Positions 1 through 64,000 of a stretch of 64,000 nt of DNA are shown here, piece after piece; the stretch's first letter is position 1; each line of letters starts with the position of its first letter. The stretch comes from an uncultured Poribacteria bacterium (lineage in GTDB: Bacteria; Poribacteria; WGA-4E; WGA-3G). The position numbers were made by a program, and so were the translations under genes. The DNA lies in the NCBI GenBank assembly GCA_951813565.1, contig OX638351.1, positions 3,968,001-4,032,000 on the forward strand, written 5' to 3'. The notes below the pieces were generated by a model. It saw only the letters and a program-made list of their open reading frames with translations. It was not told where the DNA came from and made no database searches.

Positions 1-73
1 CATGCTGCTCTGTTGATTCTCCCTTTAAACGAAAAACAGATTTGGAAAAATTTCATTTAAGTAGGATAATCCT

Positions 74-985
74 TTAGTTGCTCTCTAACGGCACAAAACC
101 GAGTTCCTCAACAATTTTTTGCCCTTTTGGAGAAAAAATCCAATCCAGATATGCTTTCGCTTCCCCCGAAGGTTCACCGAGAGAATACATATACAAAGGA
201 CGCGCAATTGGATAAGTTTTGGCAATAACGTTCTCAAGATTCGGTGCGTAGGACGGCTCATCAAGATCAGTTGCAACTTCTAACATCTTGACATGATCAG
301 TTGCATATCCCATACCGCTATAGCCGATAGCACAAGGTGTTCGTCCGATAACTTCCACTACATCTTTTGAGCCGTGTAAATCCAAAGAACCGAGTTCAAA
401 GTCCCGCGATTTACCAAGTAATGCTTCCCTAAAATAGAAGTAAGTCCCAGAGTTGGACTGACGGCTGATTCGGATTATTTTGTCACTTCGGCATCCAGAA
501 TTTGCAATCCGAAGATGCTCCCATTTAGTTATCTTTCCATCTTCACCATAAATTTCTGCAAGTTGCGGAATAGTAATCTTGTCCAAAGGATTTTCTTTGT
601 GAACATAAACAGCGAGTGCATCATATCCTACTATAAATTCAATCGGTTCTTTACCCGTATTTTCAATGGCTTGTTGCTTTTCCTTGTCTTTTACCTGTCG
701 GCTACAGTTTGCAATATCTACGGTGCCATTGATCAACGCGGCAACACCTGTTCCTGATCCACCGCCTGATACTTCAACAGACACAGTATCAGAAACACCA
801 GAATATGCTTCCGCCCAAGCCTGTGCCAAATTTACCATCGTATCAGATCCTTTATTCTTGATAATGGATTGGTTATTTGCTTGTTCTGTATCTTTATCAG
901 ATGAACCGTTAAGGACGACAAAGCCGTATACTGAAAAGACAAGTATACTTATGATAACATAACTTATCAAACTTCTTTTTTTCAT
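74..985 (-). CDS. pstS: Phosphate ABC transporter substrate-binding protein
   Basis: Motifs KGSDTM, GGGSGTG..AL..GTVDIANCSR, SRQSNSGT and YPIARPLYMY; N-terminal membrane anchor; likely start is the ATG at 985 (MKKRSL). Confidence 0.9.
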   Translation of the reverse strand: MKKRSLISYVIISILVFSVYGFVVLNGSSDKDTEQANNQSIIKNKGSDTMVNLAQAWAEAYSGVSDTVSVEVSGGGSGTGVAALINGTVDIANCSRQVKDKEKQQAIENTGKEPIEFIVGYDALAVYVHKENPLDKITIPQLAEIYGEDGKITKWEHLRIANSGCRSDKIIRISRQSNSGTYFYFREALLGKSRDFELGSLDLHGSKDVVEVIGRTPCAIGYSGMGYATDHVKMLEVATDLDEPSYAPNLENVIAKTYPIARPLYMYSLGEPSGEAKAYLDWIFSPKGQKIVEELGFVPLESN

Positions 986-1095
986 GAATCTACCCCTTTT
1001 TCTCAATCCTGTTCTACCTATTCTAATTATAACTCTCAATTGTTACAAAAATTAGACAAATTTGGGAATAGATTCTGTCATTTAATGAGATAGCT

Positions 1096-1209
1096 TATAG
1101 TGAAACCCACAATTACCTGGACATTGGCGAGGTTAGGAAACCTCGCCAGCGCGAGTGTGTGTGGATTGTTGTTCATTGAAATGTGAACATGTTTTCGGAT
1201 TTTACTATA
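1096..1209. repeat. 114-bp MITE-like element with TATAGT...ACTATA terminal inverted repeats and an internal TGGCGAGG..CCTCGCCA hairpin
   Basis: Closely similar inverted copy at 30217-30330. Confidence 0.75.
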
Positions 1210-1217
1210 AATCATTT

Positions 1218-3134
1218 CTACCGAATCGTTGTTAAATTGTCAATACTATCCAACAATTGATTGCTGTCGTTGTAAACTTCTAACCCGATTTTTTGCCCAT
1301 CAACCGAGAACAGGCAGAAATGCTTATCAATAGTGAACGCTTTTACCTTGTCCACCCACGGCACAGATTTGTCTTGAACATAATAAGGCGCACCGCAACC
1401 ACCGCTGATAATCTGCCATACAGGGAACTTAAAATCTGGATTGATTGTTGAATCTATCAAAGTTCGACTATAATTGTGTTCGTCTCCGCAAAGCACCGCT
1501 AACACTTTTGACTTGCTTGAGACGATTTTCCAAAACCTATTTCGCATATCAATCACATCACCCATTGGCACAGATTTATCGTTATAACCACCGAGTTCAC
1601 CACTGCCCGGAGTTCCCCAGTACATCGCATCTTTGACATGTCCACCGTTTGGAAATGGCGGTTCATGAAGAATAATGAACACCCAAGACACATTCAGGTC
1701 TTTTTGCGCAGCATCTAATTCTTTCTCAAGCCACTCCATCTGGTTTGGCATAACATATCCTTCTCTGTTGCCACCGAAATGCTTAAGGGCAAGATTTATT
1801 GCCGTTTTATCCTGCGATTTCTGACTGAACGTGCTTAAATTTCTATAACCCGTTGACCAATAATTTGAGTTCAGAGAGATAAAATGTACCCTGCTGTAAG
1901 TGAATGAGTAGACGTTTTCATCGTAAGAAGGTCCGACGTCAGCACCGCCCATATCAGCGCTGCCTTTCGTCTCAGGATTCGGCACGCCTAATCCGTAACG
2001 ACTACCGCGGGGATTGACAAATTCTTTTGCGAAAATCGCTTCAGCACTCTCTGGACCAACTGTGCCAGCAAATTGGATGTAGTATTCACCTTGTTTGAGA
2101 TGAGGCGCTTCAACTTTGTAATACTTTCCGACCTGCTCATGATTGCCAATTGATTCATAAAATGGAATATTCGCGCCGACTGCTTGGATCGTTCGCTTCC
2201 ATGTTTCAAGTTGCGATTCGAAATCTTTTATATCAGAGGTATAACCGTTGATTAGGTCACCGCCGAAACAGACAAAATCCGCATTTTTGTTATAGAGTTC
2301 TATAGAGAAACGCCCAAGGTCTTTGGCATTGACTCCATTCTGTGCGCGTTCTCCGCCGCCAACCCCCGCACGGGAATCTGACATAAAACCAAACTTAAAT
2401 GGCACTCTATTTCCAGGCGAAGGTGCTGTTTTGAAAGTATATGATGGCGTCCAGATACCGTAATTTACCTTATAGGAATAGACGGTGTCAGGTTTTAGTT
2501 TTGTGAGGCGGACTTCATGGCGGATGGCGGGATCCAAAGACAAAAATTCCCTATTTTGCGACAATACAGAACCTTTCGTAGGCGTATCGGTTTCCCAAGA
2601 GATAACTGCAGAATTATGGGTAACAAGATCAACAAATGGGCCTTCTGTCAAGGTAACAAGCGATGTGTAAGTGCCAGTTTTAGGTTCTCCATCCCTTTTA
2701 TAGCGCAAACGTCGGTCATAAGCGCGTGTTGTCTGGACACGCGAATCGAAAATCTCTATCCGGTAGACTATCGTGCCGCCGTTATTGGCAATCAAGCCAG
2801 TATCATAATGCACATCTTCAAGTTTGGAGATATCCATTTTGATTTGATGCCGTGTTTTGTTGTCTTCAATATGTGTTCCCTTTGCGACCTTACGGTAACG
2901 TGGTGTTGTCAAGTTGCCTTCTGTATGTGGAACGCCATAGTAAGCCACAGCTGCAGGGGTATCTATTAACGTCTCAAATTCTACAACCGCTGATGAACCT
3001 TCAAACCCCGTTACGATTGGTTCTTTTGCTAAAAGCATGTCTTCGCGGTAATCTATTGATGTGAAAGTTAATGTTTGTGCCGAAACTACTGTCGTAATTA
3101 AAAGCAGCCCGACGCATATTAAGAAATGTTTCAT
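1218..3134 (-). CDS. Secreted purple-acid-phosphatase-like metallophosphoesterase with FN3 domain
   Basis: Signal peptide; motifs SDSR, GGDL, GNHE, HEPP, GDEHNY; next to pstS. Confidence 0.8.
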   Translation of the reverse strand: MKHFLICVGLLLITTVVSAQTLTFTSIDYREDMLLAKEPIVTGFEGSSAVVEFETLIDTPAAVAYYGVPHTEGNLTTPRYRKVAKGTHIEDNKTRHQIKMDISKLEDVHYDTGLIANNGGTIVYRIEIFDSRVQTTRAYDRRLRYKRDGEPKTGTYTSLVTLTEGPFVDLVTHNSAVISWETDTPTKGSVLSQNREFLSLDPAIRHEVRLTKLKPDTVYSYKVNYGIWTPSYTFKTAPSPGNRVPFKFGFMSDSRAGVGGGERAQNGVNAKDLGRFSIELYNKNADFVCFGGDLINGYTSDIKDFESQLETWKRTIQAVGANIPFYESIGNHEQVGKYYKVEAPHLKQGEYYIQFAGTVGPESAEAIFAKEFVNPRGSRYGLGVPNPETKGSADMGGADVGPSYDENVYSFTYSRVHFISLNSNYWSTGYRNLSTFSQKSQDKTAINLALKHFGGNREGYVMPNQMEWLEKELDAAQKDLNVSWVFIILHEPPFPNGGHVKDAMYWGTPGSGELGGYNDKSVPMGDVIDMRNRFWKIVSSKSKVLAVLCGDEHNYSRTLIDSTINPDFKFPVWQIISGGCGAPYYVQDKSVPWVDKVKAFTIDKHFCLFSVDGQKIGLEVYNDSNQLLDSIDNLTTIR

Positions 3135-3315
3135 TTTGGTTTCCTTTCGTTTGATGTATATTATGATTTTACATGAATTCTCTGAATTATACCATTTTAT
3201 TTTTCTGAATCGCGGATTACGTTGATTTTGGCAAACCTACCCTCAAATTTATCAGAATTTAATTTAACAAAAATAGGTGAAAAACGTGAAATTTCGCAAA
3301 TTTCTTAAAATAAAT

Positions 3316-3344
3316 TTGACATTTCCCGAAATCTATGTTATAAT
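3316..3344 (+). promoter_or_regulatory. Consensus sigma70 promoter
   Basis: TTGACA-17 nt-TATAAT, with TG extended -10. Confidence 0.75.
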
Positions 3345-3598
3345 GCCTAACGTTAAGTCATATTTAATTTAGACGTGAAAAAGAGAAATCAAACGTCGCA
3401 ATCATGTTTTCTGATGATGGAGGTTTTATCAATGTGTAACCAATATTGAATAACCAAATTGTAAACACCACAATCCAGAAAGCGAAATCGTCTAAGCACT
3501 TGTCATCTATCCAAGTGCAATGCTTGTGGCATCATGTTAACTATCAGTTAATCCCCCCCCAGTTAAAATACGCTAATTTTTTCATATTACAAGGTCTT

Positions 3599-3628
3599 AT
3601 CGCAGGGTTTATATGCTGCGATTTTTTT
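3599..3628 (+). terminator. Putative intrinsic terminator
   Basis: ATCGCAG-loop-CTGCGAT stem followed by a T run. Confidence 0.5.
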
Positions 3629-3863
3629 ATGCCCGCACGTGCTTTGTTTCAAACAAAGTGTATCGTCGCGGGTTTTGTTGTTGCATTGCGCTATTTCAGC
3701 AATTGCAATGCAACTTTTTTGTTTGATAATAACATGAGAACATGGTATTGTACGCTATGTCTCCTGTTATTATTTTGTAATAGTAAGGTGTCAAAAGACA
3801 CTATATTTTATAACGAAAATGGACTGTGGGAAATACCTAACAGTCTACTGATAATAAAGGAGA

Positions 3864-4667
3864 TTGATAATGCGTTTTAAGAATTTGACGATAACTTTAA
3901 CTCTTATGTGCTTGTCTATTGTTGCGTTGGCAGGATTGGTTCTTCTACCGATTACCAATGGGATCTGTGATTGGACAGGAGGCGCAAGTTCTAAAAGCTA
4001 TTCCGAGTCACAACTAGACGACGATGAACAAGGATGGAATCTGAGTGCAAGTTTAAATGCAAGTGCTTCCTACGCCTCTGGCTCTGTTTCACCCTCCATT
4101 CATACTGCGGGGGTTTTTACTTCAGAAACGACATACAGTGGATATGCAAATTTGAGGGCATGGCGAAGTTCTGGCCAAAAATGGGATATAGTTTATTGTT
4201 CATATGGCAATGGTTGTGAAAATTATCATAATTGCCCAGGTCATCAGCAGGCAGTGGCTTTTGAATCTGCTGAAGATCCTGAATCTAAGGTCATTTACAC
4301 AACAGTGGACATGGTGACGGTAGTACATGTTTGGGGTGAAGAAAGACACTGGATCACAAAAAAAGGTACTGGCGTTAAAGCGGAAACGACTGTGGGTATT
4401 GATGAATTTTCATCGGTAACGGTAGGTGGAGAAACGTACACGTGGGAAGAAAATGGCGTGAAATACTATGCATATAGAAGTGAGTCGAGAACTAATCCCG
4501 ATTCAGGTCCTTCTGACGGGGCATCTGCCCAAGTAAAAAATTATCCGAGTGCGAATTGCGGTGCTGAGGTAACTTTCAATTTTGAACACCCCATTGGAGG
4601 TCAAGGCGACATCAGTACTACGAATTCAGTTTCCTATACAGGCGTTCCCTTACAAGGTAGCAACTGA
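3864..4667 (+). CDS. Secreted Ser/Thr/Gly-rich hypothetical protein
   Basis: AAGGAG RBS and signal peptide; 3' end overlaps the transposase remnant. Confidence 0.65.
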   Translation: MIMRFKNLTITLTLMCLSIVALAGLVLLPITNGICDWTGGASSKSYSESQLDDDEQGWNLSASLNASASYASGSVSPSIHTAGVFTSETTYSGYANLRAWRSSGQKWDIVYCSYGNGCENYHNCPGHQQAVAFESAEDPESKVIYTTVDMVTVVHVWGEERHWITKKGTGVKAETTVGIDEFSSVTVGGETYTWEENGVKYYAYRSESRTNPDSGPSDGASAQVKNYPSANCGAEVTFNFEHPIGGQGDISTTNSVSYTGVPLQGSN

Positions 4668-5394
4668 CGCTTAAGGTTTTTCTTCCGAAGTGGTTTGAAA
4701 GTAATCCTTACTTCCTTTAGCGCATCTTCAATACCATAGTTGCAATAAGCTTTGTCCGCATATACCACAGCACCGTGAGGCAGATCAAATGGAAAATATC
4801 GCATTCCTCTGACATCGTTCCACTTACCAGGGGTGAAGAAAACTTCAACAATATGTCCACTTTCGGTGACCATTAGATGCGCTTTGAGACCATAAAAGTG
4901 GCGGCGTTTACTTGCGATTGGACCACGCCATTCTTCACCTTGATAGAGGCGACACCGACTAATCCGAATGTTGTCACACAGTAACAGGATAGGTGTCAAT
5001 CGCGTAAATACCATTCGGATTATTGGATTTAGAGACTTCAGCGAAATACTCAAAAGTATTTGAAACAAATGAGGTATCCGATGAAATGGACGATTATATC
5101 GGGAGTGTCCCAACATATTCGGGATGTATCCGTGGATTTTCAGAACACAGCAAGCTCTTTGATGATTGCCGCCAAAATATTGTGCTGCGATAATCGCAGT
5201 TGTCATCACTTCAGTATCCGTCATTTGTGCTTGTGGATGTGTTTGATAACCGAGTGAAATTAAAAGATCGTCACAAATCGTGTAAACTGCTACAATGGTT
5301 AATTCCATGGGATTTCTCCTTCTGTTTTATTGATAGAAACATTATAGGGCAAATCCCATGGATTTAGAAGTATTTTATAGGTGGCAACTTAGGT
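4634..5394 (-). mobile_element. IS982-family transposase pseudogene (frameshifted, 3'-truncated)
   Basis: Motifs YTICDD, DTEVMT, FYGLKAHL, YADKAY; out-of-frame middle section; end-like sequence GGTGGCAACTTAGGT at 5380-5394. Confidence 0.75.
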
Positions 5395-5456
5395 TATTTA
5401 TGAAGAAATTCTGACGGCACCTCCTGGTTTCTGTCGGTAATACGATAAGGAGAATA

Positions 5457-7091
5457 TTGATGTCACGTAAATACATTTTCATTACGATTCCGCTTTCAGT
5501 GTTGTTGATCAGCGGTTTGTTTGTTTTCTACCGTCATTCGCGAGTTCCGAGCGAGATACCAGTTATTCCCACTACGGAGGCAGACGTCCTCTCTCCAGCA
5601 AACCGAGGATGGTCGGTGCAGCGTGGCCCACGTACCCACTTGCATCCGTTAGCTTCCGAGGCTAAACTTGCTGAGGCGAAGCAACAACCTGTCGAAACGT
5701 GGGAGGAATGGTTGGATGCAACAGTGGAAATCCTACTTGCCGAGGCGATCTTGTACGGGGAAATCAAAACGCCTTACCTCACTATGTCCTGGGTAGAAGA
5801 TAGCTCCGAGGAGGTAGCAGCATCCCGTGCTTGGCTCCGGGAATCGCTCACACGGTATAGAGAACGCCTTCAATCGCGACTGAAACCACCCCCTGAATAT
5901 CCAGGAGGCTTGCAATCTACCGTCCACTTAGACGACTATCAGGGACCTTATCCGCAGACTCCTGCTTCCCTGATCGCTGAATTTGATGCTGTCGACAAGA
6001 ACTCGAAAGCAGCAAACTTGGATGAACACTATCCGAAAGAAGCATGGCTCAAGACGCTCCTTGAGAAAGGCGCGTCCTTCAACAATTATAACGATTATCG
6101 TTTTTATCTCAAAATGCGGCAATCTCTCCTCCAGCAAAAAGAGAAACCCGAAGAGTGGATTTCTGGACAACATGGCATTCCGATCACCACCAACTTTGAA
6201 GAATATTCGGACGGTTTCATTGAGAGAAAGATCTGGGAATACAACACCGTTCAAAAGGTGCGCGAAGAAAACCCTGGTAAATCATCAACGGTTTTCTTTG
6301 ATTCCAACGACCCAGATAAATATTTCCCTAGAGTGGGAAAAATGACTTATGTTAACATAGGTGAAGGCCGCGAACGCATGAGTACGTTTGGAACTCTGTT
6401 GACAGAAGAACAGAGGAAGGATATCTTTGAAAACAATATTGAACCCAAGAATATAGAGATTGTCTATCTTGATGACGAAAACAACGTCATCTATGAGTCG
6501 CCACCTCTTGTTGACGAACGGCAACGTGATTTAGAAAACGTGATTTCGTTTGATGGAATCAAAGTCACACCGGAAAACTATGAACGTCTAATCGGGCGGT
6601 CAGCGCCGGAAAAGTGGCTTGAGTTTTATGAGATAGAACAAGCCAGCAAAACGCAAGACACTGCGCCTGCTCCAGAACTTGAAGTGATGCGTGAGGCCGC
6701 GCGCGAAGCCGCAGCCGCCGCACAGGAGGCTGCAAAAGCCGAATTTGAGAAGTTTCAAAACAACATGCGCAATCTGGCAGAGTTTGCAACCATGTCGGAT
6801 GCGGAAATAGAGAAGGCACTTGAGAGGCAATTTCGGCGGCAATTTCTGCCGGAACATCCGGCGGAACAGTTCACACCCGAACGTCTTGAAGAGGCATTAG
6901 GCACACTGTTTCAACACGGATTTGAGGAAGGATTTCGCAGGGTACGACGGGATAGTCCCGCACTCGCTGAACAGTTAGAACGGCACTTTGGACAGGGACA
7001 GAAACCGCCACCTGCCATGCAGAAGAAACCGCAAAGACCCGCTCCGCCAAAGCCACCAGAAACAGCACCGCCTGAAACTGAAGCGCCTTAA
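5457..7091 (+). CDS. Membrane-anchored hypothetical protein with Pro-rich C-terminus
   Basis: 544-aa ORF with RBS and N-terminal TM; shares a motif with the 7174 ORF. Confidence 0.7.
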   Translation: MMSRKYIFITIPLSVLLISGLFVFYRHSRVPSEIPVIPTTEADVLSPANRGWSVQRGPRTHLHPLASEAKLAEAKQQPVETWEEWLDATVEILLAEAILYGEIKTPYLTMSWVEDSSEEVAASRAWLRESLTRYRERLQSRLKPPPEYPGGLQSTVHLDDYQGPYPQTPASLIAEFDAVDKNSKAANLDEHYPKEAWLKTLLEKGASFNNYNDYRFYLKMRQSLLQQKEKPEEWISGQHGIPITTNFEEYSDGFIERKIWEYNTVQKVREENPGKSSTVFFDSNDPDKYFPRVGKMTYVNIGEGRERMSTFGTLLTEEQRKDIFENNIEPKNIEIVYLDDENNVIYESPPLVDERQRDLENVISFDGIKVTPENYERLIGRSAPEKWLEFYEIEQASKTQDTAPAPELEVMREAAREAAAAAQEAAKAEFEKFQNNMRNLAEFATMSDAEIEKALERQFRRQFLPEHPAEQFTPERLEEALGTLFQHGFEEGFRRVRRDSPALAEQLERHFGQGQKPPPAMQKKPQRPAPPKPPETAPPETEAP

Positions 7092-7173
7092 GGTAGTAGG
7101 CACACGCCGTGTGCCGTAACTAAAAGCGGTGAACACGCCAGATTGATAGAGAATCTGCTTATGGTGCTTTCCA

Positions 7174-7779
7174 ATGAAAAAACAGATATTTTTGATTATC
7201 ATAGCACTTTTCATCGTTGCTGCTGCGGTGTCCTTGTATCTTCCCGCGACCTCTGTGAACGTTACCGACTCCAGTCGCAGCACGCCTGAATTACCTGCCG
7301 CGGAAAAATTCCGGTGGGCGCAGCATTGGGATGAACTTAACCTCGCCGCAATCAAAAGAGACTATCAACTGTACACCGTAGCTGAAATGCAAGAAATGTG
7401 GGAGGCAAAACTGATCGCGAAATATGGTGGTGCTGAAAGACTTAAGCAGGCGATAGGTGAAGCGGATCATGTTTATCCACAGAACACTTACCTTGCACGC
7501 ATGCTTGAATTGGGCAGACCTTTTGTTGATTTTTCGGACTATGAAGATGCCCTTACAGATCAACGGATACGGTTGTTTTCTACGTGGATGTACTGGAATA
7601 CCATGAGTACAACAGAAAAGTTCGCGTATCTTGAGCGTCGCGGGTTATCCCCAGATACAGCATGGGAAGCGTACGAGAAAGTGCTACTAAAAAATGACGT
7701 TGTGGACAGTATCAATTTTAGGCGTTCAAAAGAACTTGATCCTTACATGAAGGGATACCGTCAAAGTGTTGAGGAATAA
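7174..7779 (+). CDS. Membrane-anchored hypothetical protein, partial paralog of the upstream gene
   Basis: DHVYPQNTYLARMLELG...FSDY resembles DEHYPKEAWLKTLLEKG...YNDY in the 5457 ORF. Confidence 0.7.
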   Translation: MKKQIFLIIIALFIVAAAVSLYLPATSVNVTDSSRSTPELPAAEKFRWAQHWDELNLAAIKRDYQLYTVAEMQEMWEAKLIAKYGGAERLKQAIGEADHVYPQNTYLARMLELGRPFVDFSDYEDALTDQRIRLFSTWMYWNTMSTTEKFAYLERRGLSPDTAWEAYEKVLLKNDVVDSINFRRSKELDPYMKGYRQSVEE

Positions 7780-10299
7780 ATGAAACCGGACACTATTGTT
7801 AAACACGTCGGGGCCGCTGCACTGCTCCTAATCCTTCTATTTGTGGGCAGCAGGATCCGTTTGCAAGGTCTTTCCAACATTCCTACCGGCCAGTTTGCTT
7901 CTAACGACGCATTTCTCTTTTACGCGCAAGCGAGGACAATTGTCAAGGACGGAACGTTACCAGAAGTCGAGATGCACCGCTGGGTGCCGCTCGGCAGAGA
8001 TTTAAGTGAGACACTGCACGGTTACCCTTACGCTATTGCTTACGCGTCCAAGTTAATAAGATTCTTTTTTCCAAACGTCACGGTCTATCAGGTGCAGCTT
8101 CTTGCTCCAACTTTCTGCTTTCTCCTCGGCATGGTAGTACTATGCCTTTTTCTTTATATCCGTTTTGGCTTTGGTGTAGCAGCCATTGTTGGTACGCTTC
8201 TAATTATCATGCCCGGCAGTATTGAACGGAGTGCCGCAGGATTCAGCGATAGGGATGCATGGTGCTGGATGCTCGGCACCCTCGCCGTAACAACCTATCT
8301 GTGGAAGGAAGACATAACAAGTAAACGGTTCCGATACATCTGCACAGCCCTGTCCGGCTTTTTTGTGTTCCTTGGGGGGCTAAGTTGGGAAGGTTTCGGA
8401 GGCTTTGTCCTCGCGATTGTGGCGGTGGAACTCTGGCGTTTTCTTACAACGGATGCTGAAGAACGTATGTGGGAGTATGTGTTGTGGGTGCTGATGTTTG
8501 TTCCGTCACTCTACCTTCTTTCACCAGCTTATCACCGTGGCGGAGGTTTTACCAGCCACGTAGCAGCGTTTCTGCTGTTTCCACCGCTCGTCATGCTGTT
8601 GCTCCGCACGTTTCGGTCCTTTCTTACTCGTGGGCATCATTCGGTTTCTAAGTTTATCTCGGAACAGATTTCTGCCCGCGCTGTCTCACTCGTTTTTTGT
8701 GCGGTGTGTCTCCTAATTGGCATCGCGTACCTTGCACTGCAACGTGAAACGTTTGCGCAGAGTATTGTGCCTTTTAGCGGTGCCTCGGTGATGGAAGGTG
8801 TGGGTGAACTAAAATCACCACAGGATATCTTCTGGTACGGTCGTTATGGACATGTACTGCTTATTGCAAGTCTTTGTCTCATTGTGGGCTGCATCAGAAT
8901 CTGGGGTGCGAAAGCACTGCTCCTCGCTTTCACGGTTTCACTGTTCACGGCTGCAACCTTTCTCCGACAGTATTTATACTATACGTTGTCCCCCGTCATC
9001 TGTGAATATCTTTTCTACGGTGCAGTAGCGTTCACGCTGATCGCTGCGTTGGGCGTCGCTGCGCTTCGTCTTGAACCGGTCAAACATGAATATATCTATG
9101 TCGCTTTGGGATTTTGGCTGCTCCTTTGGCTTGGGCTTGCACGCGATGCGCTCCGCTACGATTTCTTTATCGGCGTGCCGCTCGCTTGTTTTGCAGCAAT
9201 AGGTGTCCAATTCACCACAACACGGCTCTGTCAACACATCGCAAGAATCAGAGAAGAGAAAAGCATGAAAGAAAACACGGCACAATCAAGTAACAAAGAA
9301 GCAGGAACGAATGGAAAGAAGCGCAACGTAGTCCCCGCATTGACACAAGTTGGTATAACCCTCGCTTGTCTGGCACTTGTTCTTTTTTGGGAACTACCCA
9401 GTAATAAGCCATTTCCAGGGCTTGCTCAAAGAGGATATGCAACGCAGATAGAACCTGAACATGTATTCCCCGGCAAAAATACTCCTATGGCAAACACATG
9501 TCAATGGATCAAAGAACATCTTTCAACAGAAAAGGTTGTTGCGGCCCCTTGGAGTTACGGTCACATGCTTAACGTGCTTGGCGGCGTCAAAACCGTCATT
9601 GACCCGGATCACTTCATTGTGCATTGGATAGACCTTTATGAAGAACACGTTTCTGCTGCAACATCCGAACAGGAGGCATTAGAATTTCTGAAAACACACC
9701 ATGTGACCCATCTGCTTATCAGCGAAGAGGATGTTTTCTACATTGCATCGCGACATGCACATTTCAATGAACTGCCTGAGCATCCACTTTATATGGCGCC
9801 TTTGATCTCTCGAGCGTCCATCGGCAGCGCACATTATCGCATGGTGCCAGCACACAAAAACACACTTATCGACTTTGTTGAGATTGATTTCCATCACGAT
9901 CCTGCTACTGTCACCGCCCGCCTCAAAGACGGTAGAACGGTTAAACTTCCGTATATCAAATATGATGGCAGCGTCCAACCATCTTGGACTGACCATGCTC
10001 ATAACCACCAAACGGAACATGACCACACAGAAGAATCCAACAACGAAAACGGTGGCATCCTCCACCTATTTGACTCAAAAACGCAGCGGGAGGTCATTCA
10101 CTACCTTTCGCCACGCAGTTGGAACAGTCTCGCAGTCAAATTATTCTTTCGAGACGAACACAGTAAGGCGTTCGTCCATGTTTATCCGGAACAGGATACC
10201 GCATCTGCTAAAGTCAAAATCTGGAAGATTAACTACCCATCCGACATAGAAGAAAATCCCAAATACCTCGCCAAGTCCGCGGAAAAAAAAGGAAAATGA
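7780..10299 (+). CDS. STT3/AglB/PglB-like (GT-C) oligosaccharyltransferase-like membrane protein
   Basis: Many TM helices; ND(AF) motif, RSAAGFSDRD, and a variant WWDYG motif (PWSYGH) in the C-terminal soluble domain. Confidence 0.7.
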   Translation: MKPDTIVKHVGAAALLLILLFVGSRIRLQGLSNIPTGQFASNDAFLFYAQARTIVKDGTLPEVEMHRWVPLGRDLSETLHGYPYAIAYASKLIRFFFPNVTVYQVQLLAPTFCFLLGMVVLCLFLYIRFGFGVAAIVGTLLIIMPGSIERSAAGFSDRDAWCWMLGTLAVTTYLWKEDITSKRFRYICTALSGFFVFLGGLSWEGFGGFVLAIVAVELWRFLTTDAEERMWEYVLWVLMFVPSLYLLSPAYHRGGGFTSHVAAFLLFPPLVMLLLRTFRSFLTRGHHSVSKFISEQISARAVSLVFCAVCLLIGIAYLALQRETFAQSIVPFSGASVMEGVGELKSPQDIFWYGRYGHVLLIASLCLIVGCIRIWGAKALLLAFTVSLFTAATFLRQYLYYTLSPVICEYLFYGAVAFTLIAALGVAALRLEPVKHEYIYVALGFWLLLWLGLARDALRYDFFIGVPLACFAAIGVQFTTTRLCQHIARIREEKSMKENTAQSSNKEAGTNGKKRNVVPALTQVGITLACLALVLFWELPSNKPFPGLAQRGYATQIEPEHVFPGKNTPMANTCQWIKEHLSTEKVVAAPWSYGHMLNVLGGVKTVIDPDHFIVHWIDLYEEHVSAATSEQEALEFLKTHHVTHLLISEEDVFYIASRHAHFNELPEHPLYMAPLISRASIGSAHYRMVPAHKNTLIDFVEIDFHHDPATVTARLKDGRTVKLPYIKYDGSVQPSWTDHAHNHQTEHDHTEESNNENGGILHLFDSKTQREVIHYLSPRSWNSLAVKLFFRDEHSKAFVHVYPEQDTASAKVKIWKINYPSDIEENPKYLAKSAEKKGK

Positions 10300-10811
10300 A
10301 ACGTATTTTGAAACGCGTTTGTATCTTTGGTTCCGTACTTCTCTGCTGCCTTGCTCTCACGCACGCGACGCTGCACCGTTTTCAGAAGCCAATTCCTAAA
10401 AAAGTATATGTAGCACCCAAAATTGAACACAAAAAATCTGTCCAGAGAAATGAAAAGCTGTACGCACACCTTAAACCGAAACCCGTTGACCAAAAGGCAC
10501 TCTTTCTTCAGACAATTATTGACAATAACCTTTTTGCACCTCTTGGCTGGAAACCGAAAAAGCCTACTCCCATCTATCGCCTTATCGGCACACATATCCC
10601 GATAGGCAAGGAGATAGAGGCGACCGCTATCTTACAAGAGACAACGCAAGATGCAACTACCCGTGTTGTCTCCATTGGCACAAAACTTGGCGAAGACACT
10701 GTTGTTGCTGACATCCAACCGAAACAGGTGATACTCAAGAAAGGGAGGTTACGGATACCTCTTCGACTTGCCACACCCCAATTCCTAAAGCCATCCCGAA
10801 CGCGTAGATAG
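10296..10811 (+). CDS. Hypothetical protein, GspC-like (N-terminal TM plus beta domain)
   Basis: NNLFAPLGW, YRLIGT, 'V..IQPKQVIL' pattern; overlaps the upstream stop. Confidence 0.5.
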   Translation: MKRILKRVCIFGSVLLCCLALTHATLHRFQKPIPKKVYVAPKIEHKKSVQRNEKLYAHLKPKPVDQKALFLQTIIDNNLFAPLGWKPKKPTPIYRLIGTHIPIGKEIEATAILQETTQDATTRVVSIGTKLGEDTVVADIQPKQVILKKGRLRIPLRLATPQFLKPSRTRR

Positions 10812-10976
10812 TACCAAAAAACAGATTTCCACAGTCACATTTTACTATAAACGAATTCCATAACTGAAAACTGAATGTCTCTTCAATTCCAATTTGCTTT
10901 GAATACAAAACATGATTATGATAAAATGTTGGTTAAAGCGTACTATTCTAACGCCTTATTTTTTAGGAGTATTACA

Positions 10977-12485
10977 TTGCAATCCAAATTCCAAGAACTT
11001 AAAACCCGTCTGATTGAGGTAAATGATATCCAATCCGCATCTGGTCTTCTGCACTGGGATCAGTCCACATATATGCCACCAGGCGGTGCTGCCGCTCGTG
11101 CCCGGCAAACCGCGACACTTAGCCGTTTAGCACACGAAAAGTTCACTGACCCTGCCATTGGTAAACTGCTTGACGCGCTAACATCTTATGGAGAGAGCCT
11201 CGGTTACGATTCTGACGAGGCAGGTTTGCTCCGTGTCACCAGAAGAAAATATGAACGTGCGATTAAAATCCCTGCAGAATTCATGGCAGAGGTCGCAACT
11301 CACACATCAGAATCGTATCAGGTTTGGACAGTAGCACGGCATGCGAATGATTTTGAGAGAGTGCGTCCTTATCTTGAAAAGACACTTGAATATAGTCGTC
11401 AATCCGCTAATTTCTTTCCCGGATATGATCACATTGCTGATCCACTGATTGAGCCGAGAGATTACGGTATGAAAGCATCAGATGTCAGTCTCGTCTTTGG
11501 TGAGCTGCGAAAAGAACTCGTGCCTATTGCTTCTGCTATAACGTCGCAAACGCCTGCAGACGATTCATGTCTGCATAAACATTATCCAGAAGATAAACAG
11601 TTGGAATTCGGTATGGAAGTTGCAAAAAAGTTTGGATACGACCTCAATCGTGGACGTCAAGATAAAACACACCATCCATTTATGACAAAGTTTTCATTGG
11701 GAGATGTCCGAATCACGACCCGCTCAAAAGAAGATAGTTTAGGTGAGGCGCTTTTCTGCACGATGCACGAAACCGGCCACGCACTTTATGAACAGGGTAT
11801 CTGCACTGAGTTTGAAGGCACACCGCTTGCCCGCGGCATTTCTGCTGGTGTTCACGAAAGCCAATCGCGTCTCTGGGAAAACATTGTTGGAAGAAGTAAA
11901 GGATTCTGGAAGTGTTTCTATCCGCAGCTGCAAAATTTCTTCCCTGAGCAGCTCGGTTCTGTTCCCGTAGATACATTTCATCGTGCAATAAATAAGGTTG
12001 AACGTTCCCTCATCCGCACAGAAGCAGACGAAGTTACCTATAATCTACACGTGATGTTGCGTTTCTATTTTGAGTTGGCACTGTTAGAAGGTGAAATGGA
12101 AATTAAAGACCTGCCTAACGCTTGGCGTGAACGATTTGAAGCAGATTTCGGCATTGTTCCGCCAGATGACAAAGACGGTGTTATGCAAGATGTCCACTGG
12201 TATTTTGGACTCATTGGTGGTTCATTCCAAGGATATACATTGGGCAATATCTTAGGCGCACAATTTTTCTCGTCTGCACTTGAAGCACACCCAGAAATAT
12301 CTATTGAAATTGAAATGGGTGAATTTAGCACGCTGCATAATTGGTTGAAAGACAACGTTTACCAGCACGGGTCAAAATACACAGCACCTGAAATTATTGA
12401 ACGGGCAACAGGTAAACCTATGACTATTGCACCTTATATTAACTATCTTCGGACGAAATATGGTGAATTGTATACACTAAACTAA
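10977..12485 (+). CDS. Carboxypeptidase M32 (Taq family)
   Basis: Motifs HETGHALYEQG, HESQSR, IRTEADE, QDVHW; TTG start after AGGAG. Confidence 0.92.
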   Translation: MQSKFQELKTRLIEVNDIQSASGLLHWDQSTYMPPGGAAARARQTATLSRLAHEKFTDPAIGKLLDALTSYGESLGYDSDEAGLLRVTRRKYERAIKIPAEFMAEVATHTSESYQVWTVARHANDFERVRPYLEKTLEYSRQSANFFPGYDHIADPLIEPRDYGMKASDVSLVFGELRKELVPIASAITSQTPADDSCLHKHYPEDKQLEFGMEVAKKFGYDLNRGRQDKTHHPFMTKFSLGDVRITTRSKEDSLGEALFCTMHETGHALYEQGICTEFEGTPLARGISAGVHESQSRLWENIVGRSKGFWKCFYPQLQNFFPEQLGSVPVDTFHRAINKVERSLIRTEADEVTYNLHVMLRFYFELALLEGEMEIKDLPNAWRERFEADFGIVPPDDKDGVMQDVHWYFGLIGGSFQGYTLGNILGAQFFSSALEAHPEISIEIEMGEFSTLHNWLKDNVYQHGSKYTAPEIIERATGKPMTIAPYINYLRTKYGELYTLN

Positions 12486-12500
12486 AATGGGATAACCGCT

Positions 12501-13013
12501 ATGGTATTTCGGCAAATTCTGTTTTCCTCTTTCCTATGCTGCTTTCTTGTAGGATGTGGCGCAATAAAACTTGTTGATATTCCAAAAAGCAGTTCTGCGC
12601 TTCAACTAACTGCTGAGCAGAAGAAGACAATTCAACCAAAACTGAAGCTTATCCGTGATGTAGTTGATGATTACGATTTTGAGAAGAGGCAGTTGGAAGG
12701 TAATTTGCGGGAGTATCGCGCAATGGCAAGTGATAGGAGACTTTATCGATATGATGGCGGACTGAGCACAGCACAAAGGCAACGGAGGCTTACCCAGGTT
12801 CGCACAAAAGTACGGAAATTTCTTTCACAACGAAGTACATTTCTGAAAGAAATCGAAAAACTACTCCAAGAAATTAATGCCGAACTTACTGCTGAGCAGC
12901 GAGTTGCTTTCAATGCGCTTAAAATGCCTGAATTAGAGATACCACGCTCACTACGACGCGACCCACATGCTGATTTGCGCCGTATTCCGAGGCACCTGAT
13001 AGGGGTGCAATAA
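12501..13013 (+). CDS. Hypothetical lipoprotein
   Basis: Lipobox LVGC; helical body. Confidence 0.6.
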   Translation: MVFRQILFSSFLCCFLVGCGAIKLVDIPKSSSALQLTAEQKKTIQPKLKLIRDVVDDYDFEKRQLEGNLREYRAMASDRRLYRYDGGLSTAQRQRRLTQVRTKVRKFLSQRSTFLKEIEKLLQEINAELTAEQRVAFNALKMPELEIPRSLRRDPHADLRRIPRHLIGVQ

Positions 13014-13127
13014 AAAAGTCGTACAAAATCGTCACCTGCGCGCTACCCAACCGACTGGCATGCTCTTATCTATTTTTCATCTTCCTCATATTCAACAAGC
13101 GGTCAGGACAGAAGGAATAAGAAAATC

Positions 13128-13720
13128 ATGAAAAACACGTTGTGTTTAATTTTGATGAAACTGTTCATAACACTTACAATCACACCAAGCACCTTCGCTC
13201 AAGATTATATCCAATGGGGTTTACCCGAAGGTGTAAAAGTGCGGCTCGGTAAAGGTGGGATAAACGAAATAGCCTACTCTCCTGATGGCGCGAAGCTTGC
13301 GGTTGCCAGCGCAATCGGTATTTGGATTTACAGGACACAGACAGGTGAAGAACTTGACCTATACACGGGGCATACGGGTGAGGTGCTCGGCGTGTCGTTT
13401 AGCCCAGATGGAAAAATTATCGCAAGTGCAAGTTATGACAACACCATCCGTCTGTGGGATGCGGACACAGGCGAACATTTACGGACACTATCGGGGCATA
13501 CAGATTGGGTCAGTAGTGTCGCGTTTAGCCGAATGGAAACATAATCGCAAGTAGCAGTGATGACAACACCATCCGTCTGTGGAACGCACACGATGGCACA
13601 CATTTCCGCACACTATTGGGACATACGAGTTGGGTCTTTTGCGTAGCGTTTAGCCGGATGGAAAAACTATCGCATGTAGCAGCAGAGGCGGCACTGTGTT
13701 GTTGTGGGATCTCACGGTTG
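13128..13720 (+). pseudogene. WD40-repeat protein, frameshifted
   Basis: GH..V..V.FSPDG..IAS.S.D.TIRLWD repeats continue across frameshifts at ~13530 and ~13660. Confidence 0.75.
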
Positions 13721-13967
13721 ATAATGTGGATTAGGTTGCGTACCTTTCGCCTTACCCGTTCCTGGAGTTTCTTCGTAGGTCGAGAAGAGCGAAACTGTAG
13801 GTTGGGCAGAAAGGAACAGAGAAGATCACTAAAAATACAGAAACATCCCACCAAAGCAATGTCCTACATCTCAGGATAGCAGGGGTGAAAGCCATAAGTT
13901 CAATTTAAGAACAAAATTGGTGGATGCTCCTTTGTTAGAGGGTTTTGTAAGCCCGATTTTCTTCTTG

Positions 13968-14010
13968 TAGGAGCGACCTCCCGGTCGCGACCGGGAGGTC
14001 GCTCCTACAG
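13968..14010. repeat. GTAG-type REP-like palindrome
   Basis: GTAGGAGCGACCTCCCGGTCGCGACCGGGAGGTCGCTCCTAC; related GTCGCGA..GCTCCTAC copies at ~41863, ~43168, ~45013 and ~52158. Confidence 0.7.
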
Positions 14011-14209
14011 AATGTAAGAGGTGCAAAAAACCATACGTGAATTTGGCATTGATTTGGCAATGAATTGCGAGATTACAAACGCGTTTTTTCTTAAGTTAGC
14101 ACCTATGGGGTAGCAGCGGTGAAACCCAGAAAATTCCAAAAGAGGCGCAATGAATTGCGCGACTACAAGTGCTACAAATCCGAAATGACGTTTTGGATTA
14201 TAGATTTGA

Positions 14210-15175
14210 TTACGAGAGTACCCGTTCAAAAAAATGGTCTAAAAACGCATCTGCATCAACCTTTATACAGACACTTGCGTTCGGCACTGAATTATGACGG
14301 TCACGCCGCAGGTCAGCAACGGTCATGCCACTCGTCAAATTGCCTTCGGTTTCAACTTGCACATACGCTTCAACGCTCTCAAAAAAGCCTGGATGTGTCA
14401 ACATACCGATAGGTAACGCATCGTGGATATGCAACCCGTAGAAACCGACGTGTTCACGATAAAATTCCATGCAAGGTTGTGTCGATTCTTTAAGAAAACA
14501 GGAAATTTTATCGCTTCGCCCTTCAATTTCAGCATCAAGTCGTTCACCAGTTAACCTAACCTGATGGGTTACATCCAATGGTGCGATGTGAACAGGCATA
14601 CCGGAATTGAACACTTCATGTGCTGCGTGTGGATCAACAAAGACATTGAATTCTGCAGTTGTGGTAACATTGCCATATTCGCTAAATACACCACCCATCA
14701 AGACGATGCTCCGAAGCCTCTGCATACATTCTGCGTCTTTTTGGATTGCTCTTGAGATATTTGTTAAGGGACCCAAAGCAACAACAACCAATTCGTCAGG
14801 AAAACGATCTACCGTCTCAAGGATTAAGTCAACACCAGAGATCGTTGAAATTTCACAGTTTGCTAATGGATAACGCGGACTTCCATCAGGATTGCGCAGC
14901 TTGCTGATATTGCCTAATCCATCTTCACCGTGCACGTGTTCTGCCATTACAAGTGGTTTAACAAGCGGTTGGGCCTCACCTTTTGCGACAATAGGATATT
15001 CAGTCAATTCAAGTAAACTTAAAATCGTCAATAAGTTCTGCGTTGCTTGTTCAACGTGCACATTTCCACTAACGGTAGTTATTGCCTCTACCTGTAATTC
15101 CGGTGATTTCATGGCGAGGAGAATCGCAAGCGCGTCGTCTACACCAGGGTCTGTATCTATTAGTATTCGATGCAT
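14210..15175 (-). CDS. Inosine/uridine-preferring nucleoside hydrolase
   Basis: Motifs DTDPGVDDA, HGEDGLG, LGPLTN, AEFNVFVDPHAA, HD. Confidence 0.92.
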   Translation of the reverse strand: MHRILIDTDPGVDDALAILLAMKSPELQVEAITTVSGNVHVEQATQNLLTILSLLELTEYPIVAKGEAQPLVKPLVMAEHVHGEDGLGNISKLRNPDGSPRYPLANCEISTISGVDLILETVDRFPDELVVVALGPLTNISRAIQKDAECMQRLRSIVLMGGVFSEYGNVTTTAEFNVFVDPHAAHEVFNSGMPVHIAPLDVTHQVRLTGERLDAEIEGRSDKISCFLKESTQPCMEFYREHVGFYGLHIHDALPIGMLTHPGFFESVEAYVQVETEGNLTSGMTVADLRRDRHNSVPNASVCIKVDADAFLDHFFERVLS

Positions 15176-15370
15176 TGTTTAAATTCCGTCTTTTGATATG
15201 CTAAAAAGTCTTTACTATTTTACATCTAAAGAACATATTTGTCCAATTTCCAGTATTTTTTCGGTGTGTAAAATTTTTGGCATGAATACTCCTTCTCTCT
15301 TGTAGGAGGGGTTTTCAACTCCGATTAATCGGGCTTACAAAGCCCTCCTACAAAAGAAAGGGCAAAGTTA

Positions 15371-16165
15371 ATGACAAAATATTCACACACTCGTATTATT
15401 TTTCATGCTGTTTTCATATCTCTTTTTTTACCCGCCTGCATCCCTGTCGTAGCGCAAGTTAATGTATTCACTGGCGAAACGATGAAAAAGATGCAGATGA
15501 ATCCGGGATGGTATAACAGCATCAACCTTGATATAGCCTATCGCAGCGGGAATACTGAACTACTCACCTTGAGAACTCGCTTCCGTTCCGACTACCTGTC
15601 CAAAACATATCACGGTTTCATTTTCGGTAGTCTTCAACAAGGCAGAAAAAACGGTATATTTTTCACGAACAAAGGTATGGTCCACGGGCGTATTATCCGA
15701 AATTTTACAGATCATATCTTGATTGAATCCTTTGTACAGAAACAATATAATGAATCAATTCTGCTAAACGACCGTAGTTTATTAGGCGGTGGGGTCCGCT
15801 TCGCTGTACGTTCACCTCAATCACGATTTAACCTCTATTTAGGCACTGGAGCAATGTGGGAACACGAACGTATTAATGACAAAATAGAAGGAGAAGTTAC
15901 AACCCGAATTGTCCGTTCAACCAACTACATTAATTGGACAGTGCAGCTGGATGAACGTATTTCCACAAGCGCGACAGCATATTATCAGGTACATGTGAGG
16001 CATGTAGCAGATTATCGTATTTTGTTTGAGGGAAGCGTTTTGTTCCGCCTGACAACGAAATTGTCATTTCCATTTCGCGTGAATTTCCGCTATGATAACG
16101 AACCACCTGCTGGAATCCAAAAACATGATATGGAAATTTTTAACGGGTTAAGTTATACTTTCTAA
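15371..16165 (+). CDS. DUF481-like outer-membrane beta-barrel protein
   Basis: Signal peptide, SGNT motif, alternating beta pattern, C-terminal YTF. Confidence 0.7.
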   Translation: MTKYSHTRIIFHAVFISLFLPACIPVVAQVNVFTGETMKKMQMNPGWYNSINLDIAYRSGNTELLTLRTRFRSDYLSKTYHGFIFGSLQQGRKNGIFFTNKGMVHGRIIRNFTDHILIESFVQKQYNESILLNDRSLLGGGVRFAVRSPQSRFNLYLGTGAMWEHERINDKIEGEVTTRIVRSTNYINWTVQLDERISTSATAYYQVHVRHVADYRILFEGSVLFRLTTKLSFPFRVNFRYDNEPPAGIQKHDMEIFNGLSYTF

Positions 16166-16200
16166 AAGACACTGACTGAATACATTGGAGGAGTTTTCTC

Positions 16201-17160
16201 ATGAAATTTTTGTGTTATATAACTGCGGTAATTGTTTGCTTAGGTTTGTGCGTTTTGACTATATCTAACATCGCTTGGACAGATGGTCATCTTCAGATTA
16301 TGGAAAAAGAAAAGAAAATCGTTTTGAAGGGACAAATATCCAAGGCACTTGGTGAATACGATTCACATCTGAAAGGAGCAGTTGAGTATCTGTTTTGTGG
16401 ACCTAATGGTAAGAAATACGAAAGTATCATCGTTATTGATGCAACTGCGAAAGAAATTTACGAAGCGATGAATAAACTCGGTGTTAAGCCCGGAAATCCT
16501 GTTGACCAAGACATGGAAACAGAGGAGAAGATTCCTGCTAAGGGCCCTACTGTTATCATCAATGTTGAATGGACAAATGGTAAAGAAACAAAAAAAGTAC
16601 GCGGTGAAGACCTATTATATAATGTAAAAACTAAGAAACCTATGAAACATGTCGCTTGGATGTACACAGGTTCACGGATGGTGTATGATCTTGATGGCGA
16701 GGATGAAGACGCAATGATTCCGTTGGCATTTTCGAGCAACGACATTGCTGCCCTTAACCATGCTGATCCGAGCACGTTGTTTATTAACCCTTTACCTGAA
16801 TCAGAAGAAGAAAATTTGTACAAAAAGAATGACGACTTATTGCCAGAACTTGGTACCGCTGTCAAACTGACGATTGAGGTCAACCGAAAAATACAGCTAT
16901 ATGTGTTAATTAGCGGTAAGGTGCAAGGAGTTGGTTTCCGTAATTTCACCCAAAGGAACGCCAAACAAATCGGAATCAACGGCTATGCCAAGAATTTAGC
17001 CAATGGTAAGGTTGAGGTTGTCGCGGAAGGTGAAAAAGTGCTGTTAGACGCATTGGTGAAAAAACTATGGCAAGGTCCCCGCGCTTCAAAGGTTGACGAC
17101 ATCAAAATTGAGGAACGCGCCTTCACCGGTGAATATAAAACTTTTGGCATCCGGTATTGA
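16201..17160 (+). CDS. Exported YdjY-like domain fused to C-terminal acylphosphatase
   Basis: C-terminal ISGKVQGVGFR...GYAKNLANGKVEVVAEG acylphosphatase motif. Confidence 0.75.
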   Translation: MKFLCYITAVIVCLGLCVLTISNIAWTDGHLQIMEKEKKIVLKGQISKALGEYDSHLKGAVEYLFCGPNGKKYESIIVIDATAKEIYEAMNKLGVKPGNPVDQDMETEEKIPAKGPTVIINVEWTNGKETKKVRGEDLLYNVKTKKPMKHVAWMYTGSRMVYDLDGEDEDAMIPLAFSSNDIAALNHADPSTLFINPLPESEEENLYKKNDDLLPELGTAVKLTIEVNRKIQLYVLISGKVQGVGFRNFTQRNAKQIGINGYAKNLANGKVEVVAEGEKVLLDALVKKLWQGPRASKVDDIKIEERAFTGEYKTFGIRY

Positions 17161-17163
17161 GTT

Positions 17164-17802
17164 ATGATGGAAACGCCTTTACCGTTTATTTCAGGAATAC
17201 TGCTTGCCGCGGGTCTATCTACAAGGATGAGACAACCGAAACAATTGCTTCCTTTTGGCAAAAGCACAATCGTTGAAACTGTGGTTGATAATATGCTTGA
17301 TGCTAAGTATAGTGAGGTCATCGTTGTTGTTGGACATTGTGCCGAGCAAATTCAAGATTTATTAGTGGAGCGTCCGGTTAAAATCGTTTTTAATCCTGAT
17401 TATCGTGAAGGTATGTTAACTTCAGCACAGGCGGGGATCCGGTCGATCGACTTTGAAAATGCAAGGAATAAATCTGATAGAGATGCATTCTCACTCATGT
17501 TGGTTGACCAACCTTTTATTATATCTGCCTTGATTGACAAGGTGATTGATGCCTACGCGCAAACCGATAGAGGCATTGTTTTGCCGAGCTATAATTATCA
17601 ACGTGGGCATCCTGTCATTTTTCATCATGGATATGCTGATGATATTTTAGCATTAGGTGCGGAGAGCGGTGGAGTCCGTTCCTTGTTTAAATCCCACAGC
17701 GAAGATATTTATTACGTCCCTGTTGACACCGATGATGTGCTGCGGGATATTGATTACCGAGAAGATTATGAACGTGCCATTAAAAAAATCAATAATTTAT
17801 AG
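17164..17802 (+). CDS. mocA: Molybdenum cofactor cytidylyltransferase-like nucleotidyltransferase
   Basis: Motifs LAAGLSTRM..PKQLL, DQP, GHPV, DID. Confidence 0.75.
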   Translation: MMETPLPFISGILLAAGLSTRMRQPKQLLPFGKSTIVETVVDNMLDAKYSEVIVVVGHCAEQIQDLLVERPVKIVFNPDYREGMLTSAQAGIRSIDFENARNKSDRDAFSLMLVDQPFIISALIDKVIDAYAQTDRGIVLPSYNYQRGHPVIFHHGYADDILALGAESGGVRSLFKSHSEDIYYVPVDTDDVLRDIDYREDYERAIKKINNL

Positions 17803-17827
17803 GATATGTGGTTTCTAATTCTATATT

Positions 17828-18721
17828 ATGTTTGAATCAATTGAAAACGTTCAGGCTTTATGTGAAAAACAGGCTTACATCGCAGATAAGGGTTTAGCAA
17901 CAACGCTCTATCTTGCACATCACCTCAAAAAACCGATTTTTTTAGAAGGCGAACCGGGGGTTGGCAAGACCGAGGTTGCCAAAGTCCTTGCAGATGCCAC
18001 AAGAGCAAAATTAATTCGCTTGCAGTGTTATGAAGGCTTGGATGTGAATAGCGCACTGTATGAATGGAACTACACCCGACAGATTTTGCAACTCCGTATA
18101 GATGAAGCACAGGGACGCGACAAAAAAGAGATCGGAACGGATATATTTTCCGAAAAATTTTTGCTCAAACGACCCTTGCTTGAAGCGATCCAAGGCAACG
18201 GAGATGTTCCACCCGTCTTACTGATTGACGAAGTTGATCGGAGCGATAGCGAATTTGAGGCATTTCTACTTGAAATTTTGTCTGATTTCCAAATTACAAT
18301 ACCTGAAATTGGTACGATCCGTGCCAGACAGATCCCCTACGTTGTGTTAACCTCAAATCGAACACGGGAGGTGCATGAAGCACTCAAACGACGGTGCCTT
18401 TATCAATGGATAGATTATCCGACTGTAGAGAAGGAATTGGCGATTGTACAGACAAAACTGCCACAGATCAATGAACACCTTGCACAGCAGCTATGTCAGA
18501 TGATGCAACTGTGGCGGGAAGGTGACTTCTATAAAAAACCGGGAATTGCAGAAACATTGGATTGGGGTTTAGCGATTTTAGCGCTCGGTAAAACACAATT
18601 AGATCAAGATATTGTTGCTGAAACTCTCGGATGTGTTTTTAAATATCAAGATGACATTCAACGTGCCAGTGGTGTGGAGTTAAGCGAAATAGATAAACAA
18701 ACAAATGAACCGAAGCAATAA
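17828..18721 (+). CDS. MoxR-family AAA+ ATPase (CoxD-like)
   Basis: Motifs GEPGVGKT, RLQCYEGLD, LLIDEVD, TSNRTRE..EALKRRC. Confidence 0.88.
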   Translation: MFESIENVQALCEKQAYIADKGLATTLYLAHHLKKPIFLEGEPGVGKTEVAKVLADATRAKLIRLQCYEGLDVNSALYEWNYTRQILQLRIDEAQGRDKKEIGTDIFSEKFLLKRPLLEAIQGNGDVPPVLLIDEVDRSDSEFEAFLLEILSDFQITIPEIGTIRARQIPYVVLTSNRTREVHEALKRRCLYQWIDYPTVEKELAIVQTKLPQINEHLAQQLCQMMQLWREGDFYKKPGIAETLDWGLAILALGKTQLDQDIVAETLGCVFKYQDDIQRASGVELSEIDKQTNEPKQ

Positions 18722-20426
18722 ACACCGACATGTTCAAAGAAAAATCTTCATCGGTATCGGATATCCACTTCTCGTTGCTGCTGCTTTCTGCACGATGGTG
18801 CCACTTTTATGGTTATTAAGTTCATCTTTCAAGACAGCCGATGAAGTCTTTTCAGTGCCAATTCGGTGGTTTCCCAAACTTCCACCGCGTATCACATCCT
18901 CACCCTATATCGTCACCGATGCCTATCCAAAAATTAAAAAACCTCCTTCAGTTGATCCTGAGACCTGGGAGACACTGCAACCTGAGTTAGAACAAGTAAT
19001 TTGGGTAAATGTGCAGGAACATATTGCGATAAATCCGCGGCTTGTGTCTTCTGTAATATCTGAGGATATGAAAATCGAGATGACAAAAGGCGTTTGGCAG
19101 CAGCATGTTGCAACACTACCGACTGAAGTGTGGAGTGGCACAACAGAATCTATTGTCAAGGCAGTAGAGAGTTCTATTATCCCTGAAACCATCGAAACGA
19201 TCTTGAATTCAGTCTACCGACAGGTTAACTTAGGCACTATTGAAATAGAAGATATAGAATTCAACCGAATGGAGGTTGAATCTGTAAAGTGGGATGCAGA
19301 TTCAGACACATTACAGCAGATTCACGAGTTTGCAATTCCAGAACCAATTGCCGCGCTATCCTACGACTTCCAAGACGAAAGCAATGTACAATTGACAACT
19401 ACGATTTCTTCTCCTGTTCCTGTAAACCAAATTCGTCGGATCATACTTCCTGTCCGTGGAGATGCATCTTATCATCAACTCTCTTTAGCCATCTCTGTAG
19501 ATGCTACCACCTATAAATCTACACAACCTTATGTCTTGGACACTGCTTTGTGGGAAAACAGTGTGTGGCGGTTGCATGGAATCCCTGGTGAGTTAGAATC
19601 ATCACACATCTCGATGCGGCAAATTGAGGCAAAGGCTGGATTGACAAATGATGAAACTGCTAAACCTGATATGGCATTAGAAACAGACGCTGAAAACAAG
19701 TTATTCCTACAATTAACAATTCACCGACCAGCATATCTTGCAATTGTATGGAATAAACTCACCTCTAACTATCGCAATTTATGGAAGGCAGTGCCGTATA
19801 ACCGGTATTTCATCAATAGTGTTTTTATCGCGACTGCGTCAACGCTACTCACACTGTTCTTCTGTTCACTCGGTGGGTATGCGTTTGCGAAATATCAGTT
19901 TCGCGGCAAGACAATCCTATTCGGTATCCTGCTTGCTTCCATGATGGTACCGTTTCAGGTACTGCTTGTGCCGTTGTTTGGATTGATGTATGACATCGGT
20001 TGGCTTAATAGCTACAAAGCAATTATAATCCCATTTTCTGTCGGAGCGTTTGGTGTGTTTCTAATGCGTCAATTTATTGTTACTATTCCATCAGAGCTGC
20101 TTGATGCTGCACGGATTGATGGCTGTTCAGAATTCGGAATATATTATAGAATAGTTTTGCCTATTATCAAACCTGCGCTTGGTGCGTTGACTATCTATTC
20201 TTTTTTGAGTTCGTGGAACGGGTATCTTTGGCCCCTCATCGTTTTGCGCGATGAGGCAAAATATACGTTACCTATCGGTTTAGCAAATCTGATTGGCATC
20301 TATCGGCAAGATTACGGCATGTTAATGGCAGGAACGCTGCTGTCGTTGTTGCCAATAGTCATTCTCTTTTTAGCCATGCAACGCGAATTTGTGCAAGGGA
20401 TTACCCTTGGAAGTGTTAAGGAGTAA
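18705..20426 (+). CDS. Carbohydrate ABC transporter permease with a large extracytoplasmic insertion
   Basis: EAA-like loop ELLDAARIDG; MalG-type TM region. Confidence 0.85.
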   Translation: MNRSNKHRHVQRKIFIGIGYPLLVAAAFCTMVPLLWLLSSSFKTADEVFSVPIRWFPKLPPRITSSPYIVTDAYPKIKKPPSVDPETWETLQPELEQVIWVNVQEHIAINPRLVSSVISEDMKIEMTKGVWQQHVATLPTEVWSGTTESIVKAVESSIIPETIETILNSVYRQVNLGTIEIEDIEFNRMEVESVKWDADSDTLQQIHEFAIPEPIAALSYDFQDESNVQLTTTISSPVPVNQIRRIILPVRGDASYHQLSLAISVDATTYKSTQPYVLDTALWENSVWRLHGIPGELESSHISMRQIEAKAGLTNDETAKPDMALETDAENKLFLQLTIHRPAYLAIVWNKLTSNYRNLWKAVPYNRYFINSVFIATASTLLTLFFCSLGGYAFAKYQFRGKTILFGILLASMMVPFQVLLVPLFGLMYDIGWLNSYKAIIIPFSVGAFGVFLMRQFIVTIPSELLDAARIDGCSEFGIYYRIVLPIIKPALGALTIYSFLSSWNGYLWPLIVLRDEAKYTLPIGLANLIGIYRQDYGMLMAGTLLSLLPIVILFLAMQREFVQGITLGSVKE

Positions 20427-20431
20427 ACACT

Positions 20432-20764
20432 ATGTCTGAATGGACAACGGTTACGAAAACGTCAGCGATTAAAGAAGGACGCGGAAAATCTTTTACCGTC
20501 AATGGAAGACGGATCGCTATTTTGAATGAAAAAGGTAAGTTCTGTGCTGTGGACAATACCTGTCCACATGCGATGGGTTCACTTGGTCGTGGAAGGATAC
20601 GGAACGGGACTGTTGTGTGTCCGGTTCATGGATACGTCTACAATACAGAAACAGGTGAATGTCAGACTGATCCGCGTCTGCGGATTAGAACCTATCCCGT
20701 TATCGTAGAAGATGAGGAAATAAAAGTTCAAACACAATTGAAAAAGTCAGAATTTACGCAATAA
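20432..20764 (+). CDS. Rieske [2Fe-2S] ferredoxin
   Basis: CPH...CPVHG. Confidence 0.88.
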   Translation: MSEWTTVTKTSAIKEGRGKSFTVNGRRIAILNEKGKFCAVDNTCPHAMGSLGRGRIRNGTVVCPVHGYVYNTETGECQTDPRLRIRTYPVIVEDEEIKVQTQLKKSEFTQ

Positions 20765-20828
20765 TACCATTTCTGATATATAATACCATTTCTATAAAAT
20801 AACATACCTCTTAAGAAATAGCTGGTTC

Positions 20829-20967
20829 GTAGTCGCGCAATTTATTGCCAAATCAACGCAGCATGCGCCAAATCAAGAAATCAACGCTACAAATGCCATT
20901 GAGGCATTTGGCGGGTATGAATGCCTTATGGCATTCCCCGTGTGGCATGCTGCGCCTCGGACATTCT
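20829..20967. repeat. Composite REP-like dispersed repeat
   Basis: GTAGTCGCGCAATT..GCCAAATCAACGCAGCATGCGCC is shared with ~58496; AATGCCTTATGGCATTCCCCGTGTGGCATGCTGCGCCTC is shared with ~58611 and, inverted, with 42126-42173. Confidence 0.75.
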
Positions 20968-20990
20968 AATTCGAAAGGGAATAAATTTTC

Positions 20991-21983
20991 CTAAGCGCGA
21001 ACCAGAAAAGGTTTATATGCCGCGTCTTCACCCGTTATCACACGTGCCAAATGCCTAACCTGAAGTTCAATGGAACGAAGGTAAGTCGTTTTTTCATTGC
21101 GGGTTGGGTGCTGAAATGTTTGTTGCATCCGTCCATAATACCCTGTAAGGAATCGGTCTAATGCTTTCTTCGTAAAGCGAATGCCTTTGTTGGTCCGCTC
21201 AAAATCTGCTGGTTTTATGCGGTTATTATTAACGAGTGTAAGGACATAACCATCCACAATAATTTGGCGGAATTCCTCCATCAGATCCGAGGCTAATGCG
21301 GCATGCCCATGCTTGGGTTGGTGAAAATAACCACAGTAGGGATCGAATCCAACGACATTGATAAATGTGTATACGTGATTATGTAGAAGTGTATAACCGA
21401 GTGAAAGCATGGCGTTAATTGGGTCTGGCGGTGGACGAAATTGGCGGGTTGTAAAGCCCCAATCGTGTGCCAGAAATTGCCGGAATGCGCGATAATGCGC
21501 AGCAGCACCAACGCCTTCGTATCCAAGAAGTGATTCCAAATTATCAGCTCGTTCAAGCTTCTCTAAGGTCTGGCGTGCTGAATGAATTGCCGAATTTACA
21601 TCTGCATTTTTGGTGCGCTGCCGTTGAGCGAACCGGATAGCGTTCATGAGTTTACCACGGACGAAACATTTCGCTAATGCAAGGCACCGCAGCGGATTCT
21701 CAGCAACAGCGTACTGCTGCTTGCGAATAAGAGTATCTTTGGCATAAGGTGGTTGTAATTTGCCTTTGTATTTGCCCTGTGTAGAAAGGAAAGAGACCGG
21801 GATATTTTTATGGAGCAAGTATCCCATCGTTTGCGTTGTGATATGTCCGTTGCCGAAAATGACAACTTCGTCAAGTTGAGCAATTGGGATTTCCTGTAGA
21901 ATTTCTCGATCTTTTTTTACGACGATCTGGTTTCCAGATTTATGGAGAACTGCTCCTTGTTGGGTGATGTAGAGAATTGCCAT
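20991..21983 (-). CDS. cas1: CRISPR-associated endonuclease Cas1
   Basis: Motifs LYITQQGAVL, GYEG..AA.Y, R.FRPP.DPINAMLSLGY, G.DPY.G.FH, LASDLMEEFR; ATG at 21983 with AGGAGG RBS. Confidence 0.96.
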   Translation of the reverse strand: MAILYITQQGAVLHKSGNQIVVKKDREILQEIPIAQLDEVVIFGNGHITTQTMGYLLHKNIPVSFLSTQGKYKGKLQPPYAKDTLIRKQQYAVAENPLRCLALAKCFVRGKLMNAIRFAQRQRTKNADVNSAIHSARQTLEKLERADNLESLLGYEGVGAAAHYRAFRQFLAHDWGFTTRQFRPPPDPINAMLSLGYTLLHNHVYTFINVVGFDPYCGYFHQPKHGHAALASDLMEEFRQIIVDGYVLTLVNNNRIKPADFERTNKGIRFTKKALDRFLTGYYGRMQQTFQHPTRNEKTTYLRSIELQVRHLARVITGEDAAYKPFLVRA

Positions 21984-22279
21984 CTTGTCCCTCCTATGTG
22001 AGTTTATGGTTTTGCCCAGTTTATTTATAACGTGAGTTTGATAAATCCCGTAGGGAATCAACACCGAATGCGCCTACGGCATTCGGTAGGGTAGAACGGA
22101 AATGGGCAATAAAAAACAGCCTCTAAAGAGAGGTTGTTGACCCATTTGAGGTCTACATTTCTGAAAAAATAAGTGAAACCCAACTCTTTAGAACTCTCAA
22201 GACGGTTGAATTGTTGGGTTTCGCTTCGCTCTACCCAACGGACTATATTCAATTTAATTATCAAACTCACGTTAATTAT

Positions 22280-22649
22280 ACTATAGTTTGGACAATTTAC
22301 ATATTGTTCGAGGACTTGCTGAGAAACTGTTAGGTGTCCAAAGCAAAATATTGGACACCTGTCGCCCCGCTGGGGCTTTAGACAGCGGCAATTACCTTCT
22401 TCTATATACCTGTCGCCCCGCTGGGGCTAAGGTGTCATCTTATATTATTTATATTTTCTGCGATTTTGCTGGCTGAAAGAACTCGTCCAAAAATACCTTT
22501 TGGGCAGCCCCAGCGGGGCGACAGGTGTATAGAAACGCGGTAAACAACCCGCTTCAGCCCCAGCGGGGCGACAGGTGTCCAATATGAAAACTATATGTTT
22601 TTCTCTAACCCAACCTCACGAAAACAGCTAAAATTGTCCAAAGTATAGT
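22280..22649. repeat. MITE/REPIN-like element with terminal inverted repeats and four internal REP units
   Basis: TIR ACTATAGTTTGGACAATTT / AAATTGTCCAAAGTATAGT; ACCTGTCGCCCCGCTGGGGCT twice forward and twice inverted. Confidence 0.75.
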
Positions 22650-22663
22650 AATTATAGGTTTTA

Positions 22664-24061
22664 CTATAATCCGTTATTTTGTTTTTTTAGTCGGTTACCG
22701 AGTTGTGCGGCGATGTTCTTTCCGCGTTGGGTTACGTGTTGTCCGGAACGTGTGACATGAACTACCCCCTGCTTCAACGTATGTTGCACTCTGTTTTGCA
22801 GAGTTTTTGTTCGGGGTGAGGGGAGCGGTTGATAACAACCATCTTTGTCAAAAACGTGTCCAAGAAATTCAATTCCGTTGTCAAAGTGTGCGATTTTCGT
22901 CTTTTTAGGGTTCAGTTGTAGATTAAGTGTTGCAAGCCGTTTTTGCGCACAATTCAGTGCTTGTCGCGCGCGCCCTTCACTTCGGCACAGCATCAGCGAG
23001 TCATCTGCGTATCGTACCATCCGTATACCAGCCCGTGTCACTGCTTTGTCAAATGCATGCAAGTAAAGGTTCGCTAACAGTGGCGAGAGTGGTGAACCTT
23101 GGATAATTCCGATTTTGCGAGGTTGGTTCAGTCGTTCTTTCACAATACCTACGACAGTAGGTGCAGCGAACGCTGCTAAAGCGAGAGGGGCAATCACAAT
23201 TAAGTTTTTAGTGGCAAGCAGCGATCCTATCCTTTTTGAGTTGGCAAGTAATAGGAGTAGTCCGTCACGACCTAAGTTAACAAGGAATTGATTAAAAGTA
23301 TATTCGCGGAGTTGACTCTGTTGGATACCAAATTCGGTGTCGTGGTCCAACCAATCGTCTGTCATTGAGGCATCACTAATCTGCCGATAGGTGTCGAGAT
23401 GGGATGAACGCTGCAGCAGCTGGTTAATCACTTGTTCAATTCCTTGTCCGATGGAGGAAGCCGTATTTTCAATGTGAGCTACCCATCTGGTGCATTTCGG
23501 AGGCTCCACAATCCCGCCCATATCAAGCCACATCTGAATGAGTCTAAGGATAGGTGTTTCTTTAATTGTAGCTCGGAGAAAACGCATCAGAATACGGTTA
23601 TCCATCGTGCCAAAGAAATTCTGGATATCCGCATCAACCACCCATTCGTACCCCTCGGCGCGGATAGCGTTTACCTGAGCAACTGCTTGTGGTACGCCTC
23701 GATTTGGACGATAACCGAAACTACAATCCAAGAATTTTGCCTCGTAAATCGGCGTGATGAGATCACAAACAGCACGTTGAACGATGCGATCTTTGAGTGC
23801 CAAAACAGAGATTTCGCGTGCGCTGCCGTTCGCTTTTTTCATCGTGAACTTTTGAACTGGCAGCGGATAGTAGCGTTCCTCGGCAAGTTCACGTGCAAGT
23901 TGCCGGAGATGCTTCACAAGGTTCACTTCAAACTGTTGGATGGTAATACCATCACTACCAGGACCGCCTTTATTCGCGCGGACTTTTCGCCACGCTGCTG
24001 CTAACGTTTCAGTTTGACATAGCTGCGTTGTGAGAGACGTTGTAGGGACATAGTTAAACAA
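22664..24061 (-). CDS. CRISPR-associated group II intron-type reverse transcriptase (stand-alone)
   Basis: Motifs AWRKVRANKG.PG.DG, DRIVQ, SFGYRP, DADI..FF, QGSPLSPLLANLYL, RYADD; lies between the array leader and cas1; no intron flanks recognised. Confidence 0.92.
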   Translation of the reverse strand: MFNYVPTTSLTTQLCQTETLAAAWRKVRANKGGPGSDGITIQQFEVNLVKHLRQLARELAEERYYPLPVQKFTMKKANGSAREISVLALKDRIVQRAVCDLITPIYEAKFLDCSFGYRPNRGVPQAVAQVNAIRAEGYEWVVDADIQNFFGTMDNRILMRFLRATIKETPILRLIQMWLDMGGIVEPPKCTRWVAHIENTASSIGQGIEQVINQLLQRSSHLDTYRQISDASMTDDWLDHDTEFGIQQSQLREYTFNQFLVNLGRDGLLLLLANSKRIGSLLATKNLIVIAPLALAAFAAPTVVGIVKERLNQPRKIGIIQGSPLSPLLANLYLHAFDKAVTRAGIRMVRYADDSLMLCRSEGRARQALNCAQKRLATLNLQLNPKKTKIAHFDNGIEFLGHVFDKDGCYQPLPSPRTKTLQNRVQHTLKQGVVHVTRSGQHVTQRGKNIAAQLGNRLKKQNNGL

Positions 24062-24476
24062 TTAGAATCCTCCTTTTTTAATGGAACATACCATCTAACG
24101 TGTCTATTAGAAATAAGAGATGGGTTTGGAGTAAAGTGAAAAAGTTACGAGATTTTGACCTAACAAAATATAGAGGCATTACGAAGAAAAAGGATAGTAA
24201 TATTTAAAAATTTTGACATTTAGACAAATTTAGGGTATACTTTAATAAATACAAACGCGATTGAACGATTGATTGCTGATGGTGATTAAATTGTCCATGA
24301 ACACATAAGGCACCTTGCTTTTGGGTGTTTTTTGCGGGAAAATCGTGTTTGGTTCAGTGTTCATGCGGGTTTAGAGGGTTTTGGACGGAATTTGGGTATT
24401 AAAAAAATCCCAAAAATCTTCGCGTTTGGTTTTGGCTAATTTAGCCCGCACTGTGACAGGGTTTGGAAGGGGTGCG
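24062..24476 (+). promoter_or_regulatory. CRISPR leader with sigma70 promoter (TTGACA 24213-24218, TATACT 24236-24241)
   Basis: AT-rich non-coding region before the first perfect repeat; 17-nt promoter spacing. Confidence 0.8.
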
Positions 24477-27400
24477 GTTCGGAAAGCCTTTCCCGTTTGA
24501 AGGGAATTGAAACGCGGGCTTTAGCCGCCTTGACTAGGTTGTCATTGGGTTCGGAAAGCCTTTCCCGTTTGAAGGGAATTGAAACCAACCTTACCAAACC
24601 CGATTCTTAGGATTTGGCCTTCGTTCGGAAAGCCTTTCCCGTTTGAAGGGAATTGAAACTCATTGGTGGTTGTGACACCAAAGCCAACCTTCAACACGTT
24701 CGGAAAGCCTTTCCCGTTTGAAGGGAATTGAAACACAAACTCTTTTTTTTGGCTCTTACTCCTCCTCCCCGGTTCGGAAAGCCTTTCCCGTTTGAAGGGA
24801 ATTGAAACTACCCATACAGCCTAGAGTCGAAATCTGGAATAGGGCCGAGTTCGGAAAGCCTTTCCCGTTTGAAGGGAATTGAAACTGACTTACAGTCACG
24901 ATGTACGAATTTTCCTTGGGGAAAGTTCGGAAAGCCTTTCCCGTTTGAAGGGAATTGAAACCTCTTTTAATGCCTAAATGACTACAGCCATTCTTCTACC
25001 GTTCGGAAAGCCTTTCCCGTTTGAAGGGAATTGAAACACCTTAATGCACTTGACTTCGAAATTTTCTGCCCATGTTCGGAAAGCCTTTCCCGTTTGAAGG
25101 GAATTGAAACCTCTGGCTCTGGCTCAATCGGTGCATCATCTACCGTTCGGAAAGCCTTTCCCGTTTGAAGGGAATTGAAACTCATAGACCCCGATTGCTG
25201 GGAACAAGTGAGCGATCGCGTGTTCGGAAAGCCTTTCCCGTTTGAAGGGAATTGAAACAAATTTTGTCAGTGGTGGCCTTTTCGTCTCTCAAAAAAGTTC
25301 GGAAAGCCTTTCCCGTTTGAAGGGAATTGAAACTATCTGGAGCTCAATGCTCCGTAAGTCGTTTCCGGGTTCAGTTCGGAAAGCCTTTCCCGTTTGAAGG
25401 GAATTGAAACTCCTTTGATGTTCGGTGTTTGAAAAAACAATCTCCGTTCGGAAAGCCTTTCCCGTTTGAAGGGAATTGAAACATATACTCTTTTGAGCCA
25501 AGCCCTTCGTTTGGATTGTATAGTTCGGAAAGCCTTTCCCGTTTGAAGGGAATTGAAACCTTTCCTCTGTATCTTGTAATAACTCATTTCTGCGTTCGGA
25601 AAGCCTTTCCCGTTTGAAGGGAATTGAAACTTCGCGATACTGTCCGCTAAATCCAACATCACAATCAGTTCGGAAAGCCTTTCCCGTTTGAAGGGAATTG
25701 AAACATGATATTGAATTTCACTTCGGTCAATTTGCGACGAGTTCGGAAAGCCTTTCCCGTTTGAAGGGAATTGAAACGAAACCAGTTACGGAGCCATGCT
25801 ACCCCTAAAACTTGTTCGGAAAGCCTTTCCCGTTTGAAGGGAATTGAAACCCATTCTGCGGTCTCTACAATTTTAAATTTTATTTCGTTCGGAAAGCCTT
25901 TCCCGTTTGAAGGGAATTGAAACGCTTGCATACCCGGCGGTACCAAAGTTGTTGAATTGCGTTCGGAAAGCCTTTCCCGTTTGAAGGGAATTGAAACGGT
26001 TCACCGACAATAGCTATGGTGGTGCCATCAAACAGTTCGGAAAGCCTTTCCCGTTTGAAGGGAATTGAAACATGGTGGTGCCATCAAACAATTCTGCTGA
26101 GGCAGCTACGTTCGGAAAGCCTTTCCCGTTTGAAGGGAATTGAAACCAACGACCCTTACCGCTTTCACGGTGCCGTCTTTTTGTTCGGAAAGCCTTTCCC
26201 GTTTGAAGGGAATTGAAACATCACGACTGTAGTTCGATATTGCGTCGTCTACGTTCGTTCGGAAAGCCTTTCCCGTTTGAAGGGAATTGAAACGAGAAGA
26301 AACTATGGAAACGACTATTAGAGAAACGGTTCGGAAAGCCTTTCCCGTTTGAAGGGAATTGAAACGCAAATCATAATGAACACTATCATCAGGCCGGCAC
26401 ACAAAGTTCGGAAAGCCTTTCCCGTTTGAAGGGAATTGAAACACCTCCGTGATTTCGTGACCGACGATTACTCCATTTTTAGTTCGGAAAGCCTTTCCCG
26501 TTTGAAGGGAATTGAAACCTATAGTAACTGGTAAGGAGGCTGAGCCATTCAGCAGAAGTTCGGAAAGCCTTTCCCGTTTGAAGGGAATTGAAACTTTTCT
26601 CAGCCGTCTTTCCCAGCGCCGCTTGTTGTACGTTCGGAAAGCCTTTCCCGTTTGAAGGGAATTGAAACCGTTAAGATCAAGAGCGTAATTGTCGTTCTAA
26701 GTTTCAAGTTCGGAAAGCCTTTCCCGTTTGAAGGGAATTGAAACACTATTAAGTATCGGGGTGGGTGTGCGATTGTCTTAACTGTTCGGAAAGCCTTTCC
26801 CGTTTGAAGGGAATTGAAACACGATGGCGTCGTTAGAAGTGACTTCGTCCCCAAAACGTTCGGAAAGCCTTTCCCGTTTGAAGGGAATTGAAACTATTTG
26901 CCGACAGCTTTGCTAATACCTTCTTAGCTGACCTCGTTCGGAAAGCCTTTCCCGTTTGAAGGGAATTGAAACATTTCGTTAAGCACAGCCAAAATCAGTT
27001 CTCCTTTGGTTCGGAAAGCCTTTCCCGTTTGAAGGGAATTGAAACACACTACCATCCTAGAGCTGCCAGAGGTGTTCTCTGACTGGTTCGGAAAGCCTTT
27101 CCCGTTTGAAGGGAATTGAAACAAGAAACAATAAATTCGTATGCTGTCTTTCCCAGGCGTCGTTCGGAAAGCCTTTCCCGTTTGAAGGGAATTGAAACAA
27201 GCGTAAGTATCCATCTCTTCTCCTTATTATGTGCGTTCGGAAAGCCTTTCCCGTTTGAAGGGAATTGAAACACTTTTTCTGTCTTACCAACATTATATTT
27301 TCCTCCTGAGTTCGGAAAGCCTTTCCCGTTTGAAGGGAATTGAAACAAATCATTCTTGACACGATCACTAAGAGAGTTCTCGTTCGGAAAGCCTTTCCCG

Positions 27401-28457
27401 TTTGAAGGGAATTGAAACAATGACTGCAAGATAAGAGCAAATAACGCATTAACTCGTTCGGAAAGCCTTTCCCGTTTGAAGGGAATTGAAACGGGTTTTA
27501 TTAAACAATCACACCAACTATAGAAATCGTTCGGAAAGCCTTTCCCGTTTGAAGGGAATTGAAACCTACTCTTCATACTGGCCCAAGCCCAACACCGCTA
27601 GGATTGGTTCGGAAAGCCTTTCCCGTTTGAAGGGAATTGAAACGAATCAAAGAACCCGTCTCGGAACTCCGTCATTGGCGTTCGGAAAGCCTTTCCCGTT
27701 TGAAGGGAATTGAAACACGATAAATCGTATCGGGGTGGGTGTGTTGCGATTGTTCGGAAAGCCTTTCCCGTTTGAAGGGAATTGAAACAAAATCCAGAGC
27801 CGCAAAAAAAATGATAGTTGCCATGTTCGGAAAGCCTTTCCCGTTTGAAGGGAATTGAAACATTTGTAGTGACAACCTTCCCAAAACCAATCTTCAACAG
27901 TTCGGAAAGCCTTTCCCGTTTGAAGGGAATTGAAACAGAAACAAAAAAGAAGTCAGTAAAGTTGGATAAACAATGTTCGGAAAGCCTTTCCCGTTTGAAG
28001 GGAATTGAAACAGAAAATTCCCGGTGGCTACGGTTGCCTCTGCCCCAACGTGTTCGGAAAGCCTTTCCCGTTTGAAGGGAATTGAAACTCATGCGGCGGT
28101 CATACCGCCCGCACCGCCACCTTTGATCGTTCGGAAAGCCTTTCCCGTTTGAAGGGAATTGAAACAGCCATGTTTTCAGTGGCTAGCGAGGACAGAGTTT
28201 CGTTCGGAAAGCCTTTCCCGTTTGAAGGGAATTGAAACATGTGGCGGCCTTCACCATGACGTCATTTGTAGTGGTTCGGAAAGCCTTTCCCGTTTGAAGG
28301 GAATTGAAACCTACGACCATAGCGGTTGAACAACGCCATAATAAGTTCGGAAAGCCTTTCCCGTTTGAAGGGAATAGAAACTTGTAATCTCATCATCAAC
28401 ATATCTGTTTCAGTGACTTTGTTCGGAAAGCCTTTCCCGTTTGAAGGGAATTGATAA
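24477..28457 (+). CRISPR. CRISPR array of 54 repeats (37 nt, GTTCGGAAAGCCTTTCCCGTTTGAAGGGAATTGAAAC) and 53 spacers of ~34-41 nt
   Basis: Counted directly; the last two repeats are degenerate (..AATAGAAAC, ..AATTGATAA); the ATTGAAAC 3' handle and leader position give plus-strand orientation. Confidence 0.99.
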
Positions 28458-28504
28458 ATTATCTCAAATTCAGGTTGTAAAACTTAGAAAGGAGGAAAGA
28501 GTTG

Positions 28505-29455
28505 ATGAAAATTGTTCTTGCTGGTCCCCCTCAATCTGGTAAAAGTTGCTTACGTGAGGGATTGAAGCAGGCTATTCTTGGACTCCAGCGTAACAATTCG
28601 GATATACCATATCCTTATGTAATCACAGCGTGTCCGGATGGTGAAGGAGCATGGTTTCAAGAAACCACGAAAAAATATCCCGAGGTTGCTAAAGCCTGCA
28701 AGGAAGCCTATAAAGGCAAATTCACGCCAAAATTTGTTAAGCTTGTTGCTAAGCATGTACGTAAATGTAAGCAAACCTTGACTATGGTGGACATCGGTGG
28801 ACTTATTAGTAAGGAAAATAAAAAGATATGCAAAGGAGCAACGCATATCGTAATTCTGGCTGGCAACGATTCGGAAAGCGGCGAATGTTGGGATGTCCGG
28901 ATAGCGGAATGGAGAGGATTCGCGAAAGCGTTGGATTTGACTGTGGTGGCAGAGATATTTTCTGATTACCACAGCAAAGCAGATGTTGTTGAAAACGTTG
29001 GCTCGGATAACATCCTCCGCGGAAGTGTTCATTATCTTAAAAGAGGAGTAGACATTGTGGATCGTCCAATGGTTCAGGCATTGGCTCGGCATATTCTTAC
29101 TATAGCGGGGTATCCGCTTACGGGCGAACCTTCTGCGGAATCATCGACCTACATCATTACCCGTGATAAAAACGGTATTTTGCGGGTTGGCTTCGGCACA
29201 CCAGGTGATAACACTCAAATTGTGAAGGATGCCGCTGTGCGTTTGGACGCTATGGAAGAAGCAGGCGAGTTAAGCGGTGGTGATTTACTCAAAATCAATG
29301 GTCCCGCATCATTGCCGGTCGCTATGTTCCTGGGGCATAGGTTGTCTGACCTGTTTGAGGTGATTGCATGCTTTGATCCGAGGATGGATCAGTACGTCAT
29401 CGCAATCAGTCGTAGTTCCGACTCTAAATATGCTGTTGGAAATGTAATTGATTAG
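28505..29455 (+). CDS. csx3: P-loop NTPase fused to a Csx3/Crn3-family ring nuclease domain
   Basis: N-terminal GPPQSGKS Walker A, ACPDGEG.W and VDIGG; C-terminal LRVGFG..N.QIVKDA, KINGPASLPVA..LGH, FDPR..YVIAIS. Confidence 0.82.
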   Translation: MKIVLAGPPQSGKSCLREGLKQAILGLQRNNSDIPYPYVITACPDGEGAWFQETTKKYPEVAKACKEAYKGKFTPKFVKLVAKHVRKCKQTLTMVDIGGLISKENKKICKGATHIVILAGNDSESGECWDVRIAEWRGFAKALDLTVVAEIFSDYHSKADVVENVGSDNILRGSVHYLKRGVDIVDRPMVQALARHILTIAGYPLTGEPSAESSTYIITRDKNGILRVGFGTPGDNTQIVKDAAVRLDAMEEAGELSGGDLLKINGPASLPVAMFLGHRLSDLFEVIACFDPRMDQYVIAISRSSDSKYAVGNVID

Positions 29456-29504
29456 TTCTCAATACAAATGCAGAGTGCTTTGCAAAGTAGAAAGCGATTG
29501 AACA

Positions 29505-29541
29505 GTGCGCTTCTGCTTTACCGTTTGAAGGGCATTGGTCC
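29505..29541 (+). repeat. Degenerate orphan CRISPR repeat
   Basis: GTGCGCTTCTGCTTTACCGTTTGAAGGGCATTGGTCC matches the consensus at 25/37 positions without gaps. Confidence 0.6.
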
Positions 29542-29736
29542 GGCACAGGCACCCGCTAATGCTATACGCGTTTGTCTGTCAATGAACTACACACACACAA
29601 ACAGCGATACCTGTCCATCTACGAGACAGATAAATAAAAAAGGCACGCTTCTAAAGCGCGCCTACATTCATGTTGTTTTCGCGTGGCACAGAGACCTCGC
29701 GCTACAGTGTGTATAAAATACGATTAGGATCACATA

Positions 29737-30012
29737 TTAAACGACAATTGTCTTAGGTTCCGACGTTACATCCCCGACAGCAGGCACTTCAATGCGTCCG
29801 GCGCAAGCATTACAAAGCGCGTAGTACCGCACTGAATCTTCTGAAGAATCGATAATATCCGCAACAGCATGTTTTAATTCCTCATACTGTTTTCGGTTCA
29901 GATGTGCTTCAAACACGCTGTATTGGACACGAGTACCGAATCCTTTAAGTGCTTTCGCAAGTTGACTCCGCCTTCGGTCATCCGGAATATCGTAAGAGAT
30001 AAGATAGAACAT
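29737..30012 (-). CDS. cas2: CRISPR-associated endoribonuclease Cas2
   Basis: Motifs YLISYDIPDDRRR, G.RVQYSVFE, DSVRYY.LC..C. Confidence 0.96.
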   Translation of the reverse strand: MFYLISYDIPDDRRRSQLAKALKGFGTRVQYSVFEAHLNRKQYEELKHAVADIIDSSEDSVRYYALCNACAGRIEVPAVGDVTSEPKTIVV

Positions 30013-30061
30013 CAAATTTCCCTCCATTGATTATGGCTGAATTAATCAGTTCCCACCATTT

Positions 30062-30253
30062 TTGATAATAGCCGCTATATTTGGCATATTTCTCATCATC
30101 GGTATCGCTAAGCGCGCGGTGCGCCTCTTAATCTGGGTCACTGTTATTTTTGTGATTCTCATCGGGCTTGGTATTATGAAACAATCTGAGTTACTTGGCT
30201 GGTTTGAGAATATATTTATAGTAAAATCCAATAATATGTTCACATTTCAATGA
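30062..30253 (+). CDS. Small two-TM membrane protein (possibly a remnant)
   Basis: Two hydrophobic stretches; 3' end runs into a MITE; start uncertain. Confidence 0.35.
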   Translation: MIIAAIFGIFLIIGIAKRAVRLLIWVTVIFVILIGLGIMKQSELLGWFENIFIVKSNNMFTFQ

Positions 30254-30330
30254 ACAGCAATTCCCACACGCATGCGCTGGCGAGGTTTCCTAACCTCGCC
30301 AATGTAAAGGTAATTGTGAATTTTACTATA
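30217..30330. repeat. 114-bp MITE-like element (second copy)
   Basis: Inverted copy of 1096-1209. Confidence 0.75.
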
Positions 30331-30450
30331 ATATGGTGGAGTGATAGTGTAGCGGCTAACTCGGAGAAGTAATACCAAATTACCCAAAATCGTAGGGGCG
30401 GGTCTCTGTGCCCGCCCGTGTTCTCGGCAGTGAAAACAATACAAAACTTG

Positions 30451-31413
30451 TTAATTTGGTATAATGCGATACTGTCCGTGTCCGAATGCTGTGTGATGCC
30501 CGATGTGTAAATACTCGCCAAGATAGATGAACGGCAGGAACGGTGTCAACTCACCCGTAAAGCGAACCTTCCCGATAAACCCATCCATCGGAATAGAACT
30601 CTCTGCACGATAAGAGTAACGGTTGGACTTGAGCCAGCGGAAACGGGATTCGTGTGTAATAGCACGTGCAGCATCAATCAATGCATGTGCGTCCACATCT
30701 AAATCCTCTCTACAATGAAAATAACTCAAAAAACGGATACGTCTGAGAAGGTTGCGGATAAGATGTTCAAATGTTAACGCGCTTGTCCATCGACCATCAA
30801 CCTTTATACTGGTCGGTGTGAGAAATTCGAGTTCAATTGCATCGCGGTTCTGAGGTGTGCCTTCCAATACATCTGCCAACCCAAGAATAATGCCATCATC
30901 AGCGAGCATCTCAGTTTCTGCGGTGTAAATCGTCTGGCTGTTAGGGCTGCCATGCACTGAGAGGCTTTCGATCTTGTCAAGAAGACACTGCCCGCGCTTG
31001 TCTCGTATACCGATGCGCCGTTTACCTATCTCACGGAAGGTAAACGCTATCCACGGCAACAGGTTGATCGCCTCTCCAATGAGTGTCATACTGCAGACGA
31101 AGGTGTCGTCTGGTGCAAAGTCTGTTTTCTCGGTGTGCGGCGGTTGTAGGATGAACGGATGCGGCGCATAGGGCTGTCCGCGTAGGATGGGACTGTCGGG
31201 TGGAACTGGTGTTTCAAAGCATTTGGAATAGATACACCGATTTGGATGTTGACACTTTTGTTCACACGTTTGCGTTTCTCCGATGCATGCGATGTGGCGG
31301 AGCAGGTATCCGAATCGACTGCGGAAGATGTTGCCTTTGTAGCGTGACATCTTCAGTGGTTCTTGGGCGGTATAGGTGAAGCGGTAGCGGGCAAAGCGGA
31401 AGTTTTTGAGCAT
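30451..31413 (-). CDS. cas6: CRISPR pre-crRNA processing endoribonuclease Cas6
   Basis: Motifs PHPF, FLTPT, and C-terminal G-rich loop GEYLHIGHHTAFGHGQY. Confidence 0.92.
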   Translation of the reverse strand: MLKNFRFARYRFTYTAQEPLKMSRYKGNIFRSRFGYLLRHIACIGETQTCEQKCQHPNRCIYSKCFETPVPPDSPILRGQPYAPHPFILQPPHTEKTDFAPDDTFVCSMTLIGEAINLLPWIAFTFREIGKRRIGIRDKRGQCLLDKIESLSVHGSPNSQTIYTAETEMLADDGIILGLADVLEGTPQNRDAIELEFLTPTSIKVDGRWTSALTFEHLIRNLLRRIRFLSYFHCREDLDVDAHALIDAARAITHESRFRWLKSNRYSYRAESSIPMDGFIGKVRFTGELTPFLPFIYLGEYLHIGHHTAFGHGQYRIIPN

Positions 31414-32864
31414 TATGGAAGTGGCGCGATGAATTGATGTTGTTTGTTAAAGTCGTCAGCATCAATACATGCAATCTTTTGTGCCTTCTTGAATTGTTCT
31501 TCAACAGTTGTTTTAAAGGCTTTGAATTCTTTGCTACTGATCATACGCATACCATGTGCGTAGATACTTTGATTCCTCGTTCCCACTTGATTTTGAAACT
31601 TTCCCCAGTCCAAGCCTTGAACAATTTTATCGTCGAGAGCGTGTAATAAAAGGTATCCGTCAACCAATCCAATGGAGGCAGGAAGAGCAGATCTATCTGT
31701 GCGTTGGAAAACTTCCTTCAATTTAGCCGCATACAGATTGAAAATTTCACCCTCATCAATATTAGAATAATTCGGTTTACGAGTATCAATATTGTACCCT
31801 GCAAGACGGTGTTGTTCGATCCACTCAAGAAGCCGATAGAGAATCAGGCAGGCGGTGTTGAGTTTTCCTTGTGCTTCTCGACGGAGTGCATTGTGATAGA
31901 GCATAAACGCAAAGTGAAACCCATTAGGAGCATTGAGTGCCAGTTTTTCATTTTTGAGAAACATCAGTAAAGCTTCCAGTGCTTTTATGTGTTTTTCAAT
32001 GCAAACTTTACAATCTCGGAGTGGATTTAATCCATCTAACATATTATATTGATCAAGAATCTTTACCAACCGTTCTAAGAAAGTTTTTGCTTTGCCAACA
32101 TCAAGATTATCCCAAGCCTCGTATGCTGTGCATAGGTATTCATAAGCCTCGTAGGTTTTGGCTTTGTTGGCATCTCCTACTAATGATTTCAGTAGCTGAA
32201 ATATTCGCAGTGCCCCTGCGTAATCATGCCTTTCGTATAGGTCTCTTGCTTTCTCAACCTCTAAATCACCAAATACGGTATAAGGATTATCCAAAAGATT
32301 TAGATACTCACTACACGGTTCAGGTTTTCCATGCGTAAATTTGGTATTATCAACGTAAAATATAGCAGCACCGAGTACTGCACCCGCCATTGCTGCACCA
32401 CCAACCATTGACTTTTTCCCGCCTGTGATATCCACAGCAATATTCGTAGGACGTTTCCACTTTTCATAGAGTTCCATGATTGCTTTGTAAACATCCACAG
32501 CACTACTTCCGTCAATTTCGAGTGTATCAAGTTGGTCAAGCGTTAATTTTGTTTCATCTTGGATTCGTGGCAGTAATCTTTCTGTTTCCTTCGTGTAAAG
32601 CAAACCAACCCGTTCCGGTTTTATGGCGAGGATAGAAAGAATCAACGGTTCAGGGGAATATCCAAGGGGTAAGATGAGTCCTTCGTATTCCTTGTCTTGG
32701 CTATTATCTGGGTTATCGACAAATGCTTTTTTGACAAACGGGAAAATGTGTTCATCATAGAAAACAGATGCTGCTGCTTTCTCTTCGTGACTGTTATAGT
32801 CCATTTTCTTCCATTCCTCAACGAGTGCATCAAATTCTTCTTGAGTAAATATCTCTTTTGGCAT
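31413..32864 (-). CDS. CARF-HEPN cOA-activated ribonuclease effector (Csm6/Csx1-like, TIGR02710-type)
   Basis: LG.SPEP and VDITGGKKSM (CARF); YRLLEW..Q.RL; RNQSIYAHG (HEPN R-x-H). Confidence 0.85.
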   Translation of the reverse strand: MPKEIFTQEEFDALVEEWKKMDYNSHEEKAAASVFYDEHIFPFVKKAFVDNPDNSQDKEYEGLILPLGYSPEPLILSILAIKPERVGLLYTKETERLLPRIQDETKLTLDQLDTLEIDGSSAVDVYKAIMELYEKWKRPTNIAVDITGGKKSMVGGAAMAGAVLGAAIFYVDNTKFTHGKPEPCSEYLNLLDNPYTVFGDLEVEKARDLYERHDYAGALRIFQLLKSLVGDANKAKTYEAYEYLCTAYEAWDNLDVGKAKTFLERLVKILDQYNMLDGLNPLRDCKVCIEKHIKALEALLMFLKNEKLALNAPNGFHFAFMLYHNALRREAQGKLNTACLILYRLLEWIEQHRLAGYNIDTRKPNYSNIDEGEIFNLYAAKLKEVFQRTDRSALPASIGLVDGYLLLHALDDKIVQGLDWGKFQNQVGTRNQSIYAHGMRMISSKEFKAFKTTVEEQFKKAQKIACIDADDFNKQHQFIAPLP

Positions 32865-32889
32865 GTTATTTTCTCCTTTTTTACAGGTA

Positions 32890-33519
32890 TTATGCAGGAA
32901 CCACCTCTTTAATATTGCCATTGTCATCCACCGAAGTCACCTTTACATTTACTTCATCACCGACATTTTTTAGAAAATATCCAGTTTTAAAAACGATTTC
33001 TTGTTTATCGTCAGTTTGTAATTCCACGGTCACCTTACCGACCTGTTTTTTCAATACCTTTGCCTTGAGTTTAGTGCCTTGAATATACTTCGGTTTGGGT
33101 TTTTCTTCTGGCAGTGGAAGGGGTATAAACTTCGGTTTCTCTTCCAGTGGTTCTTGTTTCTGTTCTTGCGGACGTTGCTCCTCAGTTGCGCGTTTGGGTT
33201 CAACACGATAGTAACGCATCAACCGCAGACTCCAACCCAGTATAAGTAAAAGTTCAGTTGTGTCTTCTATGTCATGGAGATGTTCTTCAAAGCTTTCTTG
33301 TATGTTCCGATAGAATCGCTGTGTCTGATGGCTTCGGATTAGTGCGTTACGGGTGCTTGACAAGCGTTGAACCAACGATGTCAATCTATCTTTTATATCA
33401 CTCTCTGCCTTGTTCTGCCGCACAAAAGCAATGACTTTCCCCAACTCATTCGGGTCAGTGCCTCTGTCAACTAATTCAAAAGCAATGTCATGAGCACTAG
33501 ACCACTGTTTTTCTTCCAT
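32890..33519 (-). CDS. Uncharacterised CRISPR-associated protein (helical N-domain, Pro/Glu/Lys linker, S1/OB-like C-terminus)
   Basis: Within the cas operon; GGAGG RBS. Confidence 0.6.
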   Translation of the reverse strand: MEEKQWSSAHDIAFELVDRGTDPNELGKVIAFVRQNKAESDIKDRLTSLVQRLSSTRNALIRSHQTQRFYRNIQESFEEHLHDIEDTTELLLILGWSLRLMRYYRVEPKRATEEQRPQEQKQEPLEEKPKFIPLPLPEEKPKPKYIQGTKLKAKVLKKQVGKVTVELQTDDKQEIVFKTGYFLKNVGDEVNVKVTSVDDNGNIKEVVPA

Positions 33520-33531
33520 TAGATGCCTCCG

Positions 33532-34521
33532 TTAGTATAACCCAGTAGGGCAGTTGCGGTCATTTGGATACTTGAGGATCTGTGCAAGTTGGGACAATAA
33601 TTCCTGCTGGATGAGTCTACCAGTTTCGGCATCGTTCACACACGTCTGCATCCACGTTTCCAATTCTTCATTTGTCCTTGAAGTATCTTGAGGAACATCC
33701 CAATTCAAGTAGCGGGAACCAGTATGTTGTTGAACTTGTATCTCATCAATCTGGAAATCAATTGACCCGAAACAGACAGGTTTCGCTCCACCGATTTTGA
33801 GTTTAAACGAATGTTCTGGATGATGTCCTAACGCTGTAAAGAGTAGTCCCCACTCGGACTGTTTAAGGTTGTCCACTTGCATAACGAAGCGGAATTGTGT
33901 TTCTTTTTCACACGCTTCAACGGGTGTGCTGCCAGTAGCCACTTCACCGTGCATGTAAAACTTACGTCCCGGTACCTCCCGCATACTTCTTTGTCCTCGT
34001 CCTGGCGCATAGAGTTCAGGGACATGTTTTGTAACGATGTCTCCTTCTATTCTGGGAGCATCTTGTATAGAAATGTTTCCTTGAAACCCCATTGCACCAA
34101 ACATTCTGCAGGCTACGCACAAGTTTTCTTTCTGTCGACATTCAGAAAACCATCTCGGCATTGCGCGACGGACTTGGGTCGAAACTTTACTGAGACAGCT
34201 TTCAGAGATTGCTTCAACAACACTTCGGATTGCTCCTTTGAGTGAACTTCCGGGAATTACGATGTTGCCGCCAGTTTTCACTGCTGTTTTAATGAGTTCT
34301 ACATCATCACCGATGTCTATAATGCCACTGCCGATATATATTGGCGTGAGTGCTTTAATAGTGCCGTGAATCCTACCTGTTGTGCGGTTATGTTGGTAAC
34401 GGTCATGTCTGGTAGGTCTATCTCTCTTGACACTACTCGGTAACTGTACAAAAGCAAAAGGTTTTGGTGCTGCTTGTTCTTCTTGTCTGCCGCCAGAGCC
34501 ACCGCGTTGGTATTGTCCCAT
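33532..34521 (-). CDS. cas7: Cas7-group RAMP subunit
   Basis: PKPF.FV, LTPIYIGSG, IPGSSLKGAIRS..EAIS.SC, GRKFY.H, IGGAKP..FG. Confidence 0.88.
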   Translation of the reverse strand: MGQYQRGGSGGRQEEQAAPKPFAFVQLPSSVKRDRPTRHDRYQHNRTTGRIHGTIKALTPIYIGSGIIDIGDDVELIKTAVKTGGNIVIPGSSLKGAIRSVVEAISESCLSKVSTQVRRAMPRWFSECRQKENLCVACRMFGAMGFQGNISIQDAPRIEGDIVTKHVPELYAPGRGQRSMREVPGRKFYMHGEVATGSTPVEACEKETQFRFVMQVDNLKQSEWGLLFTALGHHPEHSFKLKIGGAKPVCFGSIDFQIDEIQVQQHTGSRYLNWDVPQDTSRTNEELETWMQTCVNDAETGRLIQQELLSQLAQILKYPNDRNCPTGLY

Positions 34522-34525
34522 AATT

Positions 34526-35020
34526 TTAGTCTCCTGATTTCTGCACAAATTTGGTGTATCGTGTGAAATGGATAGTCTGAGACTTACGTTCTTTGTATTG
34601 GATTACCTTGACACATGGATATTTACACCAATCCATTGGATAATCAAGTTTTCGGGGTATACGTGTGTCTCGCCACGGTTTTGTTTCACCACCACCGAGT
34701 AGATATATGTTTTGGGGATGAGTTGTCTCCCATTTGCCTTGTTCAGTAAAACCTTCCGGTAAGGTGTCTTCAGATAACCAAAGCAAAGTGTAACCGGTGT
34801 TGGTCTTTTGCCATCGGAGTTCGGCTTGACTCCCAAATAACCTGCCGCGTGAGAACTTCTCAATCTTGGCAGTGTCTGGTGTGCCTTTTTTCCAATTGGT
34901 GATTTTATTGGGTCTTTGAAGTAAGTAGTATTTAGTCTCACCAAATTGTAGACATTTTAATAGGTCATTGAGTGCTGACACATCAGTCACCTGTCTTGTA
35001 GCGACGATTGCTTTTCCCAT
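34526..35020 (-). CDS. csx19: Csx19-family type III-D subunit
   Basis: GRLF...AELRW motif, C-terminal FTRY; typical III-D position. Confidence 0.7.
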   Translation of the reverse strand: MGKAIVATRQVTDVSALNDLLKCLQFGETKYYLLQRPNKITNWKKGTPDTAKIEKFSRGRLFGSQAELRWQKTNTGYTLLWLSEDTLPEGFTEQGKWETTHPQNIYLLGGGETKPWRDTRIPRKLDYPMDWCKYPCVKVIQYKERKSQTIHFTRYTKFVQKSGD

Positions 35021-35021
35021 G

Positions 35022-35951
35022 TTACTGATCCTCTTCAAAGATGTTTCGCCATGAATTGACACATCCACGCCATAATGCTGAGATGTCACCCTCGTCTTCA
35101 AATGTCAACGTTGCACCGAGCCCGTAGGCATCTGGTTGTGCTTCGACTCCCTCCACTTCAACGGTATCGGACTCTGGAAATCCATAGGCATCTGCATCGT
35201 TGACAAGTTTTCCAGCACCTGCAACGACGTTCTTGTTGAATGGATCAACAGGATTTCCCAGCATACGCACCTGTTCGTTTCCTACAATGGCGGTTGGGTA
35301 GTGGATTTCAACTTTATTGACTTTCATGTTCACCTGTCCTAAACCGCGCGATTTTGCGAAACCGATGCCGATACGTTGTTCGTCAAAATCACGGATTGCC
35401 AGTGCGATGAGTGCGAGTTGTGAAGTTGTGAAGTTTTTTAAGTTTATTGTCGTCGTGAATGTTCCGGCAGTCAACACCTGAAAGTTGAATAAAGCACCGG
35501 GGACAGCAGAACCAAAGATGCGATCAATTGCGACGCCGTTTCGCTCCTCTAACTTTATTTCTGATGGGTCAACAGGATAGGCATCAGTAATATTTGCCCG
35601 TGCGGAGATGTTTGTGCTACCGAAGATTTGACATATCGTGCATGTCCTTCTGTAGAGAGTAGCACTGTTTTCCTCCTCCAGATTTCTACATGGTGAGTTT
35701 CGCTTTACAGGATCACATGCTGAAACATTTCCACCAAGAGTCCGGACAATTCGTTCACAATGTGCGCGTATTGCACCTTTCAGAGAGGAACCGGGTAGAT
35801 AAACGCTTCTATCGCCACCATAGTACGTCTCCACGAACTCCATGTCAGGCTTTGTTGGGTCTGCCCCTTGGTCGCTTGCTTTGATAAGCAGGGGTCCGAC
35901 AGGAGAGATTGTTATTTTGATTTTCGCTTGATTAACCATCCGTTTGTGCAT
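35022..35951 (-). CDS. cas7: Cas7-group RAMP (Csm3-like)
   Basis: YLPGSSLKGAIRAH.ERI, C..C.IFG, RNGVAIDR..G, G.AKSRGLG. Confidence 0.9.
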   Translation of the reverse strand: MHKRMVNQAKIKITISPVGPLLIKASDQGADPTKPDMEFVETYYGGDRSVYLPGSSLKGAIRAHCERIVRTLGGNVSACDPVKRNSPCRNLEEENSATLYRRTCTICQIFGSTNISARANITDAYPVDPSEIKLEERNGVAIDRIFGSAVPGALFNFQVLTAGTFTTTINLKNFTTSQLALIALAIRDFDEQRIGIGFAKSRGLGQVNMKVNKVEIHYPTAIVGNEQVRMLGNPVDPFNKNVVAGAGKLVNDADAYGFPESDTVEVEGVEAQPDAYGLGATLTFEDEGDISALWRGCVNSWRNIFEEDQ

Positions 35952-36762
35952 CTGTTCCCTCCAATTGCTTATCTATTCTGTCTTTAAATGCCTCTATCCA
36001 CGATTCCCAGTTTGCATCGTCGCCTTTATCGTCTTTGGTAAGATAATCCATAATTTTTGTCTTGTCAATGTAGTGTGCGGAGTCCAGCGTTAGTGTGATA
36101 ACACCGAGTCCACGACTACTTGCGCCGCCGATAGTCAAATCGCCTTTCTCAAAAGCAGATAATCCCAAGTATAGCATACCGAGTTGCCAATCGGTTGCGT
36201 TGTCAACGATTGCATGGAAATCGAATGGTGTGCCTGCGGGAACAACCTCAAAATCGTAGAGGTGACCACTGACGGCGGTTTCAGTATCACGGTCAATTGC
36301 GACACCGTCCCTTTGTTGATACTGACCAAACCATAGGTCTTCTTGCACGTATAGGTCGCGGACCTGAAGCTTTGAGGCATACCATAAGGAACCGAAGAGT
36401 TTGCACACCCAGCATGTTTTGCTAAGCAGTTTCGCATTATACTTTTGTTCGTTCCAATTGTTATCGTCACGATCATCCTGGAGTTTTTTCATCTCATCTC
36501 TTGTGATACACTGTTCATCATTGTTCGTCGGGTTGCAGACGACTTTTTTATTCTTAGCGAAACTTCGGAGGATGCTTTCTACATAAGACCTTAACACTCC
36601 TTTGAAGCTTGAGCCGGGGATATAGGGAGCACCTTCAGCATCTCGCACAACAGGCAGGTCTGAACCGATAACCGCAGTTGAACGTCCCGCACCGACACGG
36701 ATTGCTGTCTGTGTTTCTACCGTGCCTTTCAGATTGAGTCGGGATTGGAATTTGTGAAACAT
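35932..36762 (-). CDS. cas7: Cas7-group RAMP (Csm3/Csx7-like)
   Basis: PYIPGSSFKGVLRS..E, C.VC.LFGS, RDGVAIDRDT, GG.SSRGLG. Confidence 0.92.
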   Translation of the reverse strand: MFHKFQSRLNLKGTVETQTAIRVGAGRSTAVIGSDLPVVRDAEGAPYIPGSSFKGVLRSYVESILRSFAKNKKVVCNPTNNDEQCITRDEMKKLQDDRDDNNWNEQKYNAKLLSKTCWVCKLFGSLWYASKLQVRDLYVQEDLWFGQYQQRDGVAIDRDTETAVSGHLYDFEVVPAGTPFDFHAIVDNATDWQLGMLYLGLSAFEKGDLTIGGASSRGLGVITLTLDSAHYIDKTKIMDYLTKDDKGDDANWESWIEAFKDRIDKQLEGTDAQTDG

Positions 36763-37226
36763 TAGTTGTTACCCCCTTCTTTCGCCAAATAGACCTGATA
36801 GCGAGCAAGGTTACCTAAGTAAAGCTGCATGAGTCTGAGATGGACTTTCTGAATCTGATCTTTGTTCGGTGGATTATTTGAATCAATAGATTTGACGATA
36901 TTCTCAGCATCAGTGGATAATTCCTCAATCTTTTCTACTAATGCGGTAGCGAAAGTTGTATCTCCATCAGCAGTATCTTGCCACATCCGATTTGCACCTC
37001 TCCGACCGAGTTGATAACGGATGTAGTTTTTGGTGACTTCAATGCCACTTCCTGGGTCTGTTGCGACGTTCAGCACATTGCGGAATGGCGAACGTTCATT
37101 GCTGAGATTATAACTATCCGCTAATTCTTGCATCTTTGGAATGATTTCTTCCATCTGTAAACTGATTGCGCGTTCTATTTTTAGATTGGTTTGTCTTTCA
37201 TCGGTGTTTTTATCTGTTTGGTTCAT
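36762..37226 (-). CDS. cas11: Type III small subunit (Cas11/Csm2-like)
   Basis: Helical 154-aa protein with NYIRYQLGR and W motif, between csx10 and cas7. Confidence 0.7.
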   Translation of the reverse strand: MNQTDKNTDERQTNLKIERAISLQMEEIIPKMQELADSYNLSNERSPFRNVLNVATDPGSGIEVTKNYIRYQLGRRGANRMWQDTADGDTTFATALVEKIEELSTDAENIVKSIDSNNPPNKDQIQKVHLRLMQLYLGNLARYQVYLAKEGGNN

Positions 37227-39163
37227 TCTGTGTTCTCCTTATTGTTGTTCAGTGTGTCTCGTGTGTGAAGGTGAAATGGGTCGCAGATTGTTATCTGTCC
37301 GAATCCTTCTTCACGTCGGTTGCCGATGCCTGTGTTTTCAAGGTTTTGTAATGCGGGTAGCCATGCGTCAATATTCGTTGTGTGAAATACAAAGACACTG
37401 CCGATATTGGTTATGAGTTCCGTTTCTTTAGGCAATCCCCATGCAGCGTTCCAACCGCCTGCATATCCATAACTGGCGAAACTACGGACGCATGCTACTT
37501 CAGTATTACAGGCTACTTCAGTATTACAGGCAGCTATGTCCTGCAACATCCTCTCGGTGAGAACCATACTCCGTTGCCATCCATTTTCTGCTGTTAGAAT
37601 GGCTTCTGATTGTAAGTTGACGGTAAAGTAGCTGCCATCACATTCACCAATACTGGTATTTGATAGACACTTATATGCCTGCCATACTTCTGATAATGCT
37701 TCGTTGAAGTTTTTAATCCGTTCGCTGAGGGGTTCAGAGGACGATTTTTTTCCCACTGCGATGCTGACGTGTCCAAGTCCACGTGAACTTCCGCCACCCA
37801 ATCGCATTACCTTATGCTCTAAGGTCTGTGCGACTTTATCTACGAGTCCGGGTGGCACTCGGACGGAACCGTGTAAAACCACCGGTTTGCTTTCTTTCTC
37901 ATTCTGTGACTCTGCTTTTCCATCTTTCACGATGACAGGATCAATCGCAGTTAGATGATACAGTAGACCTTCCTCAGCGACTTTTCGCTGCCTGTTGATT
38001 GCCACGCGCGTGAGGAGTCGGGTGTTGAGGTGTCTCTCTTTGTGAGAACCGGTTGCATCTTCATAGAATCCACTATGTGATTCCACTCGTCCGCAACACT
38101 CGGGACAATTCGGTTGATACATCCAATCTGCTTTTTCAGAGACGATTCTCTCCATAAGTGTGTCAAAAACACCGTGCTTCCCATCGGCAATAAATCCTGG
38201 TGTATCCTTACAACTTATGGCGGTTGCTGGCAAGACATTTGCGGCGGGTGTGCAGTTTCGGAAGATAGCGGCATCATTCTCAATGAAAATTGTTTTGAAA
38301 TCTGCATCTGGTGTGCTATTCTCTAATTCTGCCAATAGTTCATTTGCAACAGCACCGCGTATCAAGCCACCGCGGATGTAATTGAGTGCTTCTACGGCTT
38401 GTCCGGAAGGTTTGCGTCCCCCCGTGATAATTGGAGATTGTAGTGTAACCTGCAGCGATAGTTCTGTGAAATCATCATTGGTATTTAGCGATTCAGTTTC
38501 AGGCGATTGTGTTTTGGTTTCAGATGGTTGCGGTTCGTGTGTGATGGTTATCCATCCGAGTCCGCGGGTTTTACCTGAGCCGATGGCATGGACGTATTTC
38601 AGTCCTGCAGTGAGGAATTCAATCTGTTTGCCTGTGATGTTGTTGCTCAGTAAGACATCTCCAGAGAATTTAAAGCCTGCGTTTGGGATGCTTGTTTCTG
38701 TGAAATAGAGACGTTGATCTTCTGCGACTCTGCGATTGCGATTGATGGTTACACCGCTCCGGATTGCTGTTGTTTCTATCTCCAAATTTGTATCATGTAT
38801 GAGATCACTGATAAATATTTTTGATTCCGATTTAGGTGAACCGAAAATCTGACAAATGATGCAGTGGTTATCCTGCATTGCTTTAGTATTTTCGTTTACA
38901 AGTTCTTTCTTTGGACGCGGACACATATTCTCGGCTCGCGGACTGTTGCAAACAAAGTGTTTCTTCTCACCTCTGGCAATTGCTTCGCATGCGTGTCGCC
39001 AGATACCTTTAAGTGTTGAAGCAGGGATATAAAGTTTGCCGTCGGTGGTTTTAACGGTTGCCTTATCAGTACCTGTATCGCTGGAGCCGCTATCACCGAT
39101 ACAGAGTGCGGAATCAATTGTGGCTGTGATTTTCCAATGTTTGTTAGTTGTTTGTTTAATCAA
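37223..39163 (-). CDS. csx10: Cas7-Csx10 (Cas5-group) RAMP fusion
   Basis: N-terminal Cas7 (IPASTLKG, C.IC.IFGSP, IGSGKTRGLG), then Csx10 (YIRGGLIRGA, RLGGGSSRGLG, GIGNRREEGFG); start approximate (TTG). Confidence 0.85.
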   Translation of the reverse strand: MIKQTTNKHWKITATIDSALCIGDSGSSDTGTDKATVKTTDGKLYIPASTLKGIWRHACEAIARGEKKHFVCNSPRAENMCPRPKKELVNENTKAMQDNHCIICQIFGSPKSESKIFISDLIHDTNLEIETTAIRSGVTINRNRRVAEDQRLYFTETSIPNAGFKFSGDVLLSNNITGKQIEFLTAGLKYVHAIGSGKTRGLGWITITHEPQPSETKTQSPETESLNTNDDFTELSLQVTLQSPIITGGRKPSGQAVEALNYIRGGLIRGAVANELLAELENSTPDADFKTIFIENDAAIFRNCTPAANVLPATAISCKDTPGFIADGKHGVFDTLMERIVSEKADWMYQPNCPECCGRVESHSGFYEDATGSHKERHLNTRLLTRVAINRQRKVAEEGLLYHLTAIDPVIVKDGKAESQNEKESKPVVLHGSVRVPPGLVDKVAQTLEHKVMRLGGGSSRGLGHVSIAVGKKSSSEPLSERIKNFNEALSEVWQAYKCLSNTSIGECDGSYFTVNLQSEAILTAENGWQRSMVLTERMLQDIAACNTEVACNTEVACVRSFASYGYAGGWNAAWGLPKETELITNIGSVFVFHTTNIDAWLPALQNLENTGIGNRREEGFGQITICDPFHLHTRDTLNNNKENTE

Positions 39164-41690
39164 TGTCGTTGTCCTCTGTGTTATCATCAGGTTTCTGAAT
39201 AAATTCATAAGCCTCAATTAGATCCAATAAAAGCGTTTCATATTCTTTGTGTGCTTTTAATTTCTGATACCACGGACCGAGGTTGTTATTAGATACGCCG
39301 TGCCAGTTCTGTTCAATATACTTTTTGAGTATGTCTCCGTGCTTTTGTTCCAGTCGGCTGCGGAAGTATAGATAATCAAGCGTTGATGTTGCACGCCCAA
39401 GTTTAAGTGATTCCCGTAGTTGGTAGAGTTGTGAGTTTGGAAAATTCTCCTTCTTCAAGTCTTTTACGGTTTTAATAAAGCCTGATAGTTCGTGCAATGT
39501 GTAGGGTCGCATCGTGAGTGAGTTATCAGTTTCTGTCTTGTAAGCGTTTTTGCGGAAATCACTGAGATTGCTTGTAATCATTGAAATGGATTTGAGGACG
39601 AGGAAATCAACGGTGCCGCCACGGTATCCGACATCATCTTTTATCAATGTCTTTGCTCTACTCTTTGCAGATTTGAGTAAGCTTGCAGCGAGATGTTCTA
39701 AGAACGCAACAGGTGTATGTTCATCGGCTATGACGAAACCGAGTGATAGACTGAAAACGGGTTGCATCTCTTGTGCATCTACTATCCATTGTTCTGACCG
39801 GTAACGTTGTGATTTTTGAACTTCGTCTTTTTTCGACTCAGCCCATTTCGCACGACTATTGAATTGGCTATCAAAGTTTGTGCCGATGGCGTGAACGATG
39901 TCAAATGCATTACTGCCCGGCACGATCAGGAGCAGGTCGTCTCCACCAATGCTAATGATTTCAAATGGCAGGACACCCGCATTGGTAGGTTTAAGATGAT
40001 CGGTAAGTGTGTCGAATGCTGCCTTTTGCATAGCGACAAAGACGCGTTCCGAAAACTGCCGATACTGTGCAGGCGATGCGATCTTCTCCAAATATCCACC
40101 CATATTGTTACCATCAGCATAGATAAAAGTGATGAAGCCTTTAGGATTACTTGCGTCAGCAATGTCTGCAAGGTCTTGAGGACCACCGACATCTTTATAA
40201 GGTTGGTCTTCGGTAAAATACTGTTCCGCTTTTGCAGTAACTTTCAAATAATTCTTGAATAGCGTACTCCAGTCATTAAGATTCCATCCACCGTTTTCCT
40301 TTTGGGTTGCGGGTTGCCAACCAGAGAGTTTACTCAAATAACGATCAATATTGCCTTGTTCCTTTGATTTATCATTTTCTTTTTTTGTAATACGTCCAAT
40401 AACATATTTTCGTGTGCATGCTTCACAGAGTTTACGGGGATCGTGGAAGATTGCAGGTCGACGTTCACAACTTTCACATCGAAGATGATATGGGGCTATT
40501 TCAACGTGTGCGGGTAGGTCGCGTCGTGTTTTCCGGTTTGGCGTTATATTTCCTTCACGCCGTTTCATCTGCGCGCCTGCCAACCTGGCTGTCAATTCAC
40601 CAAAACATTTGCGCTCCAAGAATTCCTTGTTAGAACTGCCATAGTATGTCTCCATAAGTGTTTTAGTATCCTTTTGATCACAGGCAGCCCGATAGTCTTC
40701 AACCCAAAAGTTTGTGGGATTCAAGCCATATTGTAGTTCAAGTAGATTGAAGGTGTCTCCCACAGCGGCACTATTCGCGACGAGAGTTTGGTCTGTATAG
40801 ATGCGTTCAATTTCGTCTGCGATTTTGTGGACAACGGATGTCGGTGCGAATGCAAGCGTATTACCACCTGCTGCATAGATGATACATTCTGGTGCGGTGA
40901 GTTTGTGTCCTGTGCGTTGGTTAAAACTCTCACGGATCTGATTGTATCGTTGCTTGTCTTGTGTGGCTTTGCGTCCGAAGAGTGCTGGCACATCCTCCAA
41001 GTTTATTCTGTCCAGTAATGCGCTTGCCCCGCGAATTTCGGGGAGTTTTGCGGACTCCATAAAGTATCCCTTAATCTTTGTCGCGCCACCTAACACAAGC
41101 CCGATCTGTTGTTTTTCATCTTTAAGGGGGTACTTGTTAAATTCAACCTTATCCGGACAGATCCGTTCAGACGCTGCAGTCTTTGATAAAAACACGATAC
41201 GTTCATGATTATTTCCATCTTTATTAGGTTCAATCGGTTTGTGTCCTGCCCATAACGTATCGTAAACTGCACCGAGTTCATCATCGTCTTTCCAAGTGGC
41301 GGTCAATGCGGATAGGCGGAGATAATCTAAAGTTTCAATATCAGGACGGGGTTCTTCATCGTAGGCGAGACAGTATGCAATTGCGGATGCTGTGAGGGAG
41401 TGGTCTGCAACGGTCGCGCCGGGAAGTGAACGACAAGGCAGCCATCGGAACGGATGTGAACTGTCTTTCCCCTGCCATAATGTCTGAAGTGGTGGTAGCA
41501 GTAGATCCACCATGCAGTTGACACGTTCAGTTATCGTTTGAGCTGTCCAACTGCCAATGTGTGCAATAGTATCTTGGACGACAGCGTTCCAGTCTTTTTC
41601 AGTAATGCCAAATGTATCTTCAAGTATCAAATCTTCCCAGCAATAGTGGGCATTCTCAATCTGTTTACCTGTTTTCCAGTCTCGTGTCAT
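39156..41690 (-). CDS. cas10: Cas10 large subunit (cyclase palm GGDD, no HD nuclease domain)
   Basis: IKGY..ES.KLPEIRGASALLD, YAAGG, CESC..LCEAC, YADGNNMG, IGGDDLLL. Confidence 0.94.
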   Translation of the reverse strand: MTRDWKTGKQIENAHYCWEDLILEDTFGITEKDWNAVVQDTIAHIGSWTAQTITERVNCMVDLLLPPLQTLWQGKDSSHPFRWLPCRSLPGATVADHSLTASAIAYCLAYDEEPRPDIETLDYLRLSALTATWKDDDELGAVYDTLWAGHKPIEPNKDGNNHERIVFLSKTAASERICPDKVEFNKYPLKDEKQQIGLVLGGATKIKGYFMESAKLPEIRGASALLDRINLEDVPALFGRKATQDKQRYNQIRESFNQRTGHKLTAPECIIYAAGGNTLAFAPTSVVHKIADEIERIYTDQTLVANSAAVGDTFNLLELQYGLNPTNFWVEDYRAACDQKDTKTLMETYYGSSNKEFLERKCFGELTARLAGAQMKRREGNITPNRKTRRDLPAHVEIAPYHLRCESCERRPAIFHDPRKLCEACTRKYVIGRITKKENDKSKEQGNIDRYLSKLSGWQPATQKENGGWNLNDWSTLFKNYLKVTAKAEQYFTEDQPYKDVGGPQDLADIADASNPKGFITFIYADGNNMGGYLEKIASPAQYRQFSERVFVAMQKAAFDTLTDHLKPTNAGVLPFEIISIGGDDLLLIVPGSNAFDIVHAIGTNFDSQFNSRAKWAESKKDEVQKSQRYRSEQWIVDAQEMQPVFSLSLGFVIADEHTPVAFLEHLAASLLKSAKSRAKTLIKDDVGYRGGTVDFLVLKSISMITSNLSDFRKNAYKTETDNSLTMRPYTLHELSGFIKTVKDLKKENFPNSQLYQLRESLKLGRATSTLDYLYFRSRLEQKHGDILKKYIEQNWHGVSNNNLGPWYQKLKAHKEYETLLLDLIEAYEFIQKPDDNTEDNDID

Positions 41691-42290
41691 AAACTTGTCC
41701 TATTTTACAAAATCATATCGGGACAATTTATTAACTCATAAGTTATAAATCTTGATTTCCCAATTTAAAACCTATCATACCATAATTCCATTAATCAGCC
41801 AACTTAAATTTGAAATAGCAGGGCTATTTAGTTTTAGGATTTTTACACATTTTTGTCGGGAAGTCGCGAGCTGGAGCTCGCTCCTACAAGAAGCGGCACA
41901 TGGAATAATAAGCGAAAATATGAAGAACTAAATGACCCTGTTGAAATAGATAGAGTCAAATATTTTTCCATTATCAATTTTTCAATTTAAAACTTGATTT
42001 TAATATCCACATAGAATAAACTATAGTTTGGACAATTTTTCATACGTAAGTTCAATATAATACCAATTCTAAAGTACAATGTCCCATTTAACATACTGTA
42101 ATTTAATGGAATATCAAGAGAAAAAAGAATGTCCGAGGCGCAGCATGCCACACGGGGAATGCCCTTTGGCATTATCAGACACTTCCGATTAAATCATTAT
42201 AATGTCTAATATCTATCAGTTTTCTTTTGCTACACCAAAAGAAAACTGTTTATAATTTTCCAAATTTCTATTTTTGTCATAGGAGGGACA

Positions 42291-43046
42291 ATGATGACAT
42301 CAAAATTAGGCCGTTTGTTTTTAATAATTTCTATCGTTACGCTAATTGCATTTACAGGTTGTACGAGAGTACAAGACGTGGTAATGGATTCCATGCTACC
42401 AGAAGACAGCATGGTGGAAGTGGTTCCGGTGAAGTTTGTTTTGCTAATTGACTATCCAGAAGGTGAAAAAGATGCTTATATTGAATGGGTTAAATCCCTT
42501 GTTCCAACGCTGCAAGCCCCTGAAGAGGTACGTAGGATACGCTCTTATGACAATCAAGACCAAACGATGAGTCCGAATAGACTTGTTGAGTATGAATTTG
42601 ATAGTTTTCTTGATATGGCACTGTATCTAAATCGACCTGAGATAGCCGAAATTATGAGTGACATCCCAGACCATGCGACCGATGTAACCGTGCACACATT
42701 TATCCAACGTTCTGATTATGCAAAAACCGATGAAGGGAACTGGCCGGTTAAAGGCGTTTTGTTGATTGATTATCCTCTTGGTGGAAAACAGGCATATCTG
42801 GATTGGGTTGAATCCGTTTCTGCTACGACAATCGGACCGTCCCAGTTGAAGACAATAGCCTCTTACGACAACTACTATGGTGAATCTCCACACCGACTGG
42901 TTGAGTTTGAGTTTGCTAATTCCGAAGATTCCACTACTTATGGGGAATTGGAAGATATTAAGGCAATTGAAGCTGAGCTTGATGTGCGCACAGGCAGCTG
43001 GACACAGCATACGTTTGAGTTACGTTCAGATTACATCAATGAATAG
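42291..43046 (+). CDS. Lipoprotein with two tandem homologous domains
   Basis: Lipobox FTGC; duplicated VLLIDYP.G.K.AY..WV.S...SYDN....SP.RLVE.EF. Confidence 0.75.
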   Translation: MMTSKLGRLFLIISIVTLIAFTGCTRVQDVVMDSMLPEDSMVEVVPVKFVLLIDYPEGEKDAYIEWVKSLVPTLQAPEEVRRIRSYDNQDQTMSPNRLVEYEFDSFLDMALYLNRPEIAEIMSDIPDHATDVTVHTFIQRSDYAKTDEGNWPVKGVLLIDYPLGGKQAYLDWVESVSATTIGPSQLKTIASYDNYYGESPHRLVEFEFANSEDSTTYGELEDIKAIEAELDVRTGSWTQHTFELRSDYINE

Positions 43047-43288
43047 CAGCTTAATTAATAGGACGATGTTGCCTAACAAATGAACTGACCATATTATAGT
43101 GGATTTTAGAATTACTTTGACACTTTTAAGGTAGGAGGGAACTCCAATTCCCGACTGCCTTAAAAGTGTCGCGATTTGGAAATCGCTCCTACAAGAGCAT
43201 TCGTCAAATAGGTAGCAACTTGGGTTATAATAGGTAGGCAATACCATTCTTTTATAATCTGTGGTCACGCGTAGTTAAAGGGCTTTAT

Positions 43289-44929
43289 ATGCCAAATAAA
43301 CAACTTACGATTGGTGAGTACCTTCTAAAAAAACTAAAGAGTTACGAAATCAATCATATTTTTGGCATACCTGGCGATTATGTAGTGCAGTTCTTTGATA
43401 TGATTGAGCAGAGTCCTATTCAACAGATCGGCACAACGCGAGAAGAAACAGCAGGATTCGCTGCAGATGCTTATGCCCGAACAAACGGCATGGGGGCTGC
43501 ATGTGTGACGTACGGTGTCGGTGGTTTATCTATGATTAACGCTGTTACCGCTGCCTACGCAGAAAAATCACCACTTGTTGTCATTAGCGGTAGCCCAGGG
43601 ATAAATGAACGTACTGAGGGTGCACTTTTGCACCATAAAGGTAAAGATTTTTTTACACAACAACGTATCTATGAAGAGATAACCGTCGCATCAGCACTAC
43701 TTGACGAACCTTTCACCGCCTTTAACGAGATAGATAGAGTGTTGGATGCAGTCTATTGGCATAAGCGTCCGGGCTACATTGAACTGCCACGCGATATGGT
43801 AGGCATAGAAGGATCAGTGCACCAACGTCCTTCAACGGGTGGACACCACAGTGACTCCGAAACGTTAGAAGCTGCACTATCTAATGCGATTGCGTTCATA
43901 AATCAATCCGAAAATCCTGTTATTTTAGCGGGTGCTGAACTCCATAGATTCGGATTTCGAGACAAATTACTTCGGCTTGCCGAAGAAAAACAGATTCCAG
44001 TGGTGACAACGTTGTTGGGGAAATCGGTGATGCCAGAGGCACATCCACTCTATTTGGGTATTTATGGCGGTGCAATGGGCAGAACAGAGATCACAACGCT
44101 TGTTGAAACCTCTGATTGTCTTATTATTCTTGGCGCATTTATGACCGATGTCAACCTTGGGATTTACACGGCAAACCTTGCGCGAAGTCGTTGTGTCTAT
44201 GCTACCTCGGATAAAATCACCGTCTGTTACTCCACGTATGAAGATGTTACGTTTGAGGATTTTTTGGATGGCTTGTGTTCTCCGCAACTCGCCAAACGCC
44301 CCGAAGTGAACTTGGAATGGGTGCTGGAAGTGGCAGAGCCCTTTGTTATGGTCCCCGACCAAACGCTAACAGTGAAACGCCTATTTCAACATCTCAATCT
44401 ATTTCTGCATGATGAGCTGACGGTTATTCCCGATGTGGGTGATTGTCTTTGGGGTTCTGCGGATTTACGTCTTCCGGAACACACGGAATTTATTTCTCAG
44501 GCATATTATACCTCAATGGGGTTTGCCATTCCCGCTGCTGTTGGTGCGCAGCTGGGCAAACCTGGTTCCAGGCCACTTGTTATTGTCGGAGATGGCGCCT
44601 TCCAAATGACAGGCACTGAGCTCTCAACGACTATCCGCTATGGACTTAACCCGATTATCCTTGTTCTCAACAATCACGGTTACGGCACTATGCGTCCCCT
44701 CGTTGAAGGACCTTTTAATGATATAATAAATTGGCGTTATACGCATCTACCGGAAATGTTAGGAGCAGGGCGCGCGTTTGCTGTCCGTACCGAAGGTGAA
44801 TTTGACAGTGCTATGAAGGCTGCACTTGCGGAAACGCAACATTTTGTCATGATTGAAGCGGAACTTGAAAAATCTGACATGTCACCTGCACTTATAAGGT
44901 TGGCTGAGAAGGTGTCTGAGCAAGTTTGA
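43289..44929 (+). CDS. TPP-dependent alpha-keto acid (indolepyruvate/pyruvate) decarboxylase
   Basis: FGIPGDY, TYGVG..S..N, LLHH, GDGAFQMTG..NN.GY. Confidence 0.9.
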   Translation: MPNKQLTIGEYLLKKLKSYEINHIFGIPGDYVVQFFDMIEQSPIQQIGTTREETAGFAADAYARTNGMGAACVTYGVGGLSMINAVTAAYAEKSPLVVISGSPGINERTEGALLHHKGKDFFTQQRIYEEITVASALLDEPFTAFNEIDRVLDAVYWHKRPGYIELPRDMVGIEGSVHQRPSTGGHHSDSETLEAALSNAIAFINQSENPVILAGAELHRFGFRDKLLRLAEEKQIPVVTTLLGKSVMPEAHPLYLGIYGGAMGRTEITTLVETSDCLIILGAFMTDVNLGIYTANLARSRCVYATSDKITVCYSTYEDVTFEDFLDGLCSPQLAKRPEVNLEWVLEVAEPFVMVPDQTLTVKRLFQHLNLFLHDELTVIPDVGDCLWGSADLRLPEHTEFISQAYYTSMGFAIPAAVGAQLGKPGSRPLVIVGDGAFQMTGTELSTTIRYGLNPIILVLNNHGYGTMRPLVEGPFNDIINWRYTHLPEMLGAGRAFAVRTEGEFDSAMKAALAETQHFVMIEAELEKSDMSPALIRLAEKVSEQV

Positions 44930-45189
44930 GTCTAAAAATAATGCAAGAAGTGACTTCTGTGCTTATATTCAGAGGCATTCAATTGTCAAGTTTTTTCAAC
45001 ATTTTGCACATGGTCGCGAGCTGGAGCTCGCTCCTACAAGAAGAGGTTTTAGGGAAAAGAAGAAATTATTAGAGAATTGAATGGCTCTGGCTTGTATTCC
45101 TTAACCGTTGACAAAAAAGACGAACCCCGTTAAAATTGCGGGAAATCCTCAAGCCCTAATACAGAGGGTAAATTATCAAGTGTTTCGTT

Positions 45190-45736
45190 CAAAACCCCGT
45201 CCTTTAGGTCGGGGATGTCCAACGGCTCACAAGTGCGGGGTATCACGAAATGCCCAACGAAAGATTAGCGTCAGACTACATCGTCAATCATGCAGGTAGG
45301 TGGAGAGCGTCTATATCATGCCAGTCGAATGTGAACTGGAACACGTGAGCGGGTTGATATGCAGCACATATCTGCGATATGCGTTACCAAAGTCGCTATA
45401 GCGAACTCTCAAAAGGAGCGAGTAGACATATTGCATAAAAGACCCCCAAGAGAAGTGAGTCATCTCTTGTTGTGTTGGGGTGCCTGGTAGAAAGGGCAGA
45501 AATGAACTGTTTCAAGTGAAACAGTGCCACTTCACAAAAAAGAATCTTGCCATCTAAAGCAGGTGAAAATCTGCAATAGATGAATGGGCGGGGCATCGTC
45601 CAGTGCGGTAAGTGATGGAAGACGAACAAATGCTTTGCGAAAGCAATGCTGGCGTTCGCATTCACTGTTGATAGCAGAATTTACCCAGTGCAGAGGACCT
45701 AAGAATCCCCCTGCTTTAGCTGGGGGAGTATGTCAA
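45190..45736 (+). mobile_element. IS200/IS605-family (TnpB) degenerate remnant
   Basis: Hairpin ends AAACCCCGTCCTTTAGGTCGGGGATG and GAATCCCCCTGCTTTAGCTGGGGGAGTATGTCAA; decayed Zn-ribbon-like peptide (HKCG..RKISVRLHRQSC). Confidence 0.55.
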
Positions 45737-45764
45737 AAATGTATAGCATTAGAAAGGAAAACTT

Positions 45765-46391
45765 ATGTTACAAACACCCCCAGAATCCGCTGTGATTCTC
45801 TTTGATGGAAAAGATTTAAGCAACTGGACAGGTCGTGACGGTGGCGAACCGAAATGGAAAGTTGAAGGTGACGCTATGATTGTTGAGCCACGCACCGGCG
45901 ACATATCAAGCAAGGAAACTTTCACGGATCATTTCCTACACGTTGAATTCATGTGTCCTGATATGCCCGAAGCAAGTGGACAGGCAAAAGGTAATAGTGG
46001 CGTTTTCCTCCAAGGCAGATATGAAATTCAGGTCTTGGATTCTTACGGTATTGAAGTGCCTGGCAAGGGCGATTGCGGCGCAATTTACAATCAATTTGCA
46101 GCACTTGTAAATGCTTGTTTACCCCCACTTCATTGGCAGACTTATGATGTTATCTTTCGTGCGCCTCGGTTTAACGATGCAGGTGAAATGACTGAAAACG
46201 TCAGAGTGACGGCACTACAGAATGGATTGGTAATCCTCAATAATGTGCAGTTGCCCGGCACTACAGCTGGTGGTGCTGATTCTGAGATTGCCAAACCGGG
46301 ACCGCTACGTTTACAGGACCACGGCAATTTAGTTCAGTATCGAAACATTTGGGCAGTACCACTTCCGCTTGAAGGATCGGATCAATATTAG
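45765..46391 (+). CDS. DUF1080 (3-keto-disaccharide hydrolase-like) protein
   Basis: LFDGKDL, GNSGVF, YEIQVLDS, WQTYD, LQDHG..V.YRNIW. Confidence 0.88.
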   Translation: MLQTPPESAVILFDGKDLSNWTGRDGGEPKWKVEGDAMIVEPRTGDISSKETFTDHFLHVEFMCPDMPEASGQAKGNSGVFLQGRYEIQVLDSYGIEVPGKGDCGAIYNQFAALVNACLPPLHWQTYDVIFRAPRFNDAGEMTENVRVTALQNGLVILNNVQLPGTTAGGADSEIAKPGPLRLQDHGNLVQYRNIWAVPLPLEGSDQY

Positions 46392-46537
46392 TGCTTTGCC
46401 AATTCCAAATTGTTTGTGAATTGAGATGTTTCAGTAGGCGAGATTTCAAAACTCGCCTACAATATAAAGATGGACAGAATAGTAATCCGCATACACAACG
46501 AGAACGTTCGTAGTTAACGTCTGAAATGGAGTTTCAA

Positions 46538-48948
46538 ATTATGAATAGAAAAAGAATTGCGTTGATTGTAGCCATTGCCATGTTTGTCTTTGTTGCACAG
46601 GGCATTTCTGAAGCAGCAGATGCTGAAATACTCAGAGGGCATACGGGCTATGTCTCCAGTGTGGCATTCAGTTCGGATGGTCAGACCCTCGCAAGTGGGA
46701 GTGGTGACAGGACCGTCCGCCTCTGGGATGTCAACACAGGCACACAACTGAAAATAATCACAGGGCATACGGGCTATGTCTCCAGTGTGGCATTCAGTTC
46801 GGATGGTCAGACCCTCGCAAGTGGGAGTTATGACAGGACCGTCCGCCTCTGGGATGTCAACACAGGCACACAACTGAAAATAATCACAGGGCATACGGGC
46901 TATGTCTCCAGTGTGGCATTCAGTTCGGATGGTCAGACCCTCGCAAGTGGGAGTTGGGACAAGACCGTCCGCCTCTGGGATGTCAGCGCGTTGGGTATTC
47001 CCGCTGATATCCTCGTTATCCCGCCAGGAGGCAGACCTTATGAGGATCTGACCAAACAGCACGGTGGAGATGTGCGATCTGTAGCGTATAGTCCGTGGGG
47101 TGTTGTGCTGGCAAGCGGTGGCACAGACGATACCATGCGCTTATGGCGAACAACCAACGGAGAAGCCTTGTCCACCTACGAACACGGTGGGGATGTTAAC
47201 AGCATCGCCTTTACGCCCAATGACACGTGGATAGCCAGTGGGAGCGATGATGGGACAGTGCGCGTATGGAAGTGGAATACCGATGAAGATACCTGGGTGG
47301 AAGCTCAGGAACTTGAAATTGAAGGGAATCGATTAAACAATAATGTCCTAAGTGTCGCTTTCAGTCATGATAATACCATGCTTGCGTGTGGCACAAACGG
47401 GAACGATGTGCTGCTATATGATTACAATCCAGATGACGATAAGTGGGTATACAGAACGGCACTAAAAGACCATCAGGATAATGTGAACAGTGTTGCGTTT
47501 CGTCCTGGAGTACTGTCCTGGCAAGTGCAAGCGATGACGACACGGTGTGGATGTGGGATGCGCGCGCAGGTGAGGCACTTCAAAAGATCGTTGGGCATAC
47601 AGCGGATGTCAACAGTATCGCCTTTAGCCAAGATGGTAGCCGTTTAGTGAGTGGGAGTGATGACGGTACAGTCATCCTATGGCAAGCGTGGGGAAATTTC
47701 TGGAGATACGACCGTACCGTCTCTTCCTATTATGGGAATGTCAATAGCGTTGCTTTTAGTCCAACAGGTAAGGTGTTTGCGATGGGTTGTGACGATGGTG
47801 CTGCGCTTTTGTGCGATCTGGACAGCGGTGCAATTCTACCGTTAGAAAGGCATGCGGCAAAGGTCAGAAGTGTTGCCTTCAGCAAGGATGGCGAAGTGCT
47901 TGCAAGTGGTAGCAGTGATGGCAGAGTGCGGCAGTGGGTGATTCCCGAGTTTTCCAGTACCTACGGACTTGAAATACCCGATAATATGGTGTGGCTACCA
48001 GCACATAACGCGTTGTCAACTTATTTCTTCTTCGGTGCCAGAGTTTCAAGCCTAACGGGTGCGCCACACGGCGCGGATATTGCGTATGAAAAATGTGAAG
48101 TAAAACTTCACATCCCAGATCAATCCTTCTATTTTATTTTACCGGTTACCACACAAACTGGACGCAAAATCAAAGCAGGCCAAGACATAGCAACTGCAAT
48201 AATTAACGTTATCGGAGCATTATCAATAAAGGGAGTCAGTGAGGCAGCAAGTGCAGCGAGTGCTATTATAGCCATAACTGAAGCATACGAATCTACAGTC
48301 AAAGCGTTCGGAGATGAATTAAAAATTACGCTGCCGAAATCTTTATTGGAAAAACCTGAGAGCTCAATGCCTTTTATTGTGATGACCATACCTCGCATGG
48401 ACTCAGTGAGTGTAACAGTCAAACAGGTTGTTAAGATAAACGGTGGTGAAAGCCAAACAGTGACAGCGAACCGCGTGTGGGATTTAAACGAAGATGTGTT
48501 AGCTGCGCCTATTGCACAGCCGAGCGCACTTAAGGACTGGTCCCCATTTCAATTGCTCTCTCCAGAAGGACAAGAAGTGCTTCTGAAGCTTTCGGAGATT
48601 GTAAACGGTCTAACACGTTCTACTTTAGCAAACTTAGAGGCGTGGCAAATTCCAGAGGAGACATCCCTATTGCCAAACTATCCCAATCCGTTCAACCCAG
48701 AGACATGGATACCTTACCAACTCGCCAAACCAGCAGACGTGACGCTGACGATCTATGATATCAATGGGCATGTTGTGCGGGACTTAGATTTAGGACATCA
48801 ACCTGTCGGTATCTATAAAGGCAAAAACCGTGCTGCGCATTGGGATGGCCGCAACGCTGAAGGTGAACCTGTGGCAAGTGGTGTCTATTTCTATACGTTG
48901 AAGGCAGGTGATTTCACTGCTACGCGAAAAATGTTGATACGGAAATAG
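46538..48948 (+). pseudogene. Secreted WD40-repeat protein with C-terminal FlgD-Ig/T9SS-like sorting domain; single frameshift at ~47504
   Basis: ORFs 46526-47647 and 47545-48948 join if one base is restored (FRPWSTVLASASDDDTV); C-terminal PNYPNPFNPETWIPY...SGVYFYTL; the frameshift may be a sequencing error. Confidence 0.8.
46637..46985 (+). repeat. Near-identical 126-bp tandem repeat (about 3 copies) encoding WD40 blades
   Basis: GGGCATACGGGCTATGTCTCCAGT at 46637, 46763 and 46889. Confidence 0.92.
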
Positions 48949-49038
48949 GGAAAATATCAAACTTTCATACATACTACTGCGCAATGTATTGCGGTTCGTA
49001 ATAATGCAATGCATTGTGCGCTTATCAGGAGAAATTTT

Positions 49039-49989
49039 ATGGCAAATCAACCTTTACCTACAGTTCCTCGACGACGGTTAGGCAGAACAGAATTAAGCAT
49101 TCCTGTCGTTCCGTACGGGACACAAGGTTTCGGCAACAATTTTGGCTTTGTTTCAGATGAGGATGCAGTAGCACTGATTAAACACTCAGTCTCTATCGGT
49201 GTAAACCACTTTGATTGCGCTCGCTGTTACGGTGATTCGCAGCGGAAACTTGGCTTGGCAATGAAAGAAATTCCGCGCGAGGATGTAATTATAACTGCGA
49301 GACTTTGCTGTCACTCTGCAGCAGATTGGGGCGGCTATGGACAGGGAAGGCCTAACTATTCTGCCGAACGCGCAATTGCCGATCTGGAAGATCAACTTCA
49401 ATTGCTTAATGTTGATTATCTGGACGGGATGCTAATCCACGACCCGCATGAAATTGATCCAACACTTGAAAAAGGTGGTACTCTTGAAGGTTTGCTCAAA
49501 TGCAAGGCACGCGGACTTGTTCGTCATGTAGGCTATGGGATGCGCCAACACGATTTTCATCTTAAAGCCATTGCGACAGGTGACGTTGACCTTCTCTTGT
49601 GCTTCAACGATTATAACCTCGTCCGGCAATCTGTTAAGGACACTATCCTTCCCGCTGCTGCTGAAGCAGATATAGGCGTTATGAATGGATGGTCTATCTT
49701 GCGCGGTATCCTCACCGGTGTTGATATTGATGCAGAAATTGAACGCGGACGCTGGAAAAAGGAAGGTGATGTTGCAGCAGCGTATCCGATCTGGGAATGG
49801 TGTGTTGAAGAAGGTATAAGTTTGCTTCAACTTGCGCTTCAGTTTTGTCTGAAAGAAGAACGGATTCAAGGTAATAACATCGGCAGCCTCAATGCTGAGC
49901 AATTAGAGGCAAATGTCATCGCAGCCAGTACGCCGTTACCGGACAACGTATGGGAAAAATACGAGGCAAAGTTCGGTTCACAGAATTAA
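49039..49989 (+). CDS. Aldo/keto reductase
   Basis: RRLGRT, FDCARCYG, L..DYLD...IHD. Confidence 0.85.
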   Translation: MANQPLPTVPRRRLGRTELSIPVVPYGTQGFGNNFGFVSDEDAVALIKHSVSIGVNHFDCARCYGDSQRKLGLAMKEIPREDVIITARLCCHSAADWGGYGQGRPNYSAERAIADLEDQLQLLNVDYLDGMLIHDPHEIDPTLEKGGTLEGLLKCKARGLVRHVGYGMRQHDFHLKAIATGDVDLLLCFNDYNLVRQSVKDTILPAAAEADIGVMNGWSILRGILTGVDIDAEIERGRWKKEGDVAAAYPIWEWCVEEGISLLQLALQFCLKEERIQGNNIGSLNAEQLEANVIAASTPLPDNVWEKYEAKFGSQN

Positions 49990-51072
49990 TTTATCCAGAA
50001 ATTTGTGAGTCGCACGTGGAAGCGGATAATCCTGCAGGGCATCAAGTTTAACCCATTTTGCGTCTATCGGTCCGTTGAGAATTACCTCACCCGAATGATA
50101 ATCGCATTGAAATACATCCACGACTATTTTGAAATGGGTGAATGCGTGTTTGACACGGGTGAGGTATTTTATATTGGTAACAGAAAGATTGACAACATCG
50201 GTGATGTGACGGATACAAGCATCTTCTGCACTTTCGTCTTCTGTGAGTTGTCCATTGGGAAATTCCCAGAGTCCACCGAGTAAACCGTCAAGTGGTCGTT
50301 GAATAATTAAAACTTCTGATTCTTTGTAGATAACACCTGCAGCGATGTGGTGTTCAGGAACTGCCGCTGTCGGACGCCGATGCGGAAATTCATCTTGACG
50401 GACAGTGTAGAATGCCGCGCAAAATTGGTTCACAGGACAGATAAGACAGGTAGGGGATTGGGGACGACAGATAGTTGCGCCCAATTCCATCATTGCTTGA
50501 TTGAATAGTCCTGGCTCTTTCTGATCTAATAGGTCATCCGCTTTCTGTTGAAAGCTTTTTGCTGATGAAGTCTCGTTGATAGGTGCTTCCATTAGGTAGA
50601 GGCGTGCTAACACACGTTTTATGTTGCCATCAACTGCAGCGTGCGGTGTATTAAAGGCGATACTTTGCACCGCCGCAGCACTATAATCCCCTACTCCTGG
50701 CAATTTCCTAAAAGTAGCATAGTCACTTGGTATTTCCCCATCTAACTCCTTTATAATCAACTGTGCTGCTTTATGTAGATTCCGCGCTCGTGCGTAGTAT
50801 CCTAATCCTTCCCATACTTTTAGCACATCTTGTAATGGCGCAACTGCAAGTTGTTGAACATCTGGAAACCGTTCTATAAACCTTTCATAATATGCCACTA
50901 CCTTTTTGACCTGTGTCTGCTGTAGCATCACTTCTGAAACCCAAATGCGGTATGGATCATCAATGCCTCGCCACGGCATTTTCCGTTGATATTTTTTGAA
51001 CCATGTCAGCAACTTTTTACGGAATTCTTGTTGTGACTTCAATAACTGTTTTTTTGGCATTAGCTGCAGCAT
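49978..51072 (-). CDS. mutY: A/G-specific adenine glycosylase
   Basis: WVSEVMLQQTQV, WEGLGYYARARNL, LPGVG.Y, VDGN, C.P..P.C..CP...C, NUDIX-like tail. Confidence 0.95.
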   Translation of the reverse strand: MLQLMPKKQLLKSQQEFRKKLLTWFKKYQRKMPWRGIDDPYRIWVSEVMLQQTQVKKVVAYYERFIERFPDVQQLAVAPLQDVLKVWEGLGYYARARNLHKAAQLIIKELDGEIPSDYATFRKLPGVGDYSAAAVQSIAFNTPHAAVDGNIKRVLARLYLMEAPINETSSAKSFQQKADDLLDQKEPGLFNQAMMELGATICRPQSPTCLICPVNQFCAAFYTVRQDEFPHRRPTAAVPEHHIAAGVIYKESEVLIIQRPLDGLLGGLWEFPNGQLTEDESAEDACIRHITDVVNLSVTNIKYLTRVKHAFTHFKIVVDVFQCDYHSGEVILNGPIDAKWVKLDALQDYPLPRATHKFLDKLIL

Positions 51073-51197
51073 TGTAACTTCAGGTTGAATGGTATCGGGC
51101 TTACAAAGCCCTCCTACAATTGTGGAGTTAGTTGTTTTATTTTTTAATTCCTAAAATTTTGGTTCTGGCAATTACGAGTTGAAACTATTAATTTCCA

Positions 51198-51917
51198 CTA
51201 CATATCTGTCGCAATCCGAAACCCAACATTATGAACCGCACGGATCGGTTCGTAAGCAGCACGATTTGCACAACGGGCAGCGAACTCACCGCGCGGCAAC
51301 CACGAACCACCCCGAATTACTTTACGTCTACCTTCAGCAGCTCCCATAGGATTTTCTGCAGGCGAGTATTTGTATGTTTCCGCATGAAACCAATCGCTGC
51401 ACCAATCATAAGCATTTCCTGCCATATCGTAGCACCCAAAAGGACTAATACCCTCTGGATAACTACCAACTGGAGTCAACTTTTTTAATTGGGATTCAGA
51501 TGTGTTTGCCTTGGTTGCGTCCCATACATTTCCCCACGGATACTCTCTGCCATCGGTGCCGCGCGCAGCTTTTTCCCATTCTGCCTCTGTCGGTAGACGA
51601 TATGTTTCCCCTGTCGTGCTGCTAAGCCATTCTAAAAAATTAGTTGCATCGGACCAACTTACACCGACAACAGGAAAATCTTTCCCGTTGAAGCGTTCAT
51701 CTACCCAATACAGTGGTTGTCTATATCCTGTTGCCTTAACAAATTGCGCGTACTGTACATTTGTAACGTGATAGATACCGATGGCGTAAGCATCCAGTGT
51801 AACGCTGCGTTGTGGTTCTTCGGGATCGGTTTTCCGCAATCCTGTTGGATAAGTTCCCATTGTAAACGGACCGGCAGGGATTTGGGCTAATGGGTAGTTG
51901 AGATGTTCTATGTGCAT
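51198..51917 (-). CDS. Formylglycine-generating enzyme family (FGE-sulfatase) protein
   Basis: F.MG, PVV.VSW, RLPTEAEWEKAARG, DMAGN, RGGSW, GFR. Confidence 0.88.
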   Translation of the reverse strand: MHIEHLNYPLAQIPAGPFTMGTYPTGLRKTDPEEPQRSVTLDAYAIGIYHVTNVQYAQFVKATGYRQPLYWVDERFNGKDFPVVGVSWSDATNFLEWLSSTTGETYRLPTEAEWEKAARGTDGREYPWGNVWDATKANTSESQLKKLTPVGSYPEGISPFGCYDMAGNAYDWCSDWFHAETYKYSPAENPMGAAEGRRKVIRGGSWLPRGEFAARCANRAAYEPIRAVHNVGFRIATDM

Positions 51918-52090
51918 ATTAGTGCGTAGAGAATAAGGGTCAGTGTATTATTTGTCTTAGTATAACACATCTGGATGCTATTTTCAATATACCCGGAGTT
52001 CAATAATCTTATCTTATTTGACATTCATTCAGTAGATATGTTATTATTTTCACACAAAAGTATTCATCTGTTTTGGAAGAGATATAACAT

Positions 52091-52296
52091 TATAGTGGAT
52101 TTTACAATTAACTGGACATTGTCACTCGGCACGGACAAAGTGTTCTACAGTTTTAAAGTCGCGACCTGGAGGTCGCTCCCGCCAAATACCAAACGCGTAT
52201 TTAGCGTTGATTCACAAGAAGAGGCGCAATGAATTGCGCGACTACAAACGCAGCAACCTATAAAGAACTGTCCAAGTAATTTTAGATTTCACTATA
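52091..52296. repeat. MITE-like element with TATAGT terminal inverted repeats and internal REP units
   Basis: TATAGTGGATTTTACAATTAACTGGACA ... TGTCCAAGTAATTTTAGATTTCACTATA. Confidence 0.65.
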
Positions 52297-52378
52297 AATA
52301 TAACAGGTGAAAAATGACTACGGATATCAGTTTGGAGACATGAAACAGTATATCCTTGCAAACAGAAGGAGTTGTCCG

Positions 52379-53113
52379 ATGACAGGTGAAGAAAAATTTA
52401 AGGTAGACCTTGAAGGGTATCTGATAATTAAGAACGTATTGACAGACGATGAAGTGGCAGAGATGAACGCCTTTATTGATAAAGGTGAAACGAATAGACG
52501 ACCAAGTCTTTGGGGAGAACCGTTCAGGAAGTTAATTGACCATCCGAGAATCCTGCCATATCTTATTGAGTTGTTGGGCCCGAATGTTCGTCTGGATCAC
52601 GATTACGCCATTTTCATGGACACAGGTAGCAAAAGAGGTGGATTGCACGGTGGTGAAGACGGTGGACACGCCCGTGGAAACGTGGGGGATCACTGGTATA
52701 AATATCGGGACGGTGTGATGCGAAACGGATTATGTGTAATGACCTACAATTTGGCGGATGCTCCTGAAGGTGCAGGCGGATTTGCGTGTATTCCAGCAAG
52801 TCACAAAAGCAACTTTGCTCCAGAAATTCCGAGAGAGGTTAGACTCTTTGAGCGTCCAGCACATTATGTGGTTCAACCACCGCTTGAAGCAGGGGATGTA
52901 CTGTTTTTCACTGAAGCACTTATCCACGGCACAATGCCATGGACAGCAACGCATCAGCGCCGTGCTTTGCTATACAAATATAGTCCGGGACATTCGGCTT
53001 GGTCAGGAAATTACTACGACATTAGCCAATACGGTGAGTTGACTGAACAACAGAAGCGGATGCTCTTACCACCATCTATAGGTGGAAGACCTCGCGTTGT
53101 TGAACAGAAGTAA
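52379..53113 (+). CDS. Phytanoyl-CoA dioxygenase family protein (copy 1)
   Basis: GYL..KNVL, LHGG, IPASHK, AGDVLFF...L.HG. Confidence 0.85.
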   Translation: MTGEEKFKVDLEGYLIIKNVLTDDEVAEMNAFIDKGETNRRPSLWGEPFRKLIDHPRILPYLIELLGPNVRLDHDYAIFMDTGSKRGGLHGGEDGGHARGNVGDHWYKYRDGVMRNGLCVMTYNLADAPEGAGGFACIPASHKSNFAPEIPREVRLFERPAHYVVQPPLEAGDVLFFTEALIHGTMPWTATHQRRALLYKYSPGHSAWSGNYYDISQYGELTEQQKRMLLPPSIGGRPRVVEQK

Positions 53114-53153
53114 TATTAACTGGTAACGATCACATTGAAAGGAATTAACATTC

Positions 53154-53888
53154 ATGACAGGTGAAGAGAAATTTAAGGTAGACCTTGAAGGGTATCTGAT
53201 AATTAAGAACGTATTGACAGACGATGAAGTGGCAGAGATGAACGCCTTTATTGACAAAGGTGGGATGCAAGGACCTCCAAGTCTATGGGGAGAACCGTTC
53301 AAGCGCCTCATTGACCATCCGAAAATCCTGCCATATCTTATTGAGTTGTTGGGCCCGAATGTTCGTCTGGATCACGATTACCCTATTTTTATGAATAGTG
53401 GTGATGGACGTGGTGGGCTACACGGTGGTGAAGATGGCGGGCGTCCGGGCGGTCCCGAAGGGGATCACTGGTACAAGTACCGTGACGGTGTGATGCGTAA
53501 TGGATTATGTGTTATGACATATAACCTCGCTGATGCTTCAGAAGGAGCAGGTGGATTCGCTTGTATTCCGGGAAGCCACAAAAGCAATTTTTTGAGAGAA
53601 ATCCCACCAGACGTTCGCAACTTTGAGCGTCCAGTACACTATGTCGTCCAACCAGCCCTTGGAGCGGGGGATGTACTGTTTTTCACAGAGGCTCTCGTTC
53701 ATGGTACAATGCAGTGGAAAGCGGAGCATCAACGTCGTTCTTTGTTATATAAATATAGTCCGGGACATTCGGCTTGGTCAGGAAATTACTACGACATTAG
53801 CAAGTATGGCAATTTGACCGAACAGCAAAAACGGATGCTTTTGCAACCATCAATTGGAAAGAGACCACGCGTCGTAGATACGAATTGA
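53154..53888 (+). CDS. Phytanoyl-CoA dioxygenase family protein (copy 2)
   Basis: Tandem paralog of copy 1. Confidence 0.85.
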   Translation: MTGEEKFKVDLEGYLIIKNVLTDDEVAEMNAFIDKGGMQGPPSLWGEPFKRLIDHPKILPYLIELLGPNVRLDHDYPIFMNSGDGRGGLHGGEDGGRPGGPEGDHWYKYRDGVMRNGLCVMTYNLADASEGAGGFACIPGSHKSNFLREIPPDVRNFERPVHYVVQPALGAGDVLFFTEALVHGTMQWKAEHQRRSLLYKYSPGHSAWSGNYYDISKYGNLTEQQKRMLLQPSIGKRPRVVDTN

Positions 53889-54305
53889 GAATGGCTTTCG
53901 GTTATAGCTGCTGTCACCTGTCGTCCCGCTGGAGCTTGTATCTGGAGGTATCACGTTCTATATACATTCCGCCCTCTTGCGCTATACACATTCATAAAAT
54001 CGGATTCATGTCCTTAAGTTGACAGTTATGTGTTTCGCTTCGCTCTACCCAACGGACAATATAAACTTTCAGTAACAATCATCAACTGATAATTCTTAAA
54101 ACTAATTAATCCTAAATCGCATTATTACATTTCGTTTTTTAATTGGCACAAACTTCCAACTATGAAATAATAAGCAAGGTCAGGTTTCTAATATCAGAAT
54201 TTAGTTTAGAATACTTGACTTCATGTGGTTTTTGGATATAATGAAAGACTTGATACTAAATTCATTTTTCAGCGTTAACGTATTTGGGAGAGGTAGCAAC
54301 ATAAT

Positions 54306-55392
54306 CAGGACTTACGCATTTTTATAAAATGGTGTATACTATTCTATTATGATTACATTTTCCCACTCTCAAAAGAAGGAAAACCTATTTTCCGATTATT
54401 GTCAGTTTTTGATAGCAAGTGTCACGAATTGGACACAAACCTACTTTGCTGCTCGGACAGAAAAATGGAGCCACGATCAACTCAATCGTTTCTTGAGAAA
54501 TGAAAACATTTCTTCAAGCGAACTCTGGCAATCCGTAAAGGATGACATTGAGTATGATGAAGGATACATAGTTTTTGATGATTTTGTGCTTCCTAAACTC
54601 CATGCCAAAGAGATTGAAGCCCTTCGTTCTCAATGGAGTGATAGCGACAAAAAAGTCGTTGTAGGCATCGGTATTGTCACGTGTCTTTATGTCAATCCAA
54701 AGACGCAAGAATATTGGATCATTGATTATCGTATTTTTGACAAAGATCATGATGGTAAAACCAAAATAGACCATTTACTGGAAATGTTGCACAATGTCTA
54801 CTTGAAAAAACAACTCCCGTTTCGGACTGTGCTCATGGATGCTTGGTATGCGTCAATGAAAGTCATCAAAGCGATTGAAAAACTTTCCAAGATTTACTAT
54901 GTGCCTCTCAAGCGTAATCGTCTTGTCAATGATACGGATGGTGTTGAACAACACCAACAAGTCCAAGATTTATGTTGGACCCAAACAGAAATACGACAAG
55001 GAAAACGAGTGCACATCAATAAGTTTCCAAATGGACATCAAGTGAAGTTGTTCCGGATAGCGTCCTCTAACGGACACACGGTATATATCGCTACAAACGA
55101 TTTATCTCAATCAGATGCGGATGCCACAATCCAAGAATGTAAAGTGCGTTGGAAGATTGAGCAATTTCATCGTGAGATCAAACAAGTCACTGGTATTGGT
55201 AAATGTCAATGTCGCAAGTTGCGTGCGCAAAGAAATCATATTGCGTGTTGTTTTCAAGTATGGGTCTGTTTGGCACGCACTGCCCGTGCAGTTGGTAGAA
55301 CAATTTATGAGCTTAAAGATAGCTTATTGGACGATTATTTACGACATCAACTCTCAAATCCTTCAATAATCTTCAAGACTGCGTAAGTCCTG
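54306..55392 (+). mobile_element. IS701-family insertion sequence (transposase 54349-55386)
   Basis: Perfect 13-bp TIR CAGGACTTACGCA/TGCGTAAGTCCTG; SHD..NRFL, FDD, MDAWY, RWKIEQFHRE.KQ..G...CQ.R. Confidence 0.9.
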
Positions 55393-55398
55393 GAGAAA

Positions 55399-58383
55399 TT
55401 AATTTCGTGCTTCAGGAGTGACTTTAAGTTTCACCTGTTTCCCATCACGCATCACAACGATCTCAACTGGTTCACCAATTTTCACAGCATCAAGGGCATA
55501 GGTTAAATCATAGATATTTTCAATCTTTTTCGTGCCGAGTTCAACGATGACATCACCGCCCTTTAAACCTGCTTTATCTGCAGGACCGCCAGCGACAACG
55601 CCAGAGAGTTTAACACCAACGTCTTCAGTGGTATAATCAGGAATAGTCCCCAAATATGCACGTAACGTTCCACGACTTCCCTGCTCAGGCTTGTTCCGCT
55701 CCACTTTTACGTATTCTGGTCGCGTGTCCGCGCTAATTAGGTCTGAAACAATCCCATAAGCCAGACTTGAGATACGTTCCAAGCCAGCATAGTTGAGGGT
55801 TTCAGCATCATCTGTCGGACGGTTATAGTTCTTGTGTAAACCGGTGAAGAAACTGAGGACAGGAACGTTTTTCGGATAGAAGGCTGTCACATCTGTTGGC
55901 AGATACGGGTCTTTTTGTAGTGCCAGATTAAAACCGACAAGCACATTACGTTTTTCAATTAACTTTGTCCAAATAGGTGAAGATCCGATACCTTGCAGGA
56001 CAAGCTTATTTTTACGGAGACGTCCCACCATATCAAAGTTAATGTAGGCAGCAACATCGTTTAAAGGAAGCACTGGATCATTTACAAAATGAGTAGACCC
56101 AATGAGTCCGAGCTCTTCACCCGACCATAACGCAAAGATAACGCCTCTCTTAAATTTTTCTGGCTGATTTTGACGTTCTTCACTAAACATCTCTGCTAAT
56201 TTTAATATAACAGCAGTGCCTGAAGCGTTATCATCAGCACCGTTATGGATTTGTCCTTTTTCTTCATCTTTCGCGAGTGATCCAATCTCTCCATAGCCGA
56301 TATGATCGTAGTGTGCACCAACGATGATGTATTCACTGTCTTCAATCTGATGGGTTGGCGGGAGCATCGCGAGGACATTATTATCCGTTTTCTTAATCTT
56401 TTCAATGGAAGCAGTTATCTTGATTTTGACATCGGGTAACGGAAATTGTCCGACAAAGTGCGGATTCTCGTCGTCAAGTCCAGTTTGAACCTCTTTCAAG
56501 TTTTTGCCTGCTTGTGCTAATAGGGTATTTGCTACAGTATGGGTAATAGAACCAGCGACTATGCCAGAATCAGCACTGCCACTGTCAAAATTAAGTGGGA
56601 TTATCTTACCTGCGTTTGGTGAATTCGGACCGGCAACGGTAAGGAACGCTTTTGCACCGTTTTCCCGCGCTTGCACTGCCTTATAGCGGATTCCCGCATA
56701 CCGAATCAATTGCTGTCGGCGTTCAGCCTTCACGCCTTCTGGAACGTAGCGAAGTGCGACAACAATCTTATCCTTCACATCTATACCAACATAAGAATTA
56801 TATCCTTCGCTTGTTTCTCCAGGGACGACTAACCCATATCCAACAAACACGACTTCACCCTCAACGACACCATTGCTTGAAAAAGAGAGCGGTAAAAAAT
56901 CATGCTCTACCTTGAATTCAAGTTGCTCTTCAGACTTCTCTATTTTGCGTGTGATATGGAAACGGTTTTCATTTGGTATAATTTTTCTGCCTGCTGTGAA
57001 CTCAAAAGTTTGGAAATAACCGCCTTCCTCACCAGCAGGTTGGAGGTTGAGTTTGGTAAATTGATCAACGATGTAATCTGCAGCGCGTTTTGCACCTTTG
57101 GAACCGGTCATCCTACCTTCTAAAGCATCGTCTGCCAAGAATTCAACGTGCCGCTGAATACTGCCTTTGATTTCATCGGCAAAGTCGGTAAAAGACGAGT
57201 CGGGTTCGGACTCCTCTACAGCTGGTTCTGGAGTTCTTGAAATTGAACGCCTCGGTGAAATAGCGATTGCTTCTAATGCAGCTTCGTGATCCCACGATGC
57301 AAGATAGAGTTGCGAAACATTTTGATTGTTACGGTTAGATGTCCAACACAAGCGGTTGCCATCTGGTGAAAAAACAGGCAGTCCATCAAAACCATCAGTC
57401 GAGGTAACTTGAACGGGTTCATGTCTTCCGTTTGCGTCTACGAGATATAACTCAAAATTGGAAAATCCAAGTTTGTTAGAAGCAAAAATTACATAAGCTC
57501 CACTTGGATGAAAATAAGGTGCCCATGACATGCTATCGAAATCTGTCAAACGTTTCACACCTGATCCATCCAAGCGCATTGTATAGATGTCTGCAGTGCT
57601 TCCATCTTGTGAAAAATGCCGCCAGACGATATGTTGCCCATCAGGTGTAAAGAAAGGGCCGCCATCGTATCCGGGTGAATCTGTCAAACGTTTCTGGTTG
57701 GAACCATCAGCATTCATGATATAAATTTCACCGAAATATGCAGGATCAACTTCAAGCTGCTTGAGGTCCTTTGGGGAGAGTTCGCTTTTTGGATATGCGT
57801 CCCGCAGCGAGCAGAAAACGATATATTTTCCATCAGGTGAATATGAACCTTCAGCATCATAGCCATGCGCGTCTGTCAGCTGTGTTAGATTGCTTCCATC
57901 ACGGTTAGCGGAGAAGATGTCCATCGCTTCATCGTAATCCCAGCTATAGCGGCGTTCTTTGCCAGATTCTCGGAAATTGAGTTCCTCCTCCTGCTTTGCT
58001 TGCGCAAATACATCGTGATGTGTGGAGGCGTAAAGCACTTCATCGGAACCAGGGCGAAAGAAAGCGCACGTTGTTTTTCCAACACCAGGTGAAACGCGAT
58101 GCGTATCTCCTGTCAGTAGGTTGAGAAGATAAATTTGATAGAATGGGTTGTCCGGTTCGCGTTCACTTTGAAAGATCAGTGCGTTTCCATCTTCAGAGAA
58201 ATAGCCTTCTCCAGCACGTTTCCCGTCATAAGTGAGTTGTCGGATATTACTTAGAAATCGTGCCTCTCCAGCAGACTTGGTATCTGTTTCGTTTCCAGTA
58301 GCATCAGGTAATTCCGCGTTACTCGTTAGAGAAACAGCAATCAATATCGCGGATAACAGACTGATCCATTTGATGCGGTGCAT
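55399..58383 (-). CDS. Secreted TolB-like propeller + PA + M28 peptidase + PDZ protein
   Basis: PD40 repeats; GAHYDH, GADDNASG, GEE.GL.GS; C-terminal PDZ (LGTIPD). Confidence 0.88.
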   Translation of the reverse strand: MHRIKWISLLSAILIAVSLTSNAELPDATGNETDTKSAGEARFLSNIRQLTYDGKRAGEGYFSEDGNALIFQSEREPDNPFYQIYLLNLLTGDTHRVSPGVGKTTCAFFRPGSDEVLYASTHHDVFAQAKQEEELNFRESGKERRYSWDYDEAMDIFSANRDGSNLTQLTDAHGYDAEGSYSPDGKYIVFCSLRDAYPKSELSPKDLKQLEVDPAYFGEIYIMNADGSNQKRLTDSPGYDGGPFFTPDGQHIVWRHFSQDGSTADIYTMRLDGSGVKRLTDFDSMSWAPYFHPSGAYVIFASNKLGFSNFELYLVDANGRHEPVQVTSTDGFDGLPVFSPDGNRLCWTSNRNNQNVSQLYLASWDHEAALEAIAISPRRSISRTPEPAVEESEPDSSFTDFADEIKGSIQRHVEFLADDALEGRMTGSKGAKRAADYIVDQFTKLNLQPAGEEGGYFQTFEFTAGRKIIPNENRFHITRKIEKSEEQLEFKVEHDFLPLSFSSNGVVEGEVVFVGYGLVVPGETSEGYNSYVGIDVKDKIVVALRYVPEGVKAERRQQLIRYAGIRYKAVQARENGAKAFLTVAGPNSPNAGKIIPLNFDSGSADSGIVAGSITHTVANTLLAQAGKNLKEVQTGLDDENPHFVGQFPLPDVKIKITASIEKIKKTDNNVLAMLPPTHQIEDSEYIIVGAHYDHIGYGEIGSLAKDEEKGQIHNGADDNASGTAVILKLAEMFSEERQNQPEKFKRGVIFALWSGEELGLIGSTHFVNDPVLPLNDVAAYINFDMVGRLRKNKLVLQGIGSSPIWTKLIEKRNVLVGFNLALQKDPYLPTDVTAFYPKNVPVLSFFTGLHKNYNRPTDDAETLNYAGLERISSLAYGIVSDLISADTRPEYVKVERNKPEQGSRGTLRAYLGTIPDYTTEDVGVKLSGVVAGGPADKAGLKGGDVIVELGTKKIENIYDLTYALDAVKIGEPVEIVVMRDGKQVKLKVTPEARN

Positions 58384-59196
58384 CTCAATTCCTCCATTTT
58401 GGTTTAACTTTATATGAGGGCGTGCATAAATATTTGGCGCATCAACACAGACAGGGACAGACGCCAGGTGCCGCTTGATTTATAGAAATGCGTTTGTAGT
58501 CGCGCAATTCATTGCCAAATCAACGCAGCATGCGCCAAATCAAGAAATCAACGGTATGAATCATGGCGAATGCCAAAAGCGCATTCGTCTTTAGTCATTC
58601 ACCGGGTCCGAATGCCTTATGGCATTCCCCGTGTGGCATGCTGCGCCTCTTTGAACTTGTGGACGGAAACCCACGGCGTGTGCGGACTACCTTTAAGCGC
58701 ATATTTAACATCGGAATTATTTATGCACACCCCTCACTTTATTATAGAATCCTTTTTGAGTTCGGTAATTGTGCAGTATGTCGTAGGTTGGGTAGAGCGG
58801 TAAACAAAGTACTATTGTGTTTCCACGGAGTGTTACTATATATTCAGGAGCATTCGCATGGTTAGATATAGCGAAACCCAATCAACGCTATGAATGCCTT
58901 TTGGCGGAATACGCTTTTGGTATTCCGCATGATTCAGCCAAATCAACGTCAAATGCGCTTTTGGCATTTGGCGGGTGTCAATTTAGCGGTTCGCCACCTT
59001 AGTAGGCGCGTTTGTAAACGCGCCGTTAGACAATCTTTAGCACAGATATAGCGCGTTTACAAACGCGCCTACCTTTGGGTAATAAATTGGGCTTAGAAAG
59101 CCCTCCCACAAGAAAATCAGGCACTAAATTGATGGCTGTGGGTTCTACTTCGTTCAACCCAACCTACACGCTCTCACACTCAAATTATTGTACTTG

Positions 59197-60048
59197 TTAT
59201 AAATGCTCATCCGCCTTCTGTTTGAGGAAGGCAAGCCCATCCGTAGCAAGACTTTCGGCACTGGGTGCAATATCGCGCCAGATACATGTTGCAGCGGCAA
59301 TCTCCTTAACAGCAGGCGTGAACGACTCAATCACAAGCCATCTGTCGTAGCTTACCTTTGCGAGTGCACCAAATACACCATCCCAATCAACAAGTCCTGT
59401 GCCGGGAGTTCCGCGGTCATTTTCACAACAGTGCATGTGATGCAAGTAATCCCCAGTATTGATAATCGCGTCCGCCTGATTCTTCTCTTCAATATTCATG
59501 TGAAATGTGTCCAGATGCACTTTGAAATATGGACTACCCACCGCTTTACAAAGCTTGACAGCATCTTCTGCGATATTGACAAAATAGGTTTCAAATCGAT
59601 TGAGCGGTTCACTTGCAAGCGTGACACCGTGCTTCCCACCGAATTCGGCTACATCTTGTAAACCTTCAACGCACCATTCCCATTCCTGTTCGTTTCTACC
59701 ACGTCCAACAAGTTTGCCGACAGCACTGTACATAGGACCTACAAGCGTATCAGCACCCAATTCTGCAATTACCTCAATTGTGCGCTTGAGATAAGTAACC
59801 CCGTTTTCACGGATTGCGGGGTCTTCGTCAATTGGATTCCTATCGCCTGCCATGATATTACATCCGATGGTTTCTAAACCGGTATCCTTTAGTAATGCTT
59901 GCGTGTACGGAATGTCCACCGTCTCCGGATCAAAGATTGGGATTTCTACTCCATCAAAACCCAATTCAGCAACTTTCGGAATAAGATCAGCAGTTTCTTT
60001 GTCAAACTTATCTGCCCACAGCAATAAATTTACACCAAACTTTGGCAT
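59197..60048 (-). CDS. Sugar phosphate isomerase/epimerase (D-tagatose/D-psicose 3-epimerase family)
   Basis: EPLNRFET, LDTFHMNIEE, H.CENDRG.PG.G. Confidence 0.88.
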   Translation of the reverse strand: MPKFGVNLLLWADKFDKETADLIPKVAELGFDGVEIPIFDPETVDIPYTQALLKDTGLETIGCNIMAGDRNPIDEDPAIRENGVTYLKRTIEVIAELGADTLVGPMYSAVGKLVGRGRNEQEWEWCVEGLQDVAEFGGKHGVTLASEPLNRFETYFVNIAEDAVKLCKAVGSPYFKVHLDTFHMNIEEKNQADAIINTGDYLHHMHCCENDRGTPGTGLVDWDGVFGALAKVSYDRWLVIESFTPAVKEIAAATCIWRDIAPSAESLATDGLAFLKQKADEHL

Positions 60049-60315
60049 TTTTTGTTATTCTCCTTATCGTCTATTTTTTGGTAGTTTAGCACAAATTGCA
60101 AAGCACTTCAACGTGAATGTATCAGGTGGGTGTGTAAAGTTTTTGTAGAAATCCGCACAACTCCTATTGTAGGGGCGGGTCTCCGGGGAATGCCTTATGG
60201 CATTCCCCGGGACCCCGCTCTACAGTGGAAAACGCCGCGTAATCATTGCAAATTGAACCTATGTAACCAAATATTTACACACCCGTATCAGGTCATTTAG
60301 CGTAGAAACTATGTA

Positions 60316-62091
60316 TTAATCCGGATTATACTCAGACGCCAACACATAAAAGAATTGGCAAATTGTCTTTTCATCAGATAACTCAGAATTACGCTGATTT
60401 TCTGAATCTTCCTGCATATCAAATTCCAATTGTGAACCTGCCGGTAAGAAAATAGGCTCGCGGTAATGGTAAATATCCAACCATTGATTCAGCCATGCAA
60501 TGCGAGATTCCTTCACCCATAGCATCTTAATGTGTTCACCCGTGGGAGTTATGGCAACAACCCGCAGCCCCTGTTTATCCACATACAATGGTGAAAATAC
60601 TGCGAACACATAGGCATCGTTTTTAAATTCATAAGATAAATCAGCCTCTTGCTGATTAGCATCGTCATAGTTCGTCAGGGTTGCCTTGTGTAACCGTGCT
60701 GTTTCTGGTGTATTAGAAAAATAGAGGCTTAATTGTAAGTTTTCGCGTTCCTGACGGTCAGAGCCTTTGTATAACACATTTAGAATAATTTGACCACCCT
60801 TTGGTAGCAGATATCCCACCCCTTCAGGCAGAACAGTAGGCGTAAAACCTGGTGCCCAAGTTCCAAGTCTCACATCAACAGTGTGATTTTGATTGGTCTG
60901 TGCATTTAAATTAAACTGGTTGCCATCAGGTTTAACATTTCGCTGCGTTTTGAGGTATGTTGTAATACGGCGCGTCATCTTTGTATTTTTAGACTGAAAA
61001 TCGATCCCTCGCACAAACACATCTTTCCCAAAATCTGTTTGGATGGTGATAGTGAGCGATGCGTGTTTTCCTGCAGTCAACTCTTTAAAGATAATTGGGA
61101 TCTCTTTTTGCATATCCGGTTCTCCGAGTACCCATGTTTCTGAAGATTGCGCTACAAGTAAATCATTGATTTTAGGACCCGCTGGTGTGTCGGCATTAAC
61201 CCAATTTGCTATCATCTCAATTTCGGTATCTGTGAGTCTCAGTTCATTCTTGAATTTGCCGTAACTCTGCCCCAATCTCCACGGTGGCATCAGGCGCTTT
61301 TGTGTCTGTTCAGCGATTTTGGCTGCATGTGCTTTCGCATCGTCATAATCCTCAAGCGCGAACGGTGCAATCCCATCCTGATGGTGACAGGTAAGACAAT
61401 TTTTTTGGAGTATCGGTGCAATGTGTTCGCTATAGGTTATCTGTTTTTCAATGGGCAAGTCAGGAAGATGGATTGTGCAACCGAATGCCGCCGTTTCCTT
61501 CACAGACACAGGTTTTCCATCAAGAAGTGCAACTACAGCATCTTTCAAGTAATGATGTTTTATCCGTGTTTCATATCGATTATCGTCAATTGGACCACGG
61601 TAGCGGAGAACACCAGTTTTGTCAATAAGATGTACTTGCGGAGTCATCGTTGCCCCGAGATGGCGCGCCAAACTGCCATCTTTATCCTTCACAATCGGAA
61701 ATGTGAATTCTGCTCTTGCAATATATGCCTTGACATCATCTACCGAGTCGTTTTCGTTGGAATAGACACCGATAATGGTAACCTGTTTATCGGCAAATTC
61801 AGCGTGCATCCGCTTTAAGCGCATCGCGTATCTTTGGGCGACAGGACATTCTGTAGAGAGAAACACAAAGACGACTGGGCCTTGTTGTAGAAGTGAGGAT
61901 AAGGCGTGTGTGTTCCCTTGCAGTGTCGGAAAAGTAATATCCGAGAACTCGGTGCCGATTGGTACACTAAGAGATTGTGGCGATTTCTCTTGAATGACAC
62001 GGTGTTTTTTCGGTATCGTATAGTCTGTTTGTGCGTGTGCTGCTATTGGTATAAAAAAAATCAGTATAAGAATTGCAATTTTGTGATTCAT
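60316..62091 (-). CDS. Redoxin domain + c-type heme (CLTCH) + copper monooxygenase-like protein
   Basis: Signal peptide; FLSTECP, YRG.IDD; CxxCH followed by APF.L; MPPW. Confidence 0.75.
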   Translation of the reverse strand: MNHKIAILILIFFIPIAAHAQTDYTIPKKHRVIQEKSPQSLSVPIGTEFSDITFPTLQGNTHALSSLLQQGPVVFVFLSTECPVAQRYAMRLKRMHAEFADKQVTIIGVYSNENDSVDDVKAYIARAEFTFPIVKDKDGSLARHLGATMTPQVHLIDKTGVLRYRGPIDDNRYETRIKHHYLKDAVVALLDGKPVSVKETAAFGCTIHLPDLPIEKQITYSEHIAPILQKNCLTCHHQDGIAPFALEDYDDAKAHAAKIAEQTQKRLMPPWRLGQSYGKFKNELRLTDTEIEMIANWVNADTPAGPKINDLLVAQSSETWVLGEPDMQKEIPIIFKELTAGKHASLTITIQTDFGKDVFVRGIDFQSKNTKMTRRITTYLKTQRNVKPDGNQFNLNAQTNQNHTVDVRLGTWAPGFTPTVLPEGVGYLLPKGGQIILNVLYKGSDRQERENLQLSLYFSNTPETARLHKATLTNYDDANQQEADLSYEFKNDAYVFAVFSPLYVDKQGLRVVAITPTGEHIKMLWVKESRIAWLNQWLDIYHYREPIFLPAGSQLEFDMQEDSENQRNSELSDEKTICQFFYVLASEYNPD

Positions 62092-63050
62092 GGTTCGGAT
62101 ATTTGAAGCTGTGATGTGATTGTTGACATATATTGAAAGTATATATGCTATCGGTATGAACGTCAACTGTTTTTTGGAATTTGCTACTACAAACGTTGAA
62201 AGAAAAATGTTATAACCTACATTGCGCACTTCGAATTTCCGATTTTCGATATTTATTTCTCAAACCTGCGTGGCACCTACATCGAGCAAGCAATTTCAGG
62301 TGAATTAGAGAAAAAGAAAAGTGACAAGTGGAATCTTAATTCACGGCACCAAATCTCTATTATCCGGTACGGATCCTTTCGTGACACGGGTTTGTCCTAT
62401 AAATATTAAATTCTGATTAAACAACTGCGGAATGTGGGTTATAAGAAATTTAGGAATTAATTAAAATTTGCAATTCACTAACTTTATAATGTATAATTTC
62501 TGAATTAGTTTTTCTGTGATACTAAAATACAGTTAAAATCACGTTTTACACACAAAATGAGGAATTGGAAACCTTTAATATAAAATCACGTTGTTATTAC
62601 CTTAATGAAGGTTTTATGCCAATACTTTACGAATGGAATTGGTATAAAATATTTAAATTGGGGTTTCAATTGTAACACATCTAAAACATACACTCACCCA
62701 TTTTCAAAAGGGTGGACCGCTCACTTTTTTCGGGCGAAATACTCCTATTGGAGGAAGGAATTTGTTCAGGATTAGCCAATTATTCGATTGACAAGAACTG
62801 TAGAATTTTACGTAACTTTATGATAATCCGAAAATTGTTTTACATAGACTTTTAAGCATTAGCATTTTTAATTTTCACAAAGAGGAGGAAAACCTAACAC
62901 GTAGCGTTAATCTGGCTGTGGAAAGAATTCCACAATAGTGTCTTGCTTTTGCTTTGAAGCGTATCTTGGCAATTCGGAAATCGGACTCAGGTCAATTGAG
63001 TAATAGCATGGGAAAATAGTAAAATATTTTACCTCATGCCCGAATAAAAT

Positions 63051-63803
63051 ATGGATACGATAAACGATAAACGAATAGAGTTTGCTCACAAAAAAAGATT
63101 TAGAAAAATATGTTTAATTGTGTTTGTTGTGTTTTCATCAATAGTTTTTTCAATACCATCTTTCAGCCAGTTTACTGACTTGCCAGAAGATAAGAAGACA
63201 GTAGACCTTGGTGTTTCTGGTAATGGTATTTTGCAAACGTTCTCCTTAACTACAGTATTGCCAATTAGTAATATCAACGGTTGGGCAGGATTTTTTGGTT
63301 CCCGTGCTGCAGGTGAAGAAGGTGTAATTTCTGAAATCATTAAACTCCACATAGAAGGTGGGATTCCAATCAACAAAGTTGAGTTTGAGATATTCTCTTA
63401 TCTTGAACGTAACATAACTGATGGGACTGCGTTAACAGCGCAAGTAGGAGGTAGTATTGAACTGGAGAAATATAAGAAAGGCTCTCTTATTATTTCTGCT
63501 AATTTTGGTTATTTCTTAGAAACTATTCAACCGTTAGAAAACCTTTCAGTAAGACAATTTGATCCAACCTCGTTTAGATGGTTAATTTCCTCTACTGTAG
63601 ATTGGCAGAAACTTAATACAGAATTAACGTTTACCCCAGAAATAGGCTTCAAAAACTACAGATTTTGTGCGGAGCCCACTTTTACGTTTGATATTACAAC
63701 TCGGTTAGGTTTACGTTTGAGTGGAACTTTTACCTATAATAGTGCTCCGTTAACAGAAAATCTAAAATATAACTATCAATCAATTTTACGAATCACGCTA
63801 TAA
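63051..63803 (+). CDS. Putative outer-membrane beta-barrel protein (DUF481-like)
   Basis: Signal peptide; alternating beta strands. Confidence 0.5.
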   Translation: MDTINDKRIEFAHKKRFRKICLIVFVVFSSIVFSIPSFSQFTDLPEDKKTVDLGVSGNGILQTFSLTTVLPISNINGWAGFFGSRAAGEEGVISEIIKLHIEGGIPINKVEFEIFSYLERNITDGTALTAQVGGSIELEKYKKGSLIISANFGYFLETIQPLENLSVRQFDPTSFRWLISSTVDWQKLNTELTFTPEIGFKNYRFCAEPTFTFDITTRLGLRLSGTFTYNSAPLTENLKYNYQSILRITL

Positions 63804-63911
63804 CAGTTTGTTTCTTGATAGAATCTAATAACATACAATCTGAATTAAGATTGTTTGGTACTCCATAAAAATGGAGTGCCAATTTCTTTTTAAACTTCAA
63901 TCATAATTGGA

Positions 63912-64000
63912 CAGGACTTACGCAGTCTTGAAGATTATTGAAGGATTTGAGAGTTGATATCGTAAATAATCGTCCAATAAGCTATCTTTAAGCTCATAAA
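63912..64000 (-). mobile_element. 3' end of a second IS701 copy (truncated by the window edge)
   Basis: Near-identical reverse complement of ~55304-55392, including the TIR. Confidence 0.9.

What the first reader, a model, noticed from the sequence alone, without database searches (positions are those of the whole stretch)
24514..28273. Array is strongly enriched in spacers against foreign Csx3/Crn3 ring-nuclease genes: candidate MGE-encoded Crn3-type anti-CRISPR under CRISPR counter-attack
Seen: reverse-complement translations of nine spacers tile the Csx3 domain of the adjacent host gene (STYIITRDKNGILRVGFGTPGDNTQIVKDAAVRL...LLKINGPASLPVAMFLGHRLSDLFEVIACFDPRMDQYVIAIS). They are S2 24586-24622 EGQILRIGFGKV; S3 24660-24697 VLKVGFGVTTTN; S1 24514-24548 NDNLVKAAKAR; S32 26821-26857 FGDEVTSNDAIV; S46 27862-27899 LKIGFGKVVTTN; S51 28239-28273 TTNDVMVKAAT; S28 26519-26557 LLNGSASLPVTI; S10 25182-25221 AIAHLFPAIGVY; S6 24886-24924 FPKENSYIVTVS. 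All nine are antisense to the inferred mRNA, as type III targeting needs. None matches the host csx3 DNA. They run from among the oldest spacers (S51) to the three newest (S1-S3). Established: Csx3/Crn3 degrades cA4, and the characterised viral ring-nuclease Acr, AcrIII-1, is a different family. This Cas10 lacks an HD domain, so immunity should rest on cOA signalling to the CARF-HEPN effector. Inference: phages or other MGEs infecting this host carry small Csx3-like ring nucleases as anti-CRISPRs, and the host repeatedly acquires or retains spacers against that transcript.
Basis: partly seen in the sequence, partly recalled or inferred. Interest (0 to 1): 0.95.

Follow-up and report, generated by a model that had tools for sequence, protein, structure and literature searches.

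The report
CRISPR array targets parasite's ring nuclease
About a fifth of this bacterium's CRISPR memory is aimed at the RNA of one foreign enzyme predicted to destroy the CRISPR alarm signal, and the best-matching copy sits in a gene cassette typical of tiny parasitic bacteria rather than of a virus, which hints that such parasites silence their host's immunity from inside.

Summary
Observation confirmed. All nine spacers are real and antisense to Csx3/Crn3 coding sequence; a tenth (S15) spans a start codon. Nine of 53 spacers pass a profile score that 0 of 424 same-genus spacers reach. The source is probably not a phage. A metagenome contig (L058) holds a stand-alone csx3 matching S2 33/37, S1 29/35, S46 31/38 and S51 27/35 nt, in frame. 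It has no cas or phage genes and is syntenic with a Patescibacteria (CPR) genome contig. Its unit is promoter, hairpin leader, heavily base-paired csx3, hammerhead ribozyme, terminator. Similar orphan csx3 genes occur in 18 small genomes without RAMP genes. Best reading: a CPR parasite's ring-nuclease transcript reaches the cytoplasm of this Poribacteria host, whose RT-linked type III-D system repeatedly records it. Enzyme activity, RNA transfer and the partnership are inferred. L058 is unbinned, four spacers cannot be assigned to a carrier, and a mobile element is not excluded. Phage-borne csx3 also exists (5 IMG/VR contigs, 2 with AcrIII-1) but matches worse. Earlier scan notes saw the CPR cassette on other DNA; none of those returned linked it to host spacers.

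The parts
24477..28457 (+). CRISPR array, 54 x 37-nt repeat, 53 spacers; leader on the left, degenerate last repeat on the right, so crRNA is the + strand (orientation inferred)
24514..24548 (+). S1, antisense to csx3; 29/35 nt to L058, 4 of 6 mismatches at third codon positions
24586..24622 (+). S2, antisense to csx3; 33/37 nt to L058 and to a 785-nt contig in run X8, all 4 mismatches to L058 at third positions
24660..24697 (+). S3, antisense to another csx3 variant; carrier not assignable (best 26/38)
24886..24924 (+). S6, antisense to csx3 C-terminal half; 27/39 to L058, 28/39 to two large-genome sponge-symbiont-type genes; reads Phe where the conserved Asp lies
25182..25221 (+). S10, antisense to csx3; best match 29/40 to the Patescibacteria contig L084
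25560..25593 (+). S15 (added), antisense to 5 nt of leader plus the start codon and first codons of a csx3 variant, pointing to a stand-alone gene
26519..26557 (+). S28, antisense to the conserved central csx3 motif; 10 of 14 mismatches to L058 at third positions; carrier not assignable
26821..26857 (+). S32, antisense to csx3; weak by profile, 24/37 in register to L058 (ties with viral L001)
27862..27899 (+). S46, antisense to csx3; 31/38 to L058; overlaps S51 by 10 identical nt (same source variant)
28239..28273 (+). S51, antisense to csx3; 27/35 to L058
28505..29455 (+). Host AAA/P-loop-Csx3 fusion gene; its Csx3 domain groups with Poribacteria genes and lacks two of the three conserved histidines
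22664..24061 (-). CRISPR-associated group II-like reverse transcriptase, YADD present, separate from cas1
20991..22064 (-). cas1
29737..30027 (-). cas2
30451..31413 (-). cas6
31413..32927 (-). CARF-HEPN effector (TIGR02710, Csx1/Csm6 type), the only cOA effector seen in the locus
32890..39217 (-). Type III-D complex genes: csx21, cas7-type RAMPs, csx19, csm2-type small subunit, cas7-csx10 fusion
39156..41690 (-). cas10, GGDD intact, HD motif absent

Best explanation
This Poribacteria-type host has an RT-linked type III-D system that can only sense foreign RNA in its own cytoplasm and answers through cyclic oligoadenylate to a CARF-HEPN RNase. Ten of its 53 spacers come from the mRNA of a stand-alone Csx3/Crn3 gene, in at least four sequence variants. 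For the spacers that can be placed, the gene belongs to a cassette of Patescibacteria (CPR) genomes: a strong promoter divergent from a TrmB regulator, a hairpin leader, a heavily base-paired csx3 frame, a hammerhead ribozyme and a terminator. The carriers have no detectable type III system or CBASS cyclase of their own, so the enzyme most likely serves against the host's cA4 alarm. SHOWN: spacer identity, frame and strand; the target contig; its synteny with a CPR genome contig; the absence of cas7/cas5-type genes, Cas10 and SMODS cyclase in the small genomes searched; predicted RNA structure and hammerhead covariation. INFERRED: that a CPR cell parasitises this host; that its csx3 RNA enters the host cytoplasm, which is what type III sensing and RT-Cas1 capture would need; that the protein cleaves cA4; that folding and the ribozyme-made end protect the RNA from crRNA pairing and from the host RNase; and that third-position divergence reflects escape.
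For: Enrichment: 9 of 53 vs 0 of 424. Target: L058 csx3 is the best of 89 csx3 loci plus the host gene for S1, S2, S46 and S51 by 5-7 nt; chance maximum 0.64 identity. No spacer reaches 70% elsewhere in L058's 3,750 nt. L058 aligns with L084 (titled Saccharibacteria MAG, 0.6 Mb) at 72-78% nt over TrmB, AAA, promoter/leader and hammerhead. The only named TrmB relative among 22 is from a Minisyncoccia bacterium (64%). L058's non-csx3 DNA has no match in 151 Poribacteria-side genomes. RAMP genes 0 of 18 small genomes vs 4 of 4 large ones; SMODS 0 of 21; Cas10 palm 0 of 21 over cut-off. The same cassette sits among housekeeping genes on long CPR contigs, e.g. rpsB-tsf-mreB in L123. RNA: unit z -14.6; coding z mean -4.5 in 22 CPR-type loci vs -0.5 in 20 others; neighbouring TrmB and AAA genes are unstructured; hammerhead in 9 of 22 with 10 of 16 pairs compensatory. 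Protein: Csx3 fold, Z 11.8, rmsd 1.7 A over 89 residues; His/His/Asp/Lys-or-Arg/His kept in 22 of 22. Run X8 holds both the target contig and an exact copy of the host repeat. Precedent: type III-E host spacers matching Saccharimonadia ORFs (10.64898/2026.09.16.751625).
Against: L058 is an unbinned 3.75-kb contig, and no spacer matches it fully (best 89%). S3, S6, S15 and S28 match large-genome csx3 genes as well as or better than CPR-type ones, and S32 ties with a viral copy. L084 carries a serine integrase and a terminase fragment beside the cassette, and only 4 of 251 genomes around it have csx3, so the cassette is mobile. The tree groups L058 with small-genome loci (98/97; 99), but AU tests reject neither a viral (p 0.33) nor a Poribacteria (p 0.47) placement. 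None of the other 43 spacers maps convincingly to CPR genes. Same-genus arrays show no csx3 spacers (0 of 424 and 0 of 18). csx3 GC3 (0.55) does not match host GC3 (0.39), so codon adaptation to this host is not supported. Hammerhead-flanked genes, including anti-restriction ardA, are known from prophage-type elements (PMC3088659). The host effector's activator (cA4 vs cA6) is unknown, and Arg71 of the characterised enzyme is Lys here.
Confidence: 0.6

Rival explanations
1. One reading: a phage or other mobile element that infects this host carries the small csx3 as an early, highly transcribed anti-CRISPR. The CPR-like cassette would be shared cargo of such elements.
For: Five IMG/VR contigs (74-155 kb) encode csx3 without RAMP genes; 2 of 5 also carry an AcrIII-1-family gene and one a SAVED protein nearby. 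L084 has an integrase and a terminase fragment. Hammerheads flank anti-defence genes in prophage-type elements. The AU test does not reject a viral placement. It needs no new RNA-transfer route.
Against: Viral copies form their own group (97/89), have no hammerhead (0 of 5) and are not among the best matches for S1, S2, S46 or S51. P0270 and two target motifs are not found in IMG/VR. L058 has no phage gene. The same cassette sits among CPR housekeeping genes.
Confidence: 0.22
2. The cassette is CPR DNA that reaches the host as DNA (transfer of the integrative element or uptake from lysed cells) and is transcribed there from its strong sigma-70 promoter. RT-Cas1 records the most abundant foreign transcript. 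The enzyme then protects the element, or has no role in the host.
For: Two 11/12 consensus promoters precede csx3. The cassette is patchy and integrase-linked. RT-Cas1 uptake is itself antisense-biased (PMC6821258), so strand alone does not prove selection. Spacers from other prokaryotes are common in nature (PMC12612501).
Against: No copy of the cassette's non-csx3 DNA in 151 Poribacteria-side genomes. No spacer against TrmB, AAA or any other gene of L058 or L084. At least four variants were recorded from the oldest to the newest end of the array, which suggests a standing interaction.
Confidence: 0.12
3. The spacers come from cas-linked csx3 genes of other large-genome sponge symbionts (Poribacteria, Entotheonella, cyanobacteria), taken up as foreign nucleic acid.
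For: S6, S3, S28 and S15 match such genes at 65-72%, as well as or better than CPR-type copies.
Against: S1, S2, S46 and S51 match L058 at 77-89% and all other loci at 70% or less. There is no reason for one 0.3-kb accessory gene to dominate, and no spacers match other cas genes of the host type.
Confidence: 0.05
4. Chance resemblance of short translations.
For: Peptides are only 11-12 residues, and the host domain alone ranks first only narrowly.
Against: Shuffle and real-spacer controls, and in-frame nucleotide matches of 77-89% to one 315-nt gene.
Confidence: 0.01

Closest known systems
Crn3/Csx3 ring nuclease (Archaeoglobus fulgidus, PDB 6YUD; PMC7371418) and the AAA-linked Csx3 subfamily (e.g. 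Synechocystis Slr7080; PMC9676260)
   Same: Pfam Cas_csx3 over cut-off, same fold, counterparts of His57, His60, Asp69 and His80, and an AAA partner nearby in 16 of 19 loci.
   Different: Lies outside any cas locus, in genomes without type III genes. Lys replaces Arg71. The mRNA is heavily base-paired and hammerhead-ended. No activity data for this subfamily were seen in the passages read.
Viral ring-nuclease anti-CRISPRs AcrIII-1 (DUF1874/Crn2) and AcrIII-2 (SAVED; PMC12751052)
   Same: Same inferred logic: a small stand-alone enzyme removes cA4 and silences type III signalling. Two of five csx3-bearing viral contigs also carry AcrIII-1.
   Different: Different fold. The best-matching carrier looks like a parasitic bacterium's cassette, not a virus. 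A survey of 28,114 phage genomes listed only AcrIII-1, Csx20 and Csx16 (PMC12409355).
CRISPR spacers against episymbionts: Ca. Altiarchaeum type I-B vs a DPANN archaeon (Esser et al. 2023, seen only as cited in PMC12612501); Ca. Phosphoribacter type III-E vs Saccharimonadia (10.64898/2026.09.16.751625)
   Same: Host spacers match an ultra-small symbiont lineage; in the second case the system is also RNA-targeting.
   Different: There the targets are spread over the genome or are two ORFs of unknown function. Here ten spacers converge on one 0.3-kb counter-defence gene. No physical association is shown here.
Clustered hammerhead ribozymes flanking single genes in prophage-type elements (PMC3088659)
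   Same: A type III hammerhead ends or separates single-gene units; one known case flanks the anti-restriction gene ardA.
   Different: Here it ends a TrmB-linked CPR cassette encoding a ring-nuclease homologue that another species' CRISPR array targets.
RT-Cas1 type III systems (PMC6821258; PMC5513706)
   Same: RT next to cas1 in a III-D locus; antisense spacers as expected for RNA-derived uptake.
   Different: RT and Cas1 are separate genes. Here a source is found for about a fifth of the spacers, whereas PMC5513706 reports the source of RT-array spacers as largely unknown.

Membership tests
Crn3/Csx3 ring nuclease (target P0270) | Family profile match | tested here: met
   Pfam PF09620 31 bits vs cut-off 21
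Crn3/Csx3 ring nuclease (target P0270) | Csx3 fold | tested here: met
   Model pLDDT 91.8; top Foldseek hits all AfCsx3; Z 11.8, rmsd 1.7 A, 89 aligned
Crn3/Csx3 ring nuclease (target P0270) | Catalytic set His57, His60, Asp69, Arg71, His80 (PMC7371418) | tested here: inconclusive
   His66, His70, Asp79, Lys81, His91 are invariant in A5. His70 lies nine residues before the Asp, as His60 does, but HMMER aligns it to His61. Arg71 is Lys.
Crn3/Csx3 ring nuclease (target P0270) | Mn-dependent cA4 cleavage by stacked dimers | not testable with these tools
   needs biochemistry
Viral ring-nuclease anti-CRISPR (AcrIII-1/AcrIII-2 kind) | Encoded by a virus or other mobile element | tested here: inconclusive
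   L058 has no phage gene and is not in IMG/VR searches; syntenic L084 has an integrase and a terminase fragment
Viral ring-nuclease anti-CRISPR (AcrIII-1/AcrIII-2 kind) | Outside any cas locus, carrier without its own type III system | tested here: met
   No cas gene or array in L058; RAMP 0 of 18, Cas10 palm 0 of 21 over cut-off in incomplete small genomes
Viral ring-nuclease anti-CRISPR (AcrIII-1/AcrIII-2 kind) | DUF1874 or SAVED domain | tested here: not met
   Pfam assigns Cas_csx3 only; best structural match is Csx3 (Z 11.8), viral SAVED 9R8S scores Z 4.1
Viral ring-nuclease anti-CRISPR (AcrIII-1/AcrIII-2 kind) | Blocks type III immunity in cells | not testable with these tools
   needs a challenge assay
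RT-associated type III-D CRISPR-Cas | III-D gene set with cyclase-competent Cas10 | tested here: met
   csx10, csx19, cas7-type genes; GGDD present, HD motif absent
RT-associated type III-D CRISPR-Cas | RT fused or adjacent to cas1 | tested here: met
   RT 22664-24061 and cas1 20991-22064 both hit one RT-Cas1 PADLOC model, in its two halves; YADD present
RT-associated type III-D CRISPR-Cas | Spacer uptake from RNA | not testable with these tools
   10 of 10 antisense is compatible but does not show it
Type III hammerhead ribozyme (RF00008), on target contig L058 | Rfam score at or above the gathering cut-off | tested here: not met
   40.7 bits vs 48.5, E 1.2e-6, whole model matched
Type III hammerhead ribozyme (RF00008), on target contig L058 | Invariant core with three covarying stems | tested here: met
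   10 copies from 9 loci, core invariant, 10 of 16 pairs with compensatory changes; stem II pairs never vary
Type III hammerhead ribozyme (RF00008), on target contig L058 | Self-cleavage | not testable with these tools
   needs in vitro transcription
CRISPR targeting of an episymbiont | Spacers match the symbiont genome outside viral regions | tested here: inconclusive
   77-89% matches to an unbinned CPR-type contig; no exact protospacer in a binned genome
CRISPR targeting of an episymbiont | Physical host-symbiont association | not testable with these tools
   only co-occurrence in one run, X8

The most novel reading that the evidence does not exclude
Patescibacteria deliver folded, ribozyme-trimmed mRNAs into their host cells as effectors. 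The csx3 message is translated by host ribosomes into a ring nuclease that switches off type III immunity. The host's RT-Cas1 records these messages, so RT-linked arrays are logs of parasite-delivered RNA and can name the hosts of uncultured CPR bacteria.
Probability: 0.3. Interest if true: 0.98.

Novelty: new variant of a known kind. Interest (0 to 1): 0.9.

Why it matters
If true, a cellular parasite uses an anti-CRISPR strategy so far described only for viruses and plasmids, and its RNA meets the host's immune machinery. That bears on three open questions: how CPR bacteria handle host defences, who their hosts are (here a Poribacteria lineage), and where RT-linked spacers come from. It gives a testable job to the hammerhead-ended, TrmB-linked cargo cassettes of CPR genomes. 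Independently, the five viral contigs extend ring-nuclease anti-CRISPR candidates to the Crn3 family, which a survey of 28,114 phage genomes did not list. The searches 'Csx3 + Patescibacteria', 'Patescibacteria + ring nuclease' and 'Patescibacteria + hammerhead ribozyme' returned 0 papers, and 'Csx3 + candidate phyla radiation' returned one with unrelated mentions. The library lacks most subscription papers.

Tried and rejected
Self-targeting: no protospacer and no second csx3 in the own genome. Cultured phages: no tblastn match in 50,697 records. Plasmids: 13 records, all cyanobacterial, context not opened. IMG/VR: no match for P0270, the 21-nt flank motif or an 18-nt piece of S46. Two of three metagenome hits to the 21-nt motif (L056, L057) were chance. 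Replication in relatives: 0 of 424 and 0 of 18 further spacers; only part of the relatives' arrays was fetched, e.g. about 100 of 223 in G007; five genus genomes searched with the L058 gene gave nothing significant. Other spacers vs CPR DNA: 5 genomes and 401 genomes gave only chance-level hits, many from the A-rich S47; translations vs 22 CPR-type and 5 viral loci gave only csx3, apart from one isolated Trp-rich hit for S11. The idea that the other 43 spacers come from folded RNAs was not supported (p 0.73). Codon adaptation to the host was not supported. An own CBASS as the reason for CPR csx3 was not supported (0 of 21). S31/S44 looked like the Csx3 C-terminus with the first profile (S31 p 0.004) but weakened with the second and do not fall in register on L058, so they were dropped; S38, S21 and S22 likewise. 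No RNA holder was listed for the array region. The viral structure library gave no significant match. The Methanoregula repeat was not found in 200 relatives, so that lead could not be extended. Alignments of spacer translations with full proteins misaligned and were not used. The CARF superfamily paper (10.1093/nar/gkaa635) was not held and may mention orphan or viral Csx3. Supplements of the Saccharimonadia preprint were not seen and may show whether its protospacer ORFs lie in such cassettes.
Full report
1. The observation. The window holds one CRISPR array of 54 repeats and 53 spacers (24477-28457), the only cluster of this repeat family in the 5.43-Mb genome. The nine named spacers are at the stated coordinates with the stated reverse-strand translations. 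With a profile of the 120 best homologues listed for the host domain, the nine top-scoring spacers were all antisense, and five exceeded the maximum of 3,180 shuffles. With a broader profile of 129 short homologues, 9 of 53 scored 13.6 or more, all antisense and colinear, against a shuffle maximum of 15.4 and a 99.9th percentile of 14.4. None of 424 real spacers from same-genus arrays reached 13.6 (Fisher p 1.4e-9 with a threshold chosen afterwards). S32 is weak by profile, S15 is an addition, and S31/S44 are uncertain. The host gene is not the source: no protospacer lies in the genome and the ten spacers match the host csx3 region at 15-22 of 34-40 nt. The host sequence is a poor yardstick: it ranks first of 26,210 host windows only narrowly and missed the top 8 with a first statistic, while stand-alone Csx3 proteins score far higher.

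2. The locus. It is type III-D, with csx10, csx19, cas7-type genes, cas6, csx21, a TIGR02710 CARF-HEPN effector, an AAA-Csx3 fusion, cas2, cas1 and a separate reverse transcriptase. Cas10 keeps GGDD and lacks the HD motif; the RT keeps YADD (motif meanings recalled). The host Csx3 domain groups with Poribacteria sequences (100/98), which identifies the host lineage by inference. It lacks two of the three histidines that the six other Poribacteria copies keep.

3. Finding the target. Laying contigs of four public runs on S2-repeat-S3 showed a 785-nt contig in run X8 (sponge metagenome) that covers all of S2 with 4 mismatches and continues into non-repeat sequence. The same run holds an exact copy of the repeat. 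A 21-nt motif from that flank gave 3 metagenome hits, two of them chance. The third, L058 (3,750 nt), encodes a 104-residue stand-alone Csx3 (P0270; Pfam over cut-off). X8 and L058 may be the same population, so they are not independent. S2 matches 33/37, S1 29/35, S46 31/38, S51 27/35, S6 27/39, S32 24/37 and S28 25/39 nt, all antisense and in register. Mismatches fall mostly on third codon positions (S2 4 of 4, S46 5 of 7, S1 4 of 6, S28 10 of 14). The best chance identity of 424 control spacers is 0.64. S15 aligns over the start codon at 20/34. Among 89 csx3 loci plus the host gene, L058 is the best match for S1, S2, S46 and S51 by 5-7 nt, and L084 is the best for S10. S3, S6, S15 and S28 match large-genome genes equally well or better, and S32 ties with a viral copy. 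Overlaps show at least four source variants; S46 and S51 share one (S3 differs in length at the same place). The target flanks are not complementary to the repeat end, so they would count as non-self (rule recalled).

4. What carries it. L058 has no cas gene, array or phage gene. It has a stand-alone AAA partner and a TrmB regulator whose only named relative among 22 is from a Minisyncoccia bacterium. It aligns at 72-78% nt with L084, a contig of a 0.6-Mb genome titled Saccharibacteria, over TrmB, AAA, promoter/leader and the csx3 end. A GTDB scan found 166 relatives and kept the best 80. Thirteen are titled Patescibacteria-group. I added five further small genomes (four titled 'bacterium', one titled Gammaproteobacteria; 0.7-1.0 Mb). 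None of these 18 has a RAMP gene, against 4 of 4 larger genomes. With three more relatives of L084's genome, 0 of 21 have a SMODS cyclase and 0 of 21 a Cas10 palm over cut-off (two weak sub-cut-off hits). These genomes are incomplete. The module often includes TrmB, an HD protein or MoxR-vWA and sits among housekeeping genes such as rpsB-tsf, murC-ftsQ-dnaX-dnaB, ruvB and mraZ-mraW. It is patchy (4 of 251 genomes around L084's), and in L084 it adjoins a serine integrase and a terminase fragment. L058's non-csx3 DNA is not found in 151 Poribacteria-side genomes. Trees put P0270 with small-genome loci (98/97; 99 without the other long branch), but with 100 columns AU tests do not reject viral or Poribacteria placements. 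Synteny, not the tree, carries the assignment.

5. The transcript. In L058 two 11/12 sigma-70-type promoters precede a long hairpin leader, the csx3 frame, a type III hammerhead (40.7 bits, below the 48.5 gathering score) and a terminator. The 646-nt unit folds at z -14.6. Against synonymous-codon shuffles, csx3 frames have mean z -4.5 in 22 CPR-type loci (17 below -2), -0.5 in 20 loci drawn at random from the 62 others (2 below -2), and -1.9 in 5 viral loci (one at -6.2). TrmB and AAA in L058 are unstructured. GC3 of csx3 exceeds its neighbours' by 0.27 in CPR-type loci and 0.01 in others. A hammerhead follows within 400 nt in 9 of 22 CPR-type and 0 of 5 viral loci; the loose pattern also rang in 5 of 62 others, none with the conserved stem. 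Ten copies show an invariant core and compensatory changes in 10 of 16 pairs. GC3 of the ten spacers (0.54) equals that of L058 csx3 (0.55) and differs from the host's (0.39).

6. The protein. The model (pLDDT 91.8) matches A. fulgidus Csx3 best (Z 11.8, rmsd 1.7 A, 89 residues). The characterised enzyme needs His57, His60, Asp69, Arg71 and His80 (PMC7371418, passages). Counterparts His/His/Asp/Lys-or-Arg/His are present in 22 of 22 CPR-type, 4 of 5 viral and 54 of 56 other loci; the search patterns favoured loci with this Asp-Pro-Lys. The register of the second histidine is ambiguous. Activity is untested.

7. Viral copies. An IMG/VR scan gave 5 contigs with csx3 out of 42 pattern hits. None has a RAMP gene; 3 of 5 have a terminase-like match, 1 over cut-off; 2 of 5 carry an AcrIII-1-family gene, in L001 as the next gene, and L005 has a SAVED protein nearby. 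They are good anti-CRISPR candidates but are not the best source of these spacers.

8. Mechanism. A type III-D system without an HD nuclease acts only on RNA in its own cell (established, recalled). Ten spacers on one 0.3-kb gene, none on its neighbours, mean either that this transcript dominates the foreign nucleic acid that RT-Cas1 meets, or that only these spacers give protection. Both place the RNA in the host cytoplasm. Antisense bias alone does not separate the two, because RT-Cas1 uptake is itself antisense-biased (PMC6821258, passages). A carrier with no cOA system of its own has most use for a ring nuclease against its host's signal. Ring nucleases go almost only with cA4 effectors (PMC12409355, passages), which makes cA4 likely in this locus. 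How the RNA gets in, by delivery, leakage or DNA transfer, is not shown. One weak outside hint: among 183 spacers of other arrays in fetched loci, one in a Methanoregula type III genome scores 16.7, antisense, and differs from that genome's own csx3 (23/32 nt). A Patescibacteria isolate is an obligate parasite of a methanogen (PMC12281837, abstract).

9. Comparison and novelty. Viral ring-nuclease anti-CRISPRs are AcrIII-1 and AcrIII-2 (PMC12751052 and PMC13148439, passages). No Crn3 was listed in 28,114 phage genomes. Host spacers against ultra-small symbionts are known (PMC12612501, passages; Esser 2023 seen only as cited there), including type III-E spacers against two Saccharimonadia ORFs of unknown function (10.64898/2026.09.16.751625, passages, supplements not seen). 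A further patescibacterial paper covered only the parasite's own CRISPR (10.1101/2024.03.08.584096, passages). Hammerheads flanking single genes are known from prophage-type elements (PMC3088659, passages). The source of RT-linked spacers is described as largely unknown (PMC5513706, abstract). The cyanobacterial AAA-Csx3 is called putative (PMC9676260, passages). Four searches found no paper joining Csx3, ring nuclease or hammerhead with Patescibacteria (with 70, 96, 126). Earlier scan notes describe the orphan CPR Csx3 module and the hammerhead cassettes on other DNA; a search for host spacers against them returned nothing.

10. Verdict. The target is a stand-alone Crn3-family gene outside cas loci. 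The best evidence points to a Patescibacteria-type, ribozyme-ended cassette (0.6) rather than a phage of this host (0.22). It works like a ring-nuclease anti-CRISPR by inference; it is not a member of AcrIII-1 or AcrIII-2. New variant of a known kind; interest 0.9.

Noticed in passing
L001:5974-7169, L002:5998-6300, L003:5839-6261, L004:5998-6291, L005:4224-6261: Five IMG/VR contigs encode csx3 without RAMP genes; L001 has an AcrIII-1-family gene next to it and an HD protein after that; the L005 record has both an AcrIII-1-family gene and a nearby SAVED protein. Candidates for stacked ring-nuclease anti-CRISPRs.
   Followed up: partly
window 29141-29455: The host's own Csx3 domain lacks two of the three conserved histidines, unlike six other Poribacteria copies; its closest homologue P0001 also lacks them. 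It may be inactive or repurposed.
   Followed up: partly
L102:13362-13393: A Methanoregula type III genome has one spacer antisense to a foreign csx3-like sequence (score 16.7, above all 2,120 shuffles).
   Followed up: partly
L084:5850-7715 and L134:11092-15103: Several hammerheads punctuate the cassette transcript, so single genes lie between two ribozymes; in L084 the two genes in these units have GC3 0.90 and 0.81 against 0.26-0.35 for the regulator, AAA and adjacent genes.
   Followed up: partly
L084:3109-3456: A second csx3 copy with ordinary codon use and no conserved histidines follows the AAA gene.
   Followed up: no
L084:1774 and 3472; L058:2981: The AAA protein and an unrelated 331-residue protein begin with the same six residues, and the L058 AAA begins similarly; possibly a shared targeting leader. 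Not seen in the other CPR-type loci scanned.
   Followed up: partly
window 24886-24924: S6 reads Phe at the conserved Asp position; the difference lies in the last bases of the spacer, so it may be a variant or an end added during uptake.
   Followed up: no
window 25998-26109; 26745-26783 with 27717-27751; 26595-26631 with 27123-27161: Three further pairs of overlapping spacers (S21/S22 share 19 nt, S31/S44 17 nt, S29/S36 11 nt) point to other repeatedly sampled targets that were not identified.
   Followed up: partly
window 22064-22664: The 600-nt gap between RT and cas1 holds palindromic repeated elements; the two genes match the two halves of one RT-Cas1 fusion model.
   Followed up: no
window 22664-24061: The RT has an insertion of about 130 residues between its two matched blocks.
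   Followed up: no
L131: Titled Gammaproteobacteria, but the genome is about 1.0 Mb and carries the TrmB/csx3/AAA cassette; it may be mislabelled or another reduced symbiont.
   Followed up: no
L103, L122, L133, L135: MoxR AAA with a vWA-type partner, and in some an HD protein, follow the csx3 module in several CPR-type genomes.
   Followed up: no

What the first reader, a model, noticed from the sequence alone, without database searches (positions are those of the whole stretch)
24514..28273. Overlapping spacers rebuild several distinct alleles of the target gene
Seen: S3 and S1 overlap by 7 nt (TCATTGG), giving VLKVGFGVTTTNDNLVKAAKAR. S46 and S51 overlap by 10 nt (ATTTGTAGTG), giving LKIGFGKVVTTNDVMVKAAT. 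The GFG segment appears in four different nucleotide versions (S2, S3, S32, S46). Inference: a diversified family of the target gene, from several elements or escape variants, was sampled over the whole life of the array, so the array records an arms race at one small gene.
Basis: partly seen in the sequence, partly recalled or inferred. Interest (0 to 1): 0.75.

Follow-up and report, generated by a model that had tools for sequence, protein, structure and literature searches.

The report
CRISPR spacers target foreign ring nuclease
In two strains of a sponge-dwelling bacterium, about a quarter of the CRISPR guides aim at many versions of one small foreign gene, of the type that destroys the CRISPR alarm molecule, as if the immune system kept attacking an invader's off-switch; the invader itself has not been identified.

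Summary
Confirmed and extended. The array (54 repeats, 53 spacers) belongs to a type III-D locus with RT and Cas1 in a Poribacteria-like host. Ten of 53 spacers are antisense to, and in register with, Csx3/Crn3 ring nucleases. A second strain (L047, no shared spacer) has 9 of 22; other Poribacteria arrays have 11 of 1,663 (chance). A real member of the target family exists: P0328, a stand-alone 104-aa Csx3, 52% identical to the host's own, from L047's metagenome assembly. At least six alleles cover the GFG segment. They differ by up to about 48% of bases, largely synonymously, so this is standing diversity, not single-step escape mutants. The S46/S51 join is sound; the S3/S1 join is ambiguous. 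The carrier was not found. Stand-alone csx3 occurs in 11 IMG/VR contigs and in 24 Patescibacteria loci lacking cas genes; P0328 groups with the latter, but AU tests do not exclude other placements. Best reading: an invader-borne Csx3 anti-CRISPR whose mRNA is repeatedly targeted; boldest: a Patescibacteria epibiont's cassette. The scan had already noted phage and Patescibacteria csx3 on other DNA, but no note found describes spacers against it.

The parts
24477..28457 (+). CRISPR array, 54 repeats of 37 nt, 53 spacers; the crRNA is the + strand, S1 is newest
   Evidence: degenerate repeats at the right end; the same leader flanks the array in L047
24062..24476 (+). AT-rich leader region between the RT gene and the first repeat
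   Evidence: sequence; shared with L047
24514..24548 (+). S1, antisense to Csx3 helix 1
   Evidence: p=0.0007; 10 of 11 aa to P0328; 1 of 27 nt from T6
24586..24622 (+). S2, antisense to the Csx3 GFG segment
   Evidence: p=0.0003; 11 of 12 aa to P0328
24660..24697 (+). S3, GFG segment, allele one codon shorter than S46, T6 and P0328
24886..24924 (+). S6, antisense to the DPK region; Phe stands at the conserved Asp position
   Evidence: p=0.0003; Asp-less natural homologues exist (P0203, P0213, P0229, L110, L120)
25182..25221 (+). S10, antisense to the second His / Asp region
   Evidence: p=0.0003
25560..25593 (+). S15, antisense to the start of a Csx3 allele
   Evidence: p=0.0007
26519..26557 (+). 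S28, antisense to the NG-x-ASLP loop; one base from T10 (Pro/Ser)
26745..26783 (+). S31, possible Csx3 C-terminal spacer; related to S44; assignment uncertain
   Evidence: p=0.015
26821..26857 (+). S32, a further GFG-segment allele
   Evidence: p=0.004
27199..27234 (+). S37, antisense to a ribosome-binding site and start codon that resembles Csx3 starts; possible, not significant
   Evidence: read by eye
27717..27751 (+). S44, possible Csx3 C-terminal spacer; not significant
27862..27899 (+). S46, GFG-segment allele, overlapping S51 by 10 nt
   Evidence: p=0.0017; 11 of 12 aa to P0328
28239..28273 (+). S51, helix-1 allele, joins S46
   Evidence: p=0.002
28502..29455 (+). Host AAA-Csx3 fusion; not the target; its Csx3 domain has lost two of three family-conserved His
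   Evidence: PADLOC Csx3-AAA E=5e-76
22664..24061 (-). Reverse transcriptase with intact YADD, next to cas1
20991..22064 (-). Cas1
29737..30027 (-). Cas2
30451..31413 (-). Cas6
31413..32927 (-). Csx1-type CARF-HEPN effector (TIGR02710); activation by cA4 is inferred from the family
32890..41690 (-). Type III-D interference genes (Csx21, Cas7s, Csx19, Csm2-like, Csx10, Cas10 with intact GGDD)

Best explanation
A type III-D system of a sponge Poribacteria species has repeatedly acquired and kept guides against the mRNA of a foreign, stand-alone Csx3/Crn3 gene family (type member P0328). The gene is most likely carried by phages, plasmids or other mobile elements that express it inside the host, where it would degrade cA4 and silence the host's Csx1-type effector, i.e. 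act as an anti-CRISPR. Guides against that one mRNA would cut it and raise the alarm before the ring nuclease builds up, and an early, strongly transcribed gene is also a favoured source of type III spacers. Because alleles differ at roughly a quarter to nearly half of their bases, each needs its own spacer, which gives the many versions. Shown: the targeting, the strand, the allele diversity, the replication in a second strain, the existence and fold of the target family, its foreign codon use. Inferred: the carrier, cA4 cleavage, anti-CRISPR action, early expression, and whether bias in acquisition or selection produces the hotspot.
For: 10 of 53 and 9 of 22 spacers against 11 of 1,663 in other Poribacteria arrays (Fisher p about 1e-10 and 3e-13). 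19 of the 21 hits at p<0.01 are antisense to the mRNA, as RNA targeting needs. P0328 is a real stand-alone 104-aa protein from the same assembly as L047 with the Csx3 fold (pLDDT 94; best Foldseek hit AfCsx3 6YUD, E 5.6e-5) and His66/His70/Asp79/Lys81/His91 in place. The host has Cas10 with GGDD and a CARF-HEPN effector. Stand-alone csx3 occurs in 11 IMG/VR contigs with no cas hit or array nearby, some beside portal, terminase or endolysin genes. One 785-nt contig of sponge DNA run X8 matches all 49 nt of T6 with 6 differences. Type III systems prefer early, transcribed phage genes (PMC13575424, passages and section 24). Viral ring nucleases of other families are known (PMC12409355, PMC12751052, PMC12830947, passages).
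Against: No element carrying the target was found: nothing in IMG/VR, INPHARED, PLSDB or GTDB. P0328 does not group with the viral Csx3s but with Patescibacteria orphans (97/91), although the AU test does not reject grouping it with most viral rows (p 0.157). Target codons fit the host very poorly (GC3 0.55 vs 0.39; only 0.07% of 3,047 host genes score as low), which is unusual for a long-adapted phage. The other 56 spacers were not identified. Relatives with the same RT-Cas1 module and CARF effectors show no such spacers.
Confidence: 0.45

Rival explanations
1. The target is the orphan csx3 cassette of a Patescibacteria (CPR) epibiont of this Poribacteria species. The parasite's csx3 transcript or DNA reaches the host cytoplasm, the ring nuclease blunts the host's cA4 response, and the host's RT-associated type III-D system records and attacks it. 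Multiple alleles reflect parasite strains and tandem paralogues.
For: P0328 sits in a starred clade (97/91) with orphan Csx3 of three 0.5-0.8-Mb genomes (L062, L065, L072). 24 of 71 GTDB csx3 loci are titled as Patescibacteria; none of the 24 has a cas hit or array within up to 6 kb, and 17 have the AAA partner. 4 of 4 such genomes tested lack the Cas10 palm domain. Three loci carry two paralogues. In 16 of 16 such genes the coding RNA folds at z -2.5 to -11.8 and is mostly GC-richer than its flanks, against 1 of 7 viral and 1 of 9 cas-linked genes. The spacer-derived segments show the same mean local z as these genes (-1.02 vs -1.02) and a raised GC3. Precedent: type III-E spacers of Ca. Phosphoribacter match its Saccharimonadia epibiont (10.64898/2026.09.16.751625, section 7 read).
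Against: The AU test does not reject P0328 inside the Poribacteria clade (p 0.287); its branch is long (1.03) and the alignment has 110 columns. A cas-linked Entotheonella Csx3 is equally similar (57-58%). The folding difference from viral (p 0.078) and cas-linked genes (p 0.095) is not significant and comes mostly from the L047 spacers. Helices between spacers are at chance level. No spacer matches the AAA partner or other cassette neighbours. No GTDB genome holds the family; only 6 of 400 sampled Patescibacteria have any Csx3. Type III needs the RNA inside the host, and transfer of parasite mRNA is not shown.
Confidence: 0.3
2. Bystander sampling: the spacers come from csx3 RNA or DNA of other cells in the sponge (cas-linked csx3 of other symbionts), taken up and integrated without a defensive role.
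For: Spacers from co-occurring prokaryotes are documented (PMC12612501, passages). Csx3 is present in sponge Entotheonella and several Poribacteria.
Against: It does not explain why one 315-nt gene supplies 19 of 75 spacers, the antisense bias, or the absence of hits to neighbouring cas or AAA genes. The spacers fit P0328 far better than any Poribacteria Csx3.
Confidence: 0.12
3. One element escaped repeatedly by point mutation, and the array records the successive escape variants.
For: S28/T10 and S1/T6 differ by one base; old spacers (S46, S51) and new spacers (S1-S3) carry different alleles.
Against: Most allele pairs differ at 20-48% of bases, many synonymously (T10 vs T7: 8 synonymous and 2 non-synonymous changes in 12 codons), with an in-frame indel. 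The one-base pairs lie between strains, not along one array.
Confidence: 0.08
4. Self-regulation: the spacers silence the host's own AAA-csx3.
For: The host gene lies next to the array and is homologous (52% aa to P0328).
Against: 11-28 mismatches per spacer against the host gene; no near-full match anywhere in the complete genome; only one csx3 in the genome.
Confidence: 0.02

Closest known systems
Crn3/Csx3 ring nuclease of Archaeoglobus fulgidus (PDB 6YUD, 3WZI; PMC7371418, passages read)
   Same: Fold, profile family (PF09620 as precomputed; PADLOC), conserved His, Asp, basic residue and C-terminal His.
   Different: Only about 22% identical; His spacing H-x3-H instead of H-x2-H and Lys for Arg71; here the gene is the target of CRISPR spacers rather than a cas accessory gene.
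Viral ring-nuclease anti-CRISPRs AcrIII-1 (Crn2), AcrIII-2 (SAVED), phage and plasmid Crn4b, phage Csx16 and Csx20 (PMC12409355, PMC12751052, PMC12830947, passages read)
   Same: A host-type off-switch for cA4 signalling proposed to be used by an invader.
   Different: Different protein family. The passage of PMC12409355 on 28,114 phage genomes lists AcrIII-1, Csx20 and Csx16, not Crn3. Carrier and activity are untested here, and the evidence is host spacers against the gene.
Type III spacer hotspots on early phage genes (Streptococcus thermophilus; PMC13575424, passages and section 24 read)
   Same: RNA-targeting array concentrated on a small part of the invader, antisense to mRNA; the paper argues that early anti-CRISPR transcripts are good targets.
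   Different: Here the hotspot is a single 315-nt gene of a recognisable counter-defence family, in many alleles, in an RT-associated III-D system.
Host CRISPR spacers against episymbionts (Ca. Phosphoribacter type III-E vs Ca. Lutisaccharimonas, 10.64898/2026.09.16.751625 section 7 read; Altiarchaeum vs DPANN, Esser 2023, seen only as cited in PMC12612501)
   Same: Would be the same kind of event if the carrier is a Patescibacteria cell.
   Different: Those targets are genes of unknown function or genome-wide; here the target is an alarm-destroying enzyme family. The carrier is not shown here.

Membership tests
Csx3/Crn3 (target family, P0328) | Sequence profile match | tested here: met
   PADLOC Csx3 models E 4e-20 to 2.5e-6; PF09620 precomputed
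Csx3/Crn3 (target family, P0328) | Csx3 (STAS-like) fold | tested here: met
   AlphaFold2 pLDDT 94.4; all 13 Foldseek matches at E<=0.001 counted, the 11 shown are AfCsx3, TM about 0.6
Csx3/Crn3 (target family, P0328) | Catalytic set H57/H60/D69/R71/H80 | tested here: inconclusive
   His66, His70, Asp79, Lys81, His91 present and conserved in at least 90% of 26 rows, but His spacing differs by one residue and Arg is Lys; allele S6 lacks the Asp
Csx3/Crn3 (target family, P0328) | Mn-dependent cleavage of cA4 between head-to-tail dimers | not testable with these tools
   needs an enzyme assay
Viral ring-nuclease anti-CRISPR (AcrIII type) | Encoded by a virus or other mobile element | tested here: inconclusive
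   No carrier found; distant homologues lie in 11 viral contigs
Viral ring-nuclease anti-CRISPR (AcrIII type) | Host has a cOA-signalling type III system | tested here: met
   Cas10 with GGDD and CARF-HEPN effector; that the signal is cA4 is inferred from the family
Viral ring-nuclease anti-CRISPR (AcrIII type) | Inhibits type III immunity in vivo; expressed early | not testable with these tools
   no RNA holder listed; needs assays
Type III-D CRISPR-Cas with RT-associated adaptation | Cas10, Csx10, Csx19, Cas7s; RT next to cas1 | tested here: met
Type III-D CRISPR-Cas with RT-associated adaptation | Spacers actually acquired from RNA | not testable with these tools
   no intron or editing mark available; relatives with the same RT lack the hotspot
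Patescibacteria orphan Csx3 cassette | Gene lies in a Patescibacteria chromosome without cas genes, often beside AAA and TrmB genes | not testable with these tools
   The 3,750-nt contig of P0328 could not be read
Patescibacteria orphan Csx3 cassette | GC-rich, strongly folded coding RNA; kinship in the tree | tested here: inconclusive
   Tree 97/91 but AU p 0.287 and 0.157 for alternatives; folding equal to CPR genes, p 0.08-0.10 against the others
Escape-mutant series of one element | Successive alleles differ by a few bases | tested here: not met
   27-48% differences among the four window GFG alleles, many synonymous

The most novel reading that the evidence does not exclude
A Patescibacteria epibiont of sponge Poribacteria gets a strongly folded, GC-rich csx3 transcript (or its gene) into the host cell, where the ring nuclease works as a cell-borne anti-CRISPR; the host's RT-associated type III-D system answers by devoting about a quarter of its spacers to that one mRNA. 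This would give the orphan Csx3 cassettes of Patescibacteria a function, name a host for a sponge CPR lineage, and imply nucleic-acid transfer from epibiont to host cytoplasm.
Probability: 0.22. Interest if true: 0.92.

Novelty: new variant of a known kind. Interest (0 to 1): 0.74.

Why it matters
It is natural evidence that a type III system concentrates on an invader's counter-defence gene, and it points to Csx3/Crn3, so far described as a host off-switch, as an anti-CRISPR of phages or of ultra-small parasitic bacteria. It makes three questions directly testable with one real 104-aa protein (P0328) and one readable contig: does this Csx3 subfamily cleave cA4, does it protect an invader, and are guides against its mRNA more protective than others. 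If the carrier is a Patescibacteria cell, it bears on the open question of how epibionts deal with host immunity.

Tried and rejected
Self-targeting: no match in the genome. Carrier searches that found nothing: exact spacer or motif scans of IMG/VR, P0328 in IMG/VR and GTDB, INPHARED (only weak partial hits), PLSDB (13 cyanobacterial plasmids under 60% identity), BFVD fold search (none at E<=0.001), PHROGs for P0328. The single metagenome scan returned a second array (L047), not a protospacer. Laying contigs on T6 gave nothing in X1-X3 and one contig in X8, without letters; no RNA holder listed. A Pfam-family search of 41 genomes rang nowhere, not even in the host, so it was discarded. Homologue searches with the host protein or a mixed alignment returned generic Csx3s. 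The array as DNA query against 176 Poribacteria genomes returned repeat matches; 150 of 293 were listed. Remaining spacers against ORFs of the csx3-bearing loci and an AAA profile: nothing beyond chance. Helices between spacers (S35/T8, 16 bp): shuffles reach this in 12% of runs. Shine-Dalgarno strength does not separate carriers, as CPR csx3 genes also have strong sites. Spacer 26 of another array of the genome scores p=0.002 on the profile (1 of 47) and was left open. The second array type (IscB-linked) was parsed to only 2 spacers and is no control.
Full report
Observation. The window holds a CRISPR array at 24477-28457 with 54 copies of a 37-nt repeat and 53 spacers; the two right-hand repeats are degenerate and an AT-rich leader lies on the left, so S1 is newest. 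Shuffled arrays give 0.28 pairs with at least 7 nt and 0.007 with at least 10 nt. The four GFG versions (S2, S3, S32, S46) are there and are mutually incompatible.

Setting. The locus is type III-D: Cas10 with an intact GGDD, Csx10, Cas7s, Csx19, Csx21, a Csx1-type CARF-HEPN effector, Cas6, Cas2, an AAA-Csx3 fusion, and on the other side of the array an RT with YADD next to cas1. The closest named homologue of the host Csx3 is from Ca. Poribacteria (81%), and the runs with readable labels that hold a small share of the array are sponge metagenomes (small shares, so weak).

What the spacers encode. Against a profile of stand-alone Csx3 proteins found, 12 of 53 spacers score p<0.01 relative to 3,000 shuffles. 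Ten are antisense to the coding strand and fall in register from the start codon to the C-terminal strand; two are sense-strand hits that I treat as chance. S31, S44 and S37 are possible further members but not significant. The only metagenome scan returned L047 (LXNJ01012377.1), a second strain with the same RT and leader but no shared spacer; 9 of its 22 spacers are Csx3-like, all antisense, all within the 12 newest. Its array is cut by the contig end. Controls: same-repeat-family arrays of other Poribacteria gave 0 of 144, 3 of 186 and 8 of 1,333, i.e. 11 of 1,663, below the 1% expected; overlap between these three sets was not checked. Several of these relatives have the same RT-Cas1 module and CARF effectors. 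None of the 39 other genomes of the genus has a Csx3 match, and 5 of 111 in the family do. The hotspot is therefore specific to this species among those examined.

The target family. A profile built from tiled spacer translations found one outstanding protein among 1,014 candidates: P0328, 104 aa, stand-alone, E 8e-14 against 1.7e-3 for the next, on a 3,750-nt contig of the same assembly as L047. It matches S2 at 11 of 12 residues, S46 at 11 of 12, S1 at 10 of 11 and T6 at 15 of 16, and fits nearly all spacers better than the host protein does; it is 52% identical to the host domain. Its model (pLDDT 94) is closest to A. fulgidus Csx3. His66, His70, Asp79, Lys81 and His91 correspond to the residues that PMC7371418 (passages) shows to matter, with one residue more between the first two His and Lys for Arg; activity is inferred, not shown. 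One contig of DNA run X8 covers all 49 nt of T6 with 6 differences, so a related allele exists as DNA; the other three runs laid showed nothing.

Alleles. At the GFG segment there are at least six nucleotide versions (S2, S3, S32, S46, T5, T6), and P0328 differs from all at protein level. The four window versions differ pairwise at 27-48% of shared bases; many changes are synonymous, and S3 lacks one codon. Only S1/T6 (1 of 27) and S28/T10 (1 of 30) are near-identical, and both pairs lie between strains. So the family is old and under protein constraint, and the same lineages meet both strains. This argues against single-step escape mutants. It also weakens the S3+S1 join: T6 and P0328 show S1's segment preceded by an S2-like sequence. 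S6 has Phe at the conserved Asp; such Asp-less homologues exist in nature, so one allele class may be inactive or work as half of a mixed oligomer.

Not self. No spacer has a near-full match in the complete genome; each Csx3 spacer has at least 11 mismatches to the host gene. The 223 informative codons in the 19 spacers have GC3 0.55 against 0.39 for the host, and a codon score (-0.097) below all 1,000 host samples and below all but 0.07% of 3,047 host genes; the host's own cas genes score 0.02-0.08.

Who carries it. Not found. Two kinds of cas-free Csx3 exist. (i) Eleven IMG/VR contigs (two with near-identical flanks) carry stand-alone csx3 with no cas hit or array within 10 kb; of 9 loci scanned by selected ORFs, some show portal, terminase, endolysin or DarB-like genes. 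They are at most 46% identical to P0328. (ii) Of 71 GTDB loci, 24 are titled as Patescibacteria; none has a cas hit (25 reference proteins, flanks up to 6 kb and often cut short) or an array, 17 have the AAA partner, 10 loci of this kind have a TrmB regulator next door, others housekeeping genes. Four such genomes lack the Cas10 palm domain, though they may be incomplete; 6 of 400 sampled Patescibacteria have any match. In the careful tree (52 rows, chosen from 96; several long-branched rows left out) the host protein lies in a Poribacteria clade (100/96) and P0328 in a clade with orphan Csx3 of small genomes (97/91), on a long branch. AU tests do not reject P0328 with Poribacteria (p 0.287) or with most viral rows (p 0.157), so the placement is a lead only. 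The spacer-derived segments fold like the CPR genes (mean z -1.02 each) and more than relatives' spacers (p 0.006), but not significantly more than viral or cas-linked csx3 (p 0.078, 0.095), and the signal comes mainly from L047.

Mechanism. Type III interference needs the target RNA in the cell (established knowledge), and 19 of 21 hits are antisense, so these guides can act on the mRNA. A gene of about 315 nt supplying 19 of 75 spacers needs a very small carrier, a very abundant transcript, or selection. PMC13575424 (passages, section 24) shows transcription-dependent acquisition from early phage genes and argues that early anti-CRISPR transcripts are good targets. If the foreign Csx3 destroys cA4, guides that cut its mRNA keep Csx1 active, which would favour them (inference). 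I give 0.45 to a mobile element expressed in the host, 0.30 to a Patescibacteria cassette, 0.12 to bystander sampling.

Literature. Ring-nuclease anti-CRISPRs are known for Crn2/AcrIII-1, SAVED/AcrIII-2, Crn4b, Csx16 and Csx20; the passage of PMC12409355 on 28,114 phage genomes does not list Crn3 (also passages of PMC12751052, PMC13148439, PMC12830947). A listing (10.1101/2023.01.10.523387, abstract start only) indicates that such assignments can depend on the test system. Searches for Patescibacteria with ring nuclease, Csx3 with Saccharibacteria and candidate phyla radiation with Csx3 (one paper, unrelated passages) gave nothing relevant; searches listed no paper whose title or abstract start reports natural spacers concentrated on a ring-nuclease gene. 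The library lacks most subscription journals. Spacers against epibionts are documented (10.64898/2026.09.16.751625, section 7; PMC12612501, passages; PMC13059738, passages, not relevant); RT next to cas1 is described in PMC5513706 (passages).

Earlier notes of this scan describe a phage-borne csx3 and orphan Csx3 in Patescibacteria on other DNA; I found both kinds independently before reading them. Look-ups by place, by sequence and by words showed no note on spacers against csx3.

Verdict. A real, replicated and unusual spacer hotspot on a foreign ring-nuclease family; a new variant of known themes, with the carrier and the enzyme activity open.

Noticed in passing
window 29147-29452: The host Csx3 domain has lost two of the three family-conserved His (Asp and Arg instead); its closest homologue P0001 has too. 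It may be a non-catalytic sensor fused to the AAA domain, which would leave the host without a working Csx3 off-switch.
   Followed up: partly
L062, L072, L079, L086, L090-L098, L105, L110-L130: Orphan Csx3, often with AAA partner and a divergent TrmB regulator, in Patescibacteria chromosomes; coding RNA strongly folded (z down to -11.8), GC-rich, with strong ribosome-binding sites; second paralogues lacking His in L072, L079, L086.
   Followed up: partly
L001-L009, L139, L140: Stand-alone csx3 in 11 IMG/VR contigs without cas genes; in L003 and L079 it neighbours an adenylate-kinase-like gene and a Cys-rich radical-SAM-like gene.
   Followed up: partly
L131 (Micavibrio-titled) 5228-6297: AAA plus Csx3 with no cas hit in a genome titled as an epibiotic predator; the flank is cut short on one side.
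   Followed up: no
window 25998-26109: S21 and S22 overlap by 19 nt, so they hit a second shared target that was not identified.
   Followed up: partly
window 26745-26783 and 27717-27751: S31 and S44 share a 16-nt core with a 3-nt indel: two alleles of one target, possibly the Csx3 C terminus.
   Followed up: partly
L047 1963-2001 and 3538-3574: The antisense frame of T1 holds an HExxH motif and that of T22 looks ankyrin-like (motifs recalled, not tested); T1 had no exact match in IMG/VR.
   Followed up: partly
window 27046-27085 with L047 2501-2537; window 27566-27606 with L047 3312-3352: S35/T8 can form a 16-bp helix with 4 G-U pairs and S42/T19 a 14-bp one; not beyond chance as a set.
   Followed up: yes
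G000 array near 1198127-1201290 (outside the window): Spacer 26 of this other array scores p=0.002 on the Csx3 profile (1 of 47).
   Followed up: no
window 22664-24061: The stand-alone RT has a long insertion between its two profile-matching parts and the same layout beside cas1 in G007, G013 and G002.
   Followed up: no
window 22357-22578: Short direct and inverted GC-rich repeats between cas1 and the RT, REP-like in appearance.
   Followed up: no
L055 11396-12427 (G102): An AAA-Csx3 fusion in another Poribacteria genome with no cas hit within 6 kb, near an RT_UG29-like and an MzaA-like gene.
   Followed up: no
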